From NCBI GenBank assembly GCA_024685175.1, contig JAIKWD010000021.1, forward strand, positions 7,192-71,191: a stretch of DNA of 64,000 bases, written 5' to 3'. The notes below the pieces were generated by a model. It was not told where the DNA came from and ran no database searches. It saw only the letters and a program-made list of their open reading frames with translations. The stretch comes from Bacteroidales bacterium (lineage in GTDB: Bacteria > Bacteroidota > Bacteroidia > Bacteroidales > WCHB1-69). Position 1 is the stretch's first letter. Every line of letters starts with the position of its first letter. Shown one piece after another: positions 1 to 64,000 of the stretch. A program made the position numbers and the translations under genes.

Positions 1-156
1 ATCTACAATCGCAATGCCAACTGGGTGAAGGCTATGCCCGATATCATGCGCCAGGCTCCCACCTTCTTCGCCGTCGGTGCCGCCCACCTTTGTGGCGACA
101 AGGGTGTGCTGCGGATGCTCGAGGAGGCTGGTTATAAGGTGGAAGGAGTGAAATGA
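1..156 (+). CDS. TraB/GumN family protein, C-terminal fragment (5' end outside window)
   Basis: Own translation of frame 1 gives ...QAPTFFAVGAAHLCGDKGVLRMLEEAGYKVEGVK*. The VGAAHL..G..GV...L...GY ending is typical of TraB/GumN proteins. Stop TGA at 154-156. Confidence 0.5.
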   Translation: MYNRNANWVKAMPDIMRQAPTFFAVGAAHLCGDKGVLRMLEEAGYKVEGVK

Positions 157-203
157 TTGTGAGAATGCTTGATTGCTTGATTGTTTAAGTGTGATTGTTT
201 GAG
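155..203. repeat. degenerate tandem 8-mers GATTGCTT/GATTGTTT
   Basis: gattgtgagaatgcttgattgcttgattgtttaagtgtgattgtttgag. This is the reverse complement of the AAGCAATC words at 5212-5247. Confidence 0.7.
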
Positions 204-204
204 T

Positions 205-720
205 ATGAATAAAAAAACTTGGAGAATAATAGGACGTTTTGCTCTGCTGATACTCATTCAGCTGCTGGTGCTCAACCAAGTGTACCTGGGTTCTTATGTG
301 ATGCCCATGCTCTATCTGTTGGCCATACTGATGTTGCCCACAGACACGAAACGTATACCGCTGCTGCTCATCGCTTTCGGCACAGGCCTTCTGTTGGATA
401 TTATGAATAACATGCTGGGATTCCATGCGTTGGCCTGTACGGTGGTGGCCATGATGCGCATCCTCTTCGCCGACCGTATTCTGACTCGTGGCGAACCAGT
501 GACGATTTCCATCCCCAGCATCTTTAGCGTCTCTCCCCAGTATTTTATCAGCTATCTGCTCATTCTTTTGGCCTCCTTCTATCTGGTGTTCTTCACCGTC
601 GAACTATTCGGATTCTACAGTTTCGGCAGCGTCATTATCGCCACCGTTGCCAGCACGATGGTCACAGCCCTGCTGGCAGTGCTCTATCAGTTCATTTTCC
701 TGAAGAAAGAAACCCTATGA
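205..720 (+). CDS. mreD: rod shape-determining protein MreD (polytopic membrane protein)
   Basis: ORF 181..720. The ATG at 205 gives MNKKTWRIIGRFALLILIQLLVLNQV..., about 5 hydrophobic helices and the size typical of Bacteroidota MreD. Its stop overlaps the next start (ATGA at 717-720). Confidence 0.55.
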   Translation: MNKKTWRIIGRFALLILIQLLVLNQVYLGSYVMPMLYLLAILMLPTDTKRIPLLLIAFGTGLLLDIMNNMLGFHALACTVVAMMRILFADRILTRGEPVTISIPSIFSVSPQYFISYLLILLASFYLVFFTVELFGFYSFGSVIIATVASTMVTALLAVLYQFIFLKKETL

Positions 721-3068
721 AAGTTATCAGTTGTCAGCGGTCGGTGGTCAGTTGCCTGCGCAGCATTGTCTGCGTCGGCATCATTTTCATTTTTCTTTTT
801 TCTTTTTTCAATTCCGCAACGGCCCAAACCGCCGTCGGTCATTGGCGCGACTGTCTCGACTACTCGTGGGTGAACCATGTGGCCCATGCCGGCGATTGCA
901 TCTATGCCGGCGCCCGTGATGGGGTCTTCTGCTATGATTTCGACGACAACACCCTCACACGTCTCTGCAAGGGCAACGGATTGAGCGATGTGGGCATCGC
1001 GGCGTTGGACTACGACCCAGTCACCAAATGCCTGGTGGTGGCCTACAACAACTCGAATGTCGACCTCGTTATTGACGGTCATACCTTCAACCTTTCCGAC
1101 ATCAAGCGCAGCGAGATTTCGGGCGACAAGAGCATCTACCACGTGCGTTTTGCCAACCGCCGGGCCTACCTCGCCACCGGATTCGGCGTGGTGGTGGTGA
1201 ACATTGACCGTCAGGAAATCAAAGAAACTTGGTATCTCGGAGCCGGCGGAGCCTATACCCCGGTCTATGATTTGGCTTTCCTGTCCGATAGCATCTATGC
1301 GGCCACTGGCGAAGGTCTCAAACGCCTGTCTCGCGGCGAGACGCATCCTGCCATCAGCGACCGTTGGAATATCGACCACCGCCTCGACGGGAAGAATGTC
1401 TTTGAAATGGCGACCGTCGGCAGCCATCTGCTGGCAGCCTGCCACACCTATATGCCCGACGTGGACGACATCTACCATAAAACCGACACAGGCTTTGTCA
1501 AGATATATTCCGGCGAGCTGAAGTCGCTTCATGCAGGCGGTGGCTATCTGGCCATCAGCGCCGACGGCGAAGTGAAGACCTATGATGCCGCGATGACCTA
1601 TCAGGGCGCAGTCGGTACCTACTATTGGGGTGCCCTCGTACCCAACGATGCCGTCTATGGCTCCGACGGCACACTCTGGGTGGCCCACCAGTGGGAGGGC
1701 ATCATAGGAATCCATAGGGATGGGGCGGAAGAATACCACTGCCCCGAGGGTCCTTCCTCGGCCGACAATACCTACCGTCTCGTGCCTTTCAACTACCGTA
1801 TGATGCTCTGTCCGGGAGGCCACACCTCGACCTATGCCAACGCCTATCTCACCCCCAATCTGTTCACCGCCGTGGGACGCCAGTGGAGTCTCCTCGACAA
1901 GAGCAACGGCATGCTCGACGGCATGTCCGACCTCGTCGATGTGGCCGTCAATCCCCGCGACACCCACGAGCTGGTGGCTGCCCTCTGGGGTTATGGGCTG
2001 GCTTCCATCCGCGACAACCAGGTGCAGACGTTTTATGATGCCTCCACCACTGGTGGCGCTCTGGTGCCCTACACTTCGGGCTCCTATAGCCGTCTGAACA
2101 CCGGCGCTGTGGCCTTCGACCGTCAGGGCGACCTGTGGGTGCTCAACTCCCACAGCACCCATGCCCTTGCCGTGCGCCGCACCGACGGCACCTGGGAGAA
2201 GTTCTCCACCCAAGCGATGGTGTCCACTCCCGAGGTCGACAAGCTCGTCTGCGACAGCATCACCGGCTTCAAGTGGTTCTGTGGCCGTAGCAACGTCATC
2301 TATGTCCACGACGGGAAGAACCTCATGGCCCGTGTGAACCCCAATAACGGCAGCAAACTCTCCACCGATGCCGTCACGGATCTCGTGCAGGATCAGAATG
2401 GCAACCTCTGGGTGGGCACCAATAAAGGCATCAAGGTTATCTACGACGGCTACAAGGCGTTCCAGAGTGGCGGCAACGGCGAGGTGTCGCCCGTCACCTG
2501 CAGCAATATCACCATCTCCAACGGCGAGTTTGCCGAATACCTCATGGCCTACGAGAGCATCACCGCCATCGTCGTCGACGGCGCCAACCGCAAATGGGTG
2601 GGCACCGCCAACGGCGGCCTCTACCTCATCTCCGCCAACGGCCTCGACCAGCTAGAGCACTTCACTGCGGCCAACAGCCCTCTGTTTTCCAACAAGGTGG
2701 TCTCCCTCGCCATCAACGAGCGCACCGGCGAGGTCTATGTCGGCACTGACTATGGCCTGCAGGTCTATCGCTCTACCGCTACCTACGCCGAGTCCTTCCC
2801 GCTCGACAATGTCTATGCTTTCCCCAACCCCGTGCGTCCCGACTACGACGGCCCCATCGCCATCAAGGGCTTCACCCGCAACGGCATCGTCCACATCACC
2901 GACGCCGCCGGACATACGGTCTATTCCACCACCGCCAATGGTGGTCAGGCCATCTGGAACGGCCGCACCCAGAGCGGCGAGCGCGTGGCCTCGGGAGTCT
3001 ACTATGTCTTCGCCTCCGACGCCCAAGGCAACAACCGCTCTGTCGCCAAAATCCTAATTGTGCGATAA
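717..3068 (+). CDS. porZ: PorZ-like T9SS protein: two beta-propeller (Reg_prop repeat) domains plus a C-terminal sorting domain
   Basis: 783 aa with a signal peptide ending ..NSATAQ. Repeated W-x-G-T-x-x-G-L motifs (NLWVGTNKGIKVI, RKWVGTANGGLYLI, EVYVGTDYGLQVY). C-terminal VYAFPNPVRPDYDGPIAIKGF...GVYYVFASDAQGNNRSVAKILIVR resembles the T9SS CTD. The size matches P. gingivalis PorZ (~776 aa). Confidence 0.6.
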   Translation: MKVISCQRSVVSCLRSIVCVGIIFIFLFSFFNSATAQTAVGHWRDCLDYSWVNHVAHAGDCIYAGARDGVFCYDFDDNTLTRLCKGNGLSDVGIAALDYDPVTKCLVVAYNNSNVDLVIDGHTFNLSDIKRSEISGDKSIYHVRFANRRAYLATGFGVVVVNIDRQEIKETWYLGAGGAYTPVYDLAFLSDSIYAATGEGLKRLSRGETHPAISDRWNIDHRLDGKNVFEMATVGSHLLAACHTYMPDVDDIYHKTDTGFVKIYSGELKSLHAGGGYLAISADGEVKTYDAAMTYQGAVGTYYWGALVPNDAVYGSDGTLWVAHQWEGIIGIHRDGAEEYHCPEGPSSADNTYRLVPFNYRMMLCPGGHTSTYANAYLTPNLFTAVGRQWSLLDKSNGMLDGMSDLVDVAVNPRDTHELVAALWGYGLASIRDNQVQTFYDASTTGGALVPYTSGSYSRLNTGAVAFDRQGDLWVLNSHSTHALAVRRTDGTWEKFSTQAMVSTPEVDKLVCDSITGFKWFCGRSNVIYVHDGKNLMARVNPNNGSKLSTDAVTDLVQDQNGNLWVGTNKGIKVIYDGYKAFQSGGNGEVSPVTCSNITISNGEFAEYLMAYESITAIVVDGANRKWVGTANGGLYLISANGLDQLEHFTAANSPLFSNKVVSLAINERTGEVYVGTDYGLQVYRSTATYAESFPLDNVYAFPNPVRPDYDGPIAIKGFTRNGIVHITDAAGHTVYSTTANGGQAIWNGRTQSGERVASGVYYVFASDAQGNNRSVAKILIVR

Positions 3069-3070
3069 TT

Positions 3071-3101
3071 ATACTAACACAATAACACATTAACGCATTA
3101 G
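3071..3101. repeat. ACACATTAACGCATTA-type word repeat (between porZ stop and recO)
   Basis: atactaacacaataacacattaacgcattag. The 18-nt aacacattaacgcattag is identical to 6862-6879. Confidence 0.8.
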
Positions 3102-3118
3102 TACATACTTCCGGCCTT

Positions 3119-3847
3119 GTGCTCCACACCACGCCCTACTCCGAGTCGTCGGTGGTGGCCAAGGTGTTCACGCGGCAACTGGGCGTGCGCTCCTATATTA
3201 TAAAGGGCGTTCGGGGTAGGGGAGGACGTGTGAAACAGAACCTCCTGCAACCTCTCTCCAGCCTCGATATGGTGGTGTATAATAATGAGAAAACCGACCT
3301 CAACTACATCAAGGAACTCTCCCTCCGCCAGTCATCAACGGTATCGTCCTTGCACTCCCTTGCACTCCCTTGCACTCCCTTGCACTCCCCAATAGAAAAC
3401 GCTCTCCGTTTCTTCATGACAGAGGTCCTCTACAAAGCCCTCCGCGAAGCGGAACCCATGCCCGCACTCTTCGACTATGTCGATGCAACAACTACCCACT
3501 ACCCACTACCCACTACCCACTTTCCGATAACTTTCCTCCTCACCGTCGCCCGTCACCTCGGCATCGAGCCCCTCGACAATCACTCCGTGCGTGAGCCCTA
3601 CTTCGACCTCCAGGAGGGCCGCTTCGTTTCCGCCCCCACCGAGACCACCCTCTCGCCATCCCTCTCCGAAAAACTCCACCAATATCTATTGTCCTTTCAC
3701 TCCCCTGCACTCCTCTGCACTCCCCTGCACTCCTCGCTCGACGAACGTACCGCCCTTATCAATGCCCTCCTCACCTATTATCACCTCCATCTCAGCGGCT
3801 TCTCCCATTTCCACAGCCACGAAATCCTTCACACGATCTTAAAATAA
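3119..3847 (+). CDS. recO: DNA repair protein RecO (GTG start; N-terminus apparently clipped; three in-frame tandem-repeat insertions)
   Basis: LHTTPYSESSVVAKVFTRQLGVRSYIIKGVRG...LDMVVY and ...ALRFFMTEVLYKALREAEP match conserved RecO blocks. In-frame upstream codons read H-I-N-A-L-V-H-T-S-G-L-V with no ATG. Confidence 0.8.
   Translation: MLHTTPYSESSVVAKVFTRQLGVRSYIIKGVRGRGGRVKQNLLQPLSSLDMVVYNNEKTDLNYIKELSLRQSSTVSSLHSLALPCTPLHSPIENALRFFMTEVLYKALREAEPMPALFDYVDATTTHYPLPTTHFPITFLLTVARHLGIEPLDNHSVREPYFDLQEGRFVSAPTETTLSPSLSEKLHQYLLSFHSPALLCTPLHSSLDERTALINALLTYYHLHLSGFSHFHSHEILHTILK
3348..3390. repeat. 10-nt tandem repeat TGCACTCCCT x4 inside recO
   Basis: Three perfect units plus one variant, translated SLHSLALPCTPLHSP. 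Confidence 0.9.
3491..3520. repeat. 7-nt tandem repeat ACTACCC x4 inside recO
   Basis: actacccactacccactacccactacccac, translated TTTHYPLPTTH. Confidence 0.9.
3697..3735. repeat. 10-nt tandem repeat TGCACTCC(C/T)C x4 inside recO
   Basis: tcactcccctgcactcctctgcactcccctgcactcctc, translated SFHSPALLCTPLHSS. Same word family as 3348-3390. Confidence 0.85.
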
Positions 3848-3864
3848 TTTAAAACCGAAACAAA

Positions 3865-6240
3865 ATGAAAAAACTCTCGTTTATCGCTTTAATAATTTTC
3901 AATTTTCAATTTTCAATTCTCAATTCCCAACAGGCCTACTGGGTCTTCCTTGCCGACAAGGCCGGCACCACCTTCGACCCCTACGCCTACTTCGACGCCA
4001 AAGCCATCGAGCGCTACCAGCAATGCGGTGCCGACCTCTACGACATCACCAACTACCCCGTCAGTGCCGCCTATGAGCAGGGAGTCAGCTCTTTGGCCAC
4101 TGAAGAAATCGGCGCCAGCCGCTGGATGAACGCCCTCGGCGTCATGGCCACCCCCGACCAGATTGCTGCCATCGAGGCTCTTCCCTATGTCCTTCGTGTC
4201 CAGCCTATTGCCGCCGACGGCCTCCAGCTCGCGTCAGCCACTCAGCCACTCAGCCACTCAGTCACTCAGTCACCCGAACTCCCCGGTCTCTTCGACATCG
4301 CCACCGTCGACGGCCCCATCGAGGCGCAGCTCGTCCGCATGGGCGGCCAGCATTTCCGCGACAAAGGCTTTGACGGCAAGGGTATCCGCATCGCCGTCTT
4401 CGACGGCGGTTTTCCGCAGGTCAACACCCACATGGCTTTCAAGCACCTCCGCGACAACCACCAGATTCTCAAGACCTGGAACTTCCCCAAGGACAAGGAA
4501 GATGTCTATGGCTGGGACTCCCACGGCACCATGACGCTCTCCTGCATCGCCGGCCGCATGGGCGACCGCGACCTCGGCCTCGCCACAGGCGCCGAGTTCC
4601 TCCTCGCCCGCACCGAGATCAACTCCGAGCCCTTCAAGGAAGAGGTCTGGTGGCAGATGGCCGTGGAATGGGCCGACCGCAACGGCGCCAATATCATCTC
4701 CTCCTCCCTCGGCTATGGCAAGGAGCACCACTATACCAAGGACATGGACGGCACCTCCTATGTGGCCAAAGCCGGCAATCTCGCCGCCCGTAAGGGTATG
4801 CTCGTCGTCAACAGCGCCGGCAACGAGGCCGACGACAAGCAGTGGAAGACCATCATCACCCCCGCCGACGCCGACAGCGTGCTCTGCGTGGGTGGCATCG
4901 AGAACAGCCTCACCGAGTACAACCACATCGAGTTCAGCTCCTTCGGCCCCTCTGCCGACGGCCGCCTGAAGCCCAATGTCTGCGCCTTCGGCTATGCCCG
5001 CACCGCCAATACCGGCAAGGACACCGCCTACCACTACGTCCACGGCACCTCCTTCTCCTGCCCCCTCGTGGCCGGCTTCGCCGCCTGCGCCTGGCAGGCC
5101 TCGCCCGGCAAGACCGCTATGGAGATGTTCCACCTCATCGAGCAGAGCGCCGACCTCTACCCCTATGCCGACTACTCCTTCGGCTATGGTGTCCCCCAGG
5201 CCGACTTCTTCACTCAGACAATCAAGCAATCAGGCAATCAAGCAACTCCCTCTTTCCACTTCGTCTCCGAGGCCGACACCATCCGCCTTGTTCCCACACG
5301 CCCCGTCAAGCGCTCCAACCTCTTCTACGCCTTCCGCCGTCCCGACGACCATCGCCTCACCTACTATGGGAAACTCGACATCGCCTATATGGACCAGGGC
5401 GACACCGTCACCTTCTCCAAGAATGCCCTCTTCAACCGCACCCTCATCATCCACCTCGACGGCTACACCGACAGCCTCATCCTCAGCCGCGACGAATATG
5501 TCAAATATCAGGGCTTGAGCGACTACACGTTCTGGCCCGAGGTCAGCGATGAGGCCATCACCGGTACCCTGACGGGCCGCAACGGCGACATCGTCACCTC
5601 CCAGTGGGGCAGCAACAACACCTGGCGCTGGAATGTCTACTTCGGCCTCGGCCTCCCCATCAAGATTGACGACGCCGAGCTCACCACCAACTTCTGGTCA
5701 CCCTCCACCACCTTCGGCATCCGCATCCTCCGTGCCTTCAGCAAGGCCTACTGCCTCGGTGTCAGCCTCGATTTCACCTCCTCCCACTACCGTTTCAACG
5801 ATGCTCGTGTCAACGACCTCGAAGGCACCCTCGGTATGACCCAGAACACCATCAACAATTACAAGGACATCGATACCCGCAAGGCCGTCGTCCGCGAATA
5901 TGGCCTCGAAATCTTCCAGCGTGTGCGTCTTGTTCCCGGCGGCATGATTGGCGGCAACGGCCTCCACTGGGACCTCGGCATCTACGGCAGCTTCGCCACC
6001 AACTCTTACACCTTCGAGGCCGACGTGCCCACTGCCGTCCCCTCAGAAGGGATTAACTACAACTACTCTAACCTCGACGCCCTCACCGACTACCGCTGGA
6101 ACTTCGGTGTCGTCACCCGCCTCGTCAACGACTGGTACGGCATCTATGTCCGCTACCGCCTCAACGGTCTCGGCTCCGACCCCGCCGTCGGCAAGGTCCT
6201 CCTCCCGCGCCTCACCGTCGGCCTCCTGCTCCAGCTCTGA
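3865..6240 (+). CDS. S8 family (subtilisin-like) serine peptidase with a large C-terminal domain
   Basis: Catalytic triad contexts are present: IAVFDGGF (Asp), WDSHGTMTLSCIAG (His), HGTSFSCPLVAGFAACAW (Ser). N-terminal signal peptide. The C-terminal ~300 aa are rich in alternating aromatic/Gly strands. Confidence 0.85.
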   Translation: MKKLSFIALIIFNFQFSILNSQQAYWVFLADKAGTTFDPYAYFDAKAIERYQQCGADLYDITNYPVSAAYEQGVSSLATEEIGASRWMNALGVMATPDQIAAIEALPYVLRVQPIAADGLQLASATQPLSHSVTQSPELPGLFDIATVDGPIEAQLVRMGGQHFRDKGFDGKGIRIAVFDGGFPQVNTHMAFKHLRDNHQILKTWNFPKDKEDVYGWDSHGTMTLSCIAGRMGDRDLGLATGAEFLLARTEINSEPFKEEVWWQMAVEWADRNGANIISSSLGYGKEHHYTKDMDGTSYVAKAGNLAARKGMLVVNSAGNEADDKQWKTIITPADADSVLCVGGIENSLTEYNHIEFSSFGPSADGRLKPNVCAFGYARTANTGKDTAYHYVHGTSFSCPLVAGFAACAWQASPGKTAMEMFHLIEQSADLYPYADYSFGYGVPQADFFTQTIKQSGNQATPSFHFVSEADTIRLVPTRPVKRSNLFYAFRRPDDHRLTYYGKLDIAYMDQGDTVTFSKNALFNRTLIIHLDGYTDSLILSRDEYVKYQGLSDYTFWPEVSDEAITGTLTGRNGDIVTSQWGSNNTWRWNVYFGLGLPIKIDDAELTTNFWSPSTTFGIRILRAFSKAYCLGVSLDFTSSHYRFNDARVNDLEGTLGMTQNTINNYKDIDTRKAVVREYGLEIFQRVRLVPGGMIGGNGLHWDLGIYGSFATNSYTFEADVPTAVPSEGINYNYSNLDALTDYRWNFGVVTRLVNDWYGIYVRYRLNGLGSDPAVGKVLLPRLTVGLLLQL
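3896..3927. repeat. 7-nt tandem repeat TTCAATT x4 encoding part of the S8 peptidase signal peptide
   Basis: ttttcaattttcaattttcaattctcaattcc, translated IIFNFQFSILNS. Confidence 0.85.
4235..4273. repeat. 8-nt tandem repeat CAGCCACT x3 + CAGTCACT x2 inside the S8 peptidase
   Basis: Translated ATQPLSHSVTQS. Confidence 0.9.
5212..5247. repeat. 8-nt tandem words CAATCA(A/G)G x3 inside the S8 peptidase
   Basis: actcagacaatcaagcaatcaggcaatcaagcaact, translated TQTIKQSGNQAT. Confidence 0.8.
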
Positions 6241-6267
6241 CCCCCGTTCCGGCAGTTCAGCTGTTGC

Positions 6268-6362
6268 TCTGTTCTTTCATTGTTCTTTCATTGTTCTTTC
6301 ATTGTTCTTCCATAAAAATGGTTAAACAATGGTTGAACAATGGTTAAACAATGGTAGAACAG
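6268..6362. repeat. two adjacent 11-nt tandem arrays, partly complementary to each other
   Basis: (gttctttcatt)x3-4, then (aaacaatggtt)x3. The CATTGTTC and GAACAATG cores can pair. Confidence 0.8.
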
Positions 6363-6403
6363 AGGGGTTTTGTATTTTTTTTTGCGGGGTCGGTTTTTTT
6401 TCG

Positions 6404-6411
6404 TATTTTTG
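6404..6411 (+). promoter_or_regulatory. Bacteroidota -7 promoter box TAnnTTTG (lipoprotein gene)
   Basis: TATTTTTG lies 35 nt upstream of the ATG at 6446. Confidence 0.45.
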
Positions 6412-6445
6412 CACCCGATTACAACAATAAAAAAATAAAAAGGAG

Positions 6446-6847
6446 ATGAAAACAGTTAGATTCTTGATTCCGGCACTTGCCGCTTGCTTGGCGGTTTTTG
6501 CCGCTTGCGGCGACAAGGACAACGATTATCGCGATGCGTGGGTGGGCACCTATGAGGGATATTACAATTTCCACTATTCCTCGGGGTCGGACCATCAGTT
6601 CGACACGGTATACACCGACGAGACGCTGACGGTCGCCAAGCAGGGCGACAAGGAACTGGTGGTTGGATTTATAGGCCAGAATTTCCCGGTGACCTGCACC
6701 CCTGAAGGCACGTTTGCCTCGACCACGGAGAATCCTCACAGCGAGTGGGGTGGAAGCATCAAGGGCGACAGCCTGTTCTTCACCTACTACGATGTCTCGC
6801 AAGGGCAATCTGTCACACGCCATTTTGTAGGAAGCAAAAAACACTAA
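6446..6847 (+). CDS. small lipoprotein, function unknown
   Basis: MKTVRFLIPALAACLAVFAACGDKDN has a lipobox-like signal peptide with Cys. TAnnTTTG box upstream at 6404-6411. Confidence 0.6.
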   Translation: MKTVRFLIPALAACLAVFAACGDKDNDYRDAWVGTYEGYYNFHYSSGSDHQFDTVYTDETLTVAKQGDKELVVGFIGQNFPVTCTPEGTFASTTENPHSEWGGSIKGDSLFFTYYDVSQGQSVTRHFVGSKKH

Positions 6848-6879
6848 CACATTAACGCATTAACACATTAACGCATTAG
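6846..6879. repeat. 16-nt tandem repeat AACACATTAACGCATT x2
   Basis: Between the lipoprotein stop and the hutU fragment start. Same word as 3084-3101. Confidence 0.85.
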
Positions 6880-6884
6880 ATAAT

Positions 6885-7481
6885 ATGACACTCGAAGAAT
6901 TCCAGAATGAATTGCGCCTCGGTATCCCCGATCCGCTGCCCGAACCCCAACCTTATGACCCCACAGTGAACCACGCTCCCAAGCGCAAGGATATCCTGAC
7001 GCCTGCCGAGAAGAAGCTGGCCATCCGCAACGCCCTGCGCTACTTCCCCGCCAAGCACCACAAGATGCTGGCCAAGGAGTTCGCCGAGGAGCTGCAGAAG
7101 TACGGCCGCATCTATATGTACCGTCTGCGCCCGACCTACAAGATGTACGCCCGCCCCATCGACGAGTATCCCGCCAAGTGCCGTCAGGCTGCCGCCATCA
7201 TGCTGATGATTCAGAACAACCTCGACCCCGCTGTGGCGCAGCATCCGCACGAGCTCATCACCTACGGCGGCAACGGCGCCGTGTTCCAGAACTGGGCCCA
7301 GTATCGCCTGGTGATGAAATACCTCAGCGAGATGACCGACGAGCAGACGCTGGTGATGTACAGCGGCCACCCCATGGGACTCTATCCCAGCCACAAGGAC
7401 GCGCCGCGCGTGGTGGTGACCAACGGCATGATGATTCCGAACTACTCGAAGCCCGACGACTGGGAGCGCTACAACGCCCTG
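6885..7481 (+). pseudogene. hutU: urocanate hydratase (hutU) 5' fragment, ~199 codons, truncated at the junction with an inverted second copy
   Basis: MTLEEFQNELRLGIPDPLPEPQPYDPTVNHAPKRKDILT...ITYGGNGAVFQNWAQYRLVMKYL...SGHPMGLYPSHKDAPRVVVTNGMMIPNYSKPDDWERYNAL is the HutU N-terminal region. Full-length HutU is about three times longer. After 7481 the frame reads the antisense of the other copy. Confidence 0.8.
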
Positions 7482-8096
7482 GCCGTACTGGCTCACGCCG
7501 AGGGCGTTCATCCGCTCCCAATCGTCCGGCTTGGAGTAGTTGGGGATGACCATACCGTTGGTGACCACCACGCGCGGGGCGTCCTTGTGGGACGGAAACA
7601 GCCCAAGCGGATGGCCGGAGTACATCACGAGCGTCTGCTCGTCGGTCATCTCCGACAGGTATTTCATCACCAAGCGGTACTGGGCCCAGTTCTGGAACAC
7701 GGCGCCGTTGCCACCGTAGGTGATCAACTCGTGCGGATGTTGGGCCACAGCGGGGTCCAGGTTGTTCTGGATCATTAGCATAATGGCGGCCGCTTGTCTG
7801 CACTTGGCGGGATACGCGTCAATGGGACGGGCGTACATCTCGTAGTCGGGACGATAGCGGTACATATAGATGCGGCCGTAGTCGTGCAACTCCTTCACAA
7901 ACTCGGGAGCGAGCTGGGCGTGCAACGACGGGTCGAAATAGCGAAGCGCGTTGCGCAAGGCAAGTTGCTTCTCTTTTTTTGTTAATATGTCTTTGCGCTT
8001 GGGCGCGTGGTTGACGGTCGGGTCGTAGGGCTTTGCCTGCGGCAAGGTGCTGGGAATGCCTCTCTTAAGGTCTTCTTGAAATTCTTGCAGTGTCAT
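7479..8096 (-). pseudogene. hutU: urocanate hydratase (hutU) 5' fragment, ~206 codons, convergent with and abutting the + strand copy
   Basis: From the ATG at 8096 (complement): MTLQEFQEDLKRGIPSTLPQAKPYDPTVNHAPKRKDILT...NYSKPDDWERMNALGVSQYGQ. HutU similarity then stops. It has its own TAnnTTTG box (complement of 8134-8141). Confidence 0.8.
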
Positions 8097-8133
8097 ATTT
8101 TTATTATTCTTAATAATTTTAAAAGACAGGCTG

Positions 8134-8141
8134 CAAAGATA
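8134..8141 (-). promoter_or_regulatory. -7 box TATCTTTG upstream of the minus-strand hutU fragment
   Basis: CAAAGATA on the + strand, 38 nt upstream of the start at 8096. Confidence 0.45.
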
Positions 8142-8161
8142 CATAATTTTCTCTTTTTTTC

Positions 8162-8169
8162 TATTTTTG
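8162..8169 (+). promoter_or_regulatory. -7 box TATTTTTG (DUF456 gene)
   Basis: Consensus match 46 nt upstream of the ATG at 8215. Confidence 0.45.
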
Positions 8170-8214
8170 CACCGCTAACTGCGAACCGCTTTTGCTAACA
8201 GCTCTCTGCTATCC

Positions 8215-8724
8215 ATGGATACCATTCTCATCATATTAGCCTTCTTCTCAGCCCTTGTCGGCATCGTGGGTGCCGTCGTGCCGGGACTCCCTGGTCCACC
8301 ATTTGCCTGGTTGGCAGTGCTTTTGCAGAGTTTTACCCGCTTCGACAAAGACCTTACCCCGACCTTCTTGATCGTTACCGCCATCTTGGCTGTGATTATT
8401 ACTGTGTTGGACTACGTCATCCCTGCTTGGGGAACCAAACGATATGGAGGCACGCCTAGCGGTACGAAGGGTAGCACCATAGGACTGCTGGTCTCTGTTT
8501 TTTTGTTGCCGTTTTTAGGCATCACTATTGGCCCTTTTGGAATTATAGGCATCTTGCTGGGACCTTTTGCGGGCGCCTATATCGGAGAACGAATGCACCA
8601 GACTGATTCTAATCAGGCCCTGCGTTCCGCCTTCGGCAGTTTCATGGGCTTTCTGGCCGGCACCTTCATTAAACTCGTCTTCGCTATTGTCATTGTCGTG
8701 ATTATGATAAAAGGGATGTTTTGA
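8215..8724 (+). CDS. DUF456 family membrane protein
   Basis: 169 aa, four hydrophobic helices. IVGAVVPGLPGPPFAWLAVLL and GTKRYGGTPSGTKGSTIG are typical DUF456 motifs. Confidence 0.65.
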   Translation: MDTILIILAFFSALVGIVGAVVPGLPGPPFAWLAVLLQSFTRFDKDLTPTFLIVTAILAVIITVLDYVIPAWGTKRYGGTPSGTKGSTIGLLVSVFLLPFLGITIGPFGIIGILLGPFAGAYIGERMHQTDSNQALRSAFGSFMGFLAGTFIKLVFAIVIVVIMIKGMF

Positions 8725-8725
8725 T

Positions 8726-8778
8726 GTTAGTAGTTAGTCATTAGTTCTAAAATCTCAAGTCTCAAATCTCAAATCTCA
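8726..8778. repeat. word repeats TTAGT(C/A)(A/G)TTAGTT and CTCAAATCT x3
   Basis: gttagtagttagtcattagtt ... aatctcaagtctcaaatctcaaatctca. Confidence 0.75.
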
Positions 8779-8787
8779 TTCACTCTC

Positions 8788-9390
8788 ATGTATCCTGAAA
8801 TCCAAAAACCATACGCCCTTTATGTTCATGGGATGGGCTCCGGTGCAAAGTCGGGGACCAAATCTTCGTTGGGAAAATATCTTACTGATTACGAGTGGAT
8901 TGCTCCAGAGTTCACCACCGATCCATACGAGTCGTTGGAAATCCTGAATGAATGGGTCAATACATTTCATCCGGCGATAATTGCGGGTACCTCCATGGGC
9001 GGTTTTCTCACGTTGTTCGCCAATTATTCGTCTGCCATCAAGCTGATTGTCAATCCTACGTACAACATTGAGACAGTCCTTCGCAAAGTAGGCTACGGCA
9101 AACATCCTTATCACTGCGAGCGTGAGAACGGTGAAACAGAGTATGTCATTGATGAACCGATGATTAGGCGCTTTATAACATTCAGAGAAGAAAAAAACAT
9201 TGTTCTGGGTAGTCGCAATATAGCGTTGTTCTCTTCCGATGACGAGTTGGTTGGCAAGGAGAATTCAAAGAAAAACGCTGCGGTGTTGGAGAAAGCTGGC
9301 TTTGAGATTGTCTGGTCCGACAAGTTCGGCCACCGCCTTAACGAGCGAGGTGCCAAAAAGCTCGTGGAAACAATGAAAGGCAGTATGTGA
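8788..9390 (+). CDS. YqiA/UPF0227-like alpha/beta hydrolase (esterase)
   Basis: 200 aa. LYVHGMGSG start, nucleophile elbow GTSMGG, and a late GH (DKFGHRL) as candidate catalytic His. Visibly AT-richer than its neighbours. Confidence 0.6.
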   Translation: MYPEIQKPYALYVHGMGSGAKSGTKSSLGKYLTDYEWIAPEFTTDPYESLEILNEWVNTFHPAIIAGTSMGGFLTLFANYSSAIKLIVNPTYNIETVLRKVGYGKHPYHCERENGETEYVIDEPMIRRFITFREEKNIVLGSRNIALFSSDDELVGKENSKKNAAVLEKAGFEIVWSDKFGHRLNERGAKKLVETMKGSM

Positions 9391-9424
9391 TTTGTAGAGA
9401 CGGCAAGTCGCGTAGTATTTTTCT

Positions 9425-9432
9425 TATCTTTG
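9425..9432 (+). promoter_or_regulatory. -7 box TATCTTTG (478-aa membrane protein gene)
   Basis: Consensus match 20 nt upstream of the ATG at 9452. Confidence 0.45.
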
Positions 9433-9451
9433 CAGCCACAAGTGTAATATT

Positions 9452-10888
9452 ATGATCAATATCACCACCAAGATACATGACAAGTTCTCCATCGAGTTTA
9501 AAGTCGGTTTCTCCGGCAGTGAACGCGATGCCAATAGTAATTTCAATGTCAATACTTGGTTCTTTATTCCCAATAGTTTGGATATCAATTCGAGCACCTA
9601 TGGGAAAGATCATTTCTATCGCGATGTGAAGTCGAACATTCGCCTTATAACGCCAGAATTTTCAATGTTGGAAATGGTTGAGGATGAGGCTATTCCATTG
9701 AATAAACTAAAGCAATCATTGAAGAGTTTCCTGGCACATCAGATTGGCTCAACTGACCTTGAATTTCAGGTTAAAATGTTCTGCGCAATCTTTAAGAGCG
9801 CCCTTCGTAATTCAGTAAGGGAGATCCTACATGGCACTGACGAGTCGGCTATGCCTTCTCTGTGTAGAAACTTGGTGGATGGTATTCAACAGGTGACGTT
9901 GGAATATCGAAAGCTGGTTGCTCAGGCTTCGGAAACCATCGGTGGAATGGAGGCTTTCTTTTATGGTGATGAATATATGAGTCACATCATAAGTGTGCAG
10001 TTGACGCGCGCCGTGCACAAACTTGACCGAATGGCTTCCACTGAGGGACGGGCTCTTCTCGTTGACCTGATTCAAAAGGAGATACAGTACAAAGAGAAGG
10101 TGGGGTATAGCCATGTGTCTGATGAGGATGATAAGGCGAATCGTGAGCTGGTGGTAAAACATGGCCAACTTAAAAAATATATCGAAAGTGCCCTTTTCCT
10201 CAAAATGGACACTTCGGATGACGGAGCTGCTGTCAAACAGCTCACATTTGGTGTCGCGGCAGGCATTGCCATGCTCATATCCACTCTGATCGCTTTGCCT
10301 TTCCAAAAATATCTGGGCAATTATCCTGCGCTCATCTTCATTATCTTGATTGTGGCTTATATGTTCAAGGACCGTATCAAGGAGATGATGAGAAACCTGT
10401 TTGCCTATCGGTTGAAGTCTAAGTTCTTTGACCACAAGACGGTGCTCCATTTCAAGGATGAAACCATAGGTTGGATTAAGGAGGGGATGGATTTCATCAA
10501 TGACGCCAAGACTCCTGAAGAGGTGTTGAAGTTGCGTAAGAGATCCCATCTGGAAGCCGATAATGCTCTCCAGCAAGAGCGTACCATTCTGTATCGCAAA
10601 CAGGTTAATATCAATAACCAACGGCTTCGAAACCAATTTGAATACGTGTTTGCGGGCATTAACGACATCTTGCGGTTCCATATCCAAAGTTATGTGCGTA
10701 AAATGGATGATCCGATATTGACAATAGATACAGTTAATGCTGACGGGCAAATTGAGACAATCCCCACTGCCCGTATTTACAACGTTCACGTTGTGTTGCA
10801 GTTTATTTATGATGATCAGGTAGAGTATCGTGCTTTTCGCATCGCCGCCACCCGCGACGGAATATTGGAGGTCAAGGAGTTGTCATAA
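9452..10888 (+). CDS. hypothetical membrane protein (soluble N-domain, 2 TM helices, soluble C-domain); no family recognised
   Basis: 478-aa ORF with a TATCTTTG box at 9425-9432. TM segments are LTFGVAAGIAMLISTLIALPF and YPALIFIILIVAYMF. I recognise no catalytic motif. Confidence 0.6.
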   Translation: MINITTKIHDKFSIEFKVGFSGSERDANSNFNVNTWFFIPNSLDINSSTYGKDHFYRDVKSNIRLITPEFSMLEMVEDEAIPLNKLKQSLKSFLAHQIGSTDLEFQVKMFCAIFKSALRNSVREILHGTDESAMPSLCRNLVDGIQQVTLEYRKLVAQASETIGGMEAFFYGDEYMSHIISVQLTRAVHKLDRMASTEGRALLVDLIQKEIQYKEKVGYSHVSDEDDKANRELVVKHGQLKKYIESALFLKMDTSDDGAAVKQLTFGVAAGIAMLISTLIALPFQKYLGNYPALIFIILIVAYMFKDRIKEMMRNLFAYRLKSKFFDHKTVLHFKDETIGWIKEGMDFINDAKTPEEVLKLRKRSHLEADNALQQERTILYRKQVNINNQRLRNQFEYVFAGINDILRFHIQSYVRKMDDPILTIDTVNADGQIETIPTARIYNVHVVLQFIYDDQVEYRAFRIAATRDGILEVKELS

Positions 10889-10951
10889 TTTCAATACTTC
10901 GTTCTAATATTCTATATCTTATAGTTTAACAGTCCTAATCCCCCGTTTCCA

Positions 10952-12004
10952 TTGCCTAAGCTATTCACCCTTACCAACGCTTCCGGTCTCTCTGTTACCA
11001 TCACCAACATCGGTGCACGCATCGTGTCGTGGCTTGTGCCCGATCGCAAGGGCACGCTGTGCGATGTAGTGCTCGGCTTCGACAAAGTGGAGGACTATTT
11101 GCCCGAAAACCACCGTTCCGACTTCGGGGCGGCCATCGGGCGCTATGCCAACCGACTGGCCAACGGGCGTGTCGTCATCGATGGACGAACGTTCCAGCTA
11201 CCACAGAACGACGGTCCCAACTGTCTGCACGGTGGCCCTGACGGCTGGCAGTACCGCCTGTTTTCTGTGGACGAGGTGGACAAAAGCCGGCTCGTGCTGA
11301 GCTTGGTCAGTGAAGATGGCAACAGCGGTTTTCCGGGCGAGGTGCACGTGCGCGTCATGTACACGCTCACTGACGATAATGCGCTCGACATCAAGTACGA
11401 GGCCACCACCGATAGTGACACCGTTATCAATATGACCAACCACAGCTATTTCAACTTGTCGGGTGACCCGCACGGTTCCATCCTCGACCATTTGCTCACG
11501 ATCGATGCGGACTGCTACACGCCCGTAGATGACACGCTCATCCCGACGGGCGAGTTGGCTCCTGTGGAGGGCACTCCGATGGACTTTCGGCAGGCGAAAC
11601 CGATTGGCCGCGACATTGCCGCCGATTTCGAGCAACTGCGCATCGGGCGCGGCTACGACCACAACTGGGTGCTTAACACCCGTGGGGATTTCAACAAACC
11701 CTGCGCGCGCCTCGAATGCCCCGCGACAGGCATTGCGTTGGAGGTTTACACCACCGAACCAGGGATGCAGGTCTATACTGGTAACTTCTTGGATGGCGCC
11801 TTTGTGGGTAAGGGAGGCATCCACTATGGTCATCGCGCCGCCGTCTGCTTGGAGACCCAAAAGTTCCCCGACTCGCCCAATCACCAATGGCCCGAGTCGA
11901 ATGCCTATTTGAGGGTGGGGGAGATGTATCGGAGTAGGACGAGGTTCAAATTCAAAATTCAGAATTCAAAGTCCACAATTCAAAGTTTCGTTTTTAACGT
12001 TTGA
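10952..12004 (+). CDS. galM: aldose 1-epimerase (galactose mutarotase); TTG start; C-terminal tail reads into a tandem repeat
   Basis: FTLTNASGLSVTITNIGARIVSWLVPDRKG, RYANRLANGR, LHGGPDGW, NMTNHSYFNL and CLETQKFPDSPN are conserved GalM blocks. The last ~19 codons (FKFKIQNSKSTIQSFVFNV) are encoded by the AATTCAAA repeat. Confidence 0.85.
   Translation: MPKLFTLTNASGLSVTITNIGARIVSWLVPDRKGTLCDVVLGFDKVEDYLPENHRSDFGAAIGRYANRLANGRVVIDGRTFQLPQNDGPNCLHGGPDGWQYRLFSVDEVDKSRLVLSLVSEDGNSGFPGEVHVRVMYTLTDDNALDIKYEATTDSDTVINMTNHSYFNLSGDPHGSILDHLLTIDADCYTPVDDTLIPTGELAPVEGTPMDFRQAKPIGRDIAADFEQLRIGRGYDHNWVLNTRGDFNKPCARLECPATGIALEVYTTEPGMQVYTGNFLDGAFVGKGGIHYGHRAAVCLETQKFPDSPNHQWPESNAYLRVGEMYRSRTRFKFKIQNSKSTIQSFVFNV
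11945..11985. repeat. AATTCAAA-type heptamer/octamer array (3' end of galM)
   Basis: ttcaaattcaaaattcagaattcaaagtccacaattcaaag. Confidence 0.8.
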
Positions 12005-12242
12005 TAGCGCAGGAGGAAGATATTCGGAGTATGCCCAGAAACTGATTGCTAGCGTACATCGCGGCATTGGACGCTCCACCACCTTTCACATCGCCTGCCA
12101 AATCCGCCGTTGCCTGATATGGAGCTACACCTATCCCGACGGGCACACGGACTATTGGGAGTTTTATAGGTAGGGTTAGCACCTTTCCCCAATTACTTTT
12201 TCAGCATCTTGATTATTCCTTCCGTCTCCTAAATCCAGCTTT

Positions 12243-12782
12243 TCAATGCTGTTCAACTATCCGCCATTCTCCCGGCTGGAGCGTGCCCAATTCCAGGTCG
12301 CCGATCTGGACACGGATGAGTCGTAGGGTCGGGAAGCCCACGGCTGCGGTCATATGCCGCACTTGGCGGTTCTTGCCTTCGGTGAGGGTGAGCCGAACCC
12401 AACTGGTCGGGATGTTGGCACGATAGCGGATGGGCGGCACACGATCCCAAAGGTTTTCCGGCGGAAGTACCTTCTCCGCCTTGCAAGGCCTCGTGCGGTA
12501 GCCCTTGATGACAACCCCCCTTGTCAGCATTTGCACAGCCTCCTTGGTGATTTCCCCATCGACTTGCGCGAGGTAGGTGCGCGGGTGGGCGTTCTTCGGG
12601 TCCAGCAGTTGCTTGATCAGTCGCCCGTCGTCCGTCAGCAATAGGGCACCTTCACTATCGTGGTCCAGCCGTCCGGCGGCATAGACGCCCGGAGGGAAGC
12701 CGAACTCGTCGAGGGCACGATGTCCCGCCTCGGGCGTGAACTGGCTCAGCACACCGTATGGTTTGTTGAAGAGGATTACCAT
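12243..12782 (-). CDS. rluE: 23S rRNA pseudouridine synthase RluE-like (RsuA family)
   Basis: ILFNKPYGVLSQFT...GVYAAGRLDHDSEGALLLTDDG...GKNRQVRHMTAAVG. Confidence 0.8.
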   Translation of the reverse strand: MVILFNKPYGVLSQFTPEAGHRALDEFGFPPGVYAAGRLDHDSEGALLLTDDGRLIKQLLDPKNAHPRTYLAQVDGEITKEAVQMLTRGVVIKGYRTRPCKAEKVLPPENLWDRVPPIRYRANIPTSWVRLTLTEGKNRQVRHMTAAVGFPTLRLIRVQIGDLELGTLQPGEWRIVEQH

Positions 12783-13615
12783 TTCTTTCCTCCCATTCGC
12801 ATCATCGCGTCCCAGCAGCGGGCGGGGAGCAGCCAGTGGAGGAAGACCCCGAGGTGTGAGGCGCGGCCGGTGAGGTAGCGCGCGCGAGGACGACGGCGGT
12901 TCACGGCTTTGGAGATGGCTTTCGTGATGACCGTTGGCCGGGATATCAGATTGCCGGTGTATATCTTGTGCATTGTGGCGGCCATGTTGAGGGCCGCGGG
13001 CGCGTAGTCCGTGCCGGTGGAACTCTCCTTGAGATGGTCGGCGGCGATGATGCCCCAGTTGGTCTTGATGGCGCCTGGCTCAATGAGCACCACGTCAATG
13101 CCGAAGGGCTGCACCTCCATCCGAAGCGCGTCGCTGAGGGCCTCCACCGAGTACTTGGAGACGTGGTACCAGCCGCCGAAGTAGATGACGACCTTGCCGG
13201 CCATCGACGAGATGTTGATGATGCGCCCCGATCCCTGTTTACGCATAGATGGAAGTACCAGACGGCAGAGTCGTGCCAGACCGAACACGTTGACCTCCAG
13301 TTGTCGGCGGGCCTCCGCTTCGGGCACATTCTCGACGGCGCCGAAATAACCGAAGCCGGCGTTGTTCACCAACACGTCGATACGGCCTTCGGCATCGAGG
13401 ACGGCTTGCACCGCATCGGCGGAGGACTGCTCGTCGGTGACGTCGAGCCGCAGGGTGGTGACGCCGTCGGCGCGCAGCGGTTCCATCAATTCGAGGCGGC
13501 GGGCGGCGGCATACACGCGATGCCCTTGACGTGCCAACGTTTGCGCGGTGTCAAATCCGATGCCGCTGCTGGCACCGGTCACCAATATCACTTTCGGGGT
13601 GTTTGTCTTTTTCAT
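12776..13615 (-). CDS. SDR family oxidoreductase
   Basis: VILVTGASSGIGFDTAQ (TGxxxGxG), NNAG, and Y-x-x-x-K (YHVSKYSVE). The start at MKKTNTPK (13615) avoids overlap with the upstream GNAT gene. The ORF track start is 13639. Confidence 0.85.
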   Translation of the reverse strand: MKKTNTPKVILVTGASSGIGFDTAQTLARQGHRVYAAARRLELMEPLRADGVTTLRLDVTDEQSSADAVQAVLDAEGRIDVLVNNAGFGYFGAVENVPEAEARRQLEVNVFGLARLCRLVLPSMRKQGSGRIINISSMAGKVVIYFGGWYHVSKYSVEALSDALRMEVQPFGIDVVLIEPGAIKTNWGIIAADHLKESSTGTDYAPAALNMAATMHKIYTGNLISRPTVITKAISKAVNRRRPRARYLTGRASHLGVFLHWLLPARCWDAMMRMGGKKW

Positions 13616-13622
13616 AAGGATG

Positions 13623-14105
13623 TTATTTGTTGTCTGCAAATTCCTTCAACTTCTCTTCCGTCAGGCGATAGACGGTCCACTCGTCCATAGGCACGGCGCC
13701 GATGGACTTGTAGAAGTCAATGGAGGGTTGGTTCCAGTCGAGGCAGACCCACTCCATACGGCCGCAGTTGCGCTCGACGGCCAACTGGGCCAAGTGTTGT
13801 AGCAAGGCCTTGCCGTAGCCCAGGCCGCGTTTCTCGGGCAGCACGAACAGGTCTTCGAGATAGAGTCCCTTGCGGCCTACGAAGGTGGAGAAGTTGTGAA
13901 AGAATAGGGCGAAACCGACGATGGTGCCGTCTTCCTCGCCGAAGACGACCTCGGCGTCGTGCTGTACAAAAAGAGATTGGTACAGAGTCTCCTCTGTGGC
14001 GCTGACCTCATTGGGCAGTTTCTCGTATAGGGCAAGCTTTTGGATGTATTCCAGGACGGTGCCAGCCTCGTCAGGACGTGCTGGGCGAATGGTGAATGTG
14101 GGCAT
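13623..14105 (-). CDS. GNAT family N-acetyltransferase (diamine/spermidine acetyltransferase-like)
   Basis: 160 aa. The acetyl-CoA motif is LFVLPEKRGLGYGKALLQHLAQLAVE. Confidence 0.8.
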   Translation of the reverse strand: MPTFTIRPARPDEAGTVLEYIQKLALYEKLPNEVSATEETLYQSLFVQHDAEVVFGEEDGTIVGFALFFHNFSTFVGRKGLYLEDLFVLPEKRGLGYGKALLQHLAQLAVERNCGRMEWVCLDWNQPSIDFYKSIGAVPMDEWTVYRLTEEKLKEFADNK

Positions 14106-14172
14106 GAGAATCAGAATTGATTATTGGGCGCAAAAATAATAAATCTCCCATCAAATACTTTCTTCACAACTC

Positions 14173-14208
14173 CAATTTTTGAATTTTGAATTTTGAATTT
14201 TGAATTTC
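14173..14208. repeat. TTTGAAT heptamer x4, the inverted complement of the 11945-11985 array
   Basis: caatttttgaattttgaattttgaattttgaatttcc. Confidence 0.85.
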
Positions 14209-14232
14209 CCAATCCTTTCCCCTAATTTTCAC

Positions 14233-14240
14233 TATCTTTG
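14233..14240 (+). promoter_or_regulatory. -7 box TATCTTTG (galK)
   Basis: Consensus match 20 nt upstream of the ATG at 14260. Confidence 0.45.
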
Positions 14241-14259
14241 CCGCACAAAAAACACTCCT

Positions 14260-15387
14260 ATGCCTACCGACCTGCATCTTGATGGACAAACCCGAGTGCT
14301 TCATTTCTTCGCTCCCGGGCGCGTGAACCTTATCGGCGATCACACCGACTACAACGGCGGCCTTGTTTTCCCCGCCGCGCTCACGATGGGCACGTACTTG
14401 ACAGTCACTGAACGCTTTGACCATTTTTCCTGTGGCTTTGAGTCCGACGACACCCCCGACACCTTCACGCTTGGGAGTGAGCAACTGGCGCAACGTCAGC
14501 ATGCTTGGGTGGACTATCCCTTGGGCGTGCTCAAGGAGTTCTCCGACCGCGGATGGAATCTCCTCGGCTACGATTTCCACTACCACGGCGATCTGCCCAT
14601 CGGGGCGGCGCTCTCCTCGTCGGCCTCCATCGAGATGGTGACGGCCGTGGCCCTCAACACCTTGTGTGGCGAACCCTTTACCCAATTGGAACTGGTGCAG
14701 ATGGCGCAACATGCCGAGAACGCCTTTGTGGGGATGAACTGCGGCATTATGGACCAGTTTGCCTCTGGATTCGGCAAAAAAGACCATGCCATCGCATTGG
14801 ACTGTAACACGTTGGAATACGAGTGGGTGCCATTGGAGATGAGTGGGCTGAAGTTCGTGATCGCCAATACCAACAAGCCTCGTGAATTGGTGGACTCCGC
14901 GTACAACCGGCGTCGTGCCGAATGCAACGAGGCATTGGAGATTTTGCGACGCTATGTGTCCGTGGAAAACCTCTGTCAATTGACTGTGCCGCAGTTTGAG
15001 AAGCTGTCCCGGAACCTCTCGGGTAACGTGCTCCGGCGCGCGCGACACGCCGTCAGCGAGCACGCCCGTGTGCGCGAGGCCGTGACCGCCCTCAAGGCAG
15101 GCGATATGGCCCGGTTCGGTCAGCTGATGAACGCCTCGCACGCCTCCCTGCGCGACGACTACGCCGTGACGTGCCCCGAACTCGACTTTTTGGTCGCCGC
15201 CGCCCAGCAACACCCCGGCGTGCTCGGCAGCCGGATGACTGGCGCAGGCTTCGGCGGCTGCACTGTCACTCTCATCGCCGAAGAGCGGGTAGGGGAGTTC
15301 ATCCGCACGTTGGGTGATGCCTACACGCAACGCTTCGGCCATAATGCCGATTTTTATGTGGCCGAAATCGGCGATGGCGCCCAGTAG
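14260..15387 (+). CDS. galK: galactokinase
   Basis: FAPGRVNLIGDHTDYNGG (GalK signature) and GAALSSSASIEM (GHMP motif). TATCTTTG box at 14233-14240 supports the ATG at 14260 rather than 14200. Confidence 0.9.
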   Translation: MPTDLHLDGQTRVLHFFAPGRVNLIGDHTDYNGGLVFPAALTMGTYLTVTERFDHFSCGFESDDTPDTFTLGSEQLAQRQHAWVDYPLGVLKEFSDRGWNLLGYDFHYHGDLPIGAALSSSASIEMVTAVALNTLCGEPFTQLELVQMAQHAENAFVGMNCGIMDQFASGFGKKDHAIALDCNTLEYEWVPLEMSGLKFVIANTNKPRELVDSAYNRRRAECNEALEILRRYVSVENLCQLTVPQFEKLSRNLSGNVLRRARHAVSEHARVREAVTALKAGDMARFGQLMNASHASLRDDYAVTCPELDFLVAAAQQHPGVLGSRMTGAGFGGCTVTLIAEERVGEFIRTLGDAYTQRFGHNADFYVAEIGDGAQ

Positions 15388-15515
15388 GGCAAACGATACG
15401 AAAGGTAGTATCTCTTTTGATGCTCCCCAAAAGCGATAAATTACTCCGTAGTGCATGTTCAATACGTTGTCAAATAATTGTGTAGACGTTAATGCTATTT
15501 AATCGAAAAAAAACA

Positions 15516-15523
15516 TATTTTTG
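15516..15523 (+). promoter_or_regulatory. -7 box TATTTTTG (pyrG)
   Basis: Consensus match ~60 nt upstream of the ATG at 15585. Confidence 0.4.
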
Positions 15524-15584
15524 CATCCCGTAACAATCGTGTCTGTCCTAAGACCGGCATACGAATAAACAGAATTTCGCAGTT

Positions 15585-17180
15585 ATGACGCAAGCAAAAT
15601 ACATCTTCGTTACGGGCGGTGTCGTCTCCTCTTTGGGTAAGGGCATCATCTCAGCATCTATTGGCAAATTATTACAAGACAGAGGATTCCGTATTACCAT
15701 CCAAAAATACGATCCCTATATCAACGTGGATCCCGGTACGCTGAATCCCTATGAGCACGGCGAGTGCTACGTCACTGCCGACGGTATGGAGACCGACCTT
15801 GACTTGGGCCATTATGAACGCTTCACGGGAATACAGACTACCCGTGCGAACTCGATGACCACGGGACGCATCTACAAGTCGGTGATTGACAAGGAGAGGC
15901 GGGGCGACTACTTGGGCAAGACCATCCAAGTGGTGCCGCATATCACTGACGAGATCAAATGCAATATCCAATTTCTGGGCAATACGGGGCAATATGACTT
16001 CGTCATCACGGAGATTGGCGGCACCATCGGCGATATTGAGAGCGCACCCTATCTGGAGTCCATCCGCCAGCTGAAATGGGAGATGGGTCGTGATGCCGTG
16101 TGTGTCCACCTGACCTACGTGCCCTATCTGCGTGCCGCCGACGAGCTGAAAACCAAGCCCACGCAGCACAGCGTCAAGGAGATGCAGAGTAACGGTATCC
16201 AGCCCGACATCCTCATCCTACGCACCGAGAAACATCTGGACGACCATCTCCGCCAAAAGGTCGCCGGCTTCTGCAACGTGGATTTGGAATGCGTCATCCA
16301 AAGCGAGGACCTCTCCAGTATCTACGAGGTACCCGTCAATATGCAGCGACAAGGTCTGGATGCGGCCATTCTTCGCAAGATGGGCATTCCCGTGGGCGAA
16401 GCACCTGCGGCGGGACCTTGGAACCACTTCTTGGAATTGCGCCAAGGGGCAACGCAGTCAATACGTGTGGCCCTGGTGGGCAAATACGATCTCCAAGACG
16501 CCTACAAGAGCATTTTGGAGAGTCTGTCGCACGCCGCGACCTACCATCATCGCAAAGTGGACATACATTTTGTCAACTCCGAGCACATCGACGAACATAA
16601 TGTCGTGGAACAACTGGCGGATGCCGACGGCATCGTCATCTGCCCCGGATTCGGACAACGTGGCATAGAAGGCAAGATTCTCGCGGCACAGTATGCCCGT
16701 GAACACGATGTGCCCTGCTTCGGCATCTGTCTCGGTATGCAGATGATGGTCATCGAGTTCGCCCGCGACGTGCTGGGTCTTCGCGACGCCAACAGTCGTG
16801 AGATGGACCCCAATACGCCTAACAATGTCATCGACTTGATGGAGAGCCAGAAAAATCTGGCCCAGATGGGCGGTACGATGCGTTTGGGTGCATACGGCTG
16901 TGAGTTGCAACCAGGCAGCCGCGTCGCGACCATCTATGGCGAGACCCATATCCGCGAGCGCCATCGCCATCGCTATGAGTTCAACAATCGTTTTCTGCCC
17001 GACTTCGAAGCGCACGGTATGCGTTGCAGCGGCAGGAATCCCGACTCCGACTTGGTGGAAATCGTGGAGATGCCCGACAAACGTTGGTACATCGGCACGC
17101 AGTTCCATCCCGAATACCAAAGTACGGTGCTCAAGCCGCATCCGTTGTTTATGAATTTCATCAAAACCATAATAAGATAG
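15585..17180 (+). CDS. pyrG: CTP synthase
   Basis: KYIFVTGGVVSSLGKGI N-terminus and a glutaminase domain with GICLGMQ. Confidence 0.95.
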   Translation: MTQAKYIFVTGGVVSSLGKGIISASIGKLLQDRGFRITIQKYDPYINVDPGTLNPYEHGECYVTADGMETDLDLGHYERFTGIQTTRANSMTTGRIYKSVIDKERRGDYLGKTIQVVPHITDEIKCNIQFLGNTGQYDFVITEIGGTIGDIESAPYLESIRQLKWEMGRDAVCVHLTYVPYLRAADELKTKPTQHSVKEMQSNGIQPDILILRTEKHLDDHLRQKVAGFCNVDLECVIQSEDLSSIYEVPVNMQRQGLDAAILRKMGIPVGEAPAAGPWNHFLELRQGATQSIRVALVGKYDLQDAYKSILESLSHAATYHHRKVDIHFVNSEHIDEHNVVEQLADADGIVICPGFGQRGIEGKILAAQYAREHDVPCFGICLGMQMMVIEFARDVLGLRDANSREMDPNTPNNVIDLMESQKNLAQMGGTMRLGAYGCELQPGSRVATIYGETHIRERHRHRYEFNNRFLPDFEAHGMRCSGRNPDSDLVEIVEMPDKRWYIGTQFHPEYQSTVLKPHPLFMNFIKTIIR

Positions 17181-17182
17181 AT

Positions 17183-18826
17183 ATGAACCCCGCATTCCAT
17201 ACCATTGATATTCTCATCTTCGTCGCCTATCTGCTGCTGATTATCGGATTGGGCATCTGGATCGGACATCGGACGAACAAGAAAAACCGTTCCGCCGAAG
17301 ACTACTTCCTCGCCAGTAAGTCGCTGCCTTGGTGGACCATTGGTGCCTCGTTGATAGCGGCCAACATCTCGGCCGAACAGTTCATCGGGATGTCGGGTTC
17401 GGGCTTCGCGGGTGGTTTCGCCGTAGCTTCCTACGAGTTTATGGCTGCCCTCACGCTTATCATCGTGGCCAAGTTCTTCTTGCCTGTCTTCATCAAGCAG
17501 GGCATCTATACCATTCCGGAGTTCGTGGAACGTCGTTACTCCTCGCAACTGAAGACCATCCTCGCCGTCTTCTGGCTGGGCCTCTTCATATTCGTCAACC
17601 TCACCTCCGTGCTCTTCCTTGGCGGTAAGGCTATCGACACCATCGTGGGTACGGGCGACGGCTCGTTGATCGTGCCGGCCATCATCGGCCTGGCTGTGGT
17701 GGCGGCAGTCTATTCCTTCAGGGGCGGCCTGTCGTCGGTGGCTTGGACGGACGTGCTGCAGGTCGGTATGCTCATCGTCGGTGGCATCATCACCACGCTT
17801 GTGGCCCTGCACTATGTGAGCCCCGACGGCAATATGGCCCACGGCGTGCGCCACGTGGCCGACGTGGCCGGCGACCGTTTTCATCTGATTCTCTCCAAGG
17901 ATAATCCCGAGTTCAAGAACCTGCCCGGCATCGTAATGCTCGTGGGCGGCCTGTGGGTTGCCAATCTCTATTACTGGGGCTTCAACCAATACATCATCCA
18001 ACGGGCCTTGGCCGCCAAGTCACTGCCAGAAGCCCAGAAGGGCCTGGCCTTCGCCGCCTTCCTCAAGTTGCTTATCCCGTTCATTGTGGTCGTTCCGGGC
18101 ATCATCGCCTATGTGATGTTCACGGAAGACACGCACGGCGCCGTGAGTGCCTTCACGCTTGGCAACGGAGCACTGAACAACGACAACGCCTATCCGTGGC
18201 TCATTAGCACCTTCATCCCCATCGGGCTGAAGGGCCTTGTGCTCGCCGCCCTCGCTGCCGCCATCATCTCCTCTTTGGCTTCGATGCTTAACTCCACCGC
18301 CACCATCTTCACGATGGACATCTTTAAGCCTTATCTTGCCCCGAAGGTGAGCATCAAAATCGGGCGCGACGCCAACTTGGTGACCGTGGGGCGCATCGCC
18401 GCCGCCGTCGCCTTGATTGTGGCGTGCATCATCGCCCCGCTGCTTGGCAATGTGGGACAGATGTTCCAATATATCCAAGAGTACACCGGCTTGGTGAGTC
18501 CCGGCATCCTGGCACTCTTCCTCCTGGGCCTGTTTTGGAAGAAAACGACCAACAAAGGAGCCATTACAGGCGTGGTGCTCTCTATTCCTATCGCTCTGGC
18601 ACTCAAGTTCTTGCCTATCGATATGCCGTTCCTGGACCAGATGTTCTACACCTGCATCCTCACTATGGCCATCATCGTGATGGTGAGTCTGGCCACTAAC
18701 CCTACGGACGACGACCCCAAGGCCATACCGACGACCAGCACGCTATTCAAGACCGACCGGAACTTCAATATCGCCGCATACTCCATCTGTGTGCTGTTGG
18801 TAGTGATCTATGCGGTATTCTGGTAG
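17183..18826 (+). CDS. sodium:solute symporter family (SSF) sugar transporter
   Basis: MNPAFHTIDILIFVAYLLLIIGLGIW...DYFLASKSLPWWTIGASLIAANISAEQFIGMSG is the typical SSF/SGLT N-terminus. The ATG lies 2 nt after the pyrG stop. Confidence 0.85.
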   Translation: MNPAFHTIDILIFVAYLLLIIGLGIWIGHRTNKKNRSAEDYFLASKSLPWWTIGASLIAANISAEQFIGMSGSGFAGGFAVASYEFMAALTLIIVAKFFLPVFIKQGIYTIPEFVERRYSSQLKTILAVFWLGLFIFVNLTSVLFLGGKAIDTIVGTGDGSLIVPAIIGLAVVAAVYSFRGGLSSVAWTDVLQVGMLIVGGIITTLVALHYVSPDGNMAHGVRHVADVAGDRFHLILSKDNPEFKNLPGIVMLVGGLWVANLYYWGFNQYIIQRALAAKSLPEAQKGLAFAAFLKLLIPFIVVVPGIIAYVMFTEDTHGAVSAFTLGNGALNNDNAYPWLISTFIPIGLKGLVLAALAAAIISSLASMLNSTATIFTMDIFKPYLAPKVSIKIGRDANLVTVGRIAAAVALIVACIIAPLLGNVGQMFQYIQEYTGLVSPGILALFLLGLFWKKTTNKGAITGVVLSIPIALALKFLPIDMPFLDQMFYTCILTMAIIVMVSLATNPTDDDPKAIPTTSTLFKTDRNFNIAAYSICVLLVVIYAVFW

Positions 18827-18989
18827 TGGAATTGTTCGTTTTTCTGTCCCATTATTTATATTGTTTTTATTATTTTTGTGGTTTGTTAAAATAAACTCCT
18901 GATAGTTCCCTTAAAGGTGCTGAAAGAGGTTTTGTTTTTTTTTTAACGAACTGTAAATTAATATATTATGGTTCTGTTTTTAATGATTA

Positions 18990-20963
18990 ATGAAAAACAA
19001 GGATAGAAAAAAGTCGCCTTTCCGGTTGAAAAACATCCAGTACAGTGCGGTCATCGTTTTCGTCATCCTCTTGATGTTGGCGGTGAACGATGGCGTGCGG
19101 CTCTACTTTGTCCGCCAGAACGCCAAGGAGACCGACCGTGAGTTGAATGCCCTGGATGAACGTGTCTCTGAGCGGCGTTTACAGCGGGAGAAACAATTGG
19201 TGGAGATTGCCGTGCAGAATTTCTCCAAGTTGGCCGAACAGTACATCAAGGACGGCTTGCCCGACAGTCTGTATTCCGTGGCCCGGATGACGTTGGAGAG
19301 CAATCTGCACATCTCCAATAGCGGCATTGCCTTCCGCCACGGCTATTTTCCCAACAAGGTCAGCGATTTTTTCTTGTTCGCCTATAGAGATACCGACACG
19401 ATTCTGACCGGTGATTACCGCACGTTGTCGTTGGACTTCTATAACCGAGATTGGTACAAAGATGCGGTGACGAAGAAGGAATCCATTTGGACGGAGCCGT
19501 ACCAGGACTACAAGTCCGGCAATTCGGTGATGACCTATGCGATGCCGTTGTGGGATCCCGATGGGGAGGTGATGGCGGTGTTTTATGCCGATATGCCTAT
19601 GACTTGGGTCAAGGAGGTGTCCGAAGTGCGGAGTACCCTTCGCCTGCAGAACGAGAAACTGCAGCATCGGCTGGTTGTTATTTCGTCGTTGCTCATCTTG
19701 GTGGATTTGCTATTGTTGGGACTCATCTTTTGGAGTGCCGTCAGGTTGTTCCAGAGTCTGCGCAAGTCCGAGGAGTCGGAGGCGCGCATTATGAGCGAGT
19801 TACGGGTGGCGGGAGATATCCAGCGCGGCTTGCTGCAGGATGCGTTTCCCGTGCGGGACGATATCGCGTGTTTTGCCACGCTGACCCCTGCGCGGCAGGT
19901 GGGCGGCGACCTGTACGATTATCATTTGCGCGACGAGAAGTTCTTCTTCTGTATTGGCGATGTTAGTGGCAAGGGCGTGCCCGCCTCGTTGATGATGGCC
20001 GTAGTCAGCAGTGCTTTCCGCACGCTGACCGACCGCCAGAGCAAGCCAGAACAGATTGTCTCCTCAATGAACAAAATCGTTATAGCCAGCAATTCAAAGG
20101 ATATGTTCGTAACCCTTTTCCTCGGCGTGCTTGATTTGCCCACGGGCCGGCTTCGTTTTTGCAACGCAGGGCAAGGCTCACCGCTCCTGTTTGTGAAGGG
20201 TGATGATGAAAAATCCGAACGTTTTGAATCAATCGAAGTGATCTCCAACCTTCCGATTGGCGTGTTGGACAACTTTGTGTTCAAGGAGCAAGAGATCCAA
20301 CTACCCGATGAGGCTTCCATCCTGTTGTATACCGACGGCCTCACGGAGGCACGAAATGCCAAAGGTGACCAATATACTGAACAACGAGTACTGGAAGTGG
20401 CGCAAAAGATCGCTCAATCCGACAATTTGACCCCGCAGAACATCATTTCAACAATGAAGAGCGAGGTGTGCCACTTTACGGGCGCCACCGAGATAAGTGA
20501 CGACCTGACAATGCTTGCGCTGCAGTATCGCAAGCCGCAGTACTCTTTCGATCGTATGCGTTCTGTTACGTTGCCTTGTGACATCAAGCACATCCCCGAA
20601 CTAAATGCCTTTGTGCAAGACGTGGCCAAGGATGCGGGGATGGAAGGGACCAGGATTAAGGATCTGCAATTGGCCGCCGAGGAACTCGTGGTCAATGCAA
20701 TGTCCTACGCCTACCCGATAGGTCGAACGGGAGACGTGTTGGTGGAGGCTTTCTGGGATGACAAAATGGTGCGCTTGCGCATCACCGACAAGGGCAAACC
20801 CTTCGATCCGACCGCCCTGCCAGAAGCCGACATCAATCTTCCCGCGGAAGAGCGTAACGTCGGCGGCTTGGGCGTCCATCTGGTCCGCATGCTTACGGAT
20901 AGCATCAACTACGAACGCATAGATGAAATGAATGTATTGACAATCAGTAAATTAATAAAATAA
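18990..20963 (+). CDS. membrane sensor fusion: periplasmic Cache-like domain, PP2C/SpoIIE phosphatase, RsbW/SpoIIAB-like HATPase kinase
   Basis: Two TM segments flank a ~190-aa extracytoplasmic region. SpoIIE motifs are QVGGDLYDY, IGDVSGKGVPASLMMA and LLYTDGLTEA. The C-terminal EELVVNAMSYAY (N box), DKGKPFDP and GGLGVHLV match anti-sigma-factor kinases. Confidence 0.8.
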   Translation: MKNKDRKKSPFRLKNIQYSAVIVFVILLMLAVNDGVRLYFVRQNAKETDRELNALDERVSERRLQREKQLVEIAVQNFSKLAEQYIKDGLPDSLYSVARMTLESNLHISNSGIAFRHGYFPNKVSDFFLFAYRDTDTILTGDYRTLSLDFYNRDWYKDAVTKKESIWTEPYQDYKSGNSVMTYAMPLWDPDGEVMAVFYADMPMTWVKEVSEVRSTLRLQNEKLQHRLVVISSLLILVDLLLLGLIFWSAVRLFQSLRKSEESEARIMSELRVAGDIQRGLLQDAFPVRDDIACFATLTPARQVGGDLYDYHLRDEKFFFCIGDVSGKGVPASLMMAVVSSAFRTLTDRQSKPEQIVSSMNKIVIASNSKDMFVTLFLGVLDLPTGRLRFCNAGQGSPLLFVKGDDEKSERFESIEVISNLPIGVLDNFVFKEQEIQLPDEASILLYTDGLTEARNAKGDQYTEQRVLEVAQKIAQSDNLTPQNIISTMKSEVCHFTGATEISDDLTMLALQYRKPQYSFDRMRSVTLPCDIKHIPELNAFVQDVAKDAGMEGTRIKDLQLAAEELVVNAMSYAYPIGRTGDVLVEAFWDDKMVRLRITDKGKPFDPTALPEADINLPAEERNVGGLGVHLVRMLTDSINYERIDEMNVLTISKLIK

Positions 20964-20969
20964 TCAAGT

Positions 20970-21269
20970 ATGACAACAACGATCACACAAGAAAACGATG
21001 CCTTGTTGGCGAAACTGGAGGGCGAATTGGACACCGCCGCCGTTACACAGGTGGAAATAGACTTCCAACCGCTGATGGAAGCCGGCAAAGACATCGTCCT
21101 GGATTGCGAGAAACTCTCCTATATCAGCAGTAGCGGCCTTCGTCTCTTCCTGAGCGTCCTGAAGAACCAGAAAGCCAAGGGCAAGAGCGTCAAGATTGTG
21201 AACCTGAGTGAAGACCTACTCCGCATTTTCAGTATGACAGGGTTTAACAAACTATTTGGACTAGAATGA
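20970..21269 (+). CDS. STAS domain anti-sigma-factor antagonist (SpoIIAA/RsbV-like)
   Basis: 99 aa. LDCEKLSYISSSGLRLFL contains the conserved phosphorylatable Ser context. The gene starts 6 nt after the upstream stop. Confidence 0.85.
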   Translation: MTTTITQENDALLAKLEGELDTAAVTQVEIDFQPLMEAGKDIVLDCEKLSYISSSGLRLFLSVLKNQKAKGKSVKIVNLSEDLLRIFSMTGFNKLFGLE

Positions 21270-22612
21270 AACCATATCTTAGACTTACGGTCCTGACAAT
21301 GGGCCTGCTCGTGTCCGTTGCTCTCTCCGCGCAAGCGCAGAATCCGGACACGATAGCATCGGACGATGTCCATTCTTTCACTATTAAGGCGGACCTGATG
21401 ACTCGTGGAGAGTTTCGCTATGGCGGTATGCAAGAGGAGGAACCGGATGTGGTAGTGAAGGAGTATGCCGCCTTTTGTATGGAGCGTGCCCGTCTTAATT
21501 TGAACTATCGGTACAAGTTCCTCACGTTGCGGCTCGCGCCCCAGCACGCAGGCGTGTGGGGACAGCAGGGTGGGGGATCCTTCCGCTTGTACGAAGGATG
21601 GGCCCGCCTGCAATCGCATCAGGGACTCTTCCTACAGGTAGGACGCCAGGCACTCAATTACGATGACCAACGTATCCTCGGCTCCGATGACTGGACGATG
21701 ACGGCGTCATCCCACGACATTCTCAAAGTCGGATATGAAGGGCACGGCCATCAGCTGCACCTGATTGCAGGCTTTAACCAAAACGGAGAGAGATTGAACG
21801 GCGGCACCTTCTACGAGAACGGTTCGCAGCCCTATAAGACGATGCAAACCCTGTGGTATCATTATGACATCCCCAAGACCGACTTCGGCTTTTCTTTGCT
21901 CTTCTTGAACGTAGGAATGCAAGCAGGAGATGCCAATTCATATCATACGAAATATCAACAATTCGCCGGCGCATTTCTTAAATATCATCCGATGAAACTG
22001 GCTTTTGAGGGTTCGTTCTATTACCAATTCGGCAAAGAAGAGCACGGCATCCCCATCTCGGCCTATATGGCCAGTGCCAAGGCCTCGTACGAGGATGAAA
22101 ATTGGGGTTTGACGGCAGGCTACGACTATCTGAGCGGTGATCCGAACTTCAACGTGCCGGCCGAAGGTATGCTCGGCCTGATTCGGCACGAAACCATCCG
22201 CGGCTTCAGCCAGTTGTTCGGTTCCCATCACAAGTTCTACGGCGCTATGGACTTCTTCTATATGCAGTCGTATGTGTACGGTTTTACACCTGGTTTGCAA
22301 AACGCTTTTGTAGCAGGACGTTACAATCCAATACCGCAAGTGGAACTTGAGGCGGCCTACCACTATATGGCCATCGCTACACAGATTGCTAACCATTCGC
22401 CCTCCTTGGGCCACGAGTTGGAACTGACGGCATCCTGGAACATCACCCCGTACATCCAATTGGTCGGCGGCTATACGTTTATGTACGGTACCGAGACGAT
22501 GGAGTTCCTTAAGCGCTCGAACCCGTCGCGACAACTGCATTGGGGATGGATGCAACTGCGCGTCAACCCGGAATTGCTCAATCTTCAACACATTAACAAG
22601 AAAAGACATTAA
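21266..22612 (+). CDS. alginate-export (AlgE-like) family outer-membrane beta-barrel
   Basis: Signal peptide ..SAQAQ. VGRQALNYDDQRILGSDDWTMTASSHD matches the GRQ-x-L...DW motif of the Alginate_exp family, with alternating aromatic strands to the C-terminus. The start overlaps the STAS stop (ATGA). Confidence 0.6.
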   Translation: MKPYLRLTVLTMGLLVSVALSAQAQNPDTIASDDVHSFTIKADLMTRGEFRYGGMQEEEPDVVVKEYAAFCMERARLNLNYRYKFLTLRLAPQHAGVWGQQGGGSFRLYEGWARLQSHQGLFLQVGRQALNYDDQRILGSDDWTMTASSHDILKVGYEGHGHQLHLIAGFNQNGERLNGGTFYENGSQPYKTMQTLWYHYDIPKTDFGFSLLFLNVGMQAGDANSYHTKYQQFAGAFLKYHPMKLAFEGSFYYQFGKEEHGIPISAYMASAKASYEDENWGLTAGYDYLSGDPNFNVPAEGMLGLIRHETIRGFSQLFGSHHKFYGAMDFFYMQSYVYGFTPGLQNAFVAGRYNPIPQVELEAAYHYMAIATQIANHSPSLGHELELTASWNITPYIQLVGGYTFMYGTETMEFLKRSNPSRQLHWGWMQLRVNPELLNLQHINKKRH

Positions 22613-22624
22613 TAGCATTTTGAT

Positions 22625-23900
22625 ATGAAACAAACCTTCCCTCTTTCATCGTCCCAACTTGGCATTTTTGCCGTTTGTAATGACCATAAAGGCGAGATTT
22701 GTTACAACCTGCCGTTCTGCTTCGGCTTTGACGGCTCTTTGGATGGCGAACGCCTACGTCAGGCCGTGATGGCCTATGTGTACGCGCATCCGATACTGTT
22801 CGCCCGGATAGGGATGAACGACGAAGGAGAACCGCTGATGACTCTCGACCTGGATAATGAGCAATGGGACCTTGAAATGGAAGAGGTGGCGGACATCGAG
22901 GCTGAGAAAGCCGCCTTCCCGAAGCCGTTCGATATCGTAGGCGACCGCCTGTTCCGTATGCGTTTGTTGCACTGCGGCGACCATTTCTATTTGCTGACCG
23001 ACATTCACCATCTGATTAACGATGGCTCTTCGCACCATAATATGTTGCACGACTTCGAGGTCGCTTATGATGGCGAGACGCTTGCCCCGGAGGAGTTGAC
23101 CCTGATGGATGTGGCTCGTGCCGAGGTCGAGCTGAAGAAATCGCCGGCATTTGAGGAGGGAAAGAAGTGGTACGCCCAACATTTTGATTGCGGCGATATC
23201 TCGACGGAACTTCTCCCGGACATTGAGGGTCCGGTGCATTACGATGCCATCAAAAACAGGGTCCTGCAGACCAAATTGGAGGATGTTGATGCCTTTTGCC
23301 GTGCAAAAGGCATCTTCAAGAGCACTTTCTTCACAGCGGCGTATGCCTTCCTGTTGGCCAAGTATGTCGGAGACAAGGAAACACTGTTCAATACCGTCTA
23401 CAATGGTCGTACCGACAAACGGCTTGCCCATTCACAGGGTATGTTTGTCAAGACGCTGCCGATATATCTCAAATTTGACAACGACACTACGGCGTTGAAG
23501 CTGATGCAGGATTGCCAGCAACTCATCGCCGACAGTCGGGAACACGACGTGTACTCCTATCGTGACATTGCCCACGATTTGCAGTTGCAGATTGCCACCG
23601 ACTTCGTCTGGCACGGGATGATACTCAGCGACATCAAGTTCGCCGGGAAACCGATGACTGCCGATTTTATCGGCGTGGAGACGCACATCTCGCCCTTCTA
23701 TATGCGGGCGTACCTCCAGGACGGACACGTCTGTCTGGATGTAGAATATAGTGCCGACAAGTATTCCCTGGCCTTTGTCGACCAAATTATGGAGAGTTAC
23801 GAAGCCGTGGTGGACGGATTCCTCGTCTGTGATTACTTGCGGGATATTGATATCACCACGAAATCCCAATTGGCTCTGCTCGATGGCTTTAACGCCACAG
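22625..23900 (+). other. NRPS domain C1 (N-terminal starter-type condensation domain)
   Basis: HHLINDG at 23006-23026. The domain precedes the first A domain with no upstream carrier domain. Confidence 0.7.
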
Positions 23901-26900
23901 ATGTGCCTTACGACGACACACAGACCATCGTTTCGCTCTTCCGCGCCCAGGCGCAAAAGACGCCCGACAACCTGGCCGTCGTCTTCAAGGACAAACAGTA
24001 TACCTACAAGGAAATGGATGAGATCTCCGACCGGATTGCGGCCTTCGTCTCATCCAAGGGATTGGGAAGAGAGGATGTGGTGTCGGTGTTGATACCGCGT
24101 TGCGAATGGATGGCCGTCGCCTCGATGGGCATCTTGAAGGCCGGCTGTGCCTATCAGCCCCTAGATCCTACGTATCCTTCCGAACGGTTGAACTTTATGA
24201 TGAAGGATGCCAATGCCAAACTGTTGGTCGCTGATGAGGAACTGCGTCCTATTGTCAATGAGTACGAAGGGGAGGTGCTGTTTACCAAGGACATTGTCGG
24301 CTTGCCCGACTCTCCCGCCCCGAAGGTGGAGGTCAAACCGGAAGACTTGTTCATTATGCTGTATACCAGCGGCTCCACAGGCGTGCCCAAGGGTTGCCAG
24401 TTGATACATAGCAACTTGGTATGCTTCTGTCATTGGTACCAGCGTTACTACGGCTTGCTTCCCGAGCACAATGTGGCGGCCTACGCCTCATACGGCTTCG
24501 ATGCTTGTATGATGGATATGTACCCGGCTCTGACCGGAGGTGCGACAATACACATCGTGCCCGAAGAGATCCGCCTCGACTTGATTGCTCTCAATGACTA
24601 TTTCGAGCAGAACCATATCACCCATTCCTTTATGACCACGCAGGTGGGCTTCCAGTTTGCCACGACCATTGAGAATCACTCTTTGCAGCATCTCTCCGTC
24701 GGCGGCGAGAAATTGGCCTCTTTGGCACCGCTGGCCAAAGGACTACTGCACAACGGCTACGGCCCGACCGAGTGCACGATCTTCACCACCACCTATCCCG
24801 TGCGGGAAACGCTCAAGAACATCCCTATCGGCAAGCCGGTGGACAATATGCACTTGTATGTCGTCGATTCGCAAGGCCATCGTCTCCCCGTGGGTGCCTC
24901 GGGCGAGCTGTGCATTGCCGGCCCGCAAGTGAGCCGCGGCTATCTGAACCGTCCGGAGAAGATGGCTGAGGTGTTCGTGCCCAATCCGTACGAGACCAGT
25001 CCAAAATACGCCCGTATGTATCGATCGGGCGACATCGTGCGCTATCTGCCCGACGGCAACATCCAATTCGTGGGCCGTCGCGACGCGCAGGTCAAGATTC
25101 GCGGTTTCCGCATTGAGCTGACCGAAGTGGAAGGCATTATTCGTCAATATCCCGGCATAAAGGATGTTACGGTGCAGGCCTTCGACGAGGAAGGCGGCGG
25201 CAAGTTCATCGCCGCATACATCGTCAGCGACCAACAAATCGACATAGAGGCCCTCAACCAGTTCATTATGGAGGAGAAACCGCCCTATATGGTGCCTGCC
25301 GTCACGATGCAGGTCGAAGCCATACCGCTGACCCAGAACCAGAAAGTCAATAAACGCGCCCTGCCTAAGCCTGAGAAAAAAGCCGCCGTGGAGGAAGTGT
25401 CCAATGCGCCCTTGAACGTACTCGAGCAACAAATCAAGGAGATGGTCGCCGGCGTCGTGGGCCACAAGGACTTCGGCATCACCACCGTGCTAGGCTATGC
25501 AGGGCTGACCTCGATATCCGCCATCAAGTTGGCTGTACATATCAACAAGACATTCAATGTGGCATTGGATGCCAAGTCATTGGTGAAGAAAGGCACCGTT
25601 CAGAGTATTGAGAATGAAATTTTGTCAAAACTTCTGAATCCAGATGCGAATGTAATAGCGAGTAATGTGGCTACGGAAACGGCGACAGCCACCACGTGTG
25701 AACTGAGTTATGCCCAAACCGGCGTCTATTTCGATTGCTTGAAAAATCCGCTGTCCACAATCTATAACATGCCGATGAAAATCGGCTTCCCCATTGATGT
25801 CGATACGGAGAAGCTGGCTGCTGCCGTGCGGCAATTGGTGATTATCCACCCCCAGTTGACGGTCAGCATCGGCAACGAGGGCGGCAACGCCGTACAGACC
25901 ACCCATCCCGACATCGAGATTGACATTCCCGTTGTGCAGATGAGCGAAGAGGAGTTGAAAATCACCAAGCAGGACTTTGTGAAGCCTTTCAACCTGAAGC
26001 AAGCCCCGCTGTGCCGTTTCCAAATCGTGAAGACGGAGAAGGGCGTCTATCTGCTTTCCGATATGCATCATCTGGTCTCCGATGGCGGCTCATACGACTT
26101 GTTCATCAATCAGTTATGCGATTTGATGGAGGGCAAGGAGGTGGATGTCGAGCAGATGAACTATGCTTCGTATGTGGAGGCCGAGAAGGAAGCGGAAAAG
26201 ACTGAGACATACGCCGAAGCCAAGCGTTTTTTCCACGATCAACTCTCGATGGTGGACGGCGTTACGGAACTGACCTCCGACCTGACCAATCCGCATGCCA
26301 ACGGAACCACGAGTTGTGTAGCCGCCCCGTTCGACTGGCAGGCCGTCAACGAGTTCTGCCGCAAGCAGGGCATCACGCCAGCGCACCTTACGTTGGCGGC
26401 GGTCTATTACGTGCTTTCGCGCTTCGCCAATGCGGAGGATGTCTGCATCACCACCATCAGTAGTGGCCGTAGCAATTTGGGCATCCAAAGCACCGTGGGT
26501 ATGTTTATCAACACATTGGCGCTCAGTGCGAAGGTCGGTCAACAACCCGTGCTTGATTTTATCCGCGAAACGCGCGACAAGTTCGATGCGACTCTCTTGC
26601 ACGAGAACTATCCGTTTGCACAGATTGCCGCCGACTATGATCTCTCCGCCGAGATAATGTTTGCCTACCAGATGGGCGTGCTGAACCATTATTACCTTCA
26701 AGGCAAGGAAGTGGATGTCGAAAGCCTGGAGTTGGATGTGCCCAAGTTCCCCATCGCCTTCTATGTACGAGAAGAAGACGGGAAACCCAGCGTGGCAGTG
26801 GAGTATGACAATGGTCGATACAGCGAAGGGATGATGCGAGAGATAGCCAAGTCGGTAGCCAACGTGACCAAGGCGTTCATTGCAAAACCAGACGCTATGT

Positions 26901-29900
26901 TGGAGAGCATCTCACTTTTGGATGACACGCAAGCCCAGGAGTTGGATGGCTTCAACCAAACGGCCGTTCCCTATGATGATACGCAGACCATCGTTTCCCT
27001 GTTCCGAAAAGCCGTAAAAGAACACCCCGACAACACCGCGGTTGTCTATACGGACAAGATATTCACTTATCGGGATGTAGATGATATCACGGACCGTATT
27101 GCCGCGTATGTCGTCTCCAAGGGTCTGGGACGCGAGGATGTGGTGTCCGTGCTGATTCCTCGTAGCGAGTGGATGCCCATAGCCTCTTTGGGCGTGCTCA
27201 AGGCCGGCTGCGCCTATCAGCCCCTTGACCCGTCGTATCCGGCAGAGCGACTGAACTTTATGATGAAAGACGCCAACGCCAAGTTGCTGATTGCCGATGC
27301 GGAACTTCGTCCCATCGTGGATGAATATACAGGTGAGGTGTTGATGACCAAAGACATCGCCGCCTTGCCGCAGCGTCCGGCACCGCAGGTGGAGGTTAAG
27401 CCTAACGACCTGTTCATCCTGCTCTACACCTCGGGCTCTACCGGAACGCCGAAGGGCTGCCAGTGGGAGCACCGCAACATTGTGGCCTTCTGCCATTGGT
27501 ACCAACGCAAGTTTGCCCTCGATGCCGGTTGCCGCGTGTCGGCGTATGCTTCCTACGGCTTCGACGCCTGCCAGATGGATATGTATTCCGCGCTGACTTG
27601 CGGAGCGGCCGTCTACATCATCTCCGAAGACATCCGTCTCAACCTGCCTGAGTTGAGTCGCTATTTTGATGCTATGCAGATCACGCACGCTTTTATGACC
27701 ACGCAGATTGCCTACCAGTTTGCCACGACACAACAGTGTCATAGTCTGCATTATCTCTTGACGGGTGGCGAGAAGCTGGCGTCGCTAACGCCGCCGGAGG
27801 ACTATACGCTGGTCAACATCTACGGTCCGACGGAGACGACCATCTGCATCACCACGTTCGAGGTAAAGGAGATCTTGCAGGATATCCCTGTCGGCAAGGC
27901 CCTTGACAACCTTCAGCTCTATGTCGTGGACCATTGTGGCAATCGTTTGCCCGTGGGTGCGGCCGGCGAGTTGTGGGTGTCCGGTCCGCAGGTGAGCCGC
28001 GGCTATCTCAACCGTCCGGAGAAGACCGCCGAGACCTACATTGCCAATCCGTTCGGCCCGGGCGTCGTCTATCGCACTGGCGACATTGTGCGTTTCCAGC
28101 CCGACGGCAACGTCCAGTTCGTAGGTCGTCGCGACGGACAGGTCAAGATTCGCGGCTTCCGCATTGAACTCAAAGAGGTGGAAGCCGTTATTAGACAATT
28201 TCCTGATGTTAAAGATGTTACCGTGCAGGCCTTCGATTATGAGAAGGGCGGCAAGTACATCGCAGCGTATGTTGTGGGCGACAAGGAAATCGACGTGCCC
28301 GTGCTCAACCAGTTCATTGCACGACAAAAACCATCCTATATGGTGCCAGCTGCCACGATGCAGATCGACGCCATCCCGTTGAACCAGAACCAGAAGGTGA
28401 ACCGCAAGGCGTTGCCCGCGCCGGTCATCAATGCCGCGGATCGCGAATACGTGGCGCCGAGCAACGACCTTGAGAAGTTGTTCTGCGAAATCTATGCCTC
28501 TATCTTGGCATTGGATAAGGTGGGTGCCACCGACAACTTCTTCGATTTGGGCGGCACTTCGCTGATGGTGACGCGCGTTATCATCGAAGCCGACAAGGCG
28601 GGGCATCACGTGGCCTATGGCGACCTCTTTGACCATCCTACGCCAAGACTTCTGGCCTCTCTCATCACGGGTGGTGCGGTCGGCGAGTCCAAGTCCGAGA
28701 ACCCCATTGCCGATTACGACTACACCGCCATCCACGAGACGCTGAAGGGCAATACGCTTGACGCGTTCCGCCAGGGCGAGCGCCAGTCGTTGGGCAACGT
28801 GCTTTTGACCGGCGCTACCGGATTTCTCGGCATTCACGTGCTCAACGAACTGATCCATTCCGATGCCCCGAAGATCTACTGCCTGGTGCGTGGAAAAGGG
28901 GAGGAGGATGCCCGAAAACGTTTGCAGACCCTGTTGTTCTACTATTTCGATACATCTTTCAACGAAGAACTTGAGTCCGGACGTCTCAACGTCGTGTGCG
29001 GGGATGTGACCGCCGATTTCGGCCCTGCCCTGGTCGATGCGTCCATCCAGACCGTCTTCAACTGCGCGGCTATTGTGAAACATTTCTCGAAGGGCACGGA
29101 GATTGAGGATGTCAACATCGGCGGTGCGGAACGCTGCGTGCAGTTCTGTCTCCAGACCGGCGCCCGTCTGGTACACATCTCCACCTATAGTACCGCCGGA
29201 CTCTCTGTGAACGGAAATCCCGAGCCCGGCACCATCCAGACCGAGCAGGTCCTGTATTACGGACAGTTTATGGACAATGCCTACATCAACTCCAAGTTCA
29301 TCGCCGAGCGTATCGTCTTGGAGGCGATGGCAAGTCAAGGACTGGGTGCGAAGGTGATGCGTGTGGGCAACCTGTCGCCGCGCTCCACGGATGGCGAGTT
29401 CCAAATCAACTTCCAGACTAACAGTGCGATGGGACGTGTGCGGGCCTTCCGCATCTTGGGCGGCTATGCGTATGAGAACAGCGACGACCCGATGGAGTTC
29501 TCGCCCATCAATGAGGTGGCGGCATCCATTGTGGCCCTGAGCGCCACGCCGAAGCCGTGTTGCCTGTTCCATCCCTATAACAACCATTTCGTCCATTTCG
29601 GCGATGTGATGAACGAGTTGAGTGTCATCGGCCCCGCTCCGGCGCAAATGGAGGCGGCCGAGTTCGAAGCACGGCTCAACGCGGTGAAGGACGACCCACA
29701 GAAGGCCAAGTTCCTCTCCAGTCTGCTGGCCTACCAGGATATGGCTCACGGCCAGAAGTCAACGATGATCCCCACGGCCAACACCTACACCACGCAGGTA
29801 TTGTACCGACTTGGCTTCCACTGGTCCACCACATCCTGGGACTACATTGACAAATTCCTTACCGCCATCGACGGTTTGGGCTACTTTGACGAATCCTTGG

Positions 29901-29905
29901 AATAA
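22625..29905 (+). CDS. bimodular nonribosomal peptide synthetase, C-A-T-C-A-T-R
   Basis: 2426 aa. Two HHxxxDG motifs, two LYTSGSTGxPKGC (A3) motifs, two YGPTE(C/T)T (A5) motifs, two carrier-protein Ser motifs, and a terminal LLTGATGFLG Rossmann plus YINSK reductase. Confidence 0.95.
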   Translation: MKQTFPLSSSQLGIFAVCNDHKGEICYNLPFCFGFDGSLDGERLRQAVMAYVYAHPILFARIGMNDEGEPLMTLDLDNEQWDLEMEEVADIEAEKAAFPKPFDIVGDRLFRMRLLHCGDHFYLLTDIHHLINDGSSHHNMLHDFEVAYDGETLAPEELTLMDVARAEVELKKSPAFEEGKKWYAQHFDCGDISTELLPDIEGPVHYDAIKNRVLQTKLEDVDAFCRAKGIFKSTFFTAAYAFLLAKYVGDKETLFNTVYNGRTDKRLAHSQGMFVKTLPIYLKFDNDTTALKLMQDCQQLIADSREHDVYSYRDIAHDLQLQIATDFVWHGMILSDIKFAGKPMTADFIGVETHISPFYMRAYLQDGHVCLDVEYSADKYSLAFVDQIMESYEAVVDGFLVCDYLRDIDITTKSQLALLDGFNATDVPYDDTQTIVSLFRAQAQKTPDNLAVVFKDKQYTYKEMDEISDRIAAFVSSKGLGREDVVSVLIPRCEWMAVASMGILKAGCAYQPLDPTYPSERLNFMMKDANAKLLVADEELRPIVNEYEGEVLFTKDIVGLPDSPAPKVEVKPEDLFIMLYTSGSTGVPKGCQLIHSNLVCFCHWYQRYYGLLPEHNVAAYASYGFDACMMDMYPALTGGATIHIVPEEIRLDLIALNDYFEQNHITHSFMTTQVGFQFATTIENHSLQHLSVGGEKLASLAPLAKGLLHNGYGPTECTIFTTTYPVRETLKNIPIGKPVDNMHLYVVDSQGHRLPVGASGELCIAGPQVSRGYLNRPEKMAEVFVPNPYETSPKYARMYRSGDIVRYLPDGNIQFVGRRDAQVKIRGFRIELTEVEGIIRQYPGIKDVTVQAFDEEGGGKFIAAYIVSDQQIDIEALNQFIMEEKPPYMVPAVTMQVEAIPLTQNQKVNKRALPKPEKKAAVEEVSNAPLNVLEQQIKEMVAGVVGHKDFGITTVLGYAGLTSISAIKLAVHINKTFNVALDAKSLVKKGTVQSIENEILSKLLNPDANVIASNVATETATATTCELSYAQTGVYFDCLKNPLSTIYNMPMKIGFPIDVDTEKLAAAVRQLVIIHPQLTVSIGNEGGNAVQTTHPDIEIDIPVVQMSEEELKITKQDFVKPFNLKQAPLCRFQIVKTEKGVYLLSDMHHLVSDGGSYDLFINQLCDLMEGKEVDVEQMNYASYVEAEKEAEKTETYAEAKRFFHDQLSMVDGVTELTSDLTNPHANGTTSCVAAPFDWQAVNEFCRKQGITPAHLTLAAVYYVLSRFANAEDVCITTISSGRSNLGIQSTVGMFINTLALSAKVGQQPVLDFIRETRDKFDATLLHENYPFAQIAADYDLSAEIMFAYQMGVLNHYYLQGKEVDVESLELDVPKFPIAFYVREEDGKPSVAVEYDNGRYSEGMMREIAKSVANVTKAFIAKPDAMLESISLLDDTQAQELDGFNQTAVPYDDTQTIVSLFRKAVKEHPDNTAVVYTDKIFTYRDVDDITDRIAAYVVSKGLGREDVVSVLIPRSEWMPIASLGVLKAGCAYQPLDPSYPAERLNFMMKDANAKLLIADAELRPIVDEYTGEVLMTKDIAALPQRPAPQVEVKPNDLFILLYTSGSTGTPKGCQWEHRNIVAFCHWYQRKFALDAGCRVSAYASYGFDACQMDMYSALTCGAAVYIISEDIRLNLPELSRYFDAMQITHAFMTTQIAYQFATTQQCHSLHYLLTGGEKLASLTPPEDYTLVNIYGPTETTICITTFEVKEILQDIPVGKALDNLQLYVVDHCGNRLPVGAAGELWVSGPQVSRGYLNRPEKTAETYIANPFGPGVVYRTGDIVRFQPDGNVQFVGRRDGQVKIRGFRIELKEVEAVIRQFPDVKDVTVQAFDYEKGGKYIAAYVVGDKEIDVPVLNQFIARQKPSYMVPAATMQIDAIPLNQNQKVNRKALPAPVINAADREYVAPSNDLEKLFCEIYASILALDKVGATDNFFDLGGTSLMVTRVIIEADKAGHHVAYGDLFDHPTPRLLASLITGGAVGESKSENPIADYDYTAIHETLKGNTLDAFRQGERQSLGNVLLTGATGFLGIHVLNELIHSDAPKIYCLVRGKGEEDARKRLQTLLFYYFDTSFNEELESGRLNVVCGDVTADFGPALVDASIQTVFNCAAIVKHFSKGTEIEDVNIGGAERCVQFCLQTGARLVHISTYSTAGLSVNGNPEPGTIQTEQVLYYGQFMDNAYINSKFIAERIVLEAMASQGLGAKVMRVGNLSPRSTDGEFQINFQTNSAMGRVRAFRILGGYAYENSDDPMEFSPINEVAASIVALSATPKPCCLFHPYNNHFVHFGDVMNELSVIGPAPAQMEAAEFEARLNAVKDDPQKAKFLSSLLAYQDMAHGQKSTMIPTANTYTTQVLYRLGFHWSTTSWDYIDKFLTAIDGLGYFDESLE
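23905..25365 (+). other. NRPS domain A1 (adenylation)
   Basis: LYTSGSTGVPKGC at 24359-24397, plus YGPTECT, GELCIAGPQVSRGYLNRPE, YRSGDIVRY, and VKIRGFRIEL...NQKVNKRALP. Confidence 0.8.
25400..25620 (+). other. NRPS domain T1 (carrier protein; slightly atypical Ser motif GYAGLTSISAIKL)
   Basis: Ser motif near 25502-25530, in the position expected between A1 and C2. Confidence 0.6.
25690..26950 (+). other. NRPS domain C2 (condensation)
   Basis: MHHLVSDGGS, with HHLVSDG at 26066-26086. Confidence 0.75.
26966..28417 (+). other. NRPS domain A2 (adenylation)
   Basis: LYTSGSTGTPKGC at 27422-27460, plus YGPTETT, GELWVSGPQVSRGYLNRPE and NQKVNRKALP. Confidence 0.8.
28450..28665 (+). other. NRPS domain T2 (carrier protein)
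   Basis: FFDLGGTSLMVTRV, with the canonical GGxS near 28538-28570. Confidence 0.8.
28790..29902 (+). other. NRPS terminal thioester reductase (R) domain
   Basis: VLLTGATGFLGIHVLNELI (28802-28831) NAD(P)-binding motif. YINSKFIAE is the SDR-type Y-x-x-x-K. Confidence 0.8.
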
Positions 29906-30495
29906 TGCTCTACATCAACGACCATGTTGAAACTCTGGATTGGCAGGCGCATCTCTCGGAGTTGCCTGCCGCCCGCCAGGAAAAATGCCTGCGTTATCTG
30001 AAAGAAGAATCCCGTCGGCAATGCGTGGCCGCGTGGCTGTTGCTGCGCGATGCCCTGGAAAGCCAATACGGTCTCAAAGAGGTGCCGGAAATAGCCTATA
30101 TGCCTGATGGTAAGCCCTATTTCCCGAAAAGGCCGGATATTCATTTCTCCCTCAGTCACTGTTCCAAGGCCGTGGCTTGTGCGCTTGGCGACCGCCCGGT
30201 TGGCGTGGATGTGGAGCGCATACGGACCTATGATGACGAAGTGGCCGCCTATGTCCTGAACGATGCAGAGTTGGAACATGTGCGTAGCGCTGACAATCCC
30301 GCCTTGGAGTTTACCAAAATCTGGACGCAAAAAGAGAGCTGTCTGAAACTTACCGGCGAAGGCCTGACACGTGACCTGAAAGAAATCCTGACACAGTACA
30401 AAGTGGATTTTCAGACAAGCGTGGAACTTGAGAAGGGATACGTGTGCACCGAAGCGGTGGAATCGGTGATAATTCATAAGACGAAGAGAATCTAG
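29905..30495 (+). CDS. 4'-phosphopantetheinyl transferase (Sfp type)
   Basis: 196 aa. FSLSHC, VGVDVERI and WTQKESCLKLTGEGL are the three PPTase motifs. The ATG overlaps the NRPS stop (TAATG). Confidence 0.85.
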   Translation: MLYINDHVETLDWQAHLSELPAARQEKCLRYLKEESRRQCVAAWLLLRDALESQYGLKEVPEIAYMPDGKPYFPKRPDIHFSLSHCSKAVACALGDRPVGVDVERIRTYDDEVAAYVLNDAELEHVRSADNPALEFTKIWTQKESCLKLTGEGLTRDLKEILTQYKVDFQTSVELEKGYVCTEAVESVIIHKTKRI

Positions 30496-30504
30496 AAAAC
30501 GTCT

Positions 30505-31905
30505 TTATTTCCTAATTCCCTCCATCCACTCTGTGATGATTTCCAGTGCTTTAGGTTGGATGGTCTCCTCTATGGCGCCGTACTCTTCTGGGCTGCCAGT
30601 AGTGCAGGTCTGGAGCAGGTGGTTGGCGTTCTCCAAGACTACGAACTTGTGGTTTCTGTTCTTTGGTAAATATTTGGCGAACAGTTGGTTGTTGGCCACG
30701 GCGTCCACTTGTAGGTCTTTCTCTCCCCCAATGGCTAGAACCGGACATCTCATCTTCTTGATGTAGGATTTTGGGTTGAAACGGATGAAGTTGAAAAACC
30801 AGGGTGAGGACATCTGGCTGGCCTGTGCCCTGCGGTTTTCAAGGGTCATCCCGTACCTTTCTTGTTCTTCCGCGGTCAGCTTCTCGGCAAGGCGGTCCAT
30901 TGTCTGTCGGAGCACGGCGGCGGCCTGTTTGGGGTCTTTGGTCTTGCCCACGGCCCGATAGACGGCATCCGACAGGACCACGGAGTTGTCGATCTCCTCG
31001 GGCGTGAGTTTGCCGGAGACCTCGTTGATGGCGCGGACTTGGTACAGCAAGACATCGGTGTTCTTTTGCGCCACGCCGCCTATCGTGACGACGAATTGCA
31101 CGCGTTTGTCGCGGGCGGCCACGATTTCGGCCACTTGACTGCCCTCGCTATGGCCGAGGAGCCCGGTGGTCAGTGGCGCAAGATCCTGCCGGCGTGAAAA
31201 AGAGTCCAGAATCATCACAACTCCATCGGCGAAGTCGAAGGTCGTGGACTTGGTGAACACGGCTTGTGGATAGTCGTCGTAGCGGAACACGGCGTAGCCG
31301 TTGCGGGTGAGATGGTCGGCGATGACCTGGAACGGCTTGTGTCCCATAAGCGTCTCGTCACGGTCCTGCCATCCAGAGCCCGTGATGAGAATGACCAATG
31401 CCTTGGGCGTGCCCTCCGGCATCGTGAGCGTGCCGTTGATGAGGTTGTAGCGGCCGCCTTTCTCCTTGATGCCGATCTCTTCTTCCCGATACGGATATGG
31501 AGGCTGAGGCGTTTGCGGACGATTGATGGTCTTGCGCTCGTGCCCACGTTCCAAGGTTAACGGCAGACTCTTGTTGAACTGTTTGAGGGTGCCTGCGATG
31601 TGCTTTCCGTCGGCGGCCAGCCGACCCGTGAAGGCGGCGCTGATGTCCGCCACGCTCCATTTCAGCGTGCTGTCCTGCCAACTGCTGCTGGTGGCGGGGA
31701 TGTCCATTGTATATTGGTCTGGACTGTCCAAGGACAGCTGCAAGGAGTCGCCGTCTTGCTCCATCCATAAACCGATGGTGAGCGAGTCGCTCGGCGTGAT
31801 ACGGAGCATGCCTTCCCAATATCCGGTGATGTCTTGCGCAGAAACGATTGAACACATCAGGACGAGGACGACGACCGATAATAGTTGTCGGGTGCTATTT
31901 CTCAT
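30505..31905 (-). CDS. secreted alpha/beta hydrolase (S9/S33-like serine hydrolase)
   Basis: Signal peptide. Nucleophile elbow LLGHSEGSQVA. An N-terminal ~130-aa extra domain. Confidence 0.7.
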   Translation of the reverse strand: MRNSTRQLLSVVVLVLMCSIVSAQDITGYWEGMLRITPSDSLTIGLWMEQDGDSLQLSLDSPDQYTMDIPATSSSWQDSTLKWSVADISAAFTGRLAADGKHIAGTLKQFNKSLPLTLERGHERKTINRPQTPQPPYPYREEEIGIKEKGGRYNLINGTLTMPEGTPKALVILITGSGWQDRDETLMGHKPFQVIADHLTRNGYAVFRYDDYPQAVFTKSTTFDFADGVVMILDSFSRRQDLAPLTTGLLGHSEGSQVAEIVAARDKRVQFVVTIGGVAQKNTDVLLYQVRAINEVSGKLTPEEIDNSVVLSDAVYRAVGKTKDPKQAAAVLRQTMDRLAEKLTAEEQERYGMTLENRRAQASQMSSPWFFNFIRFNPKSYIKKMRCPVLAIGGEKDLQVDAVANNQLFAKYLPKNRNHKFVVLENANHLLQTCTTGSPEEYGAIEETIQPKALEIITEWMEGIRK

Positions 31906-32368
31906 AGTTGTTCCACAATAGGGTTAAGGATGGATACGATTCTTGCATCTTGCTGTCCACATCGGCAATGGGCACCCATACGGCCTCGGAGATGTCTTCT
32001 ATGGTCTGCGGTGTGAGAGCCTGCTTGGGGGCGCTCATCTTGTACCAATGCGTCTCTTTGAGTATGGGCTCGCCGCGCAACTCGTATGTGTGGAATGTGC
32101 TGGGCAACGGCTCTCCAAGCATGATGTCGCGCAACCCCGTCTCTTCTTCCACCTCGCGAACGGCCGTCTCGTCGTATTGCTCGCCTTCTTCCACCTTGCC
32201 CTTGGGAAAATCCCATTTCCCGAGGCGGTGTATCATCAAAATCTCGTCTTCGTCGTTGCGAACGATACCTCCCGCGGCGTGTATGATGCGATAATCTGTT
32301 GTGAATTGCTCGAATTCCGCTTTGCTGTTGATTTCTATGGGCTCGTTGTTCTTGAAGATGAGAATCAT
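31895..32368 (-). CDS. NUDIX hydrolase
   Basis: Nudix box: GKWDFPKGKVEEGEQYDETAVREVEEETG. Confidence 0.85.
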   Translation of the reverse strand: MILIFKNNEPIEINSKAEFEQFTTDYRIIHAAGGIVRNDEDEILMIHRLGKWDFPKGKVEEGEQYDETAVREVEEETGLRDIMLGEPLPSTFHTYELRGEPILKETHWYKMSAPKQALTPQTIEDISEAVWVPIADVDSKMQESYPSLTLLWNNYEK

Positions 32369-32379
32369 ATCGATGAGTT

Positions 32380-34599
32380 TTAATGTGTGCTTTTGATCAA
32401 TTTTGTCCTGTAGGAATGATTGATTTCAAGGATATATAATCCGTCGGGTAAATGGCTGATGTCAAGATGGCGGCTGCCATATCGAGCCAATATCTGTCCT
32501 GCGAGGTTGTACACGATGACTGTTTTGACTTCACCGTCGGGGTAATCGATGTCAATAGGTCCGTTTGTGGGATTGGGACTCAGCGTTGCCGGACTATAAG
32601 TGTGCTCGGAAATGCCGGCGGGGTGGTTGGCGGGAGCGCGTCCTTTCAGGTAGGTGAGGCCTCCGGCATAATTGCCGGCTATGAGGTCGGGATAGGCGTC
32701 CTCACCAAGGTGTGCGATGGCGGGAGCCACTCGTCGCCCATCTTTGAAGGGAATAGCGCAATGTTGGCAGGTCTCGTCTTCATTGTCCCACACTACACCG
32801 GATAGCGTGAATGTACCGTATAAATTGTTATCAATGTTCTTGTAACAGAAAACATATCCACGATCACTACCACAAAACAGGACGGTGCCGTTCAAAGTAT
32901 CGCTATAAAAACACGGGACACTGTAACCGAAATAGGACTGTTCGTGGTCGCATACATCAACCTGCCCCAAGTTATCGGTAATGAGTTCAAATCTATGTGG
33001 ACTGCAGGCCGTGATGTTACGGTAGTAATACAATTTTCCTTCTTGGTTGCCGATAATTAAATCCGTTCTCCTATCATAATCAAGGTCAAAAAGGGTAGGG
33101 GTGCTGTATTTTCCCACATCGATTTCTTGATAGTTCTCGATGAAAAAATCCGATTCGGAGGCGATTCTTTCGTGCGGGATGAGCAGTAGGGTACCGTCTT
33201 CTTGCCCACAGACCATATCGGTCCTGGAATCCCCGTAGAAAGAGCCAAATGATGGATGCAACGCTTTGATGTTTAGTTCTTTAAGATGGCCAAAATCGTC
33301 ATCGGCCAATTCAAATGCAGGTTGTTGGCTGCTGCCTACGTTGTGGTAGTATCGTATGGATGAGGAGAAGGATGATTGAACAAATCCATTCACGACGTTT
33401 GCGCTGTCGAAACTACCGTAGTTGGCTACAAAGAGGTCCAAAAGTCCGTCTCCGTCCCAGTCGAAGAACACAGGATGGCTGCCGCTGCCCATGTCAATCA
33501 TGTCTTCTTGGAGGAAGGCGGTGTTGACGAGCGTGTATTGTTGCAGGGTGGTGTCGAAATCATAACGCCACACGCTATTGAGGTCTTGAGACTTGGCGAG
33601 GGCGGGGTCGGAGGGCGAGGCGATGAGGGAAGGACGCACTTGTCCGGGCAGTTGCACGAGAGAAGGGGCTGGCATAGAGTAGAGGTGAACCGGTGCTCCG
33701 GCGGGAAACAACGTGTCCATCATCGTCATCCGTGCCTCTTCGCCAGTGCCGTGGTTGTAGAGCATGGCGAGGTTCGGAGCATCGATGTCGCCCACCAGAA
33801 TGTCGGGCAGACCGTTGTCATCGAAGTCGTGCAGTAGCATTGACGACCCCACGTGGCGAGTATGCCCGTCATCGCTTTTCTCCCCACAGTCGGAGAACAA
33901 CGTGATGGCATTGCCGTCGGCGGCCTCTTCAAAATGGCCCCAACACTCGGACTCCAACCGGAAATCGAATTGTCCGGGCTGCGTGGCGTAGTTGCGGAGA
34001 TAGTGGACGTATTTTCCCAAAACCCAGAAGTTCAGGATGTCCACGTGCCCGTCACCGTCCACGTCTTCCACCACGATGTAGTCGTCGGGCGAGGCGTAGA
34101 TGTTGACATAGCCGTTGTAATAGAACGCCTGCAGTTGGTCGGTGACCAGTTCGAACTCCAATTGTGTGTCGGAGATATTATGGAAAACGCGTATCCCGGC
34201 CAATCCGTAGGTGAAAATGTCGGGCTTGCCGTCGTTGTCGTAGTCCTGTAGAATGGCCCAGTCGTGCAGTTCGGGAAACCTGCGAGCGTATTCGGGAGCA
34301 AATAGGTACTTGTCTCCACGACGCAGGAAAGTGAGCGCGCGGTTGCCATGTTTCTCGAAGGCGAAAAGGTCTTTGTTACCATCCCGGTCAAGGTCGATTT
34401 CGGACAGACGGATGCCGTTGATGCCGCCACCCCAGGCATTTGCCAGGGAGTCTCCATCTGAAAAGACTGGTGTGGATGGATTGCGAAAGAAACTATAGTC
34501 GTCGGTCACTTCTTGTGCGCATACGTAGTGTGCAAGGCACAATGAAAGCAAAAACGGGATGACGAACTTAAAGGGACTCATAGCACGATTATCTGACAC
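32380..34599 (-). CDS. FG-GAP/VCBS repeat protein with T9SS C-terminal sorting domain
   Basis: Repeated D-x-D-x-D-G-x-x-D motifs (DLDRDGNKDLF, DYDNDGKPDIF, DVDGDGHVDIL, DFDDNGLPDIL, DWDGDGLLDLF). The C-terminal LSPNPTNGPIDID...LPDGLYILEI is CTD-like. Confidence 0.7.
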   Translation of the reverse strand: MSDNRAMSPFKFVIPFLLSLCLAHYVCAQEVTDDYSFFRNPSTPVFSDGDSLANAWGGGINGIRLSEIDLDRDGNKDLFAFEKHGNRALTFLRRGDKYLFAPEYARRFPELHDWAILQDYDNDGKPDIFTYGLAGIRVFHNISDTQLEFELVTDQLQAFYYNGYVNIYASPDDYIVVEDVDGDGHVDILNFWVLGKYVHYLRNYATQPGQFDFRLESECWGHFEEAADGNAITLFSDCGEKSDDGHTRHVGSSMLLHDFDDNGLPDILVGDIDAPNLAMLYNHGTGEEARMTMMDTLFPAGAPVHLYSMPAPSLVQLPGQVRPSLIASPSDPALAKSQDLNSVWRYDFDTTLQQYTLVNTAFLQEDMIDMGSGSHPVFFDWDGDGLLDLFVANYGSFDSANVVNGFVQSSFSSSIRYYHNVGSSQQPAFELADDDFGHLKELNIKALHPSFGSFYGDSRTDMVCGQEDGTLLLIPHERIASESDFFIENYQEIDVGKYSTPTLFDLDYDRRTDLIIGNQEGKLYYYRNITACSPHRFELITDNLGQVDVCDHEQSYFGYSVPCFYSDTLNGTVLFCGSDRGYVFCYKNIDNNLYGTFTLSGVVWDNEDETCQHCAIPFKDGRRVAPAIAHLGEDAYPDLIAGNYAGGLTYLKGRAPANHPAGISEHTYSPATLSPNPTNGPIDIDYPDGEVKTVIVYNLAGQILARYGSRHLDISHLPDGLYILEINHSYRTKLIKSTH

Positions 34600-35545
34600 G
34601 CAGGCGCTGGCCTTCGCGGATAAAGTCGCTTCTGAGACGATTGAGCTTTTTGAGTTTGGAGACAGTAGTGTGATACTTGGCGGCTATTCGACCCAGGTTG
34701 TCGCCTTTACGAACGCGGTAATAAGCCACTGAATGTTGAGGTTTGGGCGGGGCTGCTTGTGTAGGGTCATTCTGTACGGGGGTGGGAGTGGATACGCTGT
34801 ATCCAGACACGAACATCGTATCGAATTTCAAACAGAAGTTGTCGAAATCCACCAGTCGGTTGGGGTTGATGTCTTGGCCGAGATAGCGTATCTCATAGTG
34901 AAGGTGTGGACCAGTTGAGCGACCAGTACTTCCTCCCAGACCGATAATATCGCCAGCATGAACCATCTGTCCTGGGTTAACGAGACGACGGGAGAGGTGT
35001 GCGTAGTAGGTCTCCAGCCCATTGTCGTGGCGGATGACGATGAGGTTGCCGTAGCCGCCAGTGTTGCTGCCTTTGGAAATGCGCACTTGACCGTCCCAGG
35101 TGGCTGCGACTGGCGTGCCGGTGGGATAGCCGAGGTCGACACCACGGTGCATTCTGCGGTGTCTCCACCCGTAATCTGATGTCTTCTTGAAGTTGGCTGG
35201 ATGATGGTAGCCTGCCAACAATACAGTGTCGCGTGGAGCAGATCCTATGTGTTTGTAATGAATGCGGATGATGTCGAAATTTTGGTATAGATTGTAGCCG
35301 GGCATCCAGTTGAAATAGGTGAACAACATGCCATCGCCATGGTCGACGTTATCCAATGAAGCCAAATCCTCGTCGTCAATGCTCTCACCTAATGTATCCT
35401 CGGGTATGGTCGAGTCAATACGGACAGTGTCGTTAACTACGCTGAATTGTATATGGTTTTCCTGGGCCTTTGCGATGTTTGCAAAGAAGATAATAGCAGA
35501 TAATAATACTATATGTATAGTAATTCGAAGATTGTTCATTGGCAA
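34589..35545 (-). CDS. M23 family metallopeptidase with C-terminal LysM domain
   Basis: HRGVDLGYPTGTPV and GSTGRSTGPHLHYEIR (M23). YYRVRKGDNLGRIAAKYHTTVSKLKKLN (LysM). Confidence 0.85.
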   Translation of the reverse strand: MPMNNLRITIHIVLLSAIIFFANIAKAQENHIQFSVVNDTVRIDSTIPEDTLGESIDDEDLASLDNVDHGDGMLFTYFNWMPGYNLYQNFDIIRIHYKHIGSAPRDTVLLAGYHHPANFKKTSDYGWRHRRMHRGVDLGYPTGTPVAATWDGQVRISKGSNTGGYGNLIVIRHDNGLETYYAHLSRRLVNPGQMVHAGDIIGLGGSTGRSTGPHLHYEIRYLGQDINPNRLVDFDNFCLKFDTMFVSGYSVSTPTPVQNDPTQAAPPKPQHSVAYYRVRKGDNLGRIAAKYHTTVSKLKKLNRLRSDFIREGQRLRVR

Positions 35546-35563
35546 ATAAAAGTGTGAACTTTT

Positions 35564-35782
35564 TTAATAGTCGTGATGCTTGCGCGTGTTGTGCTTGCGG
35601 ATGTGGTAAGTGGTGGTCTGAGATGTCGTGGAGTTCCACTTGGCCTGACGTGTTCTTTTTTTGCTATATGTGGTTTTGGCTTTTGTGCTTCTATGAGAAG
35701 TACTGCAGGAAGTAAACGTGCCGATAAAAATTGCGCACAAAACAATCAGGACTATATGTATGAAATTATGTCTCTTTTTCAT
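35564..35782 (-). CDS. small basic putative lipoprotein (hypothetical)
   Basis: MKKRHNFIHIVLIVLCAIFIGTFTSCS, then a Lys/Arg/Thr/His-rich tail. No homology recognised. Confidence 0.3.
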   Translation of the reverse strand: MKKRHNFIHIVLIVLCAIFIGTFTSCSTSHRSTKAKTTYSKKRTRQAKWNSTTSQTTTYHIRKHNTRKHHDY

Positions 35783-35915
35783 AGTTTCGGTTTTTGGGCG
35801 GCAAATATACAATTTTTTTTGAACTTGAATTTTTAGATTGCCAAAGCCATGTTGTAGTATCTCATCACGGCCGTTTTTTTACCATAAAATGTACCATATA
35901 TAAGCGTATTTTTTG

Positions 35916-35923
35916 TATATTTG
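35916..35923 (+). promoter_or_regulatory. -7 box TATATTTG (kamD)
   Basis: Consensus match ~50 nt upstream of 35975. Confidence 0.4.
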
Positions 35924-35974
35924 CAAACTTTTTTAAAATGCTCAATTTTTATTGGAAAATATCAGTGATAAAGA

Positions 35975-37540
35975 ATGTTAGATATGAATAAAAGTAAACT
36001 GGGACTTGATTTTGCACAAGTAGATGCCGCTAAACAACTGGCGAAGAATATTGCCGGTCAAGTGCAGGAATTCGTGGACGCTTATACCACTGTGACGGTG
36101 GAGCGTACACTGTGCCGTTTGATAGGCATTGACAATGTGGATGAAAACGGTGTTCCGTTGCCCAACCGCGTGGTGGATTCTCTTTTGGAAAAGGGTGTGC
36201 TAAACCAGGGCGTGCTCTATTTTATGGGAAATGCCATCATTGAGACGGGCCTTGACCCTCAAAAGATAGCTGAACAGATTGCCGAAGGCAAGTTGGACAT
36301 TGCGACATTGAGGTTGAACGCCATCGATAAGATACAATCGGCCGTGCAGCCCTACATTGATGCCTGTCTGACGCGTATCAAGGGCAATGTGGCCAAGCGT
36401 AACGAGTACTTGAGCACCATCGGCGAGGGATCCCAGCCCTACATCTACGTGATTGTGGCCACGGGCAACATCTACGAAGACGTGGTGCAAGCCCAGGCCG
36501 CCGCGCGTCAAGGTGCCGACATCATCGCTGTGATCCGAACCACGGGCCAGAGCTTGCTCGACTATGTGCCGTATGGCGCTACCACCGAAGGCTTCGGCGG
36601 TACGTTCGCCACCCAAGAGAACTTCCGCATTATGCGCAAGGCCCTCGACGAAGTGGGAGAGGAGGTCGGACGCTACATCCGCCTGTGCAACTACTGCTCC
36701 GGTCTTTGTATGCCGGAAATCGCAGCCATGGGCGCCCTCGAACGCCTTGACGTGATGCTCAACGATGCTCTCTACGGCATCCTCTTCCGCGATATCAACC
36801 CGCAACGTACGCTGGTGGACCAATATTTCTCTCGAATCATCAACGGCTATGCCGGCGTCATCATCAACACGGGTGAGGATAACTACCTTACCACCGCCGA
36901 TGCCGTGAAAGCCGCCCACACCGTGCTGGCCTCCGATCTGATCAACGAGCAGTTGGCCCTCATCGCCGCCCTGCCCGAAGAGCAGATGGGCCTCGGCCAC
37001 GCCTTCGAGATGGATCCGATGCTTGAGAACGGCTTCCTCCTCGAACTCGCCCAAGCCCAGATGACCCGCGAGATCTTCCCGAAGGCAACCCTTAAGTATA
37101 TGCCTCCCACCAAGTTTATGACAGGCAACATCTTCCGTGGCCATATCCAGGACGCCCTCTTCAATATGATCGGCATCTGGACGCACCAGGGAATCCAATT
37201 GCTCGGAATGCCTACCGAGGCCATCCATACGCCTTTTATGAGCGACCGTTACCTCTCTATCGAGAATGCCCGTTACATCTTCAACGATATGAAGAGCATC
37301 GGCGAGGAGATGGAGTTCCGCGAAGGAGGCATCTGTCGCGAACGTGCCAAGACCGTGCTGACCAACACCATCGAACTGCTCAAGCAAATCGAGACAGAAG
37401 GTATGTTCTCCGCCCTCGAGAAGGGTATCTTCGGCGATGTGAAACGTCCGATGAACGGCGGCAAGGGCCTTGCTGGTGTCGTTACCAAAGGCGAGAACTA
37501 CTTCAACCCCTTCATCAAGATGATGAAAGAGCGCCGGTAG
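35975..37540 (+). CDS. kamD: lysine 5,6-aminomutase alpha subunit (KamD-like; ornithine-aminomutase-type large subunit not excluded)
   Basis: 521 aa, the size of KamD, and paired with a B12-binding small subunit. SKLGLDFAQVDAAKQLAKNIAGQVQEFVDAYTTVTVERTLCRLIGIDNV resembles the KamD N-terminus. An alternative ATG lies at 35984. Confidence 0.7.
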   Translation: MLDMNKSKLGLDFAQVDAAKQLAKNIAGQVQEFVDAYTTVTVERTLCRLIGIDNVDENGVPLPNRVVDSLLEKGVLNQGVLYFMGNAIIETGLDPQKIAEQIAEGKLDIATLRLNAIDKIQSAVQPYIDACLTRIKGNVAKRNEYLSTIGEGSQPYIYVIVATGNIYEDVVQAQAAARQGADIIAVIRTTGQSLLDYVPYGATTEGFGGTFATQENFRIMRKALDEVGEEVGRYIRLCNYCSGLCMPEIAAMGALERLDVMLNDALYGILFRDINPQRTLVDQYFSRIINGYAGVIINTGEDNYLTTADAVKAAHTVLASDLINEQLALIAALPEEQMGLGHAFEMDPMLENGFLLELAQAQMTREIFPKATLKYMPPTKFMTGNIFRGHIQDALFNMIGIWTHQGIQLLGMPTEAIHTPFMSDRYLSIENARYIFNDMKSIGEEMEFREGGICRERAKTVLTNTIELLKQIETEGMFSALEKGIFGDVKRPMNGGKGLAGVVTKGENYFNPFIKMMKERR

Positions 37541-37594
37541 CAATCCATAAATCTACAATTCAACAAATCAACGAAACAACAATTCAACAGACAA
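37541..37594. repeat. degenerate CAA(T/A)TCAACA words in the kamD-kamE spacer
   Basis: caatccataaatctacaattcaacaaatcaacgaaacaacaattcaacagacaa. Confidence 0.55.
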
Positions 37595-37598
37595 TATT

Positions 37599-38387
37599 AT
37601 GAGTGGTGGTTTGTATTCAATGGATCAAAAGGATTTTGATCAGACCTTAGACTTAACCCGTATCAAGCCTTATGGCGATACAATGAACGACGGCAAGACG
37701 CAACTGAGTTTCACGTTGCCTGTGCCTTGCGGCGACGAAGCCGTGGAAGCGGCCAAGCAGCTGCTCAAGAAGATGGGCTTCGATAACCCGCAGGTGGTCT
37801 TCTACAAAGAGCTTACCAATGGCTTCACCTTCGTTAACTGCTATGGCTCGTGTACCCACACGGTGGACTATTCCACCATCCACGTGCCGAAAGTGGAGTC
37901 TACGGTTTGGTCGATGCAAGAGACCGACCAGTTCATCCGTGAACATATCGGACGCAAGATCATCGTCGTGGGCGCCAGCACGGGTACCGATGCGCATACT
38001 GTCGGCATTGACGCCATTATGAATATGAAAGGCTACGCCGGCCACTATGGCATTGAGCGTTACGAGATGTTCGAAGCCCTCAATATGGGCAGCCAGGTCC
38101 CCAACGAAGAGTTTATCGCCAAGGCGGTGGAAATGCACGCCGACGCTTTGCTTGTCTCACAGACCGTCACGCAAAAAGACGTCCACATCAAGAATATGAC
38201 CGAGATGATAGAGATGCTGGAGGCCGAAGGCCTGCGCGACAAGCTGATTGTCTGTGCCGGCGGCCCTCGTATCACCCACGAACTTGCCAAGGAGTTGGGC
38301 TTCGACGCGGGCTTTGGTATGAACACCTATGCCGATGACGTGGCGTCGTATTTGGCCCAGGAAATGGACCGCAGAATGCACGCATAA
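37599..38387 (+). CDS. kamE: lysine 5,6-aminomutase beta subunit (B12-binding; KamE-like)
   Basis: 262 aa. The cobalamin base-off/His-on motif D-x-H-x-x-G is present (GTDAHTVGIDAIM), followed by a Rossmann-like B12-binding fold. Confidence 0.7.
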   Translation: MSGGLYSMDQKDFDQTLDLTRIKPYGDTMNDGKTQLSFTLPVPCGDEAVEAAKQLLKKMGFDNPQVVFYKELTNGFTFVNCYGSCTHTVDYSTIHVPKVESTVWSMQETDQFIREHIGRKIIVVGASTGTDAHTVGIDAIMNMKGYAGHYGIERYEMFEALNMGSQVPNEEFIAKAVEMHADALLVSQTVTQKDVHIKNMTEMIEMLEAEGLRDKLIVCAGGPRITHELAKELGFDAGFGMNTYADDVASYLAQEMDRRMHA

Positions 38388-38418
38388 CTAGAATGTTTGC
38401 CAATCTATGTAAGAATAA

Positions 38419-40404
<1,986 letters not shown>

Positions 40405-40501
40405 TTCAGAACAAGAGCCGGTCACTCTCACAGAAAAAGTTGAAGAGATTAAAGAAGAGGTACAACCTACAACGCCCGAAACGGCCGAGGAAACTTCTTC
40501 T

Positions 40502-41176
40502 ATGCTTGAGAATATTGTCTCTTTCAAAAATGTGAATGTGTATCAGAAAAAGATACTTGTCTTGCCCGAGATATCTTTCACCATTAAGCCAGGCGAGTTC
40601 GTCTATTTGATTGGTAAAACGGGAAGCGGTAAGTCTTCTATTCTCAAGTCATTGATTGCTGAGATTAAACCTCAAGGAGATGAAGCCTCCTTTATCGGTT
40701 ATAATCTTCTCACCTTGAAAGAGAAGCAGATTCCTGAATTGCGCAAAAAAATTGGCATGGTGTTTCAAGATTATCAGTTGATGAGCGATATGACCATCAT
40801 CGAGAACTTGATGTTCGTCTTGAGAGCAACTCGTTGGAAAGATAAAACGGCTATGCTGAATCGTTGCGAAGAGGTTCTGTCCCTCGTGGGACTTGCAACG
40901 AAGGACTTTAAGCTGCCTTCACAGCTTTCAGGTGGAGAACAACAACGTGTCTGTATCGCCCGTGCCTTGCTCAATCATCCGGATGTGATCTTGGCAGACG
41001 AACCTACAGGTAATCTTGACCCAATTACGGCTGAAGAGATTTTCCAGGTGTTTCACAATATCAACAAATCGGGAACCACGGTTCTCATGGCCACTCATAA
41101 TTTCTCTATGATAGACAAATTTCCATCTAGAACAATCTGCATTGAAGATGGAAAATTGATAGATTCAGGGGTGTAA
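40502..41176 (+). CDS. ftsE: cell-division ABC ATPase FtsE-like
   Basis: Walker A GKTGSGKSS, signature LSGGEQQRVCIARAL, Walker B ILADEPTGNLD. An in-frame ATG at 40397 overlapping the gyrB stop would add a 35-aa acidic extension. The shorter form has the usual FtsE length. Confidence 0.7.
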   Translation: MLENIVSFKNVNVYQKKILVLPEISFTIKPGEFVYLIGKTGSGKSSILKSLIAEIKPQGDEASFIGYNLLTLKEKQIPELRKKIGMVFQDYQLMSDMTIIENLMFVLRATRWKDKTAMLNRCEEVLSLVGLATKDFKLPSQLSGGEQQRVCIARALLNHPDVILADEPTGNLDPITAEEIFQVFHNINKSGTTVLMATHNFSMIDKFPSRTICIEDGKLIDSGV

Positions 41177-42087
41177 TGCTATCTATTTTAATTCCGATAT
41201 ATAATTTTGATATTCAAATTCTTGTGCATGATCTCCTGCACCAGGCTCGTCAATTGCACATTCCATTTGAGATACTTATAGAGGACGATGCTTCCACTCA
41301 AGAGGGAGTTTGCTCGGGCAATTATTCTTTGGTGGCGGAACCTGAAGTGACATATTTCCAAAACGTCGAGAATAAGGGTCGTGCAAGGGTCCTCAACCAT
41401 CTTGTCGCGGCGGCCAACTATCCCAATCTCCTCTTTTTGGACGCTAATGCCGGTATGAAGCACTCCAACTTCATCTCCCAGTATGTTCAATATGTCAGGA
41501 TACACTCTGCAATGGAAAAGCCGTTCGTGGTCTCAGGTGGAGTGGCTTATCGCGACATGATTCCAGATGCTAACTATCGTCTTCGTTGGAAATATGGTCT
41601 TGTCCGTGAGCAGAAGACCGCAGCTACTCGGAATATTAATCCTTATAGGTCTTTTACTTCTTTCAATCTCTTAATTGAGAAATCGGTGTTCCAGACATGC
41701 CGATTTGATGAAGATTCAGACGTGCGTTGTTTTGTGGATACATTCTTTGGTGAACAGTTACGAAAGAATAAAATTCCGGTAACGCACATTGATAACGAAA
41801 TGTATCTTGATGGCCTCGACACGAATGAAGGTTATCTGGCTCAACTAGAACGAAACTTGGATAACCTGCATCAGCTGGTACAAGAAGGTAAGGCCAACGA
41901 GAATTTTGTTCAGAACAATCGACTGCTTACCACCTTTTTTAGACTTAAGAAATTGCATTGTGTAGGATTGGTTGGCTTTATTCTTAAATTACTTAAGCCT
42001 GTGTTGCGCTATTTTGTGCTACAAACCTATTCCATTCGCGCCCTTGATCTGTACAAGTTGTATTATTATTGCGAAAGATCGCAATAA
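41176..42087 (+). CDS. family 2 glycosyltransferase
   Basis: LSILIPIYNF...EILIEDDAS is a GT2 N-terminal motif. The start overlaps the ftsE stop. Confidence 0.7.
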   Translation: MLSILIPIYNFDIQILVHDLLHQARQLHIPFEILIEDDASTQEGVCSGNYSLVAEPEVTYFQNVENKGRARVLNHLVAAANYPNLLFLDANAGMKHSNFISQYVQYVRIHSAMEKPFVVSGGVAYRDMIPDANYRLRWKYGLVREQKTAATRNINPYRSFTSFNLLIEKSVFQTCRFDEDSDVRCFVDTFFGEQLRKNKIPVTHIDNEMYLDGLDTNEGYLAQLERNLDNLHQLVQEGKANENFVQNNRLLTTFFRLKKLHCVGLVGFILKLLKPVLRYFVLQTYSIRALDLYKLYYYCERSQ

Positions 42088-42088
42088 A

Positions 42089-44050
42089 TCAAATTGTTAT
42101 CATTAATTGAATACGCAAGTCTGTCTTGTGAGGTTTGCCTATCGCATTAAGTCCACTGCCGATACTATTGCGGTCGATATAATGCGTATGCGCCAGGCGT
42201 AACCATAAACTCAGCCATTTGAATTTGTACCGTACCAATATATAGCCACGTACCCCTTTGTAATAGTATGTTCCGATTGTAAATGCATAGTATACGTCAT
42301 CTTCATAGGCGTAAAGTCGCTCGTCATATCTGTCAGTGTCAAAGTATGCGAAGCGGATATGCACTGAAAAATCTGGCTTTTTAATGTTGAAAGCAACATC
42401 TTGAAAGAGTAGACATCCGGAATATCGTGAATGTTGCAACGGATAATGATTGAGAATCCAGCTGACTTCCGTTTTGAGCTTTAGGAAAGATAATGGATTC
42501 TGCACCCATTGTATTCGTAATCTGTGCTTTAGATGCTCCATGAGACTTCGAGTGTACGTGTTCTCTTTCCCGTTCTCAGGTTTGTTGCGAAACTGATAGG
42601 AAGCGACCAGCTTGCTGTTTCTATTGATATCGTATTGAGTGGTGATGCCTGCATCTAAGCCTTGTACGGGTGCCTCAGTCAGATAGCTGAGCCATGTGTT
42701 ACGATAGTAGTCTAGAAAGAATCCTACTATGCAACGGCGTCCAATGATATATTGTCCTGTGAAATATAATCCAGTTTCACCTGTGTTGTGGGAACTATTG
42801 CCGAACGAACGTCCAAGTGGGGCGGAGTAGTGAGGGACGTAATATCTAAAAATGGCGGCGATCTTGAGAAGGGGAGATAAGTTGAACACTCCGCAGTGCA
42901 GCATCCCCAATGCTCCTGTTTGATTTGCTGATATCTCACCAAATATGAGTTGTTGCCGCAAAATCACATGATAGTCCATGGCAGCATTAAATCCTGTCGG
43001 GACAAAAGAGCTGGACAGACGGTCCTTGAACTTGCTTAAGGAGGTGTCAGTAGAACTATACCCCACAAATCTAGCGCTAATGCGGAAGAGCTTGTGTCGG
43101 TAAGAGAAGTCTGTGCCAAGACAGTTGTCTACATCTCCAAACTGTCGTCCGGCAAAAAGGGTTCCGATAAAGGAGGTGTTGCCTAGGGTCGCGGCAGCAC
43201 CTCGAAGGAATGCTCCTTCGTTGGTGGGCGCCACGGCTCGGATGCCGCTTGCAAAACGCCGCGCAGCATCCACGCCACCACCCTTGCCCGAAAGCAAAGA
43301 TGATCCCATGACTAGCCCCTGCCCGAAATTCAAGCGATAGTCGCCCACGGCTAATTGTTTCAAAACGCCAATGTTCTTTAGATTTAGCGAACCGGAATAG
43401 AAATCGAAGCCATAGCGTTGCTCGCCCTTGAAGAATTGCTCTCCCGCATCTTTTTCCCCTGAGATTTTTAGATAGAATCGGTCCTGAGTCTCAAAAGTGT
43501 AACGAAAACAGACATGTGCGGGATTGCCGGCGTAGTGCGTGTCGCGCGTGGTGTCGTAGCCAGCTTGCGGTTCTAGTGTTTGCCCATAGCGTAAAAGTAG
43601 ATTCGACTTGCCCTTTTTGAAAAAATTGTGGAGAAAATTCGATTTTTGAGGCGCCGGTGCTATTTGAACCAACCGCTCCAACCGCTCACGATCCAATTTT
43701 GTGAACCCTTCCACGGCATCTAATTCGTAAATGCTTACGAGTTCCCCTTGCGTCTCAATGTATAGTTGAAGCTGATAATATTGATAATCGGATAGATGCA
43801 ACACCTTTATGGCTGTCTCATAGTCCAAATTGTTTAGATTTGGCTTCCCCTTAACCCGATCCTCTTGTTGCTCTAACAACTCTTCTGAATATTCACCATC
43901 TTCTAAATCATTGTCCATGGATAATTCAAGCACATTTATTGCTTTCTCCTGCCATTGCGTGCTGTCGTTTTGTGCCTTCAACTGAGCGAAACTGCCGCCT
44001 ATAATTAAGATTATCTCAATGTATAGCCAATTGGGTAATAACTGTTTCAT
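42089..44050 (-). CDS. ComEA-like helix-hairpin-helix domain fused to a large predicted outer-membrane beta-barrel
   Basis: The ATG at 44050 gives MKQLLPNWLYIEIILIIGGSFAQLKAQ (signal). LNNLDYETAIKVLHLSDYQYYQLQLYIETQGELVSIYELDAVEGFTKLDRERLERLV follows the ComEA HhH pattern. The remainder has alternating aromatic strands and ends ...DLRIQLMITI. Confidence 0.55.
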   Translation of the reverse strand: MKQLLPNWLYIEIILIIGGSFAQLKAQNDSTQWQEKAINVLELSMDNDLEDGEYSEELLEQQEDRVKGKPNLNNLDYETAIKVLHLSDYQYYQLQLYIETQGELVSIYELDAVEGFTKLDRERLERLVQIAPAPQKSNFLHNFFKKGKSNLLLRYGQTLEPQAGYDTTRDTHYAGNPAHVCFRYTFETQDRFYLKISGEKDAGEQFFKGEQRYGFDFYSGSLNLKNIGVLKQLAVGDYRLNFGQGLVMGSSLLSGKGGGVDAARRFASGIRAVAPTNEGAFLRGAAATLGNTSFIGTLFAGRQFGDVDNCLGTDFSYRHKLFRISARFVGYSSTDTSLSKFKDRLSSSFVPTGFNAAMDYHVILRQQLIFGEISANQTGALGMLHCGVFNLSPLLKIAAIFRYYVPHYSAPLGRSFGNSSHNTGETGLYFTGQYIIGRRCIVGFFLDYYRNTWLSYLTEAPVQGLDAGITTQYDINRNSKLVASYQFRNKPENGKENTYTRSLMEHLKHRLRIQWVQNPLSFLKLKTEVSWILNHYPLQHSRYSGCLLFQDVAFNIKKPDFSVHIRFAYFDTDRYDERLYAYEDDVYYAFTIGTYYYKGVRGYILVRYKFKWLSLWLRLAHTHYIDRNSIGSGLNAIGKPHKTDLRIQLMITI

Positions 44051-44856
44051 GGTTTGTCGTTTTTGAAGAAGTAATGGATGTTGCATTGCGGCGAAAAACT
44101 TACTCTGTAGTACCAATCGGTCATTAGGCTGAATACAAAACCTTTCCAAGGTATGTGTATGCCAATGCCAGTTCTGGTCATGGAACAGATGCCGTAAAGG
44201 AAGATATATGAAGCGGGCTTGTATGTCAAATCAATGCCAATATCCAGTTCGCCAGGCAGGGCCTTTTTGCAAAATATATGTCCTATTGATGCCTCTCCAA
44301 CCCGATAACCAATATTCACCAGAAAACACATGGGAATTGGCTCGTCGCCGATTACTCCATAACATAGATGTATGGGGTTGAATAATGAGACGGAGAGGCT
44401 GATGTTGCGGCTTACTTGGTAAAATAACGAGATATCTATGGTGAACGAATGTCGAGTGGGATAGTGCTCGGCGTGATTGAGGAGGTAGACGCCACACAAG
44501 GCTACGGCTGTTTTGTCGCCGAAGCGTCGCCCATATCCAACCGTAGCTGTCAATTCCCCGAATTTGCCATACCCCTCATGCGTCATTTTGGATAAAAGGA
44601 GATTGCCGTTGTTGAATATGCCGTTGTACTCTACACTTTTGTACATCATCTCTTTGATACAAAACCTATTTAGAAAAGCTATTTCTAAATGAGAGTCTGA
44701 AAGCATGCACCTTGAGGCAGGAATATCTCGTTCCCCCACGGTGTATTGCAAGTCGCTCAGATTGATTTGGGCGACTGCAAAATTGGTTGAGAATATAATT
44801 ATGAGAGAGAATATGAGTATGCCTTTGGCGCACTCAACAAAATACATTGTTTTCAT
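44047..44856 (-). CDS. hypothetical outer-membrane beta-barrel protein
   Basis: The ATG at 44856 gives MKTMYFVECAKGILIFSLIIIFSTNFAVAQ (signal). Its stop overlaps the downstream start (ATGA at 44047-44050). No family recognised. Confidence 0.4.
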   Translation of the reverse strand: MKTMYFVECAKGILIFSLIIIFSTNFAVAQINLSDLQYTVGERDIPASRCMLSDSHLEIAFLNRFCIKEMMYKSVEYNGIFNNGNLLLSKMTHEGYGKFGELTATVGYGRRFGDKTAVALCGVYLLNHAEHYPTRHSFTIDISLFYQVSRNISLSVSLFNPIHLCYGVIGDEPIPMCFLVNIGYRVGEASIGHIFCKKALPGELDIGIDLTYKPASYIFLYGICSMTRTGIGIHIPWKGFVFSLMTDWYYRVSFSPQCNIHYFFKNDKP

Positions 44857-44986
44857 TGCGTTATAGTTTTCAGGTCGTAAACTATAACGATTGATAATAA
44901 AAAATATTGCAAAATTTTTATTAATATTTTGCAATATTTTATGGTTAAATAATAGATTTTGCCGTAAAAATGTTTACGGTAATTTG

Positions 44987-45868
44987 CTAATTCCCCTTCA
45001 GCGCTTCGGCACCGCTCACAATCTCGATCAACTCGTTGGTGATGGAGGATTGACGTGCATTGTTGTATTTGAGGCGCAGATCTCTTAGGATTTCTGTGGC
45101 ATTGTCGGTGGCTTTTGTCATAGAGATCATGCGTGCACCGTGTTCCGAGGCAATGGAGTCGCACAGGGCCTTATAGAGTTGGTTTTTGAGGATTTTTGGA
45201 ATGAGTTCCAACAATACCTCTTCGGGGGAAGGTTCAATAATATAGTCGTGTGTAGGCGTACTTTCTTCGTTGGTGTCAAGGTGTGAGATTGGCAGGAAAT
45301 CCTCAACGGTGATTCGTTGTGTGGCCGCATTGAGGAATTGGTTGTATACCAGAACGACCTTGTCGATTCTATGGTGGATGAATTCATCCATGAGAAAGTC
45401 GCAAATCTCAGCTATCTCAGTAAATTCTGGGTTGTCGAGGATGCCTTCGTGATATTGTATAACGGGGTAGATGCGGCTCAGTTGCTCGTTGCCTTTCTTG
45501 CCGATGCATATCAATTTTACGTTGCCGGCATGGTGTTGGCTTGCGTATTCGGTTTCAACGACATGATTGACCGTCTTGATAATGTTGGAGTTGAAGGCGC
45601 CGCAAAGTCCTTTATTGGACGTGATGGCGAGGATGACAACATTTTCCGGTTCTCGTTGATTGAAAAGAGGCATGTCGTCTTCGGCCTCTGAAGCGGCTGA
45701 GAGGTTGCTGAGAATCTCGCTCAACTTTTGCGAATATGGGCGCAGGTAGTGGATCGCTGTTTGAGCATGTCTCAATTTGGCGGCGGAGACAAGCTTCATG
45801 GAGCTTGTGATTTTCTGCGTCGACTCTATGGAGCTGATGCGGGTGCGGATTTCCTTTAGGCTGGCCAT
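44987..45868 (-). CDS. atpG: F0F1 ATP synthase gamma subunit
   Basis: MASLKEIRTRISSIESTQKITSSMKLVSAAKLR...ITNELIEIVSGAEAL. Confidence 0.9.
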   Translation of the reverse strand: MASLKEIRTRISSIESTQKITSSMKLVSAAKLRHAQTAIHYLRPYSQKLSEILSNLSAASEAEDDMPLFNQREPENVVILAITSNKGLCGAFNSNIIKTVNHVVETEYASQHHAGNVKLICIGKKGNEQLSRIYPVIQYHEGILDNPEFTEIAEICDFLMDEFIHHRIDKVVLVYNQFLNAATQRITVEDFLPISHLDTNEESTPTHDYIIEPSPEEVLLELIPKILKNQLYKALCDSIASEHGARMISMTKATDNATEILRDLRLKYNNARQSSITNELIEIVSGAEALKGN

Positions 45869-45870
45869 GG

Positions 45871-47466
45871 CTATTTCTCGAATTTGGTTGCCACTTCTTT
45901 GCAGGCCTCTTGCAGTTTCTGCATGATGTCATCATCGATTTTGCCGGCTTTCAAGGTGTCCAGCACGTCTTGATGGTATTCATGCATGTGGTGCAAGAAT
46001 GATGTCTCGAAATTGCGGATGTCGGCGATAGGGATCTTCTGAAGTAATCCTTTAGAGCCGCAGAAAATAATAGCCACTTGCTCTTCCACCTTGTAGGGGG
46101 TGTACTGAGGTTGCTTAAGGATTTCCACATTACGAGCGCCTTTGTCGAGTACAAATTGGGCGGCAGCATCCACGTCAGAACCGAACTTGGCAAAGGATTC
46201 CATCTCGCGGTATTGGGCTTGGTCGAGTTTCAACGTACCGGCCACCTTCTTCATGGACTTAAGTTGAGCGTTACTACCCACACGGGATACGGAGATACCG
46301 ACGTTGATAGCGGGGCGTACGCCAGCATTGAACAAGGAGGTCTCCAAGAAAATCTGGCCATCGGTGATGGAGATCACGTTGGTGGGGATGTAGGCTGACA
46401 CGTCACCGGCTTGTGTCTCGATGATTGGCAGAGCGGTAAGGGAACCGCCACCTTTTACTTTGGGTTTGAGCACTTCGGGCAGGTCGTTCATTTGAGCGGC
46501 AATCTCGTCGGATTCGATGATTTTGGCCGCTCTTTCGAGCAGTCGGGAGTGCAAATAGAACACGTCGCCAGGATATGCTTCACGTCCGGGCGGACGACGG
46601 AGCAGCAGGGAGACCTCACGGTAGGCTACGGCTTGCTTTGACAAGTCATCGTAGATGATGAGGGCGCTGCGGCCAGTGTCGCGGAAATATTCGCCGATGG
46701 CTGCACCGGCAAAGGGAGCGTAGAACTGCATAGCGGCAGCTTCGGAGGCTGTTGCCGTGACCACGATGGTGTAAGGCATAGCGCCGTGCTCGGTGAGCGT
46801 CTTGACCAAAGCAGCTACGGAAGAACCTTTTTGGCCAACGGCCACGTATATGCAATAAACAGGCTTGCCCTGCTCGTAAAACTCTTTTTGGTTAATGATG
46901 GTGTCAATGGCGATAGCGGTTTTGCCCGTCTGACGGTCGCCAATGATGAGCTCACGTTGACCGCGACCGATGGGGATCATGGCATCCACGGCTTTGAGAC
47001 CGGTCTGCAACGGCTCTTTCACAGGTTGACGATAGATGACGCCAGGAGCTTTGCGCTCAATGGGCATTTCGAATAATTCTCCCTCAATAGGTCCTTTGCC
47101 ATCGATAGGCTCGCCAAGCGTGTTGATGACACGTCCAAGGAGGCCTTCACCTACACGGATGGATGCAATACGTCCGGTACGCTTGCAAATATCCCCTTCA
47201 TTAAGGCTCTTGGAATCACCAAGAAGCACAACGCCGACATTGTCTTCCTCGAGGTTAAGTGCGATGCCGGTGACAGTCTCGCCACCTGCTTGCGTTTCAA
47301 AGGTGACCAACTCGCCGGAACGGACATTTTGCATGCCATAAACACGCGCAATGCCGTCGCCGACCAATAACACAGTGCCGGTTTCCGACATTTCGGTGCT
47401 CAAGTCGAGATGCTGCAGCTGTTGGCGCAGGATGGATGTTACTTCTGAGGGCTTTATTTCTGACAT
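45871..47466 (-). CDS. atpA: F0F1 ATP synthase alpha subunit
   Basis: Walker [16 protein letters not shown], plus [21 protein letters not shown]. Confidence 0.95.
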
Positions 47467-47488
47467 ATTGTTATTTAAGATTAATAGT

Positions 47489-48046
47489 TTAAAAATTCAC
47501 TTGATAAATATTGTGGGCAAATTCGTCGCGAAGACGGTTTAACTTGGCTATGATGCTGGCATCCAGATAGTAGTCGTCCATCTTGATGCGGAAACCTCCG
47601 ATGATGTCAGGTTGAACAACCTCGTGAATGTCAATGGTGTAGCCGGTTTTGTCGGCCAATAAATCGCGTATATTGCCCACCAACTCTTCGCTTAGGGGAG
47701 TGGCGGAAGTCAACGTTACCACCTTAATGTGGTGGTAGTCGTTGTAGTATTTAAGAAACTCGTCACAAATGACAGCCAAAGCCGGCTCACGTTTTTTGCG
47801 AATGATGACGTCGAGGAACATGAAGGTCGTCTCGCTGAGCTGATCGCGAAACACGTTGCCGAAAAGAACATGTTTTTTTGCCGGTGGGATAACAGGACTG
47901 TTGAGCACCGCTTGCAACTGTGAGTCTTCTTTGAGTGCCGCACGCAACAAGGCAAGGTCTTTGTTAACGACTTCAAGCTGTTCTTTCTCGATAGCGAAGT
48001 CATACAATGCCTTGGCGTAGCGGTTGGATAACTTAGGGTTTTTCAT
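47489..48046 (-). CDS. atpH: F0F1 ATP synthase delta (OSCP) subunit
   Basis: 185 aa. [12 protein letters not shown]...[24 protein letters not shown] is a typical OSCP pattern. Confidence 0.85.
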
Positions 48047-48064
48047 CTCTTTTCTTTAAGGCTG

Positions 48065-48072
48065 CAAAGATA
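48065..48072 (-). promoter_or_regulatory. -7 box TATCTTTG directly upstream of atpH
   Basis: CAAAGATA on the + strand, ~20 nt upstream of the atpH start at 48046. Confidence 0.45.
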
Positions 48073-48116
48073 ATAAAAATGAGTGGTCCTGCGATGCCTT
48101 GCCGACACGTTTTTTA

Positions 48117-48671
48117 TTAAAATTTGCGGCTGCCGGGTTTAACATAGGGGATGCCCTTCTTGCAAAGCGGACAATCATCGGCTTCCCAGCTCTGGATGTC
48201 TAGTTTGGTGGCACTATAGATGGGGTAGGGAAAGGAACCTGCACTGCGGTCTGCCAAGCAGGCCACGCCGATGACTTCTGCCCCGAAGGACTTGAGCACC
48301 TCGATGGTCTCAAGCGACGACTTGCCCGTAGTGACCACGTCTTCGGTGATGAGGAGCTTTTGGCCGGGCTTCACTTCAAAACCACGACGCAGGCACATCT
48401 GATTGTCCACACGCTCTGTGAAGATGGCGGGAACACCCAGTTGGCGGCCTAATTCATAGGCTACAATGATGCCGCCCATGGCCGGCCCTACTACCATGTC
48501 AATAGGCAGATCTTTGACCTGCTCCGTTATGACGGAGATGACCCTTTCCGCACGGTCTGGATATTGCAAGAGTTTAGCACATTGGCAGTAACGGTCGCTA
48601 TGGCGACCAGAAGAGAGTAGAAAATGACCTTCCAACAAGGCCTCGGATTGTTTTAGTTCATCTATTACCAT
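48117..48671 (-). CDS. pyrE: orotate phosphoribosyltransferase
   Basis: [11 protein letters not shown] and the PRPP motif [14 protein letters not shown]. Confidence 0.9.
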
Positions 48672-48694
48672 AATGATTTTTTATAAAAAGCGCG

Positions 48695-48721
48695 CAAAGA
48701 TAAAAAAAATCATTATTTTTG
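48695..48721. promoter_or_regulatory. divergent promoter pair: TATCTTTG (pyrE, minus) and TATTTTTG (dnaN, plus)
   Basis: CAAAGATA at 48695-48702 and TATTTTTG at 48714-48721, in the 86-nt pyrE-dnaN spacer. Confidence 0.45.
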
Positions 48722-48757
48722 CACCTTGAATTTAAATGAAATTTAAAATAAAGCAAT

Positions 48758-49888
48758 ATGAAATTTATCGTATCCCGTGACGTACTTTACCGTAACTTGA
48801 GCGCTATCAGCGGTGTGATGAGCACCAACGCCTCATTGCCCATTCTTGACAATGTGTTGATGACCATTGCCGGTAATCAACTTAAACTCACCGCCTCTGA
48901 TTCCGAGTCTACTATGACCGCAGTCATTGACCTGACGGACGTGGAAGGCGAAGGCTCCGTGGCTGTGCCTGCCAAGATTCTGATTGAAACCCTCAAGCTG
49001 ATTCCCGAAACCCCTATCAATTTCTTCATCAACGAAGAAACCCGTACGGTGAATTTCAAGGCTGCGAACGGCGACTACGATGCGCCATGCTTCCCGGGCG
49101 ATGAATATCCTCAAATCAATGAGATTCAGAATCCTAATTCCTTTGATATTGAGGCCCCCATTCTCCAACGTGCCATTGGCAAAACCATGTTCGCCGCTGG
49201 TAACGATGAACTCAGACCTAATATGATGGGCGTCCTTTGCGAATTGTCAAGCGATTGCATTACTTTTGTGGCTACGGATGCCCATAAGCTTGTGCGCTAT
49301 CGTAATACGAAAGTGACCTCAAGCGACTTTACTTCTTTCATATTGCCGAAGAAACCGATCGCTCACCTTAAGAATATCCTCTCCGGCATTAACGGTGATG
49401 TTCATGTTGAATACTCAAAAGAGACCAACCATATCCGTTTCTCCTTCGATAATTTGGTGCTTTACGCTCTTCTCAAGGAAGGTAAGTATCCTAACTATGA
49501 GGCCGTTATTCCCAAGGAGAACCCAAAGGCTCTCGTTGTGTCTCGTGAGGAGTTCCTCAAGTCTATTCGACGTGTGGGTATCTATTCCAACCAGTCAACG
49601 TTCCAGGTCCGTATCTCTTTGTCTGAGGATATGACCAGTATCACGGCAGAGGATATGGACTACTCTAACAAAGCTGTTGAGAATATTGCTGGCGAATATA
49701 CAGGCAAGGCTATGGAGATTGGTTTCAACTCAAGGTTCTTGCGTGAAATGCTCGAAAATATGGACTCCGACCAGATTCGTCTGGAGATGTCCGAGCCTAA
49801 CCACGCCGCCTTGATTCTGCCTACGGAAGATTTTGACGAGAATGAAAACCTTCTCATGCTCATCATGCCCGTAATGCTGAATTACTAA
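48758..49888 (+). CDS. dnaN: DNA polymerase III beta sliding clamp
   Basis: MKFIVSRDVLYRNLSAISGVMSTNASLPILDNVLM...LMLIMPVMLN. Confidence 0.9.
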   Translation: MKFIVSRDVLYRNLSAISGVMSTNASLPILDNVLMTIAGNQLKLTASDSESTMTAVIDLTDVEGEGSVAVPAKILIETLKLIPETPINFFINEETRTVNFKAANGDYDAPCFPGDEYPQINEIQNPNSFDIEAPILQRAIGKTMFAAGNDELRPNMMGVLCELSSDCITFVATDAHKLVRYRNTKVTSSDFTSFILPKKPIAHLKNILSGINGDVHVEYSKETNHIRFSFDNLVLYALLKEGKYPNYEAVIPKENPKALVVSREEFLKSIRRVGIYSNQSTFQVRISLSEDMTSITAEDMDYSNKAVENIAGEYTGKAMEIGFNSRFLREMLENMDSDQIRLEMSEPNHAALILPTEDFDENENLLMLIMPVMLNY

Positions 49889-49913
49889 TCAGTCGTTTTT
49901 ATTATTGATTTTG

Positions 49914-50249
49914 AAGGGAAAACCGGGTTGTCGCTGCCGCAGCAATGCGGGAGAGGAAAGTCCGGGCAACATAGAGCACCATACTTCCTAACGGGAAGGC
50001 ATCGCAAGGTGACAGATAGTGCCACAGAAAATATACCGCCTGCAAGGGTAAGGGTGAAAACGCGAGGTAAGAGCTCACGACACTGGCAGTGATGTCAGCG
50101 GAGGTAAACCTTATGGGTTGAAAAACCAAATAAACCGCGGCTTGAGGGCTGCTCGTCCGACTCGGAGGGTAGGTTGATTGAGACTTGTGGCGACACAAGC
50201 CCTAGATAAATGGCAACCGATTACAGAACCCGGCTTATAGGTTTTCCTG
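49914..50249 (+). ncRNA. rnpB: RNase P RNA (bacterial type A)
   Basis: Universal P4 element GAGGAAAGTCCGGGC and its 3' partner ACAGAACCCGGCTTA. A P1 helix pairs GGGAAAACC (49916-49924) with GGTTTTCC (50240-50247). The minus-strand ORF 49902..50198 is therefore spurious. Confidence 0.85.
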
Positions 50250-50255
50250 AATACA

Positions 50256-50282
50256 ACGGACGCAATAGCGTCCGTTTTTTTT
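50256..50282 (+). terminator. Rho-independent terminator downstream of rnpB
   Basis: ACGGACGC-AATA-GCGTCCGT hairpin followed by a T-run. Confidence 0.7.
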
Positions 50283-50649
50283 ACCACCTCGGCTTGAATG
50301 CATCCGGTATGTGCCGGACCTCCCCGTCGGGATTGCTCCCCAATATCACCGACAAGATGTCGAACCGCACCTCCTTCGTGATGTTGAACTTGGTGATGTA
50401 CGCCGCCGCCGCCCGTATCAGGTTGCGCTGCTTCTGCACCGTGACGAACTCCTCCGGCTCCCCGAAGACGTTGCTCTTCCGCGTCTTCACCTCGACAATG
50501 ACCAGAAAGTCGTTGTTCGTAGCGATGATGTCCACTTCCAGATGCCCTATCCTCCAATTCCGTGCCAAAATTGTGTAACCGTTGTCGGTAAGATACGCTA
50601 CGGCTAAATCCTCGCCGCTCTGCCCCTTTTCTTGCTTTTCTGTTTTCAT
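50281..50649 (-). CDS. YraN family (UPF0102) endonuclease-like protein
   Basis: GEDLAVAYLTDNGYTILARNWRIGHLEVDIIA...VIVEVKTR is the typical YraN core. Confidence 0.8.
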   Translation of the reverse strand: MKTEKQEKGQSGEDLAVAYLTDNGYTILARNWRIGHLEVDIIATNNDFLVIVEVKTRKSNVFGEPEEFVTVQKQRNLIRAAAAYITKFNITKEVRFDILSVILGSNPDGEVRHIPDAFKPRW

Positions 50650-50758
50650 CGTTCTTTTGTATATGGATTAATTTTTTTTGCAAAAATATAAAAATAATTA
50701 AAATAAATGTAAATAATTAATTGTATTTTTGCGCAAACTTTGAAAACATTACAAGACT

Positions 50759-52048
50759 ATGACAGAGGCCTTTTTGCACTATCTATGGAAGAATAGATTG
50801 TTCCATTCCCTGAATTTGAAAACAACAGATGGGGAACCTTTGAAAATCATTTTCCCGGGTTATCACAACACTGATGCCGGCCCGGATTTCAAACAAGCCA
50901 TTGTCCAAATAGGCGACTTGCGGTGGGCGGGCGATGTGGAGATCCATATTCGCAGTTCCGATTGGTACAGGCATGGGCATCAGCACGACGACAAATATTT
51001 GTCGGTGGCGTTGCACGTCGTGTACGAGCACGATTGCGAGGTGGAGCGGAAAAAAGGGGAGCCCTTTTCCACGTTGGAATTGAAGGACCGTATTCCACAC
51101 GATATGCTCCGACAATACGAGAACTTGGTGGGTTCCCCTTTGCGATTGCCTTGTGAACCGCTTTTGGATCAGATAGACCCGCTGCAATTCCGTGCTCTTC
51201 AGTCGACAATGTTGGTCCAGCGCCTTTTGCGCAAGCAGAAGCATATCTTGGACATCGTCCGGGAGTGCGATGGCGATTGGAAGGAGGCGATGTTCCGACT
51301 ATTGGCCGTGGGCTTCGGCTTCAAGACCAACACCGATGCGTTCGAATTGATGGCCAAGAGCTTGCCTTACAAAGTGGTGGCCAAGCACTCCGATTCAGCG
51401 GTGCAGACCGCCGCTTTGGTCTTCGGACAGGCCGGAATGTTGCAAAAGAATGAACAGGACGACTATTATAATGCCCTTAAGGGTGAGTACGACTATCTGC
51501 GATACAAATACCAACTAATCCCGATTGGCGAGCGGCACTGGAACCTGTTGCGCTTGCGACCGTCCAATTTCCCGTGTGTGCGTCTGGCACAGTTCGCGGC
51601 GCTGTTGCACAAGGTGCCGGACCTTTCGACGGAATGTTTGCGGCATCCATCTACGACCTATCTGAAGGATATTATGTCTGTTTCGGCTGATCCCTATTGG
51701 AAGAATCACTATCATTTTGGCAAAAAGACGATTTTGCCACACGGCGTCGCTCTTGGCGATGCAGCCCTTTCATTGTTGATTGTCAACGTGATAGTCCCTT
51801 TTTTGTTTGCCTATCAACGCTTTTCGGGCGAAGAAACCAAACTGGAAGAACTAGTCTCAATGTTGGACAACCTGCCGTTCGAAGACAATAAAAAAACGCG
51901 GATTTTCAAAACCACGCCATTTCCAATGCAAAGTGCCTCCGATTCGCAGGCGTTGTTAGAACTCTTTCAGTTTTATTGTATGACCAAACATTGCCTCGAC
52001 TGTTCGGTAGGAGAATGTCTGGTGCGAAACCGAGGCAGAAAGAAGTAG
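50759..52048 (+). CDS. DUF2851 family protein
   Basis: FLHYLWKNRLF...GYHNTDAGPDFKQA...GDVEIHIRSSDWYRHGH is the characteristic DUF2851 N-terminus. Confidence 0.7.
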   Translation: MTEAFLHYLWKNRLFHSLNLKTTDGEPLKIIFPGYHNTDAGPDFKQAIVQIGDLRWAGDVEIHIRSSDWYRHGHQHDDKYLSVALHVVYEHDCEVERKKGEPFSTLELKDRIPHDMLRQYENLVGSPLRLPCEPLLDQIDPLQFRALQSTMLVQRLLRKQKHILDIVRECDGDWKEAMFRLLAVGFGFKTNTDAFELMAKSLPYKVVAKHSDSAVQTAALVFGQAGMLQKNEQDDYYNALKGEYDYLRYKYQLIPIGERHWNLLRLRPSNFPCVRLAQFAALLHKVPDLSTECLRHPSTTYLKDIMSVSADPYWKNHYHFGKKTILPHGVALGDAALSLLIVNVIVPFLFAYQRFSGEETKLEELVSMLDNLPFEDNKKTRIFKTTPFPMQSASDSQALLELFQFYCMTKHCLDCSVGECLVRNRGRKK

Positions 52049-52080
52049 GAGCATTTGAAAGTCGAAGTCTGGAATTTGCT

Positions 52081-53424
52081 TTATAGCATTCCCAAAATTC
52101 CCACCATTCTGTCGATGTCGCCGGCGCCGATGGTGAGCAGCACTTCGGGGCGGTGCGTCTGCAAGTAAGGCAGCAATTCGTCTTTGGTCAACACTCGTTT
52201 GTTGGAATTGGCAATGAGTGACAACAGATACTCGGACGTGATGCCGGGGATGGGCTTTTCGCGGGCGGGATAGATAGGCAGCAAGATGACCTCATCCAGT
52301 TGCGAAAGCACTGCAGCGAACTGCGTTGCAAAGTCGCGCGTGCGACTGTAAAGATGTGGCTGGAAGACGACGCAAATCTTCTTGTTCGGGTAGGTCTTGC
52401 GCACGCTGGTGATAAAAGAGTTCATCTCTGCTGGGTGGTGAGCATAGTCATCAATATAAATGAAGTCTTCGCGGTCGACGATATAGTCGAAACGTCGCTT
52501 CACGCCGGAGAATGTGGCGAGTTTGTCGGCAATCTGTGCTTCGGACAAGTCGAAAAGGTTCGGTTTTTGCAGGTTGAACTCAAGAAGTGCGGCCACGGCA
52601 GCCGTGGCGTTGAGTACATTGTATGTCCCGTTGGCGTGTAGTACCAACCCGTTCAGTCTACCATTGGGAGTTTGGATGTCGAACTGCGCCTGATTGGGCC
52701 CCATTGTGAGGTTGACGGCGCGATAGTCGGCTCCTTCATTGAAGCCGTATGTCACTTTGTGCGGATGTTCGATTTCTTTGGCCACGCTTTCTTCTACAAC
52801 GGCGATTTGCGATTGGCTGGCATATTGTTGGAAGGCGGCCACGAGATTGTCGCGGTTGCCGTATATGTCGAGATGGTCGGCGTCCATAGAGGTGATGATG
52901 GCAACGGTGGGGTGCAAGGTGAGGAAGGAACGGTCATATTCGTCGGCTTCTGCCACGGCCATACGGGGGGTGCTCCCCAGCACCAAGTTGTCGTCGAAGT
53001 TTTTGGCGATGCCTCCGATAAAGCCGGCAATGCTGACCTCCGGCGCAAGCAAATGGGACACCATAGAGGTGGTGGTGGTCTTGCCGTGCGTGCCGGCCAC
53101 GGCAACGGACGGCATCTTCTCGGTAATCATCCCCAACACCTGTGAACGCTTGTATAACGGGATGTTATGCTCAACGATGTATTGAAACTCCTCATTGCTG
53201 CGAGGTACGGCAGGCGTGTATACCACAAAGTCGACGTCTTCGGGGATGTGTCGGCTGTCGTCGTCGAAATGGATGACGGCACCTTTGCGGGTCAACATCT
53301 CGGTTATGGGCGAGGCAGTGAGGTCATAGCCGTAGACCTCGTCGCCTTCTGCAAGAAAATATTGGGCCAGGGCGCTCATCCCAATGCCACCGATGCCGAG
53401 AAAATAGAGTCTTTTACTTTTCAT
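52081..53424 (-). CDS. murC: UDP-N-acetylmuramate--L-alanine ligase (MurC family)
   Basis: YFLGIGGIGMSALAQYFLAEG, GTHGKTTTTSM, DADHLDIY. Confidence 0.8.
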   Translation of the reverse strand: MKSKRLYFLGIGGIGMSALAQYFLAEGDEVYGYDLTASPITEMLTRKGAVIHFDDDSRHIPEDVDFVVYTPAVPRSNEEFQYIVEHNIPLYKRSQVLGMITEKMPSVAVAGTHGKTTTTSMVSHLLAPEVSIAGFIGGIAKNFDDNLVLGSTPRMAVAEADEYDRSFLTLHPTVAIITSMDADHLDIYGNRDNLVAAFQQYASQSQIAVVEESVAKEIEHPHKVTYGFNEGADYRAVNLTMGPNQAQFDIQTPNGRLNGLVLHANGTYNVLNATAAVAALLEFNLQKPNLFDLSEAQIADKLATFSGVKRRFDYIVDREDFIYIDDYAHHPAEMNSFITSVRKTYPNKKICVVFQPHLYSRTRDFATQFAAVLSQLDEVILLPIYPAREKPIPGITSEYLLSLIANSNKRVLTKDELLPYLQTHRPEVLLTIGAGDIDRMVGILGML

Positions 53425-55426
53425 AGATCAAAAAAACGGTTCTTCGGTTCTTAGCCCTGCCGCTTGCCGTGTTGTTGTCCGCTATGGGCTGGCTCTCGCC
53501 ATAACCCTTGTAGCGCAGCCGGTCGGCGGGTATGCCCTTGCCGACAACATAGTCGTACACCGACTTGGCACGTTGCTCCGACAACTTTTGGTTGGCCTCG
53601 TCGTTGCCGACGTTGTCGGTGTGGCCTTGTATCTCCACTTTAACTGTAGGATTGTCTTTTAGGAACTCAATGAACAACTCCACTACGACCCTTGAGGCTC
53701 GGGTGAGCGTATAGGAGTTGGTCTCGTAATAGATATCGCGCAGGTCGCATACCTTGCCCGTCTCTATGGCCTTGATCTCTGTGTTTTTGGTCACGACGGA
53801 GGAGTCCATCTGCTCCGGCGTGATGACGTGCGAGTCGAAGGAGTGTCCCTCTTTGCGGATGGTCACGATGACGGGCTGCGGGTCTTCCTTCTTGACTTCC
53901 GTGGCCACGGCGTAGTTGCCGCTATGTGTGCTGACCACACCGGTGGCGATCACCTTGGTGGCCGTATCCCGGATCTCCACCACTGCACCTTCCAAGTCTC
54001 CGTCGTCGGCGGTAACCTTGCCCTTGACAATCATCATCACGTGCGGGCGCGCCGCCTCATAAAGCTCGAATTCGTAGATATTCCAGTCTTTGTTCTCGAT
54101 ATTGTTGGAAGAGAAATAGCCGGTCTTGCCGTCCAAGCTGACGAAAAAGTCCACTTCATCATTCTCTGAATTGATGGGATATCCGATGTTGGTCGGCTGG
54201 GTCCATCGGTTTTTGTCGTCCAGTTTCGAGAAGAAGATGTCCTGTCCGCCCATTCCGTCGTGTCCGGCAGAGGAGAAATATAGCGTTTTGCTATCGGTGT
54301 GCAGGAAAGGGGAACGCTCGTTCTGGTCTGTGTTGATGGTTGGGCCGAGGTTGACGGGCTTGCGCCACGTGCCGTCGCTGTTGCGTTGCGAGATCCATAG
54401 GTCTGAACCACCGTATGAACCGGGACGGTCCGAAGCGAAAAAGAGCACTTTGCCGTCCGAACTCAAAGAGGCTTGCGATTCCCACGAGTCGGGTCGGTTG
54501 ATGTTGGGCCCCAACGATTTGGGTTCCGTCCATTCGTCATCGATGAACTCGGAATAGTACAGGTCGTAGTTGTAATAGCCCTGTGTCGAGACCAATTTGG
54601 TGAAGATGAGCAGGTCGTTGGTGATGTTGACGGTCGGGCTGCCTTCGCTTTGCGACTGGTTGAAAGGGTGGGGCAGTGGATCGCCGACTCCGAAGCGTCC
54701 CGCTTTCTTGCGGCTGGTGGAGAAAAACTCTTTGTTGATCTTTTCACCATGGCTGAAAGGGCTATTGTCCACCACCTCTTTTCTGCGGGTGAAATAAAAA
54801 TGTTCCCCGTCGGGCGATAGAGTGCCCAGATATTCGTCAGCGGGCGTGGAGATGCCGCTTACGGGCTTTGGATCGAAAGGCACGGGATGGTTGAGGATGT
54901 TGTCATAGAATCGGGCTTTGCGGATGAGCAACTGGGCCTCGCCCAACTTGGCGGTGTCTTTCGGGGCACTAAACAAATCGGGATTCTCCACGATGATGGA
55001 AGCGAATTTGATGGCCTCGGCGAAGTCTTCGTTGAAATACGCCAATCGAGCGGCATAGAGGTTGCAATGCGGTCGGTGGTATGGACAGACCTGGTACATC
55101 CGGTTGAATGCCGCCATCGCCTTGCGGTAGTCGGACTTGTCTTGCGTCTTGGCCTGATATCGGTTGGCTTCAATGGGCAAATAGTAGCTGAGCGCATAAT
55201 AGTAGTTGACGTCCAGATATTCGGGATGATCCTCGATGATCTCGTCGTAGATTTCCAGCGCTTCCGCCTTCTTGCCGCTTTTTTGCAGTTCACGAGCTTT
55301 CTTGAAGAGTTTCTCGCTGTTTTTGTCCATCTGCTGTTGGCACGGATCATCATCCTGCGCAAAAGATACGCAGGCAAAACTCGTGAAAACAGCGAGCAAA
55401 AGCCAGCCGAGACCCCATCTTTTCAT
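53414..55426 (-). CDS. OmpA family protein with TPR and TolB-like WD40 beta-propeller repeats
   Basis: Signal peptide. Repeated S-P-x-x-x-D-G-x-x-L-x-F-x-S blocks. The C-terminal OmpA domain has IQGHTDNVGNDEANQKLSEQRAKSV. Confidence 0.8.
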   Translation of the reverse strand: MKRWGLGWLLLAVFTSFACVSFAQDDDPCQQQMDKNSEKLFKKARELQKSGKKAEALEIYDEIIEDHPEYLDVNYYYALSYYLPIEANRYQAKTQDKSDYRKAMAAFNRMYQVCPYHRPHCNLYAARLAYFNEDFAEAIKFASIIVENPDLFSAPKDTAKLGEAQLLIRKARFYDNILNHPVPFDPKPVSGISTPADEYLGTLSPDGEHFYFTRRKEVVDNSPFSHGEKINKEFFSTSRKKAGRFGVGDPLPHPFNQSQSEGSPTVNITNDLLIFTKLVSTQGYYNYDLYYSEFIDDEWTEPKSLGPNINRPDSWESQASLSSDGKVLFFASDRPGSYGGSDLWISQRNSDGTWRKPVNLGPTINTDQNERSPFLHTDSKTLYFSSAGHDGMGGQDIFFSKLDDKNRWTQPTNIGYPINSENDEVDFFVSLDGKTGYFSSNNIENKDWNIYEFELYEAARPHVMMIVKGKVTADDGDLEGAVVEIRDTATKVIATGVVSTHSGNYAVATEVKKEDPQPVIVTIRKEGHSFDSHVITPEQMDSSVVTKNTEIKAIETGKVCDLRDIYYETNSYTLTRASRVVVELFIEFLKDNPTVKVEIQGHTDNVGNDEANQKLSEQRAKSVYDYVVGKGIPADRLRYKGYGESQPIADNNTASGRAKNRRTVFLIYEK

Positions 55427-55458
55427 ATCGCTAACTGCGAATCACTATCAGCTAATGG

Positions 55459-56241
55459 CTAATTCTCTTTCAATACGGTCTCCCCAGCCTCGATGATCTT
55501 GAAAAAGTCTTCGGACTTCAGGGATGCGCCACCGATGAGACCACCGTCCACGTCTTGTTGGGAGAAGAGTTCGAGGGCGTTCTTGGCGTTACAGCTGCCA
55601 CCGTACAGGATGTAGGTGTTGACGGCCATCTCGGTGCCGAATTTTTTCTCTATGAGGGAACGGATGAAGGCGAGCATCTCTTGGGCTTGGGCGGGAGTGG
55701 CCGTTTCGCCCGTGCCGATGGCCCAAATGGGTTCGTAAGCGATGATGACGCGCTCCATCTGCTCGTGCGTTAGCGTGTAGAGCGTTTCCTCAATCTGTTT
55801 TTGTACAACCTCAAAGTGCTTTCCAGACTTGCGCTCGTCAAGAGACTCGCCGCAGCACATCACAGGTACGATGTCGTTGGCTAAAAGACGAAGCATCTTC
55901 TTGAGCACGATGTCATTGGTCTCGCCAAAATACTTGCGCCTTTCGGAGTGGCCTATGATGCAAAAAGAAACATTCATCGATGCCAACATCTCGGCGGACA
56001 CTTCGCCAGTGTAAGCCCCGTTCTCATATTCGCTGACGTTCTGTACACCAGCATAGAATTGACTCTCTTCCAGGTCTGCGTGGTCGGTGACCAACTCGGC
56101 GTATACCAATGGTGGACAAAGCACGACCTCCGTCTCGAAGTTGAAATCGGCCAACTTTTCTTCTATTTCGGTGATGAGTTCTTCGGCCTCGTCGAAGTTC
56201 TTGTTCATTTTCCAGTTACCAATGACAATTTTAGGTTTCAT
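55459..56241 (-). CDS. tpiA: triose-phosphate isomerase
   Basis: IVIGNWKMN, IIGHSERR, YEPIWAIGTG. Confidence 0.95.
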   Translation of the reverse strand: MKPKIVIGNWKMNKNFDEAEELITEIEEKLADFNFETEVVLCPPLVYAELVTDHADLEESQFYAGVQNVSEYENGAYTGEVSAEMLASMNVSFCIIGHSERRKYFGETNDIVLKKMLRLLANDIVPVMCCGESLDERKSGKHFEVVQKQIEETLYTLTHEQMERVIIAYEPIWAIGTGETATPAQAQEMLAFIRSLIEKKFGTEMAVNTYILYGGSCNAKNALELFSQQDVDGGLIGGASLKSEDFFKIIEAGETVLKEN

Positions 56242-56283
56242 AAGAATGTGATTTTATGGATTATTATTAATATTCAAAGTTTG

Positions 56284-56291
56284 CAAAGATA
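56284..56291 (-). promoter_or_regulatory. -7 box TATCTTTG (tpiA)
   Basis: CAAAGATA on the + strand, ~43 nt upstream of the start at 56241. Confidence 0.45.
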
Positions 56292-56300
56292 CAAAATTTA

Positions 56301-56400
56301 GTGGTCAGTGTTCAGTTGTCAGTCATTAGTTGTTAGTCGTTAGTCATTAGTTGGTCATGAATCATAATTAAGTCTCATTCCTAATCCCTAATTTCTAACT
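56301..56400. repeat. word repeats (GTCAGT / TTAGTCATTAGTT, then TCATTCCTAATCC-type)
   Basis: gtggtcagtgttcagttgtcagtcattagttgttagtcgttagtcattagttggtcatg ... tctcattcctaatccctaatttctaact. Shares tcagttgtcag and gtggtcagt with 728-755, and ttagtcattagtt with 8733-8746. Confidence 0.8.
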
Positions 56401-57402
56401 CCTCACGTCGTAAATCGGCACGTGAACTACGGTGGCGAGGGCTTCGCGCAGTTGAAGGGAGTCGAGTTTCAGGCCGGAGGGCGAGGTGGGATTGACGCAC
56501 ATGGCCAACAGGTTCGGCTTCTTCACCACCATCAACTTGCCTCCTTTTTGCATGAATCCCTTTAAGACGAACGGGGTGACGAATACCTTGGTGAAGTCCT
56601 TGACAACCAGAGTGATGTCTTTGATGTTGGGCTGCATACGAAGGTAATCCAGCATATTGTCTGTTATGATTCCGCTCACGAACAGGGTGTTGCCGTGACT
56701 AAAGAGTTTGTCCTTGCACTTGGTGAACAGCAGGGATGATGCGATGGGCAACCTATGCAGTTCGTCGTTCTCGATGGCGTAGATACCCGATGCGCTCTGC
56801 GTGAGTTCATCCTTCATGGATGTTTCGTATTCAGGTAGTTGCGTTAATTGGAAAACGAAGCCGGTTTTGGATACGATGGTATTGAGGTCGGGTGCGATGG
56901 CTGCTCCGGTGGTCAGCACCAACCCGTCGGTCACGGCAGGGGAGGCGGGACTCTTGCGCGACAAGGCACCATCCACGATGGTCAAGTCAATGTCCATCTC
57001 TTTCATTCGCGCGATCATATCGCGTATCCGGTTTGTGGAAGAGGGCCCGGACAGGATGACTTTGCCCTCTTGGAGCACGCGTGCGGTGACCAGCCGGCCC
57101 AATGACGTCGTCTCCTCGGATAGCTCGCATATCTCTGACAACAGTCTACGCTGGCGGTAATGATACTCTGAAGTGACAAAATAGGTGCCTTCGGACAAGG
57201 TGACTTCGGGCTTTTCCGTCTGTGTCACCAAGTCTGTCTTTTCGCCATCGATGCCGATGGAGGTCACGGAGATGATCTTGTCCGTGGCCTTGAGATGTTC
57301 GAGGATGTAGTTCAGACACACCGTCTTGCCGGTATTCTTGGCCATACCTACAATCGACAAACTCCGCAAGGGCAAAATCCTATTTATCAAATCATTGTCC
57401 AT
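56395..57402 (-). CDS. hypothetical protein with degenerate P-loop-like N-terminus
   Basis: 335 aa. LSIVGMAKNTGKTVCLNYI resembles the G-x-x-x-x-GKT loop of MobB/CobQ/dethiobiotin-synthase-like NTPases. The rest is unrecognised. Confidence 0.5.
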   Translation of the reverse strand: MDNDLINRILPLRSLSIVGMAKNTGKTVCLNYILEHLKATDKIISVTSIGIDGEKTDLVTQTEKPEVTLSEGTYFVTSEYHYRQRRLLSEICELSEETTSLGRLVTARVLQEGKVILSGPSSTNRIRDMIARMKEMDIDLTIVDGALSRKSPASPAVTDGLVLTTGAAIAPDLNTIVSKTGFVFQLTQLPEYETSMKDELTQSASGIYAIENDELHRLPIASSLLFTKCKDKLFSHGNTLFVSGIITDNMLDYLRMQPNIKDITLVVKDFTKVFVTPFVLKGFMQKGGKLMVVKKPNLLAMCVNPTSPSGLKLDSLQLREALATVVHVPIYDVRS

Positions 57403-57420
57403 ATTCCGGCGGCTATAAAT

Positions 57421-57444
57421 TCATTCCTCATTCCTCATTCCCCA
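57421..57444. repeat. 7-nt tandem repeat TCATTCC x3
   Basis: tcattcctcattcctcattcccca. Same word as 56375-56383. Confidence 0.8.
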
Positions 57445-57446
57445 TC

Positions 57447-58739
57447 CTATGCTTCTCGCTTCATCAATCCTTCAATCTCTTCCACTTCCACGGGTGTTCC
57501 TGCCATCAGGTCAATCGGCTTGTCGCCAACGACCACGTCTGTCTCGATGCGCACGCCGATGCCTTCTTCGGCGATGTAGATGCCAGGCTCGCAACTGAGC
57601 ACGTTGCCGGGTTGGAACACCCAGTCGCGCTGACCCACATCGTGCACGTCCAGTCCGATGAAATGGCTGGTGTTGTGCATATAGTATTTCTTGAAGCAAG
57701 GCATTGCGGGATCCTGGTTCTTGACATCCTCCCATGTGTAGAGCCCCAGCTTGATGAGCTCTTCGTCCATCCTCTTGAAGACGAAGTCGTTTATCTTGTG
57801 GATGGTCATCCCGGGTTTGAAACGCGGGATGGTCTCCTTGTATATGGAGAGCACGGCCTCATAGACTTGCTTTTGTCGGGGGGAGAACTTGCCGTTCACG
57901 GGCACGGTGCGCGAGCAGTCGCCGGCATAGTTGGCGTATTCGGCTCCGAAGTCCATTAACAGCAGGTCGCCGTCCTTCATTATCTTGTCATTCTTGATAT
58001 AGTGCAGGATGCAAGTGTCAGCTCCGGCGGCCACGATGGGGGCAAAAGAATGCGTTGTGCCTCCGTTGCGTACCAATTCGTAGGTCATCGCGGCCTCCAC
58101 CTCGTACTCGTAACGTCCGGGTTGGATGGCGGCCAAGGCACTCTCGAACATCTTGCGCGTGATGTCGCATGCATACTTCATCGCCACAAGTTCCTCGGCG
58201 GACTTCACGGCGCGAAGAGGGTATAGGATCGGCGCAAGACGACGATAGTCGTGCAACGGATAGTCCGCCTTCAACTGCTTGGCAAAACGAATCTCGTGCG
58301 TGGGGAAATCAGGCTTGATGCGAGGATCCTCGGGAATATGCAAGTACACGTGCTCCGCGTGCATCATCAGGTCGTTCAATACCCCTTCAAATTGATCTAT
58401 GAACATAACGGTTTGAATGCCGGATAACTCAGAGGCTTGCTCCTTGCTCAATCGATGACCGAACCAGACAATCTTCTCCGGCGACGGATTCTTTATGAAA
58501 AGAATCTCACGATAGGCCGGATTGGGATGCCAAGGTGCCAAGGTTAGATAGGTGTCCTCTTGGTCAATGCCCGACAAATAGAGCAGGTCGGAGTTTTGGC
58601 GGAAAGGATGTGTGGTGTCACCACATCGCGGATATTCGTCGTGAGAGACCAACACAGCGATGGAGTTGCGCTCAAGTTCGCTCACCACATTCTTACGGTT
58701 GCGAATGTAGAATTGTGCTGGCAGAGGTTTGTATCGCAT
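57447..58739 (-). CDS. pepP: Xaa-Pro aminopeptidase (M24B family)
   Basis: Metal ligand contexts are LLLMDFGAEYANYAGDCSRT, HFIGLDVHD, VLSCEPGIY and GIGVRIETD. Confidence 0.85.
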   Translation of the reverse strand: MRYKPLPAQFYIRNRKNVVSELERNSIAVLVSHDEYPRCGDTTHPFRQNSDLLYLSGIDQEDTYLTLAPWHPNPAYREILFIKNPSPEKIVWFGHRLSKEQASELSGIQTVMFIDQFEGVLNDLMMHAEHVYLHIPEDPRIKPDFPTHEIRFAKQLKADYPLHDYRRLAPILYPLRAVKSAEELVAMKYACDITRKMFESALAAIQPGRYEYEVEAAMTYELVRNGGTTHSFAPIVAAGADTCILHYIKNDKIMKDGDLLLMDFGAEYANYAGDCSRTVPVNGKFSPRQKQVYEAVLSIYKETIPRFKPGMTIHKINDFVFKRMDEELIKLGLYTWEDVKNQDPAMPCFKKYYMHNTSHFIGLDVHDVGQRDWVFQPGNVLSCEPGIYIAEEGIGVRIETDVVVGDKPIDLMAGTPVEVEEIEGLMKREA

Positions 58740-58842
58740 AATATGTTGTTGTTAAGTTAAAAAGTCCATCAAAAAAGCAGGCAAAGATACGAAAAAGAAT
58801 GGAGATATTAACCGCCGATATCAGGCCGACATTATACATCAT

Positions 58843-58902
58843 ATTATCGATTATTGATTATTTATTATTTATTATTTATTTTTATCATCGATTATCTATT
58901 AA
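58843..58902. repeat. AT-rich ATTAT(C/T)(G/T)ATT word repeats
   Basis: attatcgattattgattatttattatttattatttatttttatcatcgattatctatt. Confidence 0.7.
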
Positions 58903-58985
58903 CGAACATCATTTGCGGTTTCATTTTATTTTTTATACATTTGCAGTCTCAAATTAAGTGTTCATCTAATTAAGAACCTAACATT

Positions 58986-59585
58986 ATGTATTACTACAAA
59001 TTTAAAGTCTATTATGACGAGGTTGAGGATTTTGTGCGGGACATCGAAATCCTGGCCAACGACAACTTTGAATCACTGCACAAGCTTCTCTACGAATGTA
59101 TTGGGTTGAAAGGCAATGAGTTTGCCGCATTTTCTATTTGTGATCCTAAATGGAATAAGCAGAAAGAGATTACGCTGATGGACACTTCCGACGAGGATGA
59201 CATGGAAGAACCCGAATACGATGAGTCAGACTCTTTCAGCACGAAGAGCCGCCTGCCTAAGTTCGTGATGAAGGATTCTCTCCTCAAGAATTTCATTACC
59301 GATCCTCATCAGCACATTCTGTATGAGTATGATTTCATGAATCCCAAGATCTTCTACCTCGAATTGCAGAAGACCCTGCAAACCGATAGTGCCGAAGGGT
59401 TTCCGCGTTGCACCTTCAAGTCTATGGAGCTGCCTGTCCAGTTGAATGTCTCCAATGTGCCTAATCCAGAAGATCCGGAACTGGAAGATCTGGACGATTT
59501 GGAGGAGGAAGAAGACGATTTGTTCGGCGATGAAGGTTTCAACGATGATGATTTCGGCGATTTGAATGAGTACAGTGAGTACTAG
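58986..59585 (+). CDS. hypothetical protein with strongly acidic C-terminal tail
   Basis: 199 aa with a TACATTTG box at 58936-58943. The tail is NPEDPELEDLDDLEEEEDDLFGDEGFNDDDFGDLNEYSEY. It overlaps the miaA start by 20 nt. Confidence 0.5.
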   Translation: MYYYKFKVYYDEVEDFVRDIEILANDNFESLHKLLYECIGLKGNEFAAFSICDPKWNKQKEITLMDTSDEDDMEEPEYDESDSFSTKSRLPKFVMKDSLLKNFITDPHQHILYEYDFMNPKIFYLELQKTLQTDSAEGFPRCTFKSMELPVQLNVSNVPNPEDPELEDLDDLEEEEDDLFGDEGFNDDDFGDLNEYSEY

Positions 59586-60432
59586 TAAAACGCTGCGTAT
59601 TATCACCGGCCCCACGGCGGTGGGAAAGACAGAATATACCATCCAACAGGCGGAAATGTTGGGCACGCCCATCATCTCCGCCGACTCGCGCCAGATGTAT
59701 CGCGAAATGCAAATCGGCACGGCCGCGCCGACAGCCGACGAGTTGGCACGCGTGAAACACTATTTCGTCGGCAATCTCTCTATTCACGACTATTACAACG
59801 TCTCTATGTTCGAACAACAAGTGCTGGAACTGCTCGAGACGCTTTTTGTTGACCATCCCGTCGTCATTATGACCGGAGGCAGTCCTCAATATCTCGATGC
59901 CGTGTGCAATGGCATCGACACCTTGCCCGATCCCGTCCTGGCCATACGCGATTATGTCAATAACCTATTCAAAGTCAATGGGCTGGAAGGCTTGGAAGCC
60001 CAACTGTCGCAATTGGACCCTGTATATTATGCTAAAGTGGATCATCACGACCACAAGCGTATGAAACGCGCCATCGAGGTGAGCCTTCAGATGAAAAAGC
60101 CCTATTCCGAATGCCTGAACCAAGAGCGGCAACCGCGCGATTTCAAAATCGAAAAATACTATCTGAACAGACCCCGCGAGGTCCTCTTTGACCGTATCGG
60201 CAGACGAGTGGATGCAATGATGGAACTTGGCTTGTTGGAAGAAGCCAAGCGACTGTATCCCTTTAAAGACTTAAATGCCTTGAATACAGTTGGATACAAA
60301 GAGATGTTTGACTATCTGGACGGAAAATGTTCTCTTGAACAAGCTGTGGAAGACATAAAAACCCATACGCGTCGCTATGCCAAGCGGCAACTAACGTGGT
60401 TTAAACGTGATTATCAGGAAATTATGTTATAG
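59566..60432 (+). CDS. miaA: tRNA dimethylallyltransferase
   Basis: IITGPTAVGKTEYTI (P-loop) and ISADSRQMYREMQIGTAAPT. Confidence 0.9.
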   Translation: MSTVSTSKTLRIITGPTAVGKTEYTIQQAEMLGTPIISADSRQMYREMQIGTAAPTADELARVKHYFVGNLSIHDYYNVSMFEQQVLELLETLFVDHPVVIMTGGSPQYLDAVCNGIDTLPDPVLAIRDYVNNLFKVNGLEGLEAQLSQLDPVYYAKVDHHDHKRMKRAIEVSLQMKKPYSECLNQERQPRDFKIEKYYLNRPREVLFDRIGRRVDAMMELGLLEEAKRLYPFKDLNALNTVGYKEMFDYLDGKCSLEQAVEDIKTHTRRYAKRQLTWFKRDYQEIML

Positions 60433-60484
60433 GTAGCCGTTGTTCGGGTGGAACCTCCAACGTTTCCGAATACACCCTTAATAA

Positions 60485-61222
60485 TTATCGCTTAGCCAAC
60501 AAATCACGAATCACTACGGAGGCGGCGACGCAGCCGAAGGCGGCGGGCATATAGGAGATGGTGCCCACGGTCGACAGCTTGTTGATTTCGGCGTCCTGTT
60601 CGATGATTATGGCCTCTTCGGGCACGGGCTCGGGCGAGAACACGACCGTAACCCCTTTTCGCACGCCCAGCCGGTAGAGGCGCTTGCGCACCATCTTGGC
60701 TAGGGCGCAGTGGTGCGACTTGGCGATGTCGGCGACTTCAATGCTGCAAGGGTCCATCTTTCCGCCGGCGCCCATCACCGACACCAAGGGCAACTTGCGC
60801 TGGCACGCCTCGAATATGAGGTAGACTTTGGGCGATAGCGTGTCGATGGCATCCACAACATAGTCGTAGCGTGCGGCGTCGAGGAGCGCAGAGGTACGCT
60901 CGTCGCGGACGAACTCCTCGATGCAGTGGAGCCGCAACTCCGGGTTGATGTCCAGCAGTCGCTTGGCCATCACCTGCACTTTGCTCTGCCCGACCGTGGA
61001 GTGCAAGGCGGGCAGCTGACGGTTGATGTTGGAGACACTCACCACGTCGGCATCCACGATGGTCATCTCGCCAATGCCCGCGCGACAGAGCATCTCGACG
61101 CTGTAAGCACCCACACCGCCTAAGCCGACCTGCAAGACGTGCATCTTGGACAACTTATCCAACTGCTCGTTGCCGACCAGCAAGGCCGTTCTCGTCAACC
61201 ATTCTTTATCCGCCATTATCAT
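60485..61222 (-). CDS. tcdA: tRNA threonylcarbamoyladenosine dehydratase (ThiF/MoeB-family, TcdA-like)
   Basis: VLQVGLGGVGAYSVEMLCRAGIGEMTIVDADVVSVSNINRQ. Confidence 0.8.
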   Translation of the reverse strand: MIMADKEWLTRTALLVGNEQLDKLSKMHVLQVGLGGVGAYSVEMLCRAGIGEMTIVDADVVSVSNINRQLPALHSTVGQSKVQVMAKRLLDINPELRLHCIEEFVRDERTSALLDAARYDYVVDAIDTLSPKVYLIFEACQRKLPLVSVMGAGGKMDPCSIEVADIAKSHHCALAKMVRKRLYRLGVRKGVTVVFSPEPVPEEAIIIEQDAEINKLSTVGTISYMPAAFGCVAASVVIRDLLAKR

Positions 61223-62550
61223 TGTTGTTTATGGATCTGATTCAAATAAACTTGATTGTACATCTCTTTAAAAGTCCTCGCAGTGCTGTGGTTGTGCCAT
61301 AACAGGACGAAATCTCCTTCTACGGCAAAGCAACGTTCCCGCAGTTGGTCTATGAGTCGGTTGCTCTCCTCAATGCCCAAATGCAAATAGTCGATCAGAC
61401 TGCCATCCATCACGATGAGGGGATGCTCCATAACGGCGGTTGCGCGGTCGTTTTGGATATCAAAGAGCGGGTGAGGGTGGCACGTGCCGCAGCGGAATCC
61501 GGGCTGGTCGGCATAGCCTAACGTGTAGTCGTCGGAGATGTGATTCGACTCCCATACGAGCGGCGTATCCGCGTTGAACCTCAGATAGTGTTGGCGGCTT
61601 TGCATTATAGGACGGCCGGCTACCTGTTCGAGCCGGTCTTTCTCGATGCCAAAGACTTCCGGATTGTTATAACTCCGATAACTGCCGTGCAGTCCAAGGC
61701 CCATCCCCGCATCCAGAATTTGTTCGATGCAGTAGCGCACGCGCGAGTCGTCGATGTCGTAGGTGCAGTCGGACTCTCCTTTCTTTTGCGCTTTGAAGAA
61801 AAAGATGGAGAATAGATTATGTTCCTTCGATTGCCGAATCAACTCCAAGATAGCCAGAATATAAGGGTCTTTGCACTTGTCTTCCTTGAAGGCCTTGTAT
61901 TCTTTGAAAGATGCTTTGGTCAATTGTATGTTTTTGTCTATCAATAGGTCTCTGCCCAAAATAGACTTATATGCTTGCCAGGGATTGTTGAAACGGTAGA
62001 GGATATCGATGTCGTGGGTGGGAATAAAACGTGGTGTGCGAGGCGTGAGGCTCCATTGGGGATGAAGTAGCTCATTGACCCATTGGCGCAGCAGCATTGC
62101 GTACTCATCCACGAGGGGCAAGTGTATGATGTCGTACTTGGCGGGGATGCTGGCAGGGTAGGGCAGGCGGTCGTGCGAATCGCGCGGCGTTGTGTCATAC
62201 TCTTGCGCTTGAGTCAGCAGCCAATAAGAAGGGGTGATGAGGTCATAAGGGATCTTTAGGACGTTTTCCGTGGTAGAGATGGTCTCTTGTTGTGCTTCGG
62301 CGGTCCGGAATACGGGAATCTCCACCCGTCCGTCGGCGCTGGCTATGTTCAGCGGATGCGCAAGGCCCATGCGGAAGACTTCGGCCTCGTCATCCGTCAT
62401 CAGCGGAAGATGCACCTCACCAGCGTTCTGTAGGTGCAGTTCCAAGACCGCCTCGTTCCGATCATACGAGTATTCCAAGGCCCCTTCGGTGGGAAAGGCG
62501 ACCTTCACGAGTTGGGAAAGGGTGTATGACAGTGCGTTTTGGGTAAGCAT
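61219..62550 (-). CDS. putative polysaccharide deacetylase-like protein
   Basis: 443 aa. IPTHDIDILY resembles the NodB-type T-x-D-x-D motif, and GLHGSY resembles the second His motif. The assignment is tentative. Confidence 0.45.
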   Translation of the reverse strand: MLTQNALSYTLSQLVKVAFPTEGALEYSYDRNEAVLELHLQNAGEVHLPLMTDDEAEVFRMGLAHPLNIASADGRVEIPVFRTAEAQQETISTTENVLKIPYDLITPSYWLLTQAQEYDTTPRDSHDRLPYPASIPAKYDIIHLPLVDEYAMLLRQWVNELLHPQWSLTPRTPRFIPTHDIDILYRFNNPWQAYKSILGRDLLIDKNIQLTKASFKEYKAFKEDKCKDPYILAILELIRQSKEHNLFSIFFFKAQKKGESDCTYDIDDSRVRYCIEQILDAGMGLGLHGSYRSYNNPEVFGIEKDRLEQVAGRPIMQSRQHYLRFNADTPLVWESNHISDDYTLGYADQPGFRCGTCHPHPLFDIQNDRATAVMEHPLIVMDGSLIDYLHLGIEESNRLIDQLRERCFAVEGDFVLLWHNHSTARTFKEMYNQVYLNQIHKQQ

Positions 62551-62570
62551 ATCGCGGACTTAAAGATGCG

Positions 62571-62612
62571 CAAAGATAGCATTTTTTCAACCAAACTATT
62601 TTTGTATTTTTG
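62571..62612. promoter_or_regulatory. divergent promoter pair (deacetylase-like gene on minus; M16 peptidase on plus)
   Basis: CAAAGATA at 62571-62578, and TATTTTTG at 62597-62604 and 62605-62612. Confidence 0.4.
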
Positions 62613-62634
62613 TCGCTTTGAAATTAACAACTGT

Positions 62635-64000
62635 ATGAAAAAATTGCTTGTCTCCCTGTTGCTGGTATGCTTGATTTTCCCTATCACGCTGTCGGCCCAA
62701 AAGAAATACGATTATGTGTCCTATTCGCACGATGCGATGAATGTGCGCATCTACACGTTGGACAATGGATTGAAAGTTTTCCTCTCCGTCTACAAGGACG
62801 CTCCGCGCATTCAGTGCCTCATCCCGGTGCGTGTGGGCAGCAAGAACGATCCGGCCGAGACCACGGGCCTGGCCCACTATTTGGAACATCTGATGTTCAA
62901 GGGCACGCCCAACTTCGGCACGACGAACTATGAGGCCGAGAAGCCGCTGCTTGACGAGGTCGAGCGCCTGTTCGAGGTCTATCGCCACGAACGTGGCCAG
63001 CACGAGCGCGATAGCATCTACCATCTTATCGATAGCATCTCGTATGTGGCTTCCGGCTATGCCATTCCCAACGAGTACGATAAGATGATGAAGTACATCG
63101 GTTCGCAGGGCACTAACGCCGCCACTTCCAACGACTATACGATGTATATCGAAAATATTCCCTCCAACCAACTCGAGAATTGGGCGGCCATACAGGTGGA
63201 TCGCTTTCTCCATCCCGTGATTCGTATTTTCCATACCGAATTGGAAGCGGTTTACGAGGAAAAGAACAACTCGCTGGCCAGTGACAGCCGCAAAGCCAAC
63301 GAGACGATGCTTGCCGCCTTGTTTCCCCATCATCCCTATGGCCAGCAGACAACCCTCGGTCGCATCGAACATCTCAAGAATCCCTCCATCACCAATATCA
63401 AGAAATTCTTTGACACATACTATGTGCCCAATAATATGGCCGTCTGCTTGGCCGGCGACTTCGACTATGACGAGGCCATTGCCATCGTGGACAAGTATTT
63501 CGGACAACTAAAGCCCAAGGATGTTCCTCATTATCATATTGTTAAAGAAGAGCCAATCACATCGCCCATTGTACGCGAGGTGGTCGGTCACGAGGCAGAG
63601 TTCGTCACCGTCTCCTTCCGTATGGATATGAAAGGCAACGACAAAGCGCAATATACGCTGGACTTGCTGGGCGATATCCTGTCCAACGGCAAGTGCGGCC
63701 TGATGGACATCAATCTGAACCAAAACCATAAGGTGAACCGTGCTTCCGCCTATCCGTATACGCTGAGTGATAATACGGCGTTCGTGTTGAGTGGCCGTCC
63801 AAATGCCAACCAATCATTGGAGGAAGTCAAAGAGTTGCTATTGAATCAGTTGGAAATGCTCAAAAATGGCGAATTTGATGAATCGTTGCTTGCGGCAGCC
63901 TTAAATAACTACAAGATCTCTGAAATGCGGACATTACAAAGCAATAACGGCCGTGCTCGCAAATTGGCTCACTGCTTTGAGTATGACATTGATTGGTACT
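62635..64000 (+). CDS. M16 family (insulinase/pitrilysin-like) zinc peptidase, 3' end outside window
   Basis: Own translation from the ATG at 62635: MKKLLVSLLLVCLIFPITLSAQKK...GSKNDPAETTGLAHYLEHLMFKGT, with the inverted zinc motif HxxEH. The frame stays open to the window end. This ORF is missing from the supplied track. Confidence 0.85.
   Translation, partial: MKKLLVSLLLVCLIFPITLSAQKKYDYVSYSHDAMNVRIYTLDNGLKVFLSVYKDAPRIQCLIPVRVGSKNDPAETTGLAHYLEHLMFKGTPNFGTTNYEAEKPLLDEVERLFEVYRHERGQHERDSIYHLIDSISYVASGYAIPNEYDKMMKYIGSQGTNAATSNDYTMYIENIPSNQLENWAAIQVDRFLHPVIRIFHTELEAVYEEKNNSLASDSRKANETMLAALFPHHPYGQQTTLGRIEHLKNPSITNIKKFFDTYYVPNNMAVCLAGDFDYDEAIAIVDKYFGQLKPKDVPHYHIVKEEPITSPIVREVVGHEAEFVTVSFRMDMKGNDKAQYTLDLLGDILSNGKCGLMDINLNQNHKVNRASAYPYTLSDNTAFVLSGRPNANQSLEEVKELLLNQLEMLKNGEFDESLLAAALNNYKISEMRTLQSNNGRARKLAHCFEYDIDWY

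Follow-up and report, generated by a model that had tools for sequence, protein, structure and literature searches.

The window analysed here, a stretch of 64,000 nucleotides, belongs to a 75,339-nt contig (C10) of a 38-contig, 2.1-Mb metagenome-assembled genome (MAG; G000), and its position 1 corresponds to C10:7192. It contains two 5' portions of the urocanate hydratase gene hutU that meet tail to tail and thereby form a long imperfect palindrome. We call these portions armA and armB, and the lineages to which they can be assigned A, typified by the rumen genome RUG12171, and B, the lineage of the MAG itself. The features needed to follow the analysis are these:

1-7482, no strand: foreign segment (the window part of C10:1-14673), assigned to a RUG12171-like species of another genus
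6446-6847, plus strand: lipoprotein gene of 133 aa, belonging to a 90% cluster of 31 members; no other complete gene separates it from hutU in the armA lineage
6885-7482, plus strand: armA, hutU codons 1-199 plus 1 nt, assigned to the RUG12171-like lineage
7480-7482, no strand: junction, the trinucleotide TGG common to both parents in a three-way alignment of C10, L048 and L039
7480-8096, minus strand: armB, hutU codons 1-206, assigned to the MAG's own lineage
8215-8724, plus strand: DUF456 gene, which in the native arrangement lies next to the MAG's hutU, in divergent orientation

As the original prediction had stated, positions 6885-7481 of the plus strand encode HutU residues 1-199, positions 8096-7479 of the minus strand encode residues 1-206, and neither arm has the rest of the enzyme. 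Urocanase_N is the sole Pfam domain in each (E values of 1.8e-50 and 1.2e-53, respectively), and Pfam gives nothing past it in either window ORF, so that the Urocanase and Urocanase_C domains of the three-domain HutU architecture are absent from both. The full Urocanase_N, Urocanase and Urocanase_C architecture is present in the hutU genes of the parental lineages. In having native starts and upstream regions both arms are like bona fide N-terminal parts of HutU (EC 4.2.1.49); unlike the complete enzyme they are without the central NAD-binding and C-terminal domains, and whole genes are found only in the parents and, in part, on another contig of the MAG, C20.

The geometry of the locus is unusual. 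An inverted-repeat search returned arms at 7077-7486 and 7495-7904 that are 410 nt long, 83% complementary and separated by 8 nt, and a BLAST comparison of the region with its own reverse strand extended the match to 1088 nt at 79% identity. The palindrome is far beyond chance, since it is the single structure of this kind in the 2.1-Mb assembly. Over 199 codons, armA and armB have 101 identical codons, 65 with synonymous and 33 with non-synonymous differences, and a nucleotide identity of 76%. The many amino-acid differences claimed for the first 100 or so codons are borne out (29 of the 33 non-synonymous codons lie in codons 1-100), and a recount of the 40-codon stretch said to hold 13 differences, all synonymous, was exact. 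The arms are clearly two distinct hutU genes that were under purifying selection, as had been proposed. A perfect fold-back of one gene, already excluded in the original prediction, is ruled out by the 76-83% identity of the arms together with their differing flanks. Nor do the arms share an origin at one locus of one genome, given the 33 amino-acid differences and flanks from two genera. Run-on ORFs of 297 and 422 aa do exist in the window, as had been described.

The source of the left part of the contig was traced via 90%-identity protein clusters of the lipoprotein and of an S8 peptidase, which include many rumen contigs; a DNA search of the same piece over 400 genomes of the order returned weak matches only, at 74% identity or less. 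The genes of the foreign segment within the window are those for TraB, PorZ, RecO, the S8 peptidase and the small lipoprotein plus the 5' part of hutU, and gmk and mreC lie further left on C10, outside the window. Four independent ENA contigs (L047-L050) are colinear with C10:5524-14677 and match it at 97.7% identity, and C10:1762-14075 is 98% identical to and colinear with contig 5 of RUG12171. The latter is a rumen MAG and the GTDB species representative of the A lineage; it lies outside the genus of the present MAG, as it is not among the 55 genomes of that genus. In L048 and L049, for which gene calls are available, the order is MreC-TraB-171aa-PorZ-RecO-S8-lipoprotein, with the lipoprotein gene directly 5' of an intact 667-aa hutU that is followed by SIMPL, QueC, QueD, QueE and QueF. 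RUG12171 has one hutU, also of 667 aa, whose N-terminus is identical to armA over the 60 residues compared.

Gene content and composition set the left piece apart from the remainder of the MAG. Among 40 genus members sampled, 39 have exactly one gmk and one gave no match; two copies occur only in this MAG. Its copy on C3 is of the genus type (65-78% identity), and the copy on the left of C10 is 50% identical to that on C3, the same value as is obtained with the RUG12171 gmk, which itself lies inside the stretch of contig 5 that matches the left piece at 98%. Proteins of the left piece have homologues elsewhere in the MAG that are just 28-58% identical, including a syntenic three-gene block on C35. 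The GC content of the piece is 0.548 versus a median of 0.492, and its tetranucleotide distance to the MAG mean falls at the 99th percentile of 131 pieces; this distance and the duplicated, foreign-type gmk mark a discontinuity at the breakpoint. What follows hutU in the A lineage is missing from the MAG, and the left 14.7 kb of C10 is the sole DNA of the RUG12171-like species found in the bin.

A further irregularity lies inside the left piece. RUG12171 has 15.7 kb between the counterparts of C10:1-1653, which encodes an M16 peptidase, and of C10:1762 onward (contig 5, 105173 versus 120867). The interval C10:1653-1762 is 5.4 kb left of the window start, and the Logan contigs L108 and L109 also diverge left of 1763. 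From these alignments, this interval would mark a strain-specific indel of 15.7 kb or else another misjoin within the foreign piece.

On the right side, two long ENA contigs from independent assemblies, L039 (ERZ27274636) and L040 (ERZ27274642), were reached through the DUF456 protein beside armB. Both carry an intact 681-aa hutU next to genes for DUF456, a 200-aa and a 478-aa protein, an aldose epimerase and a pseudouridine synthase, in the gene order of the window, and C10:14671-21892 matches them at 99% identity (99.0% to L039). ArmB has 95.7% amino-acid identity to the hutU product of a member of the MAG's genus (G007). The original prediction had called for a search of the rest of the genome for the missing 3' part, and tblastn located it: C20 opens within hutU, at residue 167, and codes for the other ~500 residues. 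L039:1-5384 and C20:1-5378 are 99.2% identical, rising to 99.4% from C20:121 onward, so that the single 93-kb contig L039 bridges the right part of C10 and C20 with the gene uninterrupted. The upstream flanks of hutU are not conserved across the genus, and synteny there could not tell which flank is native; downstream synteny pointed to C20, where gene order over ~4.3 kb past hutU agrees with that around hutU in relatives of the genus. Nearly all relatives that have hutU carry one intact copy of 667-725 aa, the exception being G008, with two copies and 7% contamination.

These comparisons show that the window parts 1-7482 and 7480-64000 come from two organisms of different genera, each with an intact hutU in independent assemblies, that C20 is the missing continuation of the MAG's own hutU, present in the same assembly, and they likewise place the exact breakpoint. 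The possibility that the true sequence runs on into full-length hutU, raised in the original prediction, was confirmed on both sides in close relatives and, on the B side, within the MAG itself through C20.

C20 has features of its own. Its first ~100-120 nt (hutU nt 499-620) correspond to a third hutU allele that is 91% identical to L039 and L040, and from nt 101 or 121 onward it is 99.3-99.4% identical to them, the value being 99.3% for the 300 nt that come next. C20 is thus itself a mosaic as judged from these alignments, with the allele switch at the same gene position (~nt 598-620) as the palindrome junction, and the sample contained at least three hutU alleles, namely A, B and that at the C20 tip. 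L039 and L040, for their part, are 99% identical upstream of hutU and over its first ~900 nt; identity falls to 89.6% when the whole hutU part on C20 (C20:1-1477) is taken, and to 71% in the 3.5 kb that follow, a profile that points to a probable natural recombination boundary inside or just after hutU.

Comparison of C10 with each parental lineage placed the breakpoint at 7482|7483, which is C10:14673. In the three-way alignment, C10 tracks L048 through this position, ending ...TACAACGCCCTGG, whereas L048 runs on as GCGTGACGCAGTACGGCCAGATGACC and, beyond the armA end (GGCGTGACGCAGTACGGCCAGATGACC...), leads into full hutU. C10 tracks L039 from C10:14671 (window 7480) rightward. The 3-nt overlap of the original prediction is therefore correct in length and its position is refined from 7479-7481 to the TGG at 7480-7482; the shared stretch would be 4 nt, CTGG, had armB the CAG allele of C20. 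In gene coordinates armA ends at nt 598 and armB at nt 620, and the junction sits within a 13-nt natural palindrome, ACGCCC-T-GGGCGT, of the A-lineage hutU. The longest inverted exact match between the A and B genes is 12 nt and is located away from the junction, where 3-4 nt are shared; a de Bruijn hairpin via a shared inverted k-mer is ruled out on this basis. A restriction-site or proximity-ligation junction (GGCC/HaeIII) is also unsupported, as inspection by eye found the armA parent to be without GGCC at the break.

The region of hutU in which the join occurs is fragile in assembly: public contigs often end or carry deletions within residues 130-210. In the 90% cluster of armA, 13 of the 14 other members listed are fragments of 56-181 aa, several with frameshifted tails, and the Logan contigs of the B lineage end within hutU. 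The longest exact matches between A and B (35, 26, 23 and 23 nt) all fall in hutU nt 217-470, just upstream of the junction. The 14th listed cluster member, of 195 aa, is shortened by an internal deletion in L113 (ENA ERZ914847 scaffold_26634). There, at L113:153-2102, the hutU of another rumen species has lost 51 nt at nt 587-637, over the junction region; the deletion creates a TAG and splits hutU into 195 + 446 aa, and may be an assembly shortcut or a real lesion. A second deletion, of ~86 nt (equivalent to C20 nt 380-466), is seen in an A-lineage hutU at L047:8518-10444 (ENA ERZ1060811 scaffold_462), and the gene caller therefore gives a 303-aa antisense ORF and a 336-aa C-terminal fragment. 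As for the assembly itself, the MAG has two pairs of contig ends with an overlap of exactly 141 nt, a hallmark of de Bruijn assembly at k=141, and ENA contigs of related samples are named k141_, in the MEGAHIT style.

Because the flanks belong to two genera, each hutU is intact in its own lineage and the MAG's own gene continues on C20, the palindrome is in all likelihood an inter-genome chimeric contig, that is, a misassembly and not a chromosomal arrangement. Of the three explanations offered originally, it is thus the chimeric inverted join, by assembly or amplification, that stands; a real rearrangement between paralogues or alleles and a functional convergent transcription are not supported. 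The junction itself is almost certainly a feature of no genome.

How the join was made is inferred as follows. The sample contained at least three hutU alleles, from the RUG12171-like species, from the MAG's species, and the third at the C20 tip, and hutU codons ~130-210 are so conserved that rumen metagenome assembly graphs tangle or break there. The end of the A path, consisting of the upstream flank and hutU nt 1-598, would have been joined head-on to the end of the B path, consisting of its flank and nt 1-620, leaving hutU from nt 621 onward and the genes that follow it, with which B truly continues, stranded on C20. Since only 3-4 nt are shared at the junction, genuine reads could not have led a de Bruijn graph to connect the paths. 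The join was most likely seeded by one or a few strand-switch chimeric fragments from library preparation, arising at the short natural palindrome, a link that a multi-k assembler of the MEGAHIT type may then have retained after the true paths were pruned in the tangled region. Such a link could be kept because assemblers of this type carry small-k contigs forward. Binning would then have brought 14.7 kb of species A into the MAG, as this DNA was physically attached to 60 kb of B.

Some observations sit less comfortably with a chimeric contig. A physical chimeric molecule or a non-graph step must be assumed, as a graph assembler is unable to make the join from genuine reads; the B path is unlinked to its true continuation though the strain should be well covered, which is somewhat unexpected if few chimeric reads were involved; and the inverted orientation with near-symmetric breakpoints (nt 598 versus 620) is unusual, inter-genome misjoins normally being co-oriented. 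The first two of these are also the points that speak for a join formed in vivo, in which RUG12171-like DNA of another genus, at least 14.7 kb in length, recently entered a strain of the MAG's species. It would have been joined in inverted orientation into hutU at the short palindrome, through template switching or an illegitimate recombination mediated by microhomology, and this would have destroyed the hutU of that strain. The failure of a k-mer path requires a physical molecule, and B is unconnected to its continuation in the assembly. In addition, the TGG/CTGG microhomology and the 21-nt offset are typical of template-switch joins, both species inhabit the rumen, and strain-level hutU mosaicism occurs in the MAG's species, as in L039 versus L040. 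If true, an inter-genus transfer would have been captured just as an illegitimate fold-back join, guided by homology, was taking place. We nevertheless consider it improbable. In the same sample, C20 has intact B-type hutU sequence across the junction position, and an insertion would not duplicate hutU nt 499-620. The foreign piece reaches the contig end with no return into B DNA seen, it duplicates the housekeeping genes gmk, mreC, recO and porZ at 28-58% identity, and it is 98% identical to free-living RUG12171-type genomes. Finally, searches for the junction in the 54 other genomes of the genus and in JGI metagenome contigs (the latter queried with an exact 27-mer and with a wobble-degenerate pattern) found it nowhere else.

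A second alternative is very unlikely, namely that one genome had two convergent hutU paralogues and lost their 3' parts in a central deletion or through palindrome processing between them. A deletion between tail-to-tail paralogues would give exactly such a geometry, and purifying selection on both arms is in keeping with it; the flanks, however, come from species of different genera, and hutU is single and intact in both parental lineages, with unrelated genes downstream. Moreover, nearly all hutU-bearing genomes of the genus are single-copy, apart from the contaminated two-copy G008, and no third-party genome contains a convergent hutU pair. The least credible option of all is that the locus is a functional element, with convergent overlapping transcription or with the 297- and 422-aa run-on ORFs as real proteins: both arms keep native upstream regions and start codons and the run-on frames are open, but the run-on parts are the antisense of a GC-rich gene with no Pfam match besides Urocanase_N, a single contig is the only recorded source of the 297-aa ORF while ORFs of 406 and 422 aa are in no collection, and the arrangement is conserved nowhere among the genomes and metagenomes searched.

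With the chimeric contig as the preferred reading, the locus can be set beside known assembly and library artefacts. Inter-genome translocation and inversion misassemblies form a class that is defined by MetaQUAST and targeted by metaMIC, and sequence conserved across organisms is known to cause inter-genome misassemblies of metagenomes (PMC9661791). As in the chimeras of that class, each side of C10 aligns to a different genome, both references run unbroken through the breakpoint, the break falls in sequence conserved among co-occurring organisms, and splitting the contig would cut bin contamination. Unlike them, the C10 join is inverted, tail to tail, with 3-4 nt shared and no co-oriented switch in a shared k-mer; a chimeric fragment or a non-graph step is therefore needed besides the conserved stretch. 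Inverted chimeras also arise in multiple-displacement amplification. Library-preparation chimeras at inverted repeats and palindromes have been documented and described by the PDSM model (PMC10908179). The C10 join is like these strand-switch or fold-back chimeric reads in its inverted junction, its microhomology of a few nucleotides, its offset of ~20 nt and the short palindrome ACGCCC-T-GGGCGT. It is unlike them in its partners, which are homologues of two genera with 76-83% identity, whereas strand-switch chimeras normally join the same or a near-identical molecule.

The main value of the finding lies in curation of the MAG, which is a species representative. C10 should be split at window 7482 (C10:14673), and the left 14.7 kb removed or re-binned as RUG12171-like contamination. 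Placing the right part of C10 beside C20 then gives one intact hutU, and the MAG's organism is accordingly best regarded, at the level of the assembled sequence, as having a whole hutU made up of armB and C20. The 297-aa ORF annotated as "urocanate hydratase" is spurious, and the truncated ORFs and the 422-aa run-on should not be read as genes either. Analyses that treat window 1-7482 as DNA of the MAG's organism, including any that pool repeats from both sides of 7482, mix two genomes. The locus also illustrates how breaks, deletions and chimeras in rumen metagenome assemblies stem from a conserved stretch in a housekeeping gene, and how independent assemblies, compared without reads, can expose chimeric joins.

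Several minor observations concern the surroundings of hutU. The absence of hutH and hutI from the window, noted earlier, holds, and the genes are sited on C38/C35 and C21 instead: two histidine/aromatic ammonia-lyase (PF00221) genes lie at C38:78066-79439 and C35:68675-70087, and hutI at C21:155307-156452. The Hut genes are dispersed in this MAG and form no operon, and their absence near hutU is normal here. A frameshift suspected in the aldose-epimerase gene right of the junction was rejected, as the gene is intact and the apparent break came from ATG-only ORF calling. Upstream of armA, at window 6846-6879, short tandem "word" repeats (ACATTAACGCATTA...) form part of the RUG12171-like piece, and related arrays occur many times in RUG12171, for example at C3:110235-110484 of that genome.

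Follow-up and report, generated by a model that had tools for sequence, protein, structure and literature searches.

A recurrent Bacteroidales locus combining a dipeptide synthetase, a PP2C/kinase–STAS pair and an outer-membrane barrel

Control of biosynthetic gene clusters usually lies with transcription factors or two-component systems. A locus in a 64,000-nt stretch of DNA from a Bacteroidales bacterium of the gut or rumen (hereafter, the window) raises the question of how else a non-ribosomal peptide synthetase (NRPS) might be switched on and off, as its NRPS gene stands with genes for a sensor phosphatase/kinase, a STAS protein and an outer-membrane barrel. The searchable literature yields no description of an NRPS cluster with a resident PP2C/kinase/STAS switch, in line with the sequence-only reading of this DNA, which knew of no described NRPS cluster wired in this way in Bacteroidota. 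The combination recurs in most of 160 sampled related loci, from ruminant-gut Prevotellaceae, Muribaculaceae, Bacteroidaceae, and relatives, and this recurrence points to an undescribed mechanism, probably post-translational, by which the making of small peptides is turned on and off. A switch of this type, resident in the cluster and unaccompanied by a sigma factor, would mean that the NRPS or its export is gated after translation.

Rumen Bacteroidaceae hold 934 catalogued, uncharacterised NRPS clusters, and some NRPS clusters of Prevotella are differentially expressed with feed efficiency (PMC8241843). Gut bacteria also make dipeptide aldehydes that act as protease inhibitors (PMC8210680, PMC12327764). 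With the activating signal in hand, silent Bacteroidales clusters might be brought to expression and their ecological role better understood. The cluster would also be a tractable case for learning the binding partners of STAS proteins in systems that involve no sigma factor.

Layout of the locus

Five open reading frames, all on the forward strand, follow one another almost without spacers, and the reading frames, their domains and all four junctions match what had been described for them. The sensor gene (18990..20963) ends with a TAA at 20961-20963, 6 nt before the ATG of the STAS gene (20970..21269), which in turn overlaps the porin gene (21266..22612) by 4 nt in the ATGA at 21266-21269. 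The porin stop (TAA, 22610-22612) is separated by 12 nt from the ATG of the NRPS gene (22625..29905), and the TAATG at 29903-29907 gives a 1-nt overlap between the latter and the gene for a phosphopantetheinyl transferase (PPTase; 29905..30495).

Upstream of the sensor gene, a reading of the sequence distinguishes an AT-rich leader of 163 nt (18827..18989, + strand), which matches no Rfam family. At 18871-18878 it contains TATTTTTG, which could be a -7 promoter element of the Bacteroidetes type; this is a consensus-level match and not in itself proof of a promoter. On the + strand between 18500 and 30600, the motif TAnnTTTG matches only twice, in this leader and at 23440, inside the NRPS gene; none precedes the starts of the STAS, porin, NRPS or PPTase genes. 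By this motif, no candidate internal promoter lies before the NRPS, whose presence would have spoken for separate transcription units, and the only motif near a gene start is the one upstream of the sensor gene. From sequence, the five genes probably form a single transcript. The tight packing exceeds chance, as it is kept across the family: median gaps are 28 nt for sensor–STAS, 9 nt for STAS–porin, 33 nt for porin–NRPS and 19 nt for NRPS–MATE (family-wide range of medians, 9-59 nt), and the gap is at most 150 nt in 75/75 STAS–porin and 51/54 porin–NRPS pairs.

The synthetase, its product and the barrel

The NRPS (2426 aa) is a dimodular enzyme in which Pfam recognizes two Condensation, two AMP-binding and two PP-binding domains and a NAD_binding_4 domain, in the order C-A-T-C-A-T-R (C1, aa 1-440; C2, 1023-1440; A2, from 1460; T2, 1953-2014; R, 2061-2300). 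The motifs HHLINDG (aa 128), HHLVSDG (1148), and GATGFLG (2063) are present, and the T2 serine sits within LGGTSL (aa 1975-1980). The histidine motif of the starter C domain and the NAD motif of the R domain are conserved in 74-76 of 76 members (GATGFLG in 76/76), and the A-domain codes vary across the family; here the Stachelhaus codes are DAMFLVGIFK for A1 and DAMFLGIICK for A2. The last gene of the locus encodes an Sfp-type 4'-phosphopantetheinyl transferase of 196 aa (Pfam ACPS, E 1e-14; AASDHPPT_N), which is found in only part of the family and at variable positions.

The closest known counterpart is the AusA/AusB pair of Staphylococcus aureus (aureusimine/pyrazinone), which has in common with the cluster a pair of A-T modules followed by a terminal thioester reductase domain (NAD_binding_4), release of a dipeptide aldehyde (predicted in the case of the cluster), and an adjoining Sfp-type PPTase; AusA-like and gut dipeptide-aldehyde NRPSs are treated elsewhere (PMC8210680, PMC12327764). 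Among NCBIfam models the two window proteins score highest against AusA and AusB, but at 1503 and 72 bits they lie under the respective cutoffs of 2500 and 225 and so fall short of equivalog-level similarity. The gut dipeptide-aldehyde NRPS family was reportedly described by Guo et al. in 2017, and ruminopeptin by Schneider et al.; to our knowledge, no AusA or gut dipeptide-aldehyde cluster has a partner-switching pair or an outer-membrane barrel.

AusA is organized as A-T-C-A-T-R, whereas the cluster NRPS starts with a further C domain, whose HHLINDG motif is intact, and this speaks against an AusA-type free N-terminal amine. The product would thus be N-capped, and a dipeptide aldehyde with an acylated amine is unable to close into a pyrazinone. 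The nearest match of this C domain is a conventional elongation-type one (TycC, 2jgp), so that only its position in the protein suggests N-acylation. Since the NRPS and PPTase resemble AusA and AusB most, their domains make an N-acyl dipeptide aldehyde the most likely product, in this organism one built of two hydrophobic residues.

The porin (448 aa) begins with a signal-peptide-like segment and belongs to the Alginate_exp (AlgE-like) outer-membrane beta-barrels (Pfam PF13372), with a score of 31.2 bits (cutoff 25.2) over a single 38-aa stretch. It matches no NCBIfam model. More than 2,356 homologues exist, labelled in Bacteroidales as "alginate export family protein", most of them with a precomputed PF13372 match. 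The AF2 model (pLDDT 70.8) has about 18 strands and four low-confidence segments, and its top PDB match is the Pseudomonas alginate pore AlgE (3rbh, E 2.6e-13, TM 0.56), with only 10-11% identity and with the general porins MOMP and OmpF scoring nearly as well. The model bears out a beta-barrel, and the earlier designation as AlgE-like is at most a resemblance of fold. Unlike the AlgE/AlgK system, the cluster has no genes for the synthesis of alginate or another anionic polysaccharide and no AlgK-type partner among its conserved partners (sensor, STAS, NRPS, MatE, and PPTase), and the presumed cargo is a small peptide rather than an anionic polymer. The barrel may serve to export the NRPS product. 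For the inner membrane, a MatE exporter gene (E 2.9e-31) lies directly 3' of the NRPS in many relatives but is absent from the window and from its closest relative, L001, which leaves inner-membrane export unaccounted for in these two.

The sensor–STAS pair and its relatives

The first gene encodes a membrane sensor of 657 aa that, as had been proposed, joins in one polypeptide a Cache-like sensor, a SpoIIE/PP2C phosphatase and an RsbW/SpoIIAB-type serine kinase, an architecture with which Pfam agrees. Its PDC/Cache-like ligand-binding domain (aa 95-207, 19272..19610; MCP-like_PDC_1, E 1.2e-17) also matches dCache_1 (E 1e-7) and, weakly, the Cache sensor domains 3lic, 6iop, and PctC 5ltv in the PDB. 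Hydrophobic segments read at about aa 17-35 and 228-251 flank it, as would fit a periplasmic sensor. The phosphatase domain (aa 315-513, 19932..20528; SpoIIE, E 1e-46) has intact metal-binding aspartates, and the motifs GDVSGKG (D324), YTDG (D449), and SDDLT (D504, D505) are invariant in 97/97 distinct members. The kinase domain (aa 530-654, 20577..20951; HATPase_c_2, E 1.2e-22) is a GHKL kinase matching RsbW in the PDB (6m36_A, E 1.5e-5), with an N-box (E565, N569), a G1 box (D600, G602) and a G2 box (G625, G626, G628) that are invariant in 92/92 full-length members. NCBIfam gives weak matches of the sensor to SiaA, RsbW, and SpoIIE.

The adjoining gene encodes a single-domain STAS protein of 99 aa (Pfam STAS, E 1e-16), whose YISSSGL, in the alignment to RsbV (6m36_B, E 1.9e-12), faces YMDSTGL with the serine in register. 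The predicted phospho-acceptor, Ser54 (21129-21131), is invariant in 109/109 distinct homologues, and Ser55 and Gly56 are also invariant or nearly so. The phosphatase, the kinase, and an antagonist with a conserved phosphorylatable serine, as partner switching involves, are thus all in place.

The fusion of phosphatase and kinase is real but not unusual in itself, since Rv1364c and SypE provide precedents. Mycobacterium tuberculosis Rv1364c (3ke6), the best solved relative of the sensor (E 2.5e-17, aa 292-603, covering PP2C and kinase), likewise has fused opposing activities acting on a STAS domain. In Rv1364c the sensor is a cytoplasmic PAS domain, the STAS domain is fused, and the protein belongs to sigma-F regulation; in contrast, the cluster has a periplasmic Cache-like sensor, a separate STAS gene, and no linked sigma factor. 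The syp biofilm locus of Vibrio fischeri also encodes a dual kinase/phosphatase, SypE, together with a STAS protein, SypA, whose target is not identified (PMC8256260, PMC10120452). As in the cluster, an RsbW-type kinase and a PP2C share one polypeptide, the single-domain STAS partner with its conserved serine is encoded inside the same biosynthetic locus (PMC8256260), and the output of SypE/SypA is not a sigma factor. The sensor of the cluster has no Pfam match to a receiver domain (Response_reg), and its order is periplasmic Cache, transmembrane segment, PP2C, and kinase, unlike that of SypE. The latter is cytoplasmic, with an N-terminal kinase, a central receiver domain and a C-terminal phosphatase. 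In addition, the syp product is a polysaccharide and that of the cluster an NRPS peptide, and the phyla differ.

Two other modules with a partner-switch-like PP2C and kinase act through a small phospho-protein on an enzyme and not on a sigma factor. In SiaABCD of Pseudomonas aeruginosa, the small phospho-protein directly regulates a diguanylate cyclase. In Anabaena, the HenR PP2C/STAS module regulates a glycosyltransferase (PMC13555669). Unlike in the cluster, the phosphatase and kinase of these modules are separate proteins and no NRPS is involved.

No switched partner of the classical kind came to light: no sigma or anti-sigma gene lies among the neighbours examined, though a distant gene or a non-sigma protein may fill this role. 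No sigma factor was found among nine short ORFs of the window, nor a sigma or anti-sigma factor among the six conserved neighbour families; the earlier statement that the window contains neither thus stands for these, with the larger ORFs covered within 13.6-37.5 kb. Likewise, none lies beside the trios of sensor, STAS and porin that lack an NRPS (six loci with unrelated neighbours), so the arrangement that would have spoken against a link to the NRPS, trios standing next to a sigma/anti-sigma pair, was not seen. It could still be proposed that the RsbW-like kinase or the STAS protein controls a distant sigma or anti-sigma factor that transcribes the operon or a wider regulon, given that both are sequence relatives of RsbV/RsbW and SpoIIAA/SpoIIAB and that Rv1364c belongs to the sigma-F regulatory system. 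We nevertheless consider this quite unlikely, in view of the absence of such genes from all three sets and of the membrane-bound state of the kinase, which is one domain of the sensor. Moreover, group-3 sigma factors, the usual targets of RsbW and SpoIIAB, are not known to be typical of Bacteroidales. As no sigma, anti-sigma or DNA-binding protein travels with the cluster, its output is most likely post-translational.

Recurrence of the cluster and the role of the switch

Conservation was followed from two anchors, namely 37 metagenome loci containing the NRPS with at least 5.5 kb upstream and 43 genome loci in which the porin has 9 kb or more to either side. Sensor, STAS and porin occur together in 25/37 of the former (STAS in 32/37), and sensor, STAS and NRPS in 27/43 of the latter. 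The gene-neighbourhood comparison suggested by the sequence-only reading therefore gives the same answer from either anchor: the PP2C-kinase, STAS and Alginate_exp genes accompany the NRPS in most loci. Almost all loci come from ruminant-gut Bacteroidales MAGs and are thus kindred rather than independent samples. The association is not obligatory: 5/37 NRPS-anchored loci have none of the three, another 5/37 have sensor and STAS without the porin, 7/43 porins stand alone, and intact sensor–STAS–porin trios exist without an NRPS inside 10 kb.

Around the porin, recurrence is confined to six protein families, the sixth being the MatE exporter, and the flanking genes differ among loci (valS, mnmE, a C69 peptidase, and others). 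At least four gene orders are found: sensor-STAS-porin-NRPS, porin-sensor-STAS-NRPS, sensor-STAS-PPT-porin-NRPS, and sensor-STAS-NRPS-MATE-porin; where the porin is elsewhere or absent, STAS stands directly upstream of the NRPS. With flanks unconserved and gene order shuffled, the linkage appears functional rather than a matter of synteny, and it is old, since the proteins of the relatives are only about 45-55% identical to those of the window. The trio might, on the other hand, be an independent envelope or nutrient-sensing system (e.g., for permeability) at a frequent site of NRPS insertion, its linkage historical and not functional. Trios and lone porins without an NRPS, the very large size of the porin family, and the lack of residual co-divergence of the porin with STAS or the A-domain codes would all fit. 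We judge this very improbable, however, because the association has outlasted these rearrangements, unrelated flanks, and divergence to about 50% identity, and because STAS is kept in most NRPS-anchored loci, next to the NRPS even when the porin is not.

We put at about even the chances that the five genes are a conserved unit in which the sensor sets the phosphorylation of STAS Ser54, STAS gates production post-translationally, and the porin passes the product or the ligand. The synthetase, primed by its own PPTase, would assemble an N-capped dipeptide and release it reductively. Binding of a ligand to the periplasmic Cache-like domain would shift the balance between PP2C phosphatase and RsbW-type kinase, and with it the phosphorylation state of Ser54. 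STAS in one of its phospho-forms, by analogy the one without phosphate, would then gate production by binding to a pathway component on the cytoplasmic side, be it the NRPS or an inner-membrane exporter. The AlgE-fold barrel would be a passive outer-membrane path for the small amphipathic product, the ligand, or both.

As a passive barrel transports in both directions, the porin could also serve mainly for reception: it would admit to the periplasm a diffusible signal (a peptide aldehyde, a pyrazinone or something related) produced by the cell or its neighbours, the Cache domain would sense it, and STAS would relay it to the NRPS in a feedback akin to quorum sensing, with genomes that have only the trio acting as "listeners". 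Intact trios without an NRPS are found at L023, L034, L025/27/29, L058, L040, L012, L024, and L041, with the PPTase left as a deletion scar in L023 and L034. Partnerless porins are interspersed in the tree among cluster-linked ones, and some of them share their chromosomal site with full clusters (mnmE context: L018/20/26 vs. L065/L056). The PDC domain is the most divergent and fastest-evolving part of the cluster (mean pairwise identity 34% vs. 52% for the PP2C-kinase part). Its identity correlates with the A-domain codes at r 0.65, or at partial r 0.47 once the PP2C-kinase part is controlled for, and in the lineage of the window and L001 a short, distinct sensor domain is found together with hydrophobic A-codes that are likewise distinct. 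However, controlling for NRPS phylogeny nearly abolishes this link (partial r 0.11, p 0.019), trio-only genomes could carry NRPS genes elsewhere, and the N-acylated product could not become a pyrazinone signal. Such an autoinduction circuit is thus on the unlikely side, though somewhat less so than the distant sigma factor.

Within the post-translational reading, a more specific version has STAS as a direct, phosphorylation-gated ligand of the NRPS (one candidate site being the C-terminal A2-T2-R module) or of the exporter, so that the Cache sensor would switch the NRPS post-translationally, possibly in response to the organism's own or its neighbours' peptide aldehyde entering through the porin. 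Stated in this detail, the proposal is a long shot; if it held, with the peptide aldehyde as the sensed ligand, the whole would constitute a self-contained, quorum-sensing-like circuit of chemical communication, widespread in rumen and gut Bacteroidales. Mirror-tree comparisons give a weak signal between STAS and the R domain of the NRPS (partial r 0.21), which may merely reflect the R domain being the best phylogenetic clock. At partial r 0.45 (p 0.002), the co-divergence of STAS is strongest with the kinase domain.

Gene content, junctions, and recurrence of the cluster

The five forward-strand open reading frames (ORFs) described in the sequence-only reading were recovered at exactly the same positions: the sensor (18990-20963), the STAS gene (20970-21269), the porin (21266-22612), the non-ribosomal peptide synthetase (NRPS; 22625-29905), and the PPTase (29905-30495). 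The near-absence of spacers was also borne out, as direct reading of the sequence agreed at all four junctions. The sensor stop codon (20961-20963) is followed after a 6-nt gap by the STAS ATG at 20970, STAS and porin overlap in an ATGA (21266-21269), a 12-nt gap precedes the NRPS ATG at 22625, and NRPS and PPTase overlap in a TAATG (29903-29907). Pfam upheld every domain assigned to the five proteins. The sensor contains a PDC/Cache-like domain (MCP-like_PDC_1/dCache_1, aa 95-207), a SpoIIE phosphatase (aa 315-513), and a HATPase_c_2 kinase (aa 530-654); the second protein has a STAS domain, the NRPS carries C, A, and T domains in duplicate and ends in an NAD_binding_4 reductase, and the PPTase is of the ACPS type. 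The GC content of the cluster (0.51-0.57) is in line with the window average (range 0.43 at 40-46 kb to 0.62 at 4-6 kb), and GC along the whole window gave no compositional sign of recent transfer for the cluster.

Linkage was examined from two independent anchors, the porin and the NRPS starter C domain. The porin has more than 2,356 homologues at ~50% identity, which in Muribaculaceae, Prevotella, and other Bacteroidales bear the name 'alginate export family protein'. From 20 aligned homologues we obtained 80 genome loci, each with flanks of 10 kb and nearly all from metagenome-assembled genomes (MAGs) of ruminant-gut Bacteroidales, in which neighbours were identified by tblastn with the window proteins and by clustering of all neighbouring ORFs. 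Six families alone recur around the porin: the porin itself, the sensor, STAS, the NRPS, the PPTase, and a membrane protein of ~446 aa identified as MatE (Pfam E 2.9e-31). The remaining neighbours vary by locus and are unrelated to the cluster (e.g., valS, mnmE, a C69 peptidase). Sensor, STAS, and NRPS were all present in 27 of the 43 porin-anchored loci with at least 9 kb on each side, which come from related MAGs and are not independent samples; in the others the porin was accompanied by sensor and STAS only (4), by the sensor only (3), by an NRPS without sensor (2), or by none of these (7). For the second anchor, the starter C domain specific to this family was aligned and gave 80 metagenome loci. 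Sensor, STAS, and porin were found together in 25 of the 37 with at least 5.5 kb upstream, again from related, non-independent ruminant-gut MAGs, with sensor and STAS only in five, STAS only in two, and none in five. The neighbourhood comparison of orthologous NRPS loci proposed in the sequence-only reading thus places the sensor-STAS-porin trio beside the NRPS in the majority of loci. The opposite arrangement that it had envisaged, with the trio beside a sigma/anti-sigma pair, was not seen: six trios lacking an NRPS were checked, and their neighbours are unrelated genes, none of them a sigma or anti-sigma factor.

At least four gene orders exist: sensor-STAS-porin-NRPS-(MATE)-(PPT), where MATE is the MatE gene and PPT the PPTase, porin-sensor-STAS-NRPS, sensor-STAS-PPT-porin-NRPS, and sensor-STAS-NRPS-MATE-porin. 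Across the family, median gaps between adjacent cluster genes are 9-59 nt, and gaps of at most 150 nt separate STAS from porin in 75/75 loci and porin from NRPS in 51/54. That the combination outlasts rearrangement, unrelated flanks, and ~50% sequence divergence argues that the cluster genes are functionally linked. Historical co-location without function is very improbable, since the association persists despite the shuffled gene order.

The MatE gene lies directly downstream of the NRPS in many loci (L004, L010, L021, L032, and others); where at least 2.5 kb of downstream sequence is available (36 loci), it stands there alone in 13 and together with the PPTase gene in seven. No MatE gene occurs anywhere in the 64-kb window, nor in the closest relative, L001, or in a further related locus, L161 (72% porin identity). 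In these three loci the sensor is also short (~657 aa; window 18990-19859 compared), its periplasmic region being small and giving only one PDC match; most relatives, including L162 and L164, have sensors of ~730 aa with dCache_1 matches. The hydrophobic A-domain codes of the short-sensor lineage are likewise distinct, as read in the window and L001 (L161 ends within the NRPS). The details may therefore not be the same in this lineage as in the rest of the family.

Taken singly, the components all belong to known kinds or are closely related to them. The switch is of the RsbU/V/W type, the fusion resembles Rv1364c or SypE, the dipeptide-aldehyde NRPS is AusAB-like, the barrel is AlgE-like in fold, and the exporter is a MatE protein. 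The novelty lies in the conserved arrangement by which a partner-switching pair lacking a sigma factor and an outer-membrane barrel are both built into an NRPS cluster. We found this arrangement described nowhere in the literature searched, although absence there is not proof of absence; a rumen survey counted, but did not dissect, 934 NRPS clusters in Bacteroidaceae (PMC8241843).

The phospho-switch and its likely output

The closest solved relative of the sensor is Rv1364c from M. tuberculosis (3ke6, E 2.5e-17). Because the alignment covers both the PP2C and kinase domains, fusion of a phosphatase to a kinase is not new as an architecture. All 97 distinct family members compared keep the metal-binding aspartates of the PP2C domain unchanged, and the N, G1, and G2 boxes of the kinase are invariant in 92/92. 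Alignment of STAS with RsbV places Ser54 at the phospho-acceptor position, and this serine is invariant in all 109 sequences. In mirror-tree comparisons with STAS, the partial correlation was highest for the kinase (0.45), as expected of physical partners, and lower for the PP2C and sensor domains (0.23 each). With the kinase serving as a working positive control, STAS showed no co-divergence with the porin (partial r -0.10) and a weak one with the R domain of the NRPS (partial r 0.21, p 0.002); the latter is a lead that may serve to generate hypotheses only.

The analysis shows a conserved, closely packed unit that combines an intact phospho-switch with an assembly line of the dipeptide-aldehyde type and with components for envelope transport. 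A ligand at the periplasmic Cache-like domain would shift the balance between PP2C and kinase and thereby the extent to which STAS Ser54 is phosphorylated. Among the conserved families, the short window ORFs tested, and the neighbours of trios lacking an NRPS, no sigma, anti-sigma, or DNA-binding gene accompanies the cluster, so the output is probably post-translational. The target of one form of STAS would then be the NRPS or an inner-membrane exporter, with the barrel offering a passive route across the outer membrane. Non-sigma outputs of this kind have parallels in SypE/SypA (PMC8256260) and in Anabaena, where a PP2C/STAS module regulates a glycosyltransferase (PMC13555669). Classical control through a sigma factor encoded at a distance is distinctly unlikely, given the lack of a linked candidate gene.

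A receiver or autoinduction circuit is another reading of the module. Several observations favor it: in the porin tree, lone porins are interspersed among cluster-linked ones, and some share their chromosomal site with full clusters (mnmE context, loci L018/20/26 vs L065/L056). Intact sensor-STAS-porin trios are kept without an NRPS, with the PPTase remaining in two such loci (L023 and L034). The sensor domain is the fastest-evolving part of the cluster, and sensor identity tracks the A-domain codes (r 0.65), also when the PP2C-kinase part is controlled for (partial Mantel r 0.47). However, this signal nearly disappears when NRPS phylogeny is controlled for (partial r 0.11), and we regard such a circuit as rather unlikely compared with post-translational control of synthesis or export.

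Transcription was approached through promoter motifs. A sigma-70 promoter and terminator scan, a model ill-suited to Bacteroidota, gave counts at or below shuffle expectation and was replaced by a search for the Bacteroidetes -7 motif TAnnTTTG. On the forward strand of 18500-30600 this motif occurs only twice, at 18871, within the 163-nt leader and 119 nt before the sensor ATG, and at 23440, in the NRPS coding sequence. The starts of the STAS, porin, NRPS, and PPTase genes have no copy immediately upstream. This placement is compatible with one promoter and one transcript. Rfam found no known leader RNA over 18000-31000, the sole match being a chance snoRNA.

The assembly line and the barrel

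The NRPS is organized as C-A-T-C-A-T-R. Its two HHxxxDG motifs (aa 128 and 1148) are intact, and an NAD motif is present at aa 2063. In NCBIfam, the NRPS comes closest to the aureusimine synthetase AusA and the PPTase to AusB, the PPTase of that synthetase; both scores are under the equivalog cutoffs. Unlike AusA, the window NRPS has an additional N-terminal C domain, which predicts an N-capped dipeptide released as an aldehyde. The cap is probably N-acyl; this is read from the position of the C domain only, because the closest PDB relative of the starter C domain is TycC, an ordinary elongation C domain, which lends lipo-initiation no support either way. The Stachelhaus codes in the window, DAMFLVGIFK (A1) and DAMFLGIICK (A2), look hydrophobic; the GrsA reference segment used for their extraction yielded the published code DAWTIAAICK. 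Codes vary widely over the family, many relatives having Arg or Lys in the pocket (e.g., DAQSRGCVAK, DAMQGKVIFK), and this variability alongside a constant accessory set suggests that the family makes diverse products. The predicted product resembles the N-acyl dipeptide aldehydes of the gut (PMC12327764, PMC8210680).

The porin was modeled by AF2 as a barrel of ~18 strands (pLDDT 70.8). Its top PDB match is AlgE (E 2.6e-13, TM 0.56), with MOMP and OmpF close behind, and its Pfam match to Alginate_exp is weak (31.2 bits, a single 38-aa stretch). The earlier designation 'AlgE-like' therefore holds for the fold and not for the cargo: with polysaccharide genes absent and the likeness confined to the fold, an alginate role was rejected.

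Directly upstream of the stand-alone porin in four loci (L005, L016, L031, L067), whose porins are sister to that of the window in the porin tree, lie ORFs of ~404 and ~180 aa on the opposite strand. The larger looks, by its sequence, like a reverse transcriptase, and the two could be a retron- or DRT-like pair.

Flanking genes and other features of the window

Upstream, Pfam identified pyrG and an SSF symporter, both unrelated to the cluster. The symporter was rejected as a cluster member: it is syntenic with the cluster only in L001 (88% identity) and lies on the opposite strand near the trio in another related locus, L029. Its ORF, listed at 17024-18826 (+) with a TTG start, overlaps pyrG (15585-17180, +) by 157 nt. 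The alternative ATG at 17183, 2 nt past the pyrG stop, is the likelier start, in which case pyrG and the symporter are also closely packed. Farther upstream, a 432-aa ORF (14164-15462, -) has no Pfam match; L001 has a homologue (45% identity) at its corresponding end.

On the downstream side, the opposite strand encodes an alpha/beta hydrolase, a Nudix protein, an FG-GAP repeat protein (32380-34599, -) with a T9SS C-terminal sorting domain, and an M23-LysM peptidase (34589-35545). The hydrolase (30505-31905, -) was rejected as a cluster member, with matches in 0/160 loci. The T9SS sorting domain is a marker of a Bacteroidota host and, together with the relatives found, places the window in Bacteroidales. 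A D-lysine 5,6-aminomutase alpha subunit (E 3e-271) followed by four more forward-strand ORFs (35975-42087, +) probably constitutes a lysine-fermentation operon. The screen of short ORFs for sigma factors also brought up an ATP synthase delta subunit (47489-48046, -) and a PRiA4_ORF3-like protein (58986-59585, +).

Follow-up and report, generated by a model that had tools for sequence, protein, structure and literature searches.

What does a small, reductase-ended NRPS make in a rumen Bacteroidales bacterium, and what might control it? To our knowledge, such gut enzymes are among the few microbiome product families with a defined host-relevant activity, namely that of blocking proteases, cathepsins among them. 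Guo et al. (2017, Cell 168:517) reportedly found that gut NRPSs yield dipeptide aldehydes and pyrazinones, N-acyl members included, and Schneider and Balskus (2018) are said to have obtained ruminopeptin from Ruminococcus bromii. The preliminary description of this locus referred to small NRPSs of host-associated bacteria that make dipeptide aldehydes, N-acyl products included, and reviews confirm such a family in gut bacteria (PMC8210680, PMC12327764). The N-acyl tails stabilise the aldehyde, and ruminopeptin also appears in this literature (PMC8210680, PMC12327764, PMC10039858). Our searches found no reported product for the NRPS family described here, and nothing relevant on peptide aldehydes from Prevotella or Bacteroidales.

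We propose that the NRPS, encoded in a five-gene operon, makes an N-acyl dipeptide aldehyde that is exported, is produced under the control of a cue and inhibits proteases, and we give this explanation as a whole about an even chance (roughly 50%). The window, by which we mean the entire 64-kb stretch of DNA that was analysed, contains the features listed in Table 1.

Table 1. Positions of the operon, its genes and the domains of the synthetase in the window
Feature	Position	Strand	Basis or remark
Candidate Bacteroidetes-type -7 box, TATTTTTG (TAnnTTTG)	18871..18878	+	Consensus match only
Membrane sensor, 657 aa, one fused protein	18990..20963	+	Pfam, NCBIfam
STAS anti-sigma-factor-antagonist-type protein, 99 aa	20970..21269	+	Pfam; TIGR00377, 72 bits, above cut-off
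Outer-membrane beta-barrel, AlgE/Alginate_exp family, 448 aa, signal peptide	21266..22612	+	Pfam
NRPS gene, C-A-T-C-A-T-R	22625..29905	+	ORF listing, Pfam, motif map
C1 condensation domain, residues 1-432, HHLINDG at residue 128	22625..23920	+	Position-specific clade
A1 adenylation domain, code DAM[F/M]SGGIFK	23942..25399	+	Asp235 and Lys517 present
T1 carrier, GLTSI at 960, Ser963 (codon 25511-25513)	25427..25639	+	Pfam, motif map
C2 elongation condensation domain, LCL-like, HHLVSDG at 1148	25670..26983	+	Pfam, profiles
A2 adenylation domain, code DAM[F/M]LGIICK	27002..28450	+	Alignment, motif map
T2 carrier, GGTSL at 1976, Ser1979 (codon 28559-28561)	28481..28666	+	Pfam, motif map
R, thioester reductase (SDR), TGATGFLG at 2062, YINSK at 2220 (Tyr2220/Lys2224)	28799..29902	+	NAD_binding_4
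Sfp-type 4'-phosphopantetheinyl transferase (PPTase), 196 aa	29905..30495	+	Pfam ACPS and AASDHPPT_N

Architecture and integrity of the synthetase

The ORF listing gives the NRPS as a single open reading frame with an ATG start that encodes 2426 aa. Pfam detects two Condensation, two AMP-binding, two AMP-binding_C and two PP-binding domains and a C-terminal NAD_binding_4/Epimerase match (residues 2059-2300). Together with the motif map, these matches bear out the domain order given in the preliminary description, all of whose quoted motifs were found: two A-T modules and a linking C domain share one polypeptide. The adenylation motifs lie at residues 581 (TSGSTGVPKG) and 710 (NGYGPTE) in A1 and at residues 1602 (TSGSTGTPKG) and 1731 (NIYGPTE) in A2, and neither the catalytic motifs nor the two carrier serines are disrupted. 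A phmmer comparison of each NRPS domain with every open reading frame of 50 aa or more in the 64-kb window revealed no further homologue of A, C, T or R, in agreement with the earlier statement that no ligase or free ACP is encoded nearby.

An assembly artefact is ruled out by the recovery of 36-82% of the 31-mers of the gene in independent metagenome runs from cattle, sheep and goats, by contigs of one run (X1) that tile the gene with at least 95% identity, and by a protein of the same length in public data that is 99% identical. Genomes of E. coli gave no megablast match. Long antisense open reading frames within the gene, such as the minus-strand one at 27785-29749, lie opposite a conserved coding frame and were rejected as genes, their openness being mechanical.

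Specificity codes were read from a MAFFT alignment to a segment of GrsA-PheA, which reproduced the canonical code DAWTIAAICK; position 301 was anchored on the first G of GGE, and position 278 reads F or M, an ambiguity caused by a one-residue indel. Neither code matched any assignable code. Because A1 has both Asp235 and Lys517, its substrate should be an alpha-amino acid. The lining of the side-chain pockets of A1 and A2 is largely hydrophobic, which makes a pair of hydrophobic residues the likeliest guess. The solved domain most similar to A1 is LgrA A1, and A2 is 68% identical to A1.

The motif of T1, previously described as atypical, is real but not unusual. In ten motif-mapped proteins the internal T domain carries GLTSI and the T domain before R carries GGTSL, and across 92 relatives T1 has a mean identity of 63%. 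A defective carrier is therefore ruled out, the motif being the family norm and the serine being present. The protein contains no E domain anywhere.

The start of the PPTase gene overlaps the NRPS stop codon (TAATG). Its Pfam domains agree with the earlier identification of an adjacent PPTase; its nearest NCBIfam model is AusB (72 bits, below the cut-off of 225), and homologues occur, in variable positions, in 19 of 80 related loci.

The R domain exceeds the Pfam cut-off for NAD_binding_4 and scores 144 bits against TIGR01746, below the cut-off of 213.35 bits. Among PDB entries it matches 6VTJ at 214 bits (E = 2.6e-62) over the whole domain and AusA-R (4F6C) at 112 bits, and its catalytic Tyr and Lys align to those of both. 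By sequence, A1 and A2 are alpha-amino-acid adenylation domains, C2 is an LCL-type elongation domain, R is a thioester reductase of the SDR type whose NAD(P)H site and Tyr/Lys pair are intact, and the PPTase is predicted to be able to prime Ser963 of T1 and Ser1979 of T2.

An N-terminal condensation domain of its own clade

C1-type domains are exclusively N-terminal (103 of 103 proteins), and the internal C domains, 154 in number, all belong to the C2 type. A C1-type domain never follows a T domain; relatives that lack C1 open with a full A-T module, and these A-start relatives use a C2-type domain after T. H128, H129 and D133 of the HHxxxD motif are invariant across 35 species at an identity of about 50%, and the median identity of C1 (50%, against 55% for C2) indicates similar constraint. 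Because the motif is invariant and conservation is near that of C2, C1 is probably catalytic. The conserved C-domain core begins at residue 4, and there is therefore no docking extension at the N terminus.

C-domain folds are too similar to tell subtypes apart. In a comparison with solved structures, the C1 family profile scored 139.5 bits against the LCL domain of TycC, 137.9 against bacitracin synthase, 90 against LgrA and 88 against PvdL, as against 38 and 29 bits for the lipo-initiation domains RzmA-Cs and CDA-C1. A search with C1 was scored per domain, since summed scores favoured proteins with several C domains; the nearest relatives beyond the family included ordinary internal C domains of Lachnospiraceae NRPSs. 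The earlier label 'starter-type' thus holds for position, as C1 has no upstream carrier and an intact HHxxxDG motif, but not for sequence, as the profile scores do not group it with characterised starter domains over LCL and DCL domains. The LCL scores and the Lachnospiraceae relatives amount, at least in part, to the clustering with non-starter C domains that the preliminary description had named as evidence against itself.

A sensor, a STAS protein and a barrel share the operon

In a tight five-gene operon (18990-30495), the NRPS gene comes fourth, after the genes for the sensor, the STAS protein and the barrel and before the PPTase gene. The successive junctions are a 6-nt spacer, an ATGA overlap, a 12-nt spacer and the TAATG overlap. 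The three upstream genes had gone unmentioned in the preliminary description. A 163-nt gap of 25% GC upstream of the operon holds the candidate -7 box, a motif with just 17 occurrences on the plus strand of the 64-kb window. A few short transcript contigs were found in one metatranscriptome (X25), which is weak evidence of transcription; another run labelled RNA-Seq (X12) is probably DNA, because genes and spacers are evenly covered. Downstream genes for an alpha/beta hydrolase, a NUDIX protein and an FG-GAP protein were rejected as cluster members, since they are encoded on the other strand and none of the 80 related loci conserves them.

The sensor consists of a transmembrane segment, a dCache-like periplasmic domain, a second transmembrane segment, a PP2C phosphatase (SpoIIE, 1e-46) and an RsbW-like serine kinase (HATPase_c_2, 1e-22), with hydrophobic segments at about residues 17-35 and 228-250. 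In the STAS protein the phosphorylation-type motif Ser54-Ser-Gly-Leu-Arg is invariant in an alignment of 22 orthologues. The operon encodes the components of a partner-switching module, a PP2C phosphatase, a HATPase_c_2 serine kinase and a STAS protein that has a conserved phosphorylatable serine. The operon encodes no sigma factor, and the tie between the partner-switching pair and the NRPS and barrel is one of synteny. The barrel matches the Pfam family Alginate_exp at 31 bits, above the cut-off; 19 of 20 orthologues also match this family (best E = 5e-12), and a profile search found no PDB relative. The barrel is a candidate exit channel.

Distribution and gene context of relatives

Relatives of the NRPS occur in about 400 species-level genomes. 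Those listed are all MAGs, and cluster look-ups gave MAG sources only, with no cultured carrier. Among 93 two-module members there are 33 pairs of A-domain codes. In the 72 related loci with enough flanking sequence, the sensor gene precedes the NRPS in the same orientation in 53, the STAS gene lies upstream in 57, and in 38 the barrel gene is the immediate upstream neighbour of the NRPS. Synteny of the gene order extends to most of the related loci from rumen Bacteroidales. Sensor and STAS genes are both upstream in 52 of the 72 loci, joined by the barrel gene in 36, and all three are absent from 13. In 80 related loci no second NRPS, acyl-activating ligase or carrier gene adjoins the NRPS. 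An acyl-CoA ligase gene 5 kb downstream in one locus of 80% identity (L057) was rejected, since the window lacks it and it is not conserved.

Comparison with known systems

The gut dipeptide-aldehyde NRPSs, compared here at the level of their descriptions, are likewise small, come from anaerobic host-associated bacteria and have two A-T modules, a terminal reductase and an optional N-terminal C domain; relatives of C1 are found in R-terminated NRPSs of Lachnospiraceae. The present system differs in its rumen Bacteroidales host, its partner-switching pair and its AlgE-like barrel. For C2, R and the PPTase, the top-ranking NCBIfam names are AusA and AusB of Staphylococcus aureus, and in both systems a dimodular NRPS with reductive release is followed directly by a PPTase gene. 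AusA has the order A-T-C-A-T-R, without an N-terminal C domain, and its products cyclise to pyrazinones. The equivalog cut-offs (NF047350 and NF047349) are not reached, as the domains score 78-166 bits against 2500 and the PPTase 72 against 225. Because these scores lie far below the cut-offs, the NRPS is not an AusA orthologue.

The closest solved reductase, the PCP-R didomain 6VTJ, belongs to Mru_0351 of Methanobrevibacter ruminantium, which shares the rumen habitat (PMC8024701); Mru_0351 is archaeal and a larger NRPS, and the comparison covers the terminal didomain. AusA-R, which releases an aldehyde, ranks second and is the closest functionally characterised solved reductase (PMC8210680). 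These nearest families and nearest reductases fit a predicted reductive release of a dipeptide. On present evidence the synthetase itself belongs to a known class, of which it is an unexceptional example.

Lipo-initiation C domains (RzmA-Cs, 7C1H; CDA-C1, 4JN3) are, like C1, N-terminal, without a preceding carrier and endowed with HHxxxDG (PMC10510592), and we propose them as a functional analogue of C1 for N-acylation. They differ in their weak similarity to C1, which forms a separate clade (38 and 29 bits, against 139 for the TycC LCL domain).

The regulatory pair resembles two partner-switching modules, SypE/SypA and RsbU/RsbV/RsbW, with which it shares a PP2C phosphatase, an RsbW-type kinase and the phosphorylatable serine of the STAS protein; a fusion of kinase and phosphatase is also found in SypE. 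A periplasmic Cache-like input, an operon without a sigma factor and the linkage to an NRPS set it apart. In the literature that could be searched, we found nothing linking partner-switching to an NRPS.

Alternatives to the proposed product

What speaks against N-acylation is that C1 is unlike the canonical starter domains that use acyl-CoA and that none of the 80 loci has a linked acyl-activating gene. If C1 did not acylate, a free dipeptide aldehyde would cyclise spontaneously to a dihydropyrazinone or pyrazinone, as do the aureusimines and most gut members, and such a product could be a signal as well as an inhibitor. The position of AusA as the nearest named family, the departure of C1 from canonical starters and the unlinked donor genes favour this outcome, and signalling would suit the many species-specific code pairs and the linked sensor. 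We nevertheless judge it unlikely, as an invariant HHxxxD motif with conservation close to that of C2 does not look like that of an idle domain, and as relatives without C1 begin with a full A-T module. C domains can also be fed by a carrier-bound donor from a separate protein, as in EntF and MxcG, and C1 may be an elongation-type domain that accepts an aminoacyl, peptidyl or aryl group from a carrier encoded elsewhere, giving a longer or differently capped aldehyde. The closeness of its profile to LCL elongation domains, an NCBIfam match to the N-terminal C domain of MxcG and the internal C domains among its nearest outgroup relatives point in this direction, but neither the 64 kb nor the 80 loci contain a partner, C1 has no N-terminal docking extension, and A-start relatives place a C2-type domain, never a C1-type, after T. 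An elongation role for C1 therefore strikes us as quite improbable.

The reductase raises a separate possibility, a four-electron reduction that would yield an (N-acyl) dipeptide alcohol and not an electrophilic aldehyde. How far an R domain reduces its substrate cannot be told from the sequence (PMC8024701), and alcohol-forming R domains of the MxaA and Mtb types are also detectable homologues. Among solved R domains of known product, however, the aldehyde-forming AusA-R scores 112 bits against 69 for MxaA and 43 for Mtb-R, and the gut family members characterised to date give aldehydes (PMC8210680, PMC12327764). The alcohol thus seems an unlikely product.

A model for synthesis, export and control

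For the N-acyl dipeptide aldehyde that we favour, A1 would charge T1 with residue 1 and A2 would charge T2 with residue 2. C1 may acylate residue 1 at its amine, with acyl-ACP or acyl-CoA of primary metabolism as the thioester donor; no dedicated ligase or carrier lies near the NRPS gene. C2 would form an L,L-dipeptidyl thioester, and R would use one NAD(P)H to release the N-acyl dipeptide aldehyde, which could not cyclise to a pyrazinone because its amine is blocked. The AlgE-like barrel may allow the product to pass the outer membrane. By analogy with SypE and SypA, an outside cue might toggle production or export through the Cache-sensor PP2C/kinase and the STAS protein. In the rumen community, such an electrophilic aldehyde would inhibit cysteine or serine proteases by reversible covalent binding.

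More speculative, and in our view doubtful, is a specific module in which the Cache sensor acts through the fused phosphatase/kinase and the STAS protein to gate the NRPS after translation, an LCL-derived C1 caps a species-specific dipeptide with an acyl group drawn directly from primary metabolism, and a dedicated barrel exports the product, in hundreds of rumen Bacteroidales species. Such a module would represent a new mode of NRPS control and a new evolutionary route to lipo-initiation, and its products would be a diverse family of protease inhibitors or signals in the rumen.

Implications

The related NRPS family is very common in rumen Bacteroidales, with about 400 species-level genomes and many different predicted dipeptides. 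Rumen protein breakdown limits the nitrogen efficiency of ruminants, and widespread secreted protease inhibitors or signals would therefore be worth knowing. The discovery of the products of silent clusters is usually held up by the question of when the clusters switch on, and the conserved context of sensor, STAS and barrel genes offers a concrete handle on it.

The synthetase gene and its family

The non-ribosomal peptide synthetase gene (NRPS) was described from its motifs in the preliminary description, and that observation is confirmed in full: every quoted motif lies where it is expected, and Pfam recognizes two Condensation, two AMP-binding (with AMP-binding_C) and two PP-binding domains and one C-terminal NAD_binding_4/Epimerase domain, giving the order C1-A1-T1-C2-A2-T2-R. 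The gene is real: public data contain a protein of equal length that is 99% identical, 36-82% of the gene's words are present in each of 20 ruminant gut metagenome runs, and independent metagenome contigs tile it. One low-depth contig from run X1, a bovine metagenome, joins position 28033 back to 25280, a span of 2754 nt that keeps the frame (918 codons). The short side of this junction is only 33 nt, and the contig may reflect a chimeric assembly of the two A domains, which are 68% identical, or a strain with a duplicated module.

Features of the synthetase operon and of the surrounding window
Feature	Position	Strand	Length	Remarks
Sensor	18990-22612, with STAS and barrel	+	657 aa	Cache-like domain flanked by two membrane segments, then PP2C (SpoIIE) phosphatase and RsbW-like kinase domain
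STAS protein	18990-22612, with sensor and barrel	+	99 aa	TIGR00377 above cut-off
Barrel	18990-22612, with sensor and STAS	+	448 aa	Secreted beta-barrel, Alginate_exp (AlgE) family
NRPS	22625-29905	+	7281 nt, 2426 residues	ORF
HHLINDG	NRPS residue 128			Motif map
TSGSTGVPKG	NRPS residue 581			Motif map
GLTSI	NRPS residue 960			Motif map
HHLVSDG	NRPS residue 1148			Motif map
TSGSTGTPKG	NRPS residue 1602			Motif map
GGTSL	NRPS residue 1976			Motif map
TGATGFLG	NRPS residue 2062			Motif map
YINSK	NRPS residue 2220			Motif map
R domain	28745-29902			Whole domain aligned to 6VTJ
PPTase	First base is final base of NRPS stop codon		196 aa	Sfp-type
Alpha/beta hydrolase	Within 30505-35545	-		EstD-like, secreted; downstream of NRPS
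NUDIX hydrolase	Within 30505-35545	-		Downstream of NRPS
FG-GAP repeat protein	Within 30505-35545	-	739 aa	T9SS C-terminal sorting domain
M23 peptidase	Within 30505-35545	-		With LysM; downstream of NRPS
D-lysine 5,6-aminomutase, alpha and beta subunits	35975-38387	+		TIM-barrel (alpha) and B12-binding (beta); lysine-fermentation enzyme
gyrB	38425-40404			After the aminomutase genes
RNase P RNA, bacterial class A	49915-50253	+		Rfam RF00010, 273 bits, full length

The related loci, together with the T9SS sorting domain of a neighbouring protein, assign the window to Bacteroidales. A genome-collection scan found 406 stretches that encode a relative of the synthetase. The best 80 of these are nearly all from rumen or ruminant-gut MAGs, labelled Prevotella, Prevotellaceae, Bacteroidaceae, Muribaculaceae or Bacteroidales, and are mostly 50-65% identical to the window protein (80% in two); all relatives with a nameable source are MAGs. 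A survey of rumen genomes counted 934 Bacteroidaceae NRPS clusters without characterization (PMC8241843), and our literature search found no report of a product of this family. Taken with its 120 best homologues, the window protein forms a set in which 93 members have the C-A-T-C-A-T-R architecture (2400-2500 aa) and 10 are C-A-T-C-A-T-C-A-T-R (about 3490 aa); forms that start with A-T have three modules (13 proteins, about 3010-3100 aa) or four (5 proteins, about 4070 aa). The variants with three or four modules (P0002-P0028, P0104, P0112, P0117 and P0120) all end in R, and their internal C domains are all C2-type.

The motif of T1 had been called atypical. GLTSI is indeed present, but it is the norm in this family: in ten motif-mapped proteins it marks the internal T domains, with GGTSL in the T that precedes R. 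The T1 motif is an ACP-like GxxS with the serine kept, and mean identity across T1 is 63% in 92 relatives.

Chain initiation and the predicted peptide

When each C domain in the family was scored with C1 and C2 as queries, the two types separated cleanly: all 103 N-terminal domains were C1-type and all 154 domains that follow a T were C2-type. Within the window protein, C1 and C2 are only 27.5% identical. Residues H128, H129 and D133 of C1 are invariant and G134 almost so across 35 species, and C1 and C2 are conserved to much the same degree (median identity 50% versus 55%). The conserved core begins at residue 4, which leaves no docking extension. Together, the exclusively N-terminal occurrence, the invariant HHxxxD, the C2-like conservation and the lack of a docking extension speak for a functional C1 whose role is linked to chain initiation, and its activity there is very likely.

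C1 had been read as a starter-type domain, and by position and conservation this holds; by clade it does not. Among solved C domains (identities taken from PMC10510592), the C1 family profile scored highest against the LCL domain of TycC (139.5 bits) and bacitracin synthase 3 (137.9), followed by LgrA (about 90) and PvdL (88), whereas the lipo-initiation domains of RzmA and CDA reached 38 and 29 bits (CDA-C1), so that grouping with canonical starter domains failed in this test. When 1.8 billion representatives were searched, some of the C domains closest to C1 beyond its own family proved to be internal, such as residues 597-1028 of a Lachnospiraceae A-T-C-A-T-C-A-T-R protein, which matches C1 at 234 bits, above the approximately 150 bits between C1 and its own C2. 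From the LCL-leaning scores and these internal relatives, C1 appears to be an elongation-type domain that was co-opted at the N terminus.

The preliminary description found no ligase or free ACP near the synthetase, and this is borne out across the 64-kb window, which contains no other adenylate-forming enzyme, carrier protein or C or R homologue. Extra hits in the 80 related loci are limited to a few loci with a second NRPS gene or a fragment of one and to four with ligases of housekeeping type, which are unlinked and lie 5-10 kb away. Given that no donor gene is linked in the window or the related loci, any acylation by C1 would have to draw its donor, acyl-ACP or acyl-CoA, from primary metabolism.

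The nearest match of both A domains is the first A domain of LgrA, which activates Val, and both have Asp235 and Lys517, from which we conclude that they take alpha-amino acids. Alignment to a GrsA segment, which gave back the canonical DAWTIAAICK, yielded the codes DAM[F/M]SGGIFK for A1 and DAM[F/M]LGIICK for A2, in which the bracketed alternatives stem from a one-residue indel near position 278. Hydrophobic or small residues line both pockets, Ser299 of A1 being the one exception, and our best guess is accordingly hydrophobic substrates. C2 most resembles the LCL domains found in TycC and LgrA, and Pfam finds no E domain in the synthetase; an L,L-dipeptide is therefore expected. The 93 two-module members carry 33 different A1/A2 code pairs, which makes the family, as judged by predicted codes, chemically diverse; the pair in the window protein is common only to its 99% twin. 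The A1 code of the window protein also ranks second in frequency among the A2 codes of the family, suggesting that modules or subdomains have been shuffled.

Reductive release and the product

The best solved relative of R is the PCP-R didomain of Mru_0351 (6VTJ; 214 bits, E 2.6e-62), an archaeal NRPS from the rumen methanogen Methanobrevibacter ruminantium, the product of which is unknown (PMC8024701). That the closest solved reductase is from an archaeal rumen NRPS hints that, within the rumen, NRPS parts may be common to different domains of life. Next is the aldehyde-releasing reductase of aureusimine synthetase AusA (112 bits); farther away are MxaA (69 bits), which forms an alcohol, and a mycobacterial R domain (43 bits). 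The NAD(P)H motif and the Tyr/Lys pair of R align. In NCBIfam, C1, C2 and R are best matched by the AusA model and the PPTase by the AusB model, with every score far under the equivalog cut-off.

The architecture and nearest relatives thus fit the reductive release of a dipeptide, as had been proposed, although C1 does not pass as a canonical starter, and whether reduction stops at the aldehyde is not predictable from sequence (PMC8024701). Overall, the proposal made in the preliminary description is reasonable but has partial support only. We assign a probability of roughly 0.85 to some reduced dipeptide-derived product; an N-acyl dipeptide aldehyde in particular is an even bet.

A putative partner-switching module upstream of the synthetase

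Three genes that the preliminary description had missed, encoding the sensor, STAS protein and barrel, form a tight unit with the synthetase. The junctions of the five-gene operon are, in order, 6 nt, an ATGA overlap, 12 nt and a TAATG overlap, and the spacer upstream (163 nt, 25% GC) contains a candidate Bacteroidetes-type TAnnTTTG box. At least 4 kb of sequence precedes the synthetase in 72 of the related loci: 52 of these have same-strand sensor and STAS genes upstream, 36 have the barrel gene as well, and 13 lack all three. The three genes are, on sequence evidence, translationally coupled to the synthetase and syntenic in most related rumen Bacteroidales loci. A PPTase homologue is detectable in 19 of the 80 related loci, at varying positions, and adjacency of the downstream hydrolase, NUDIX, FG-GAP and M23 peptidase genes is conserved in none of the 80. 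The entire 64-kb window yielded no tRNA gene.

In the STAS motif Ser54-Ser-Gly-Leu-Arg, which is conserved in 22 orthologues, Ser54, Gly56, Leu57 and Arg58 are invariant, and 19 of 20 barrel orthologues share the Alginate_exp match. The unit formed by these genes and the synthetase encodes no sigma factor. By analogy with SypE/SypA, which control polysaccharide synthesis, the sensor/STAS switch would control the synthetase or the channel after translation. The searchable literature yielded nothing on partner switching linked to an NRPS.

Short contigs over the sensor gene and the synthetase in a bovine metatranscriptome (run X25), shallow compared with pyrG and a symporter gene, hint that both are transcribed. 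Run X12, although labelled RNA-Seq, covers everything evenly and is thus probably DNA.

The synthetase itself belongs to an already known class; the parts that could be new are the conserved module of sensor, STAS protein and barrel and the initiating C domain, with its derivation from LCL domains.
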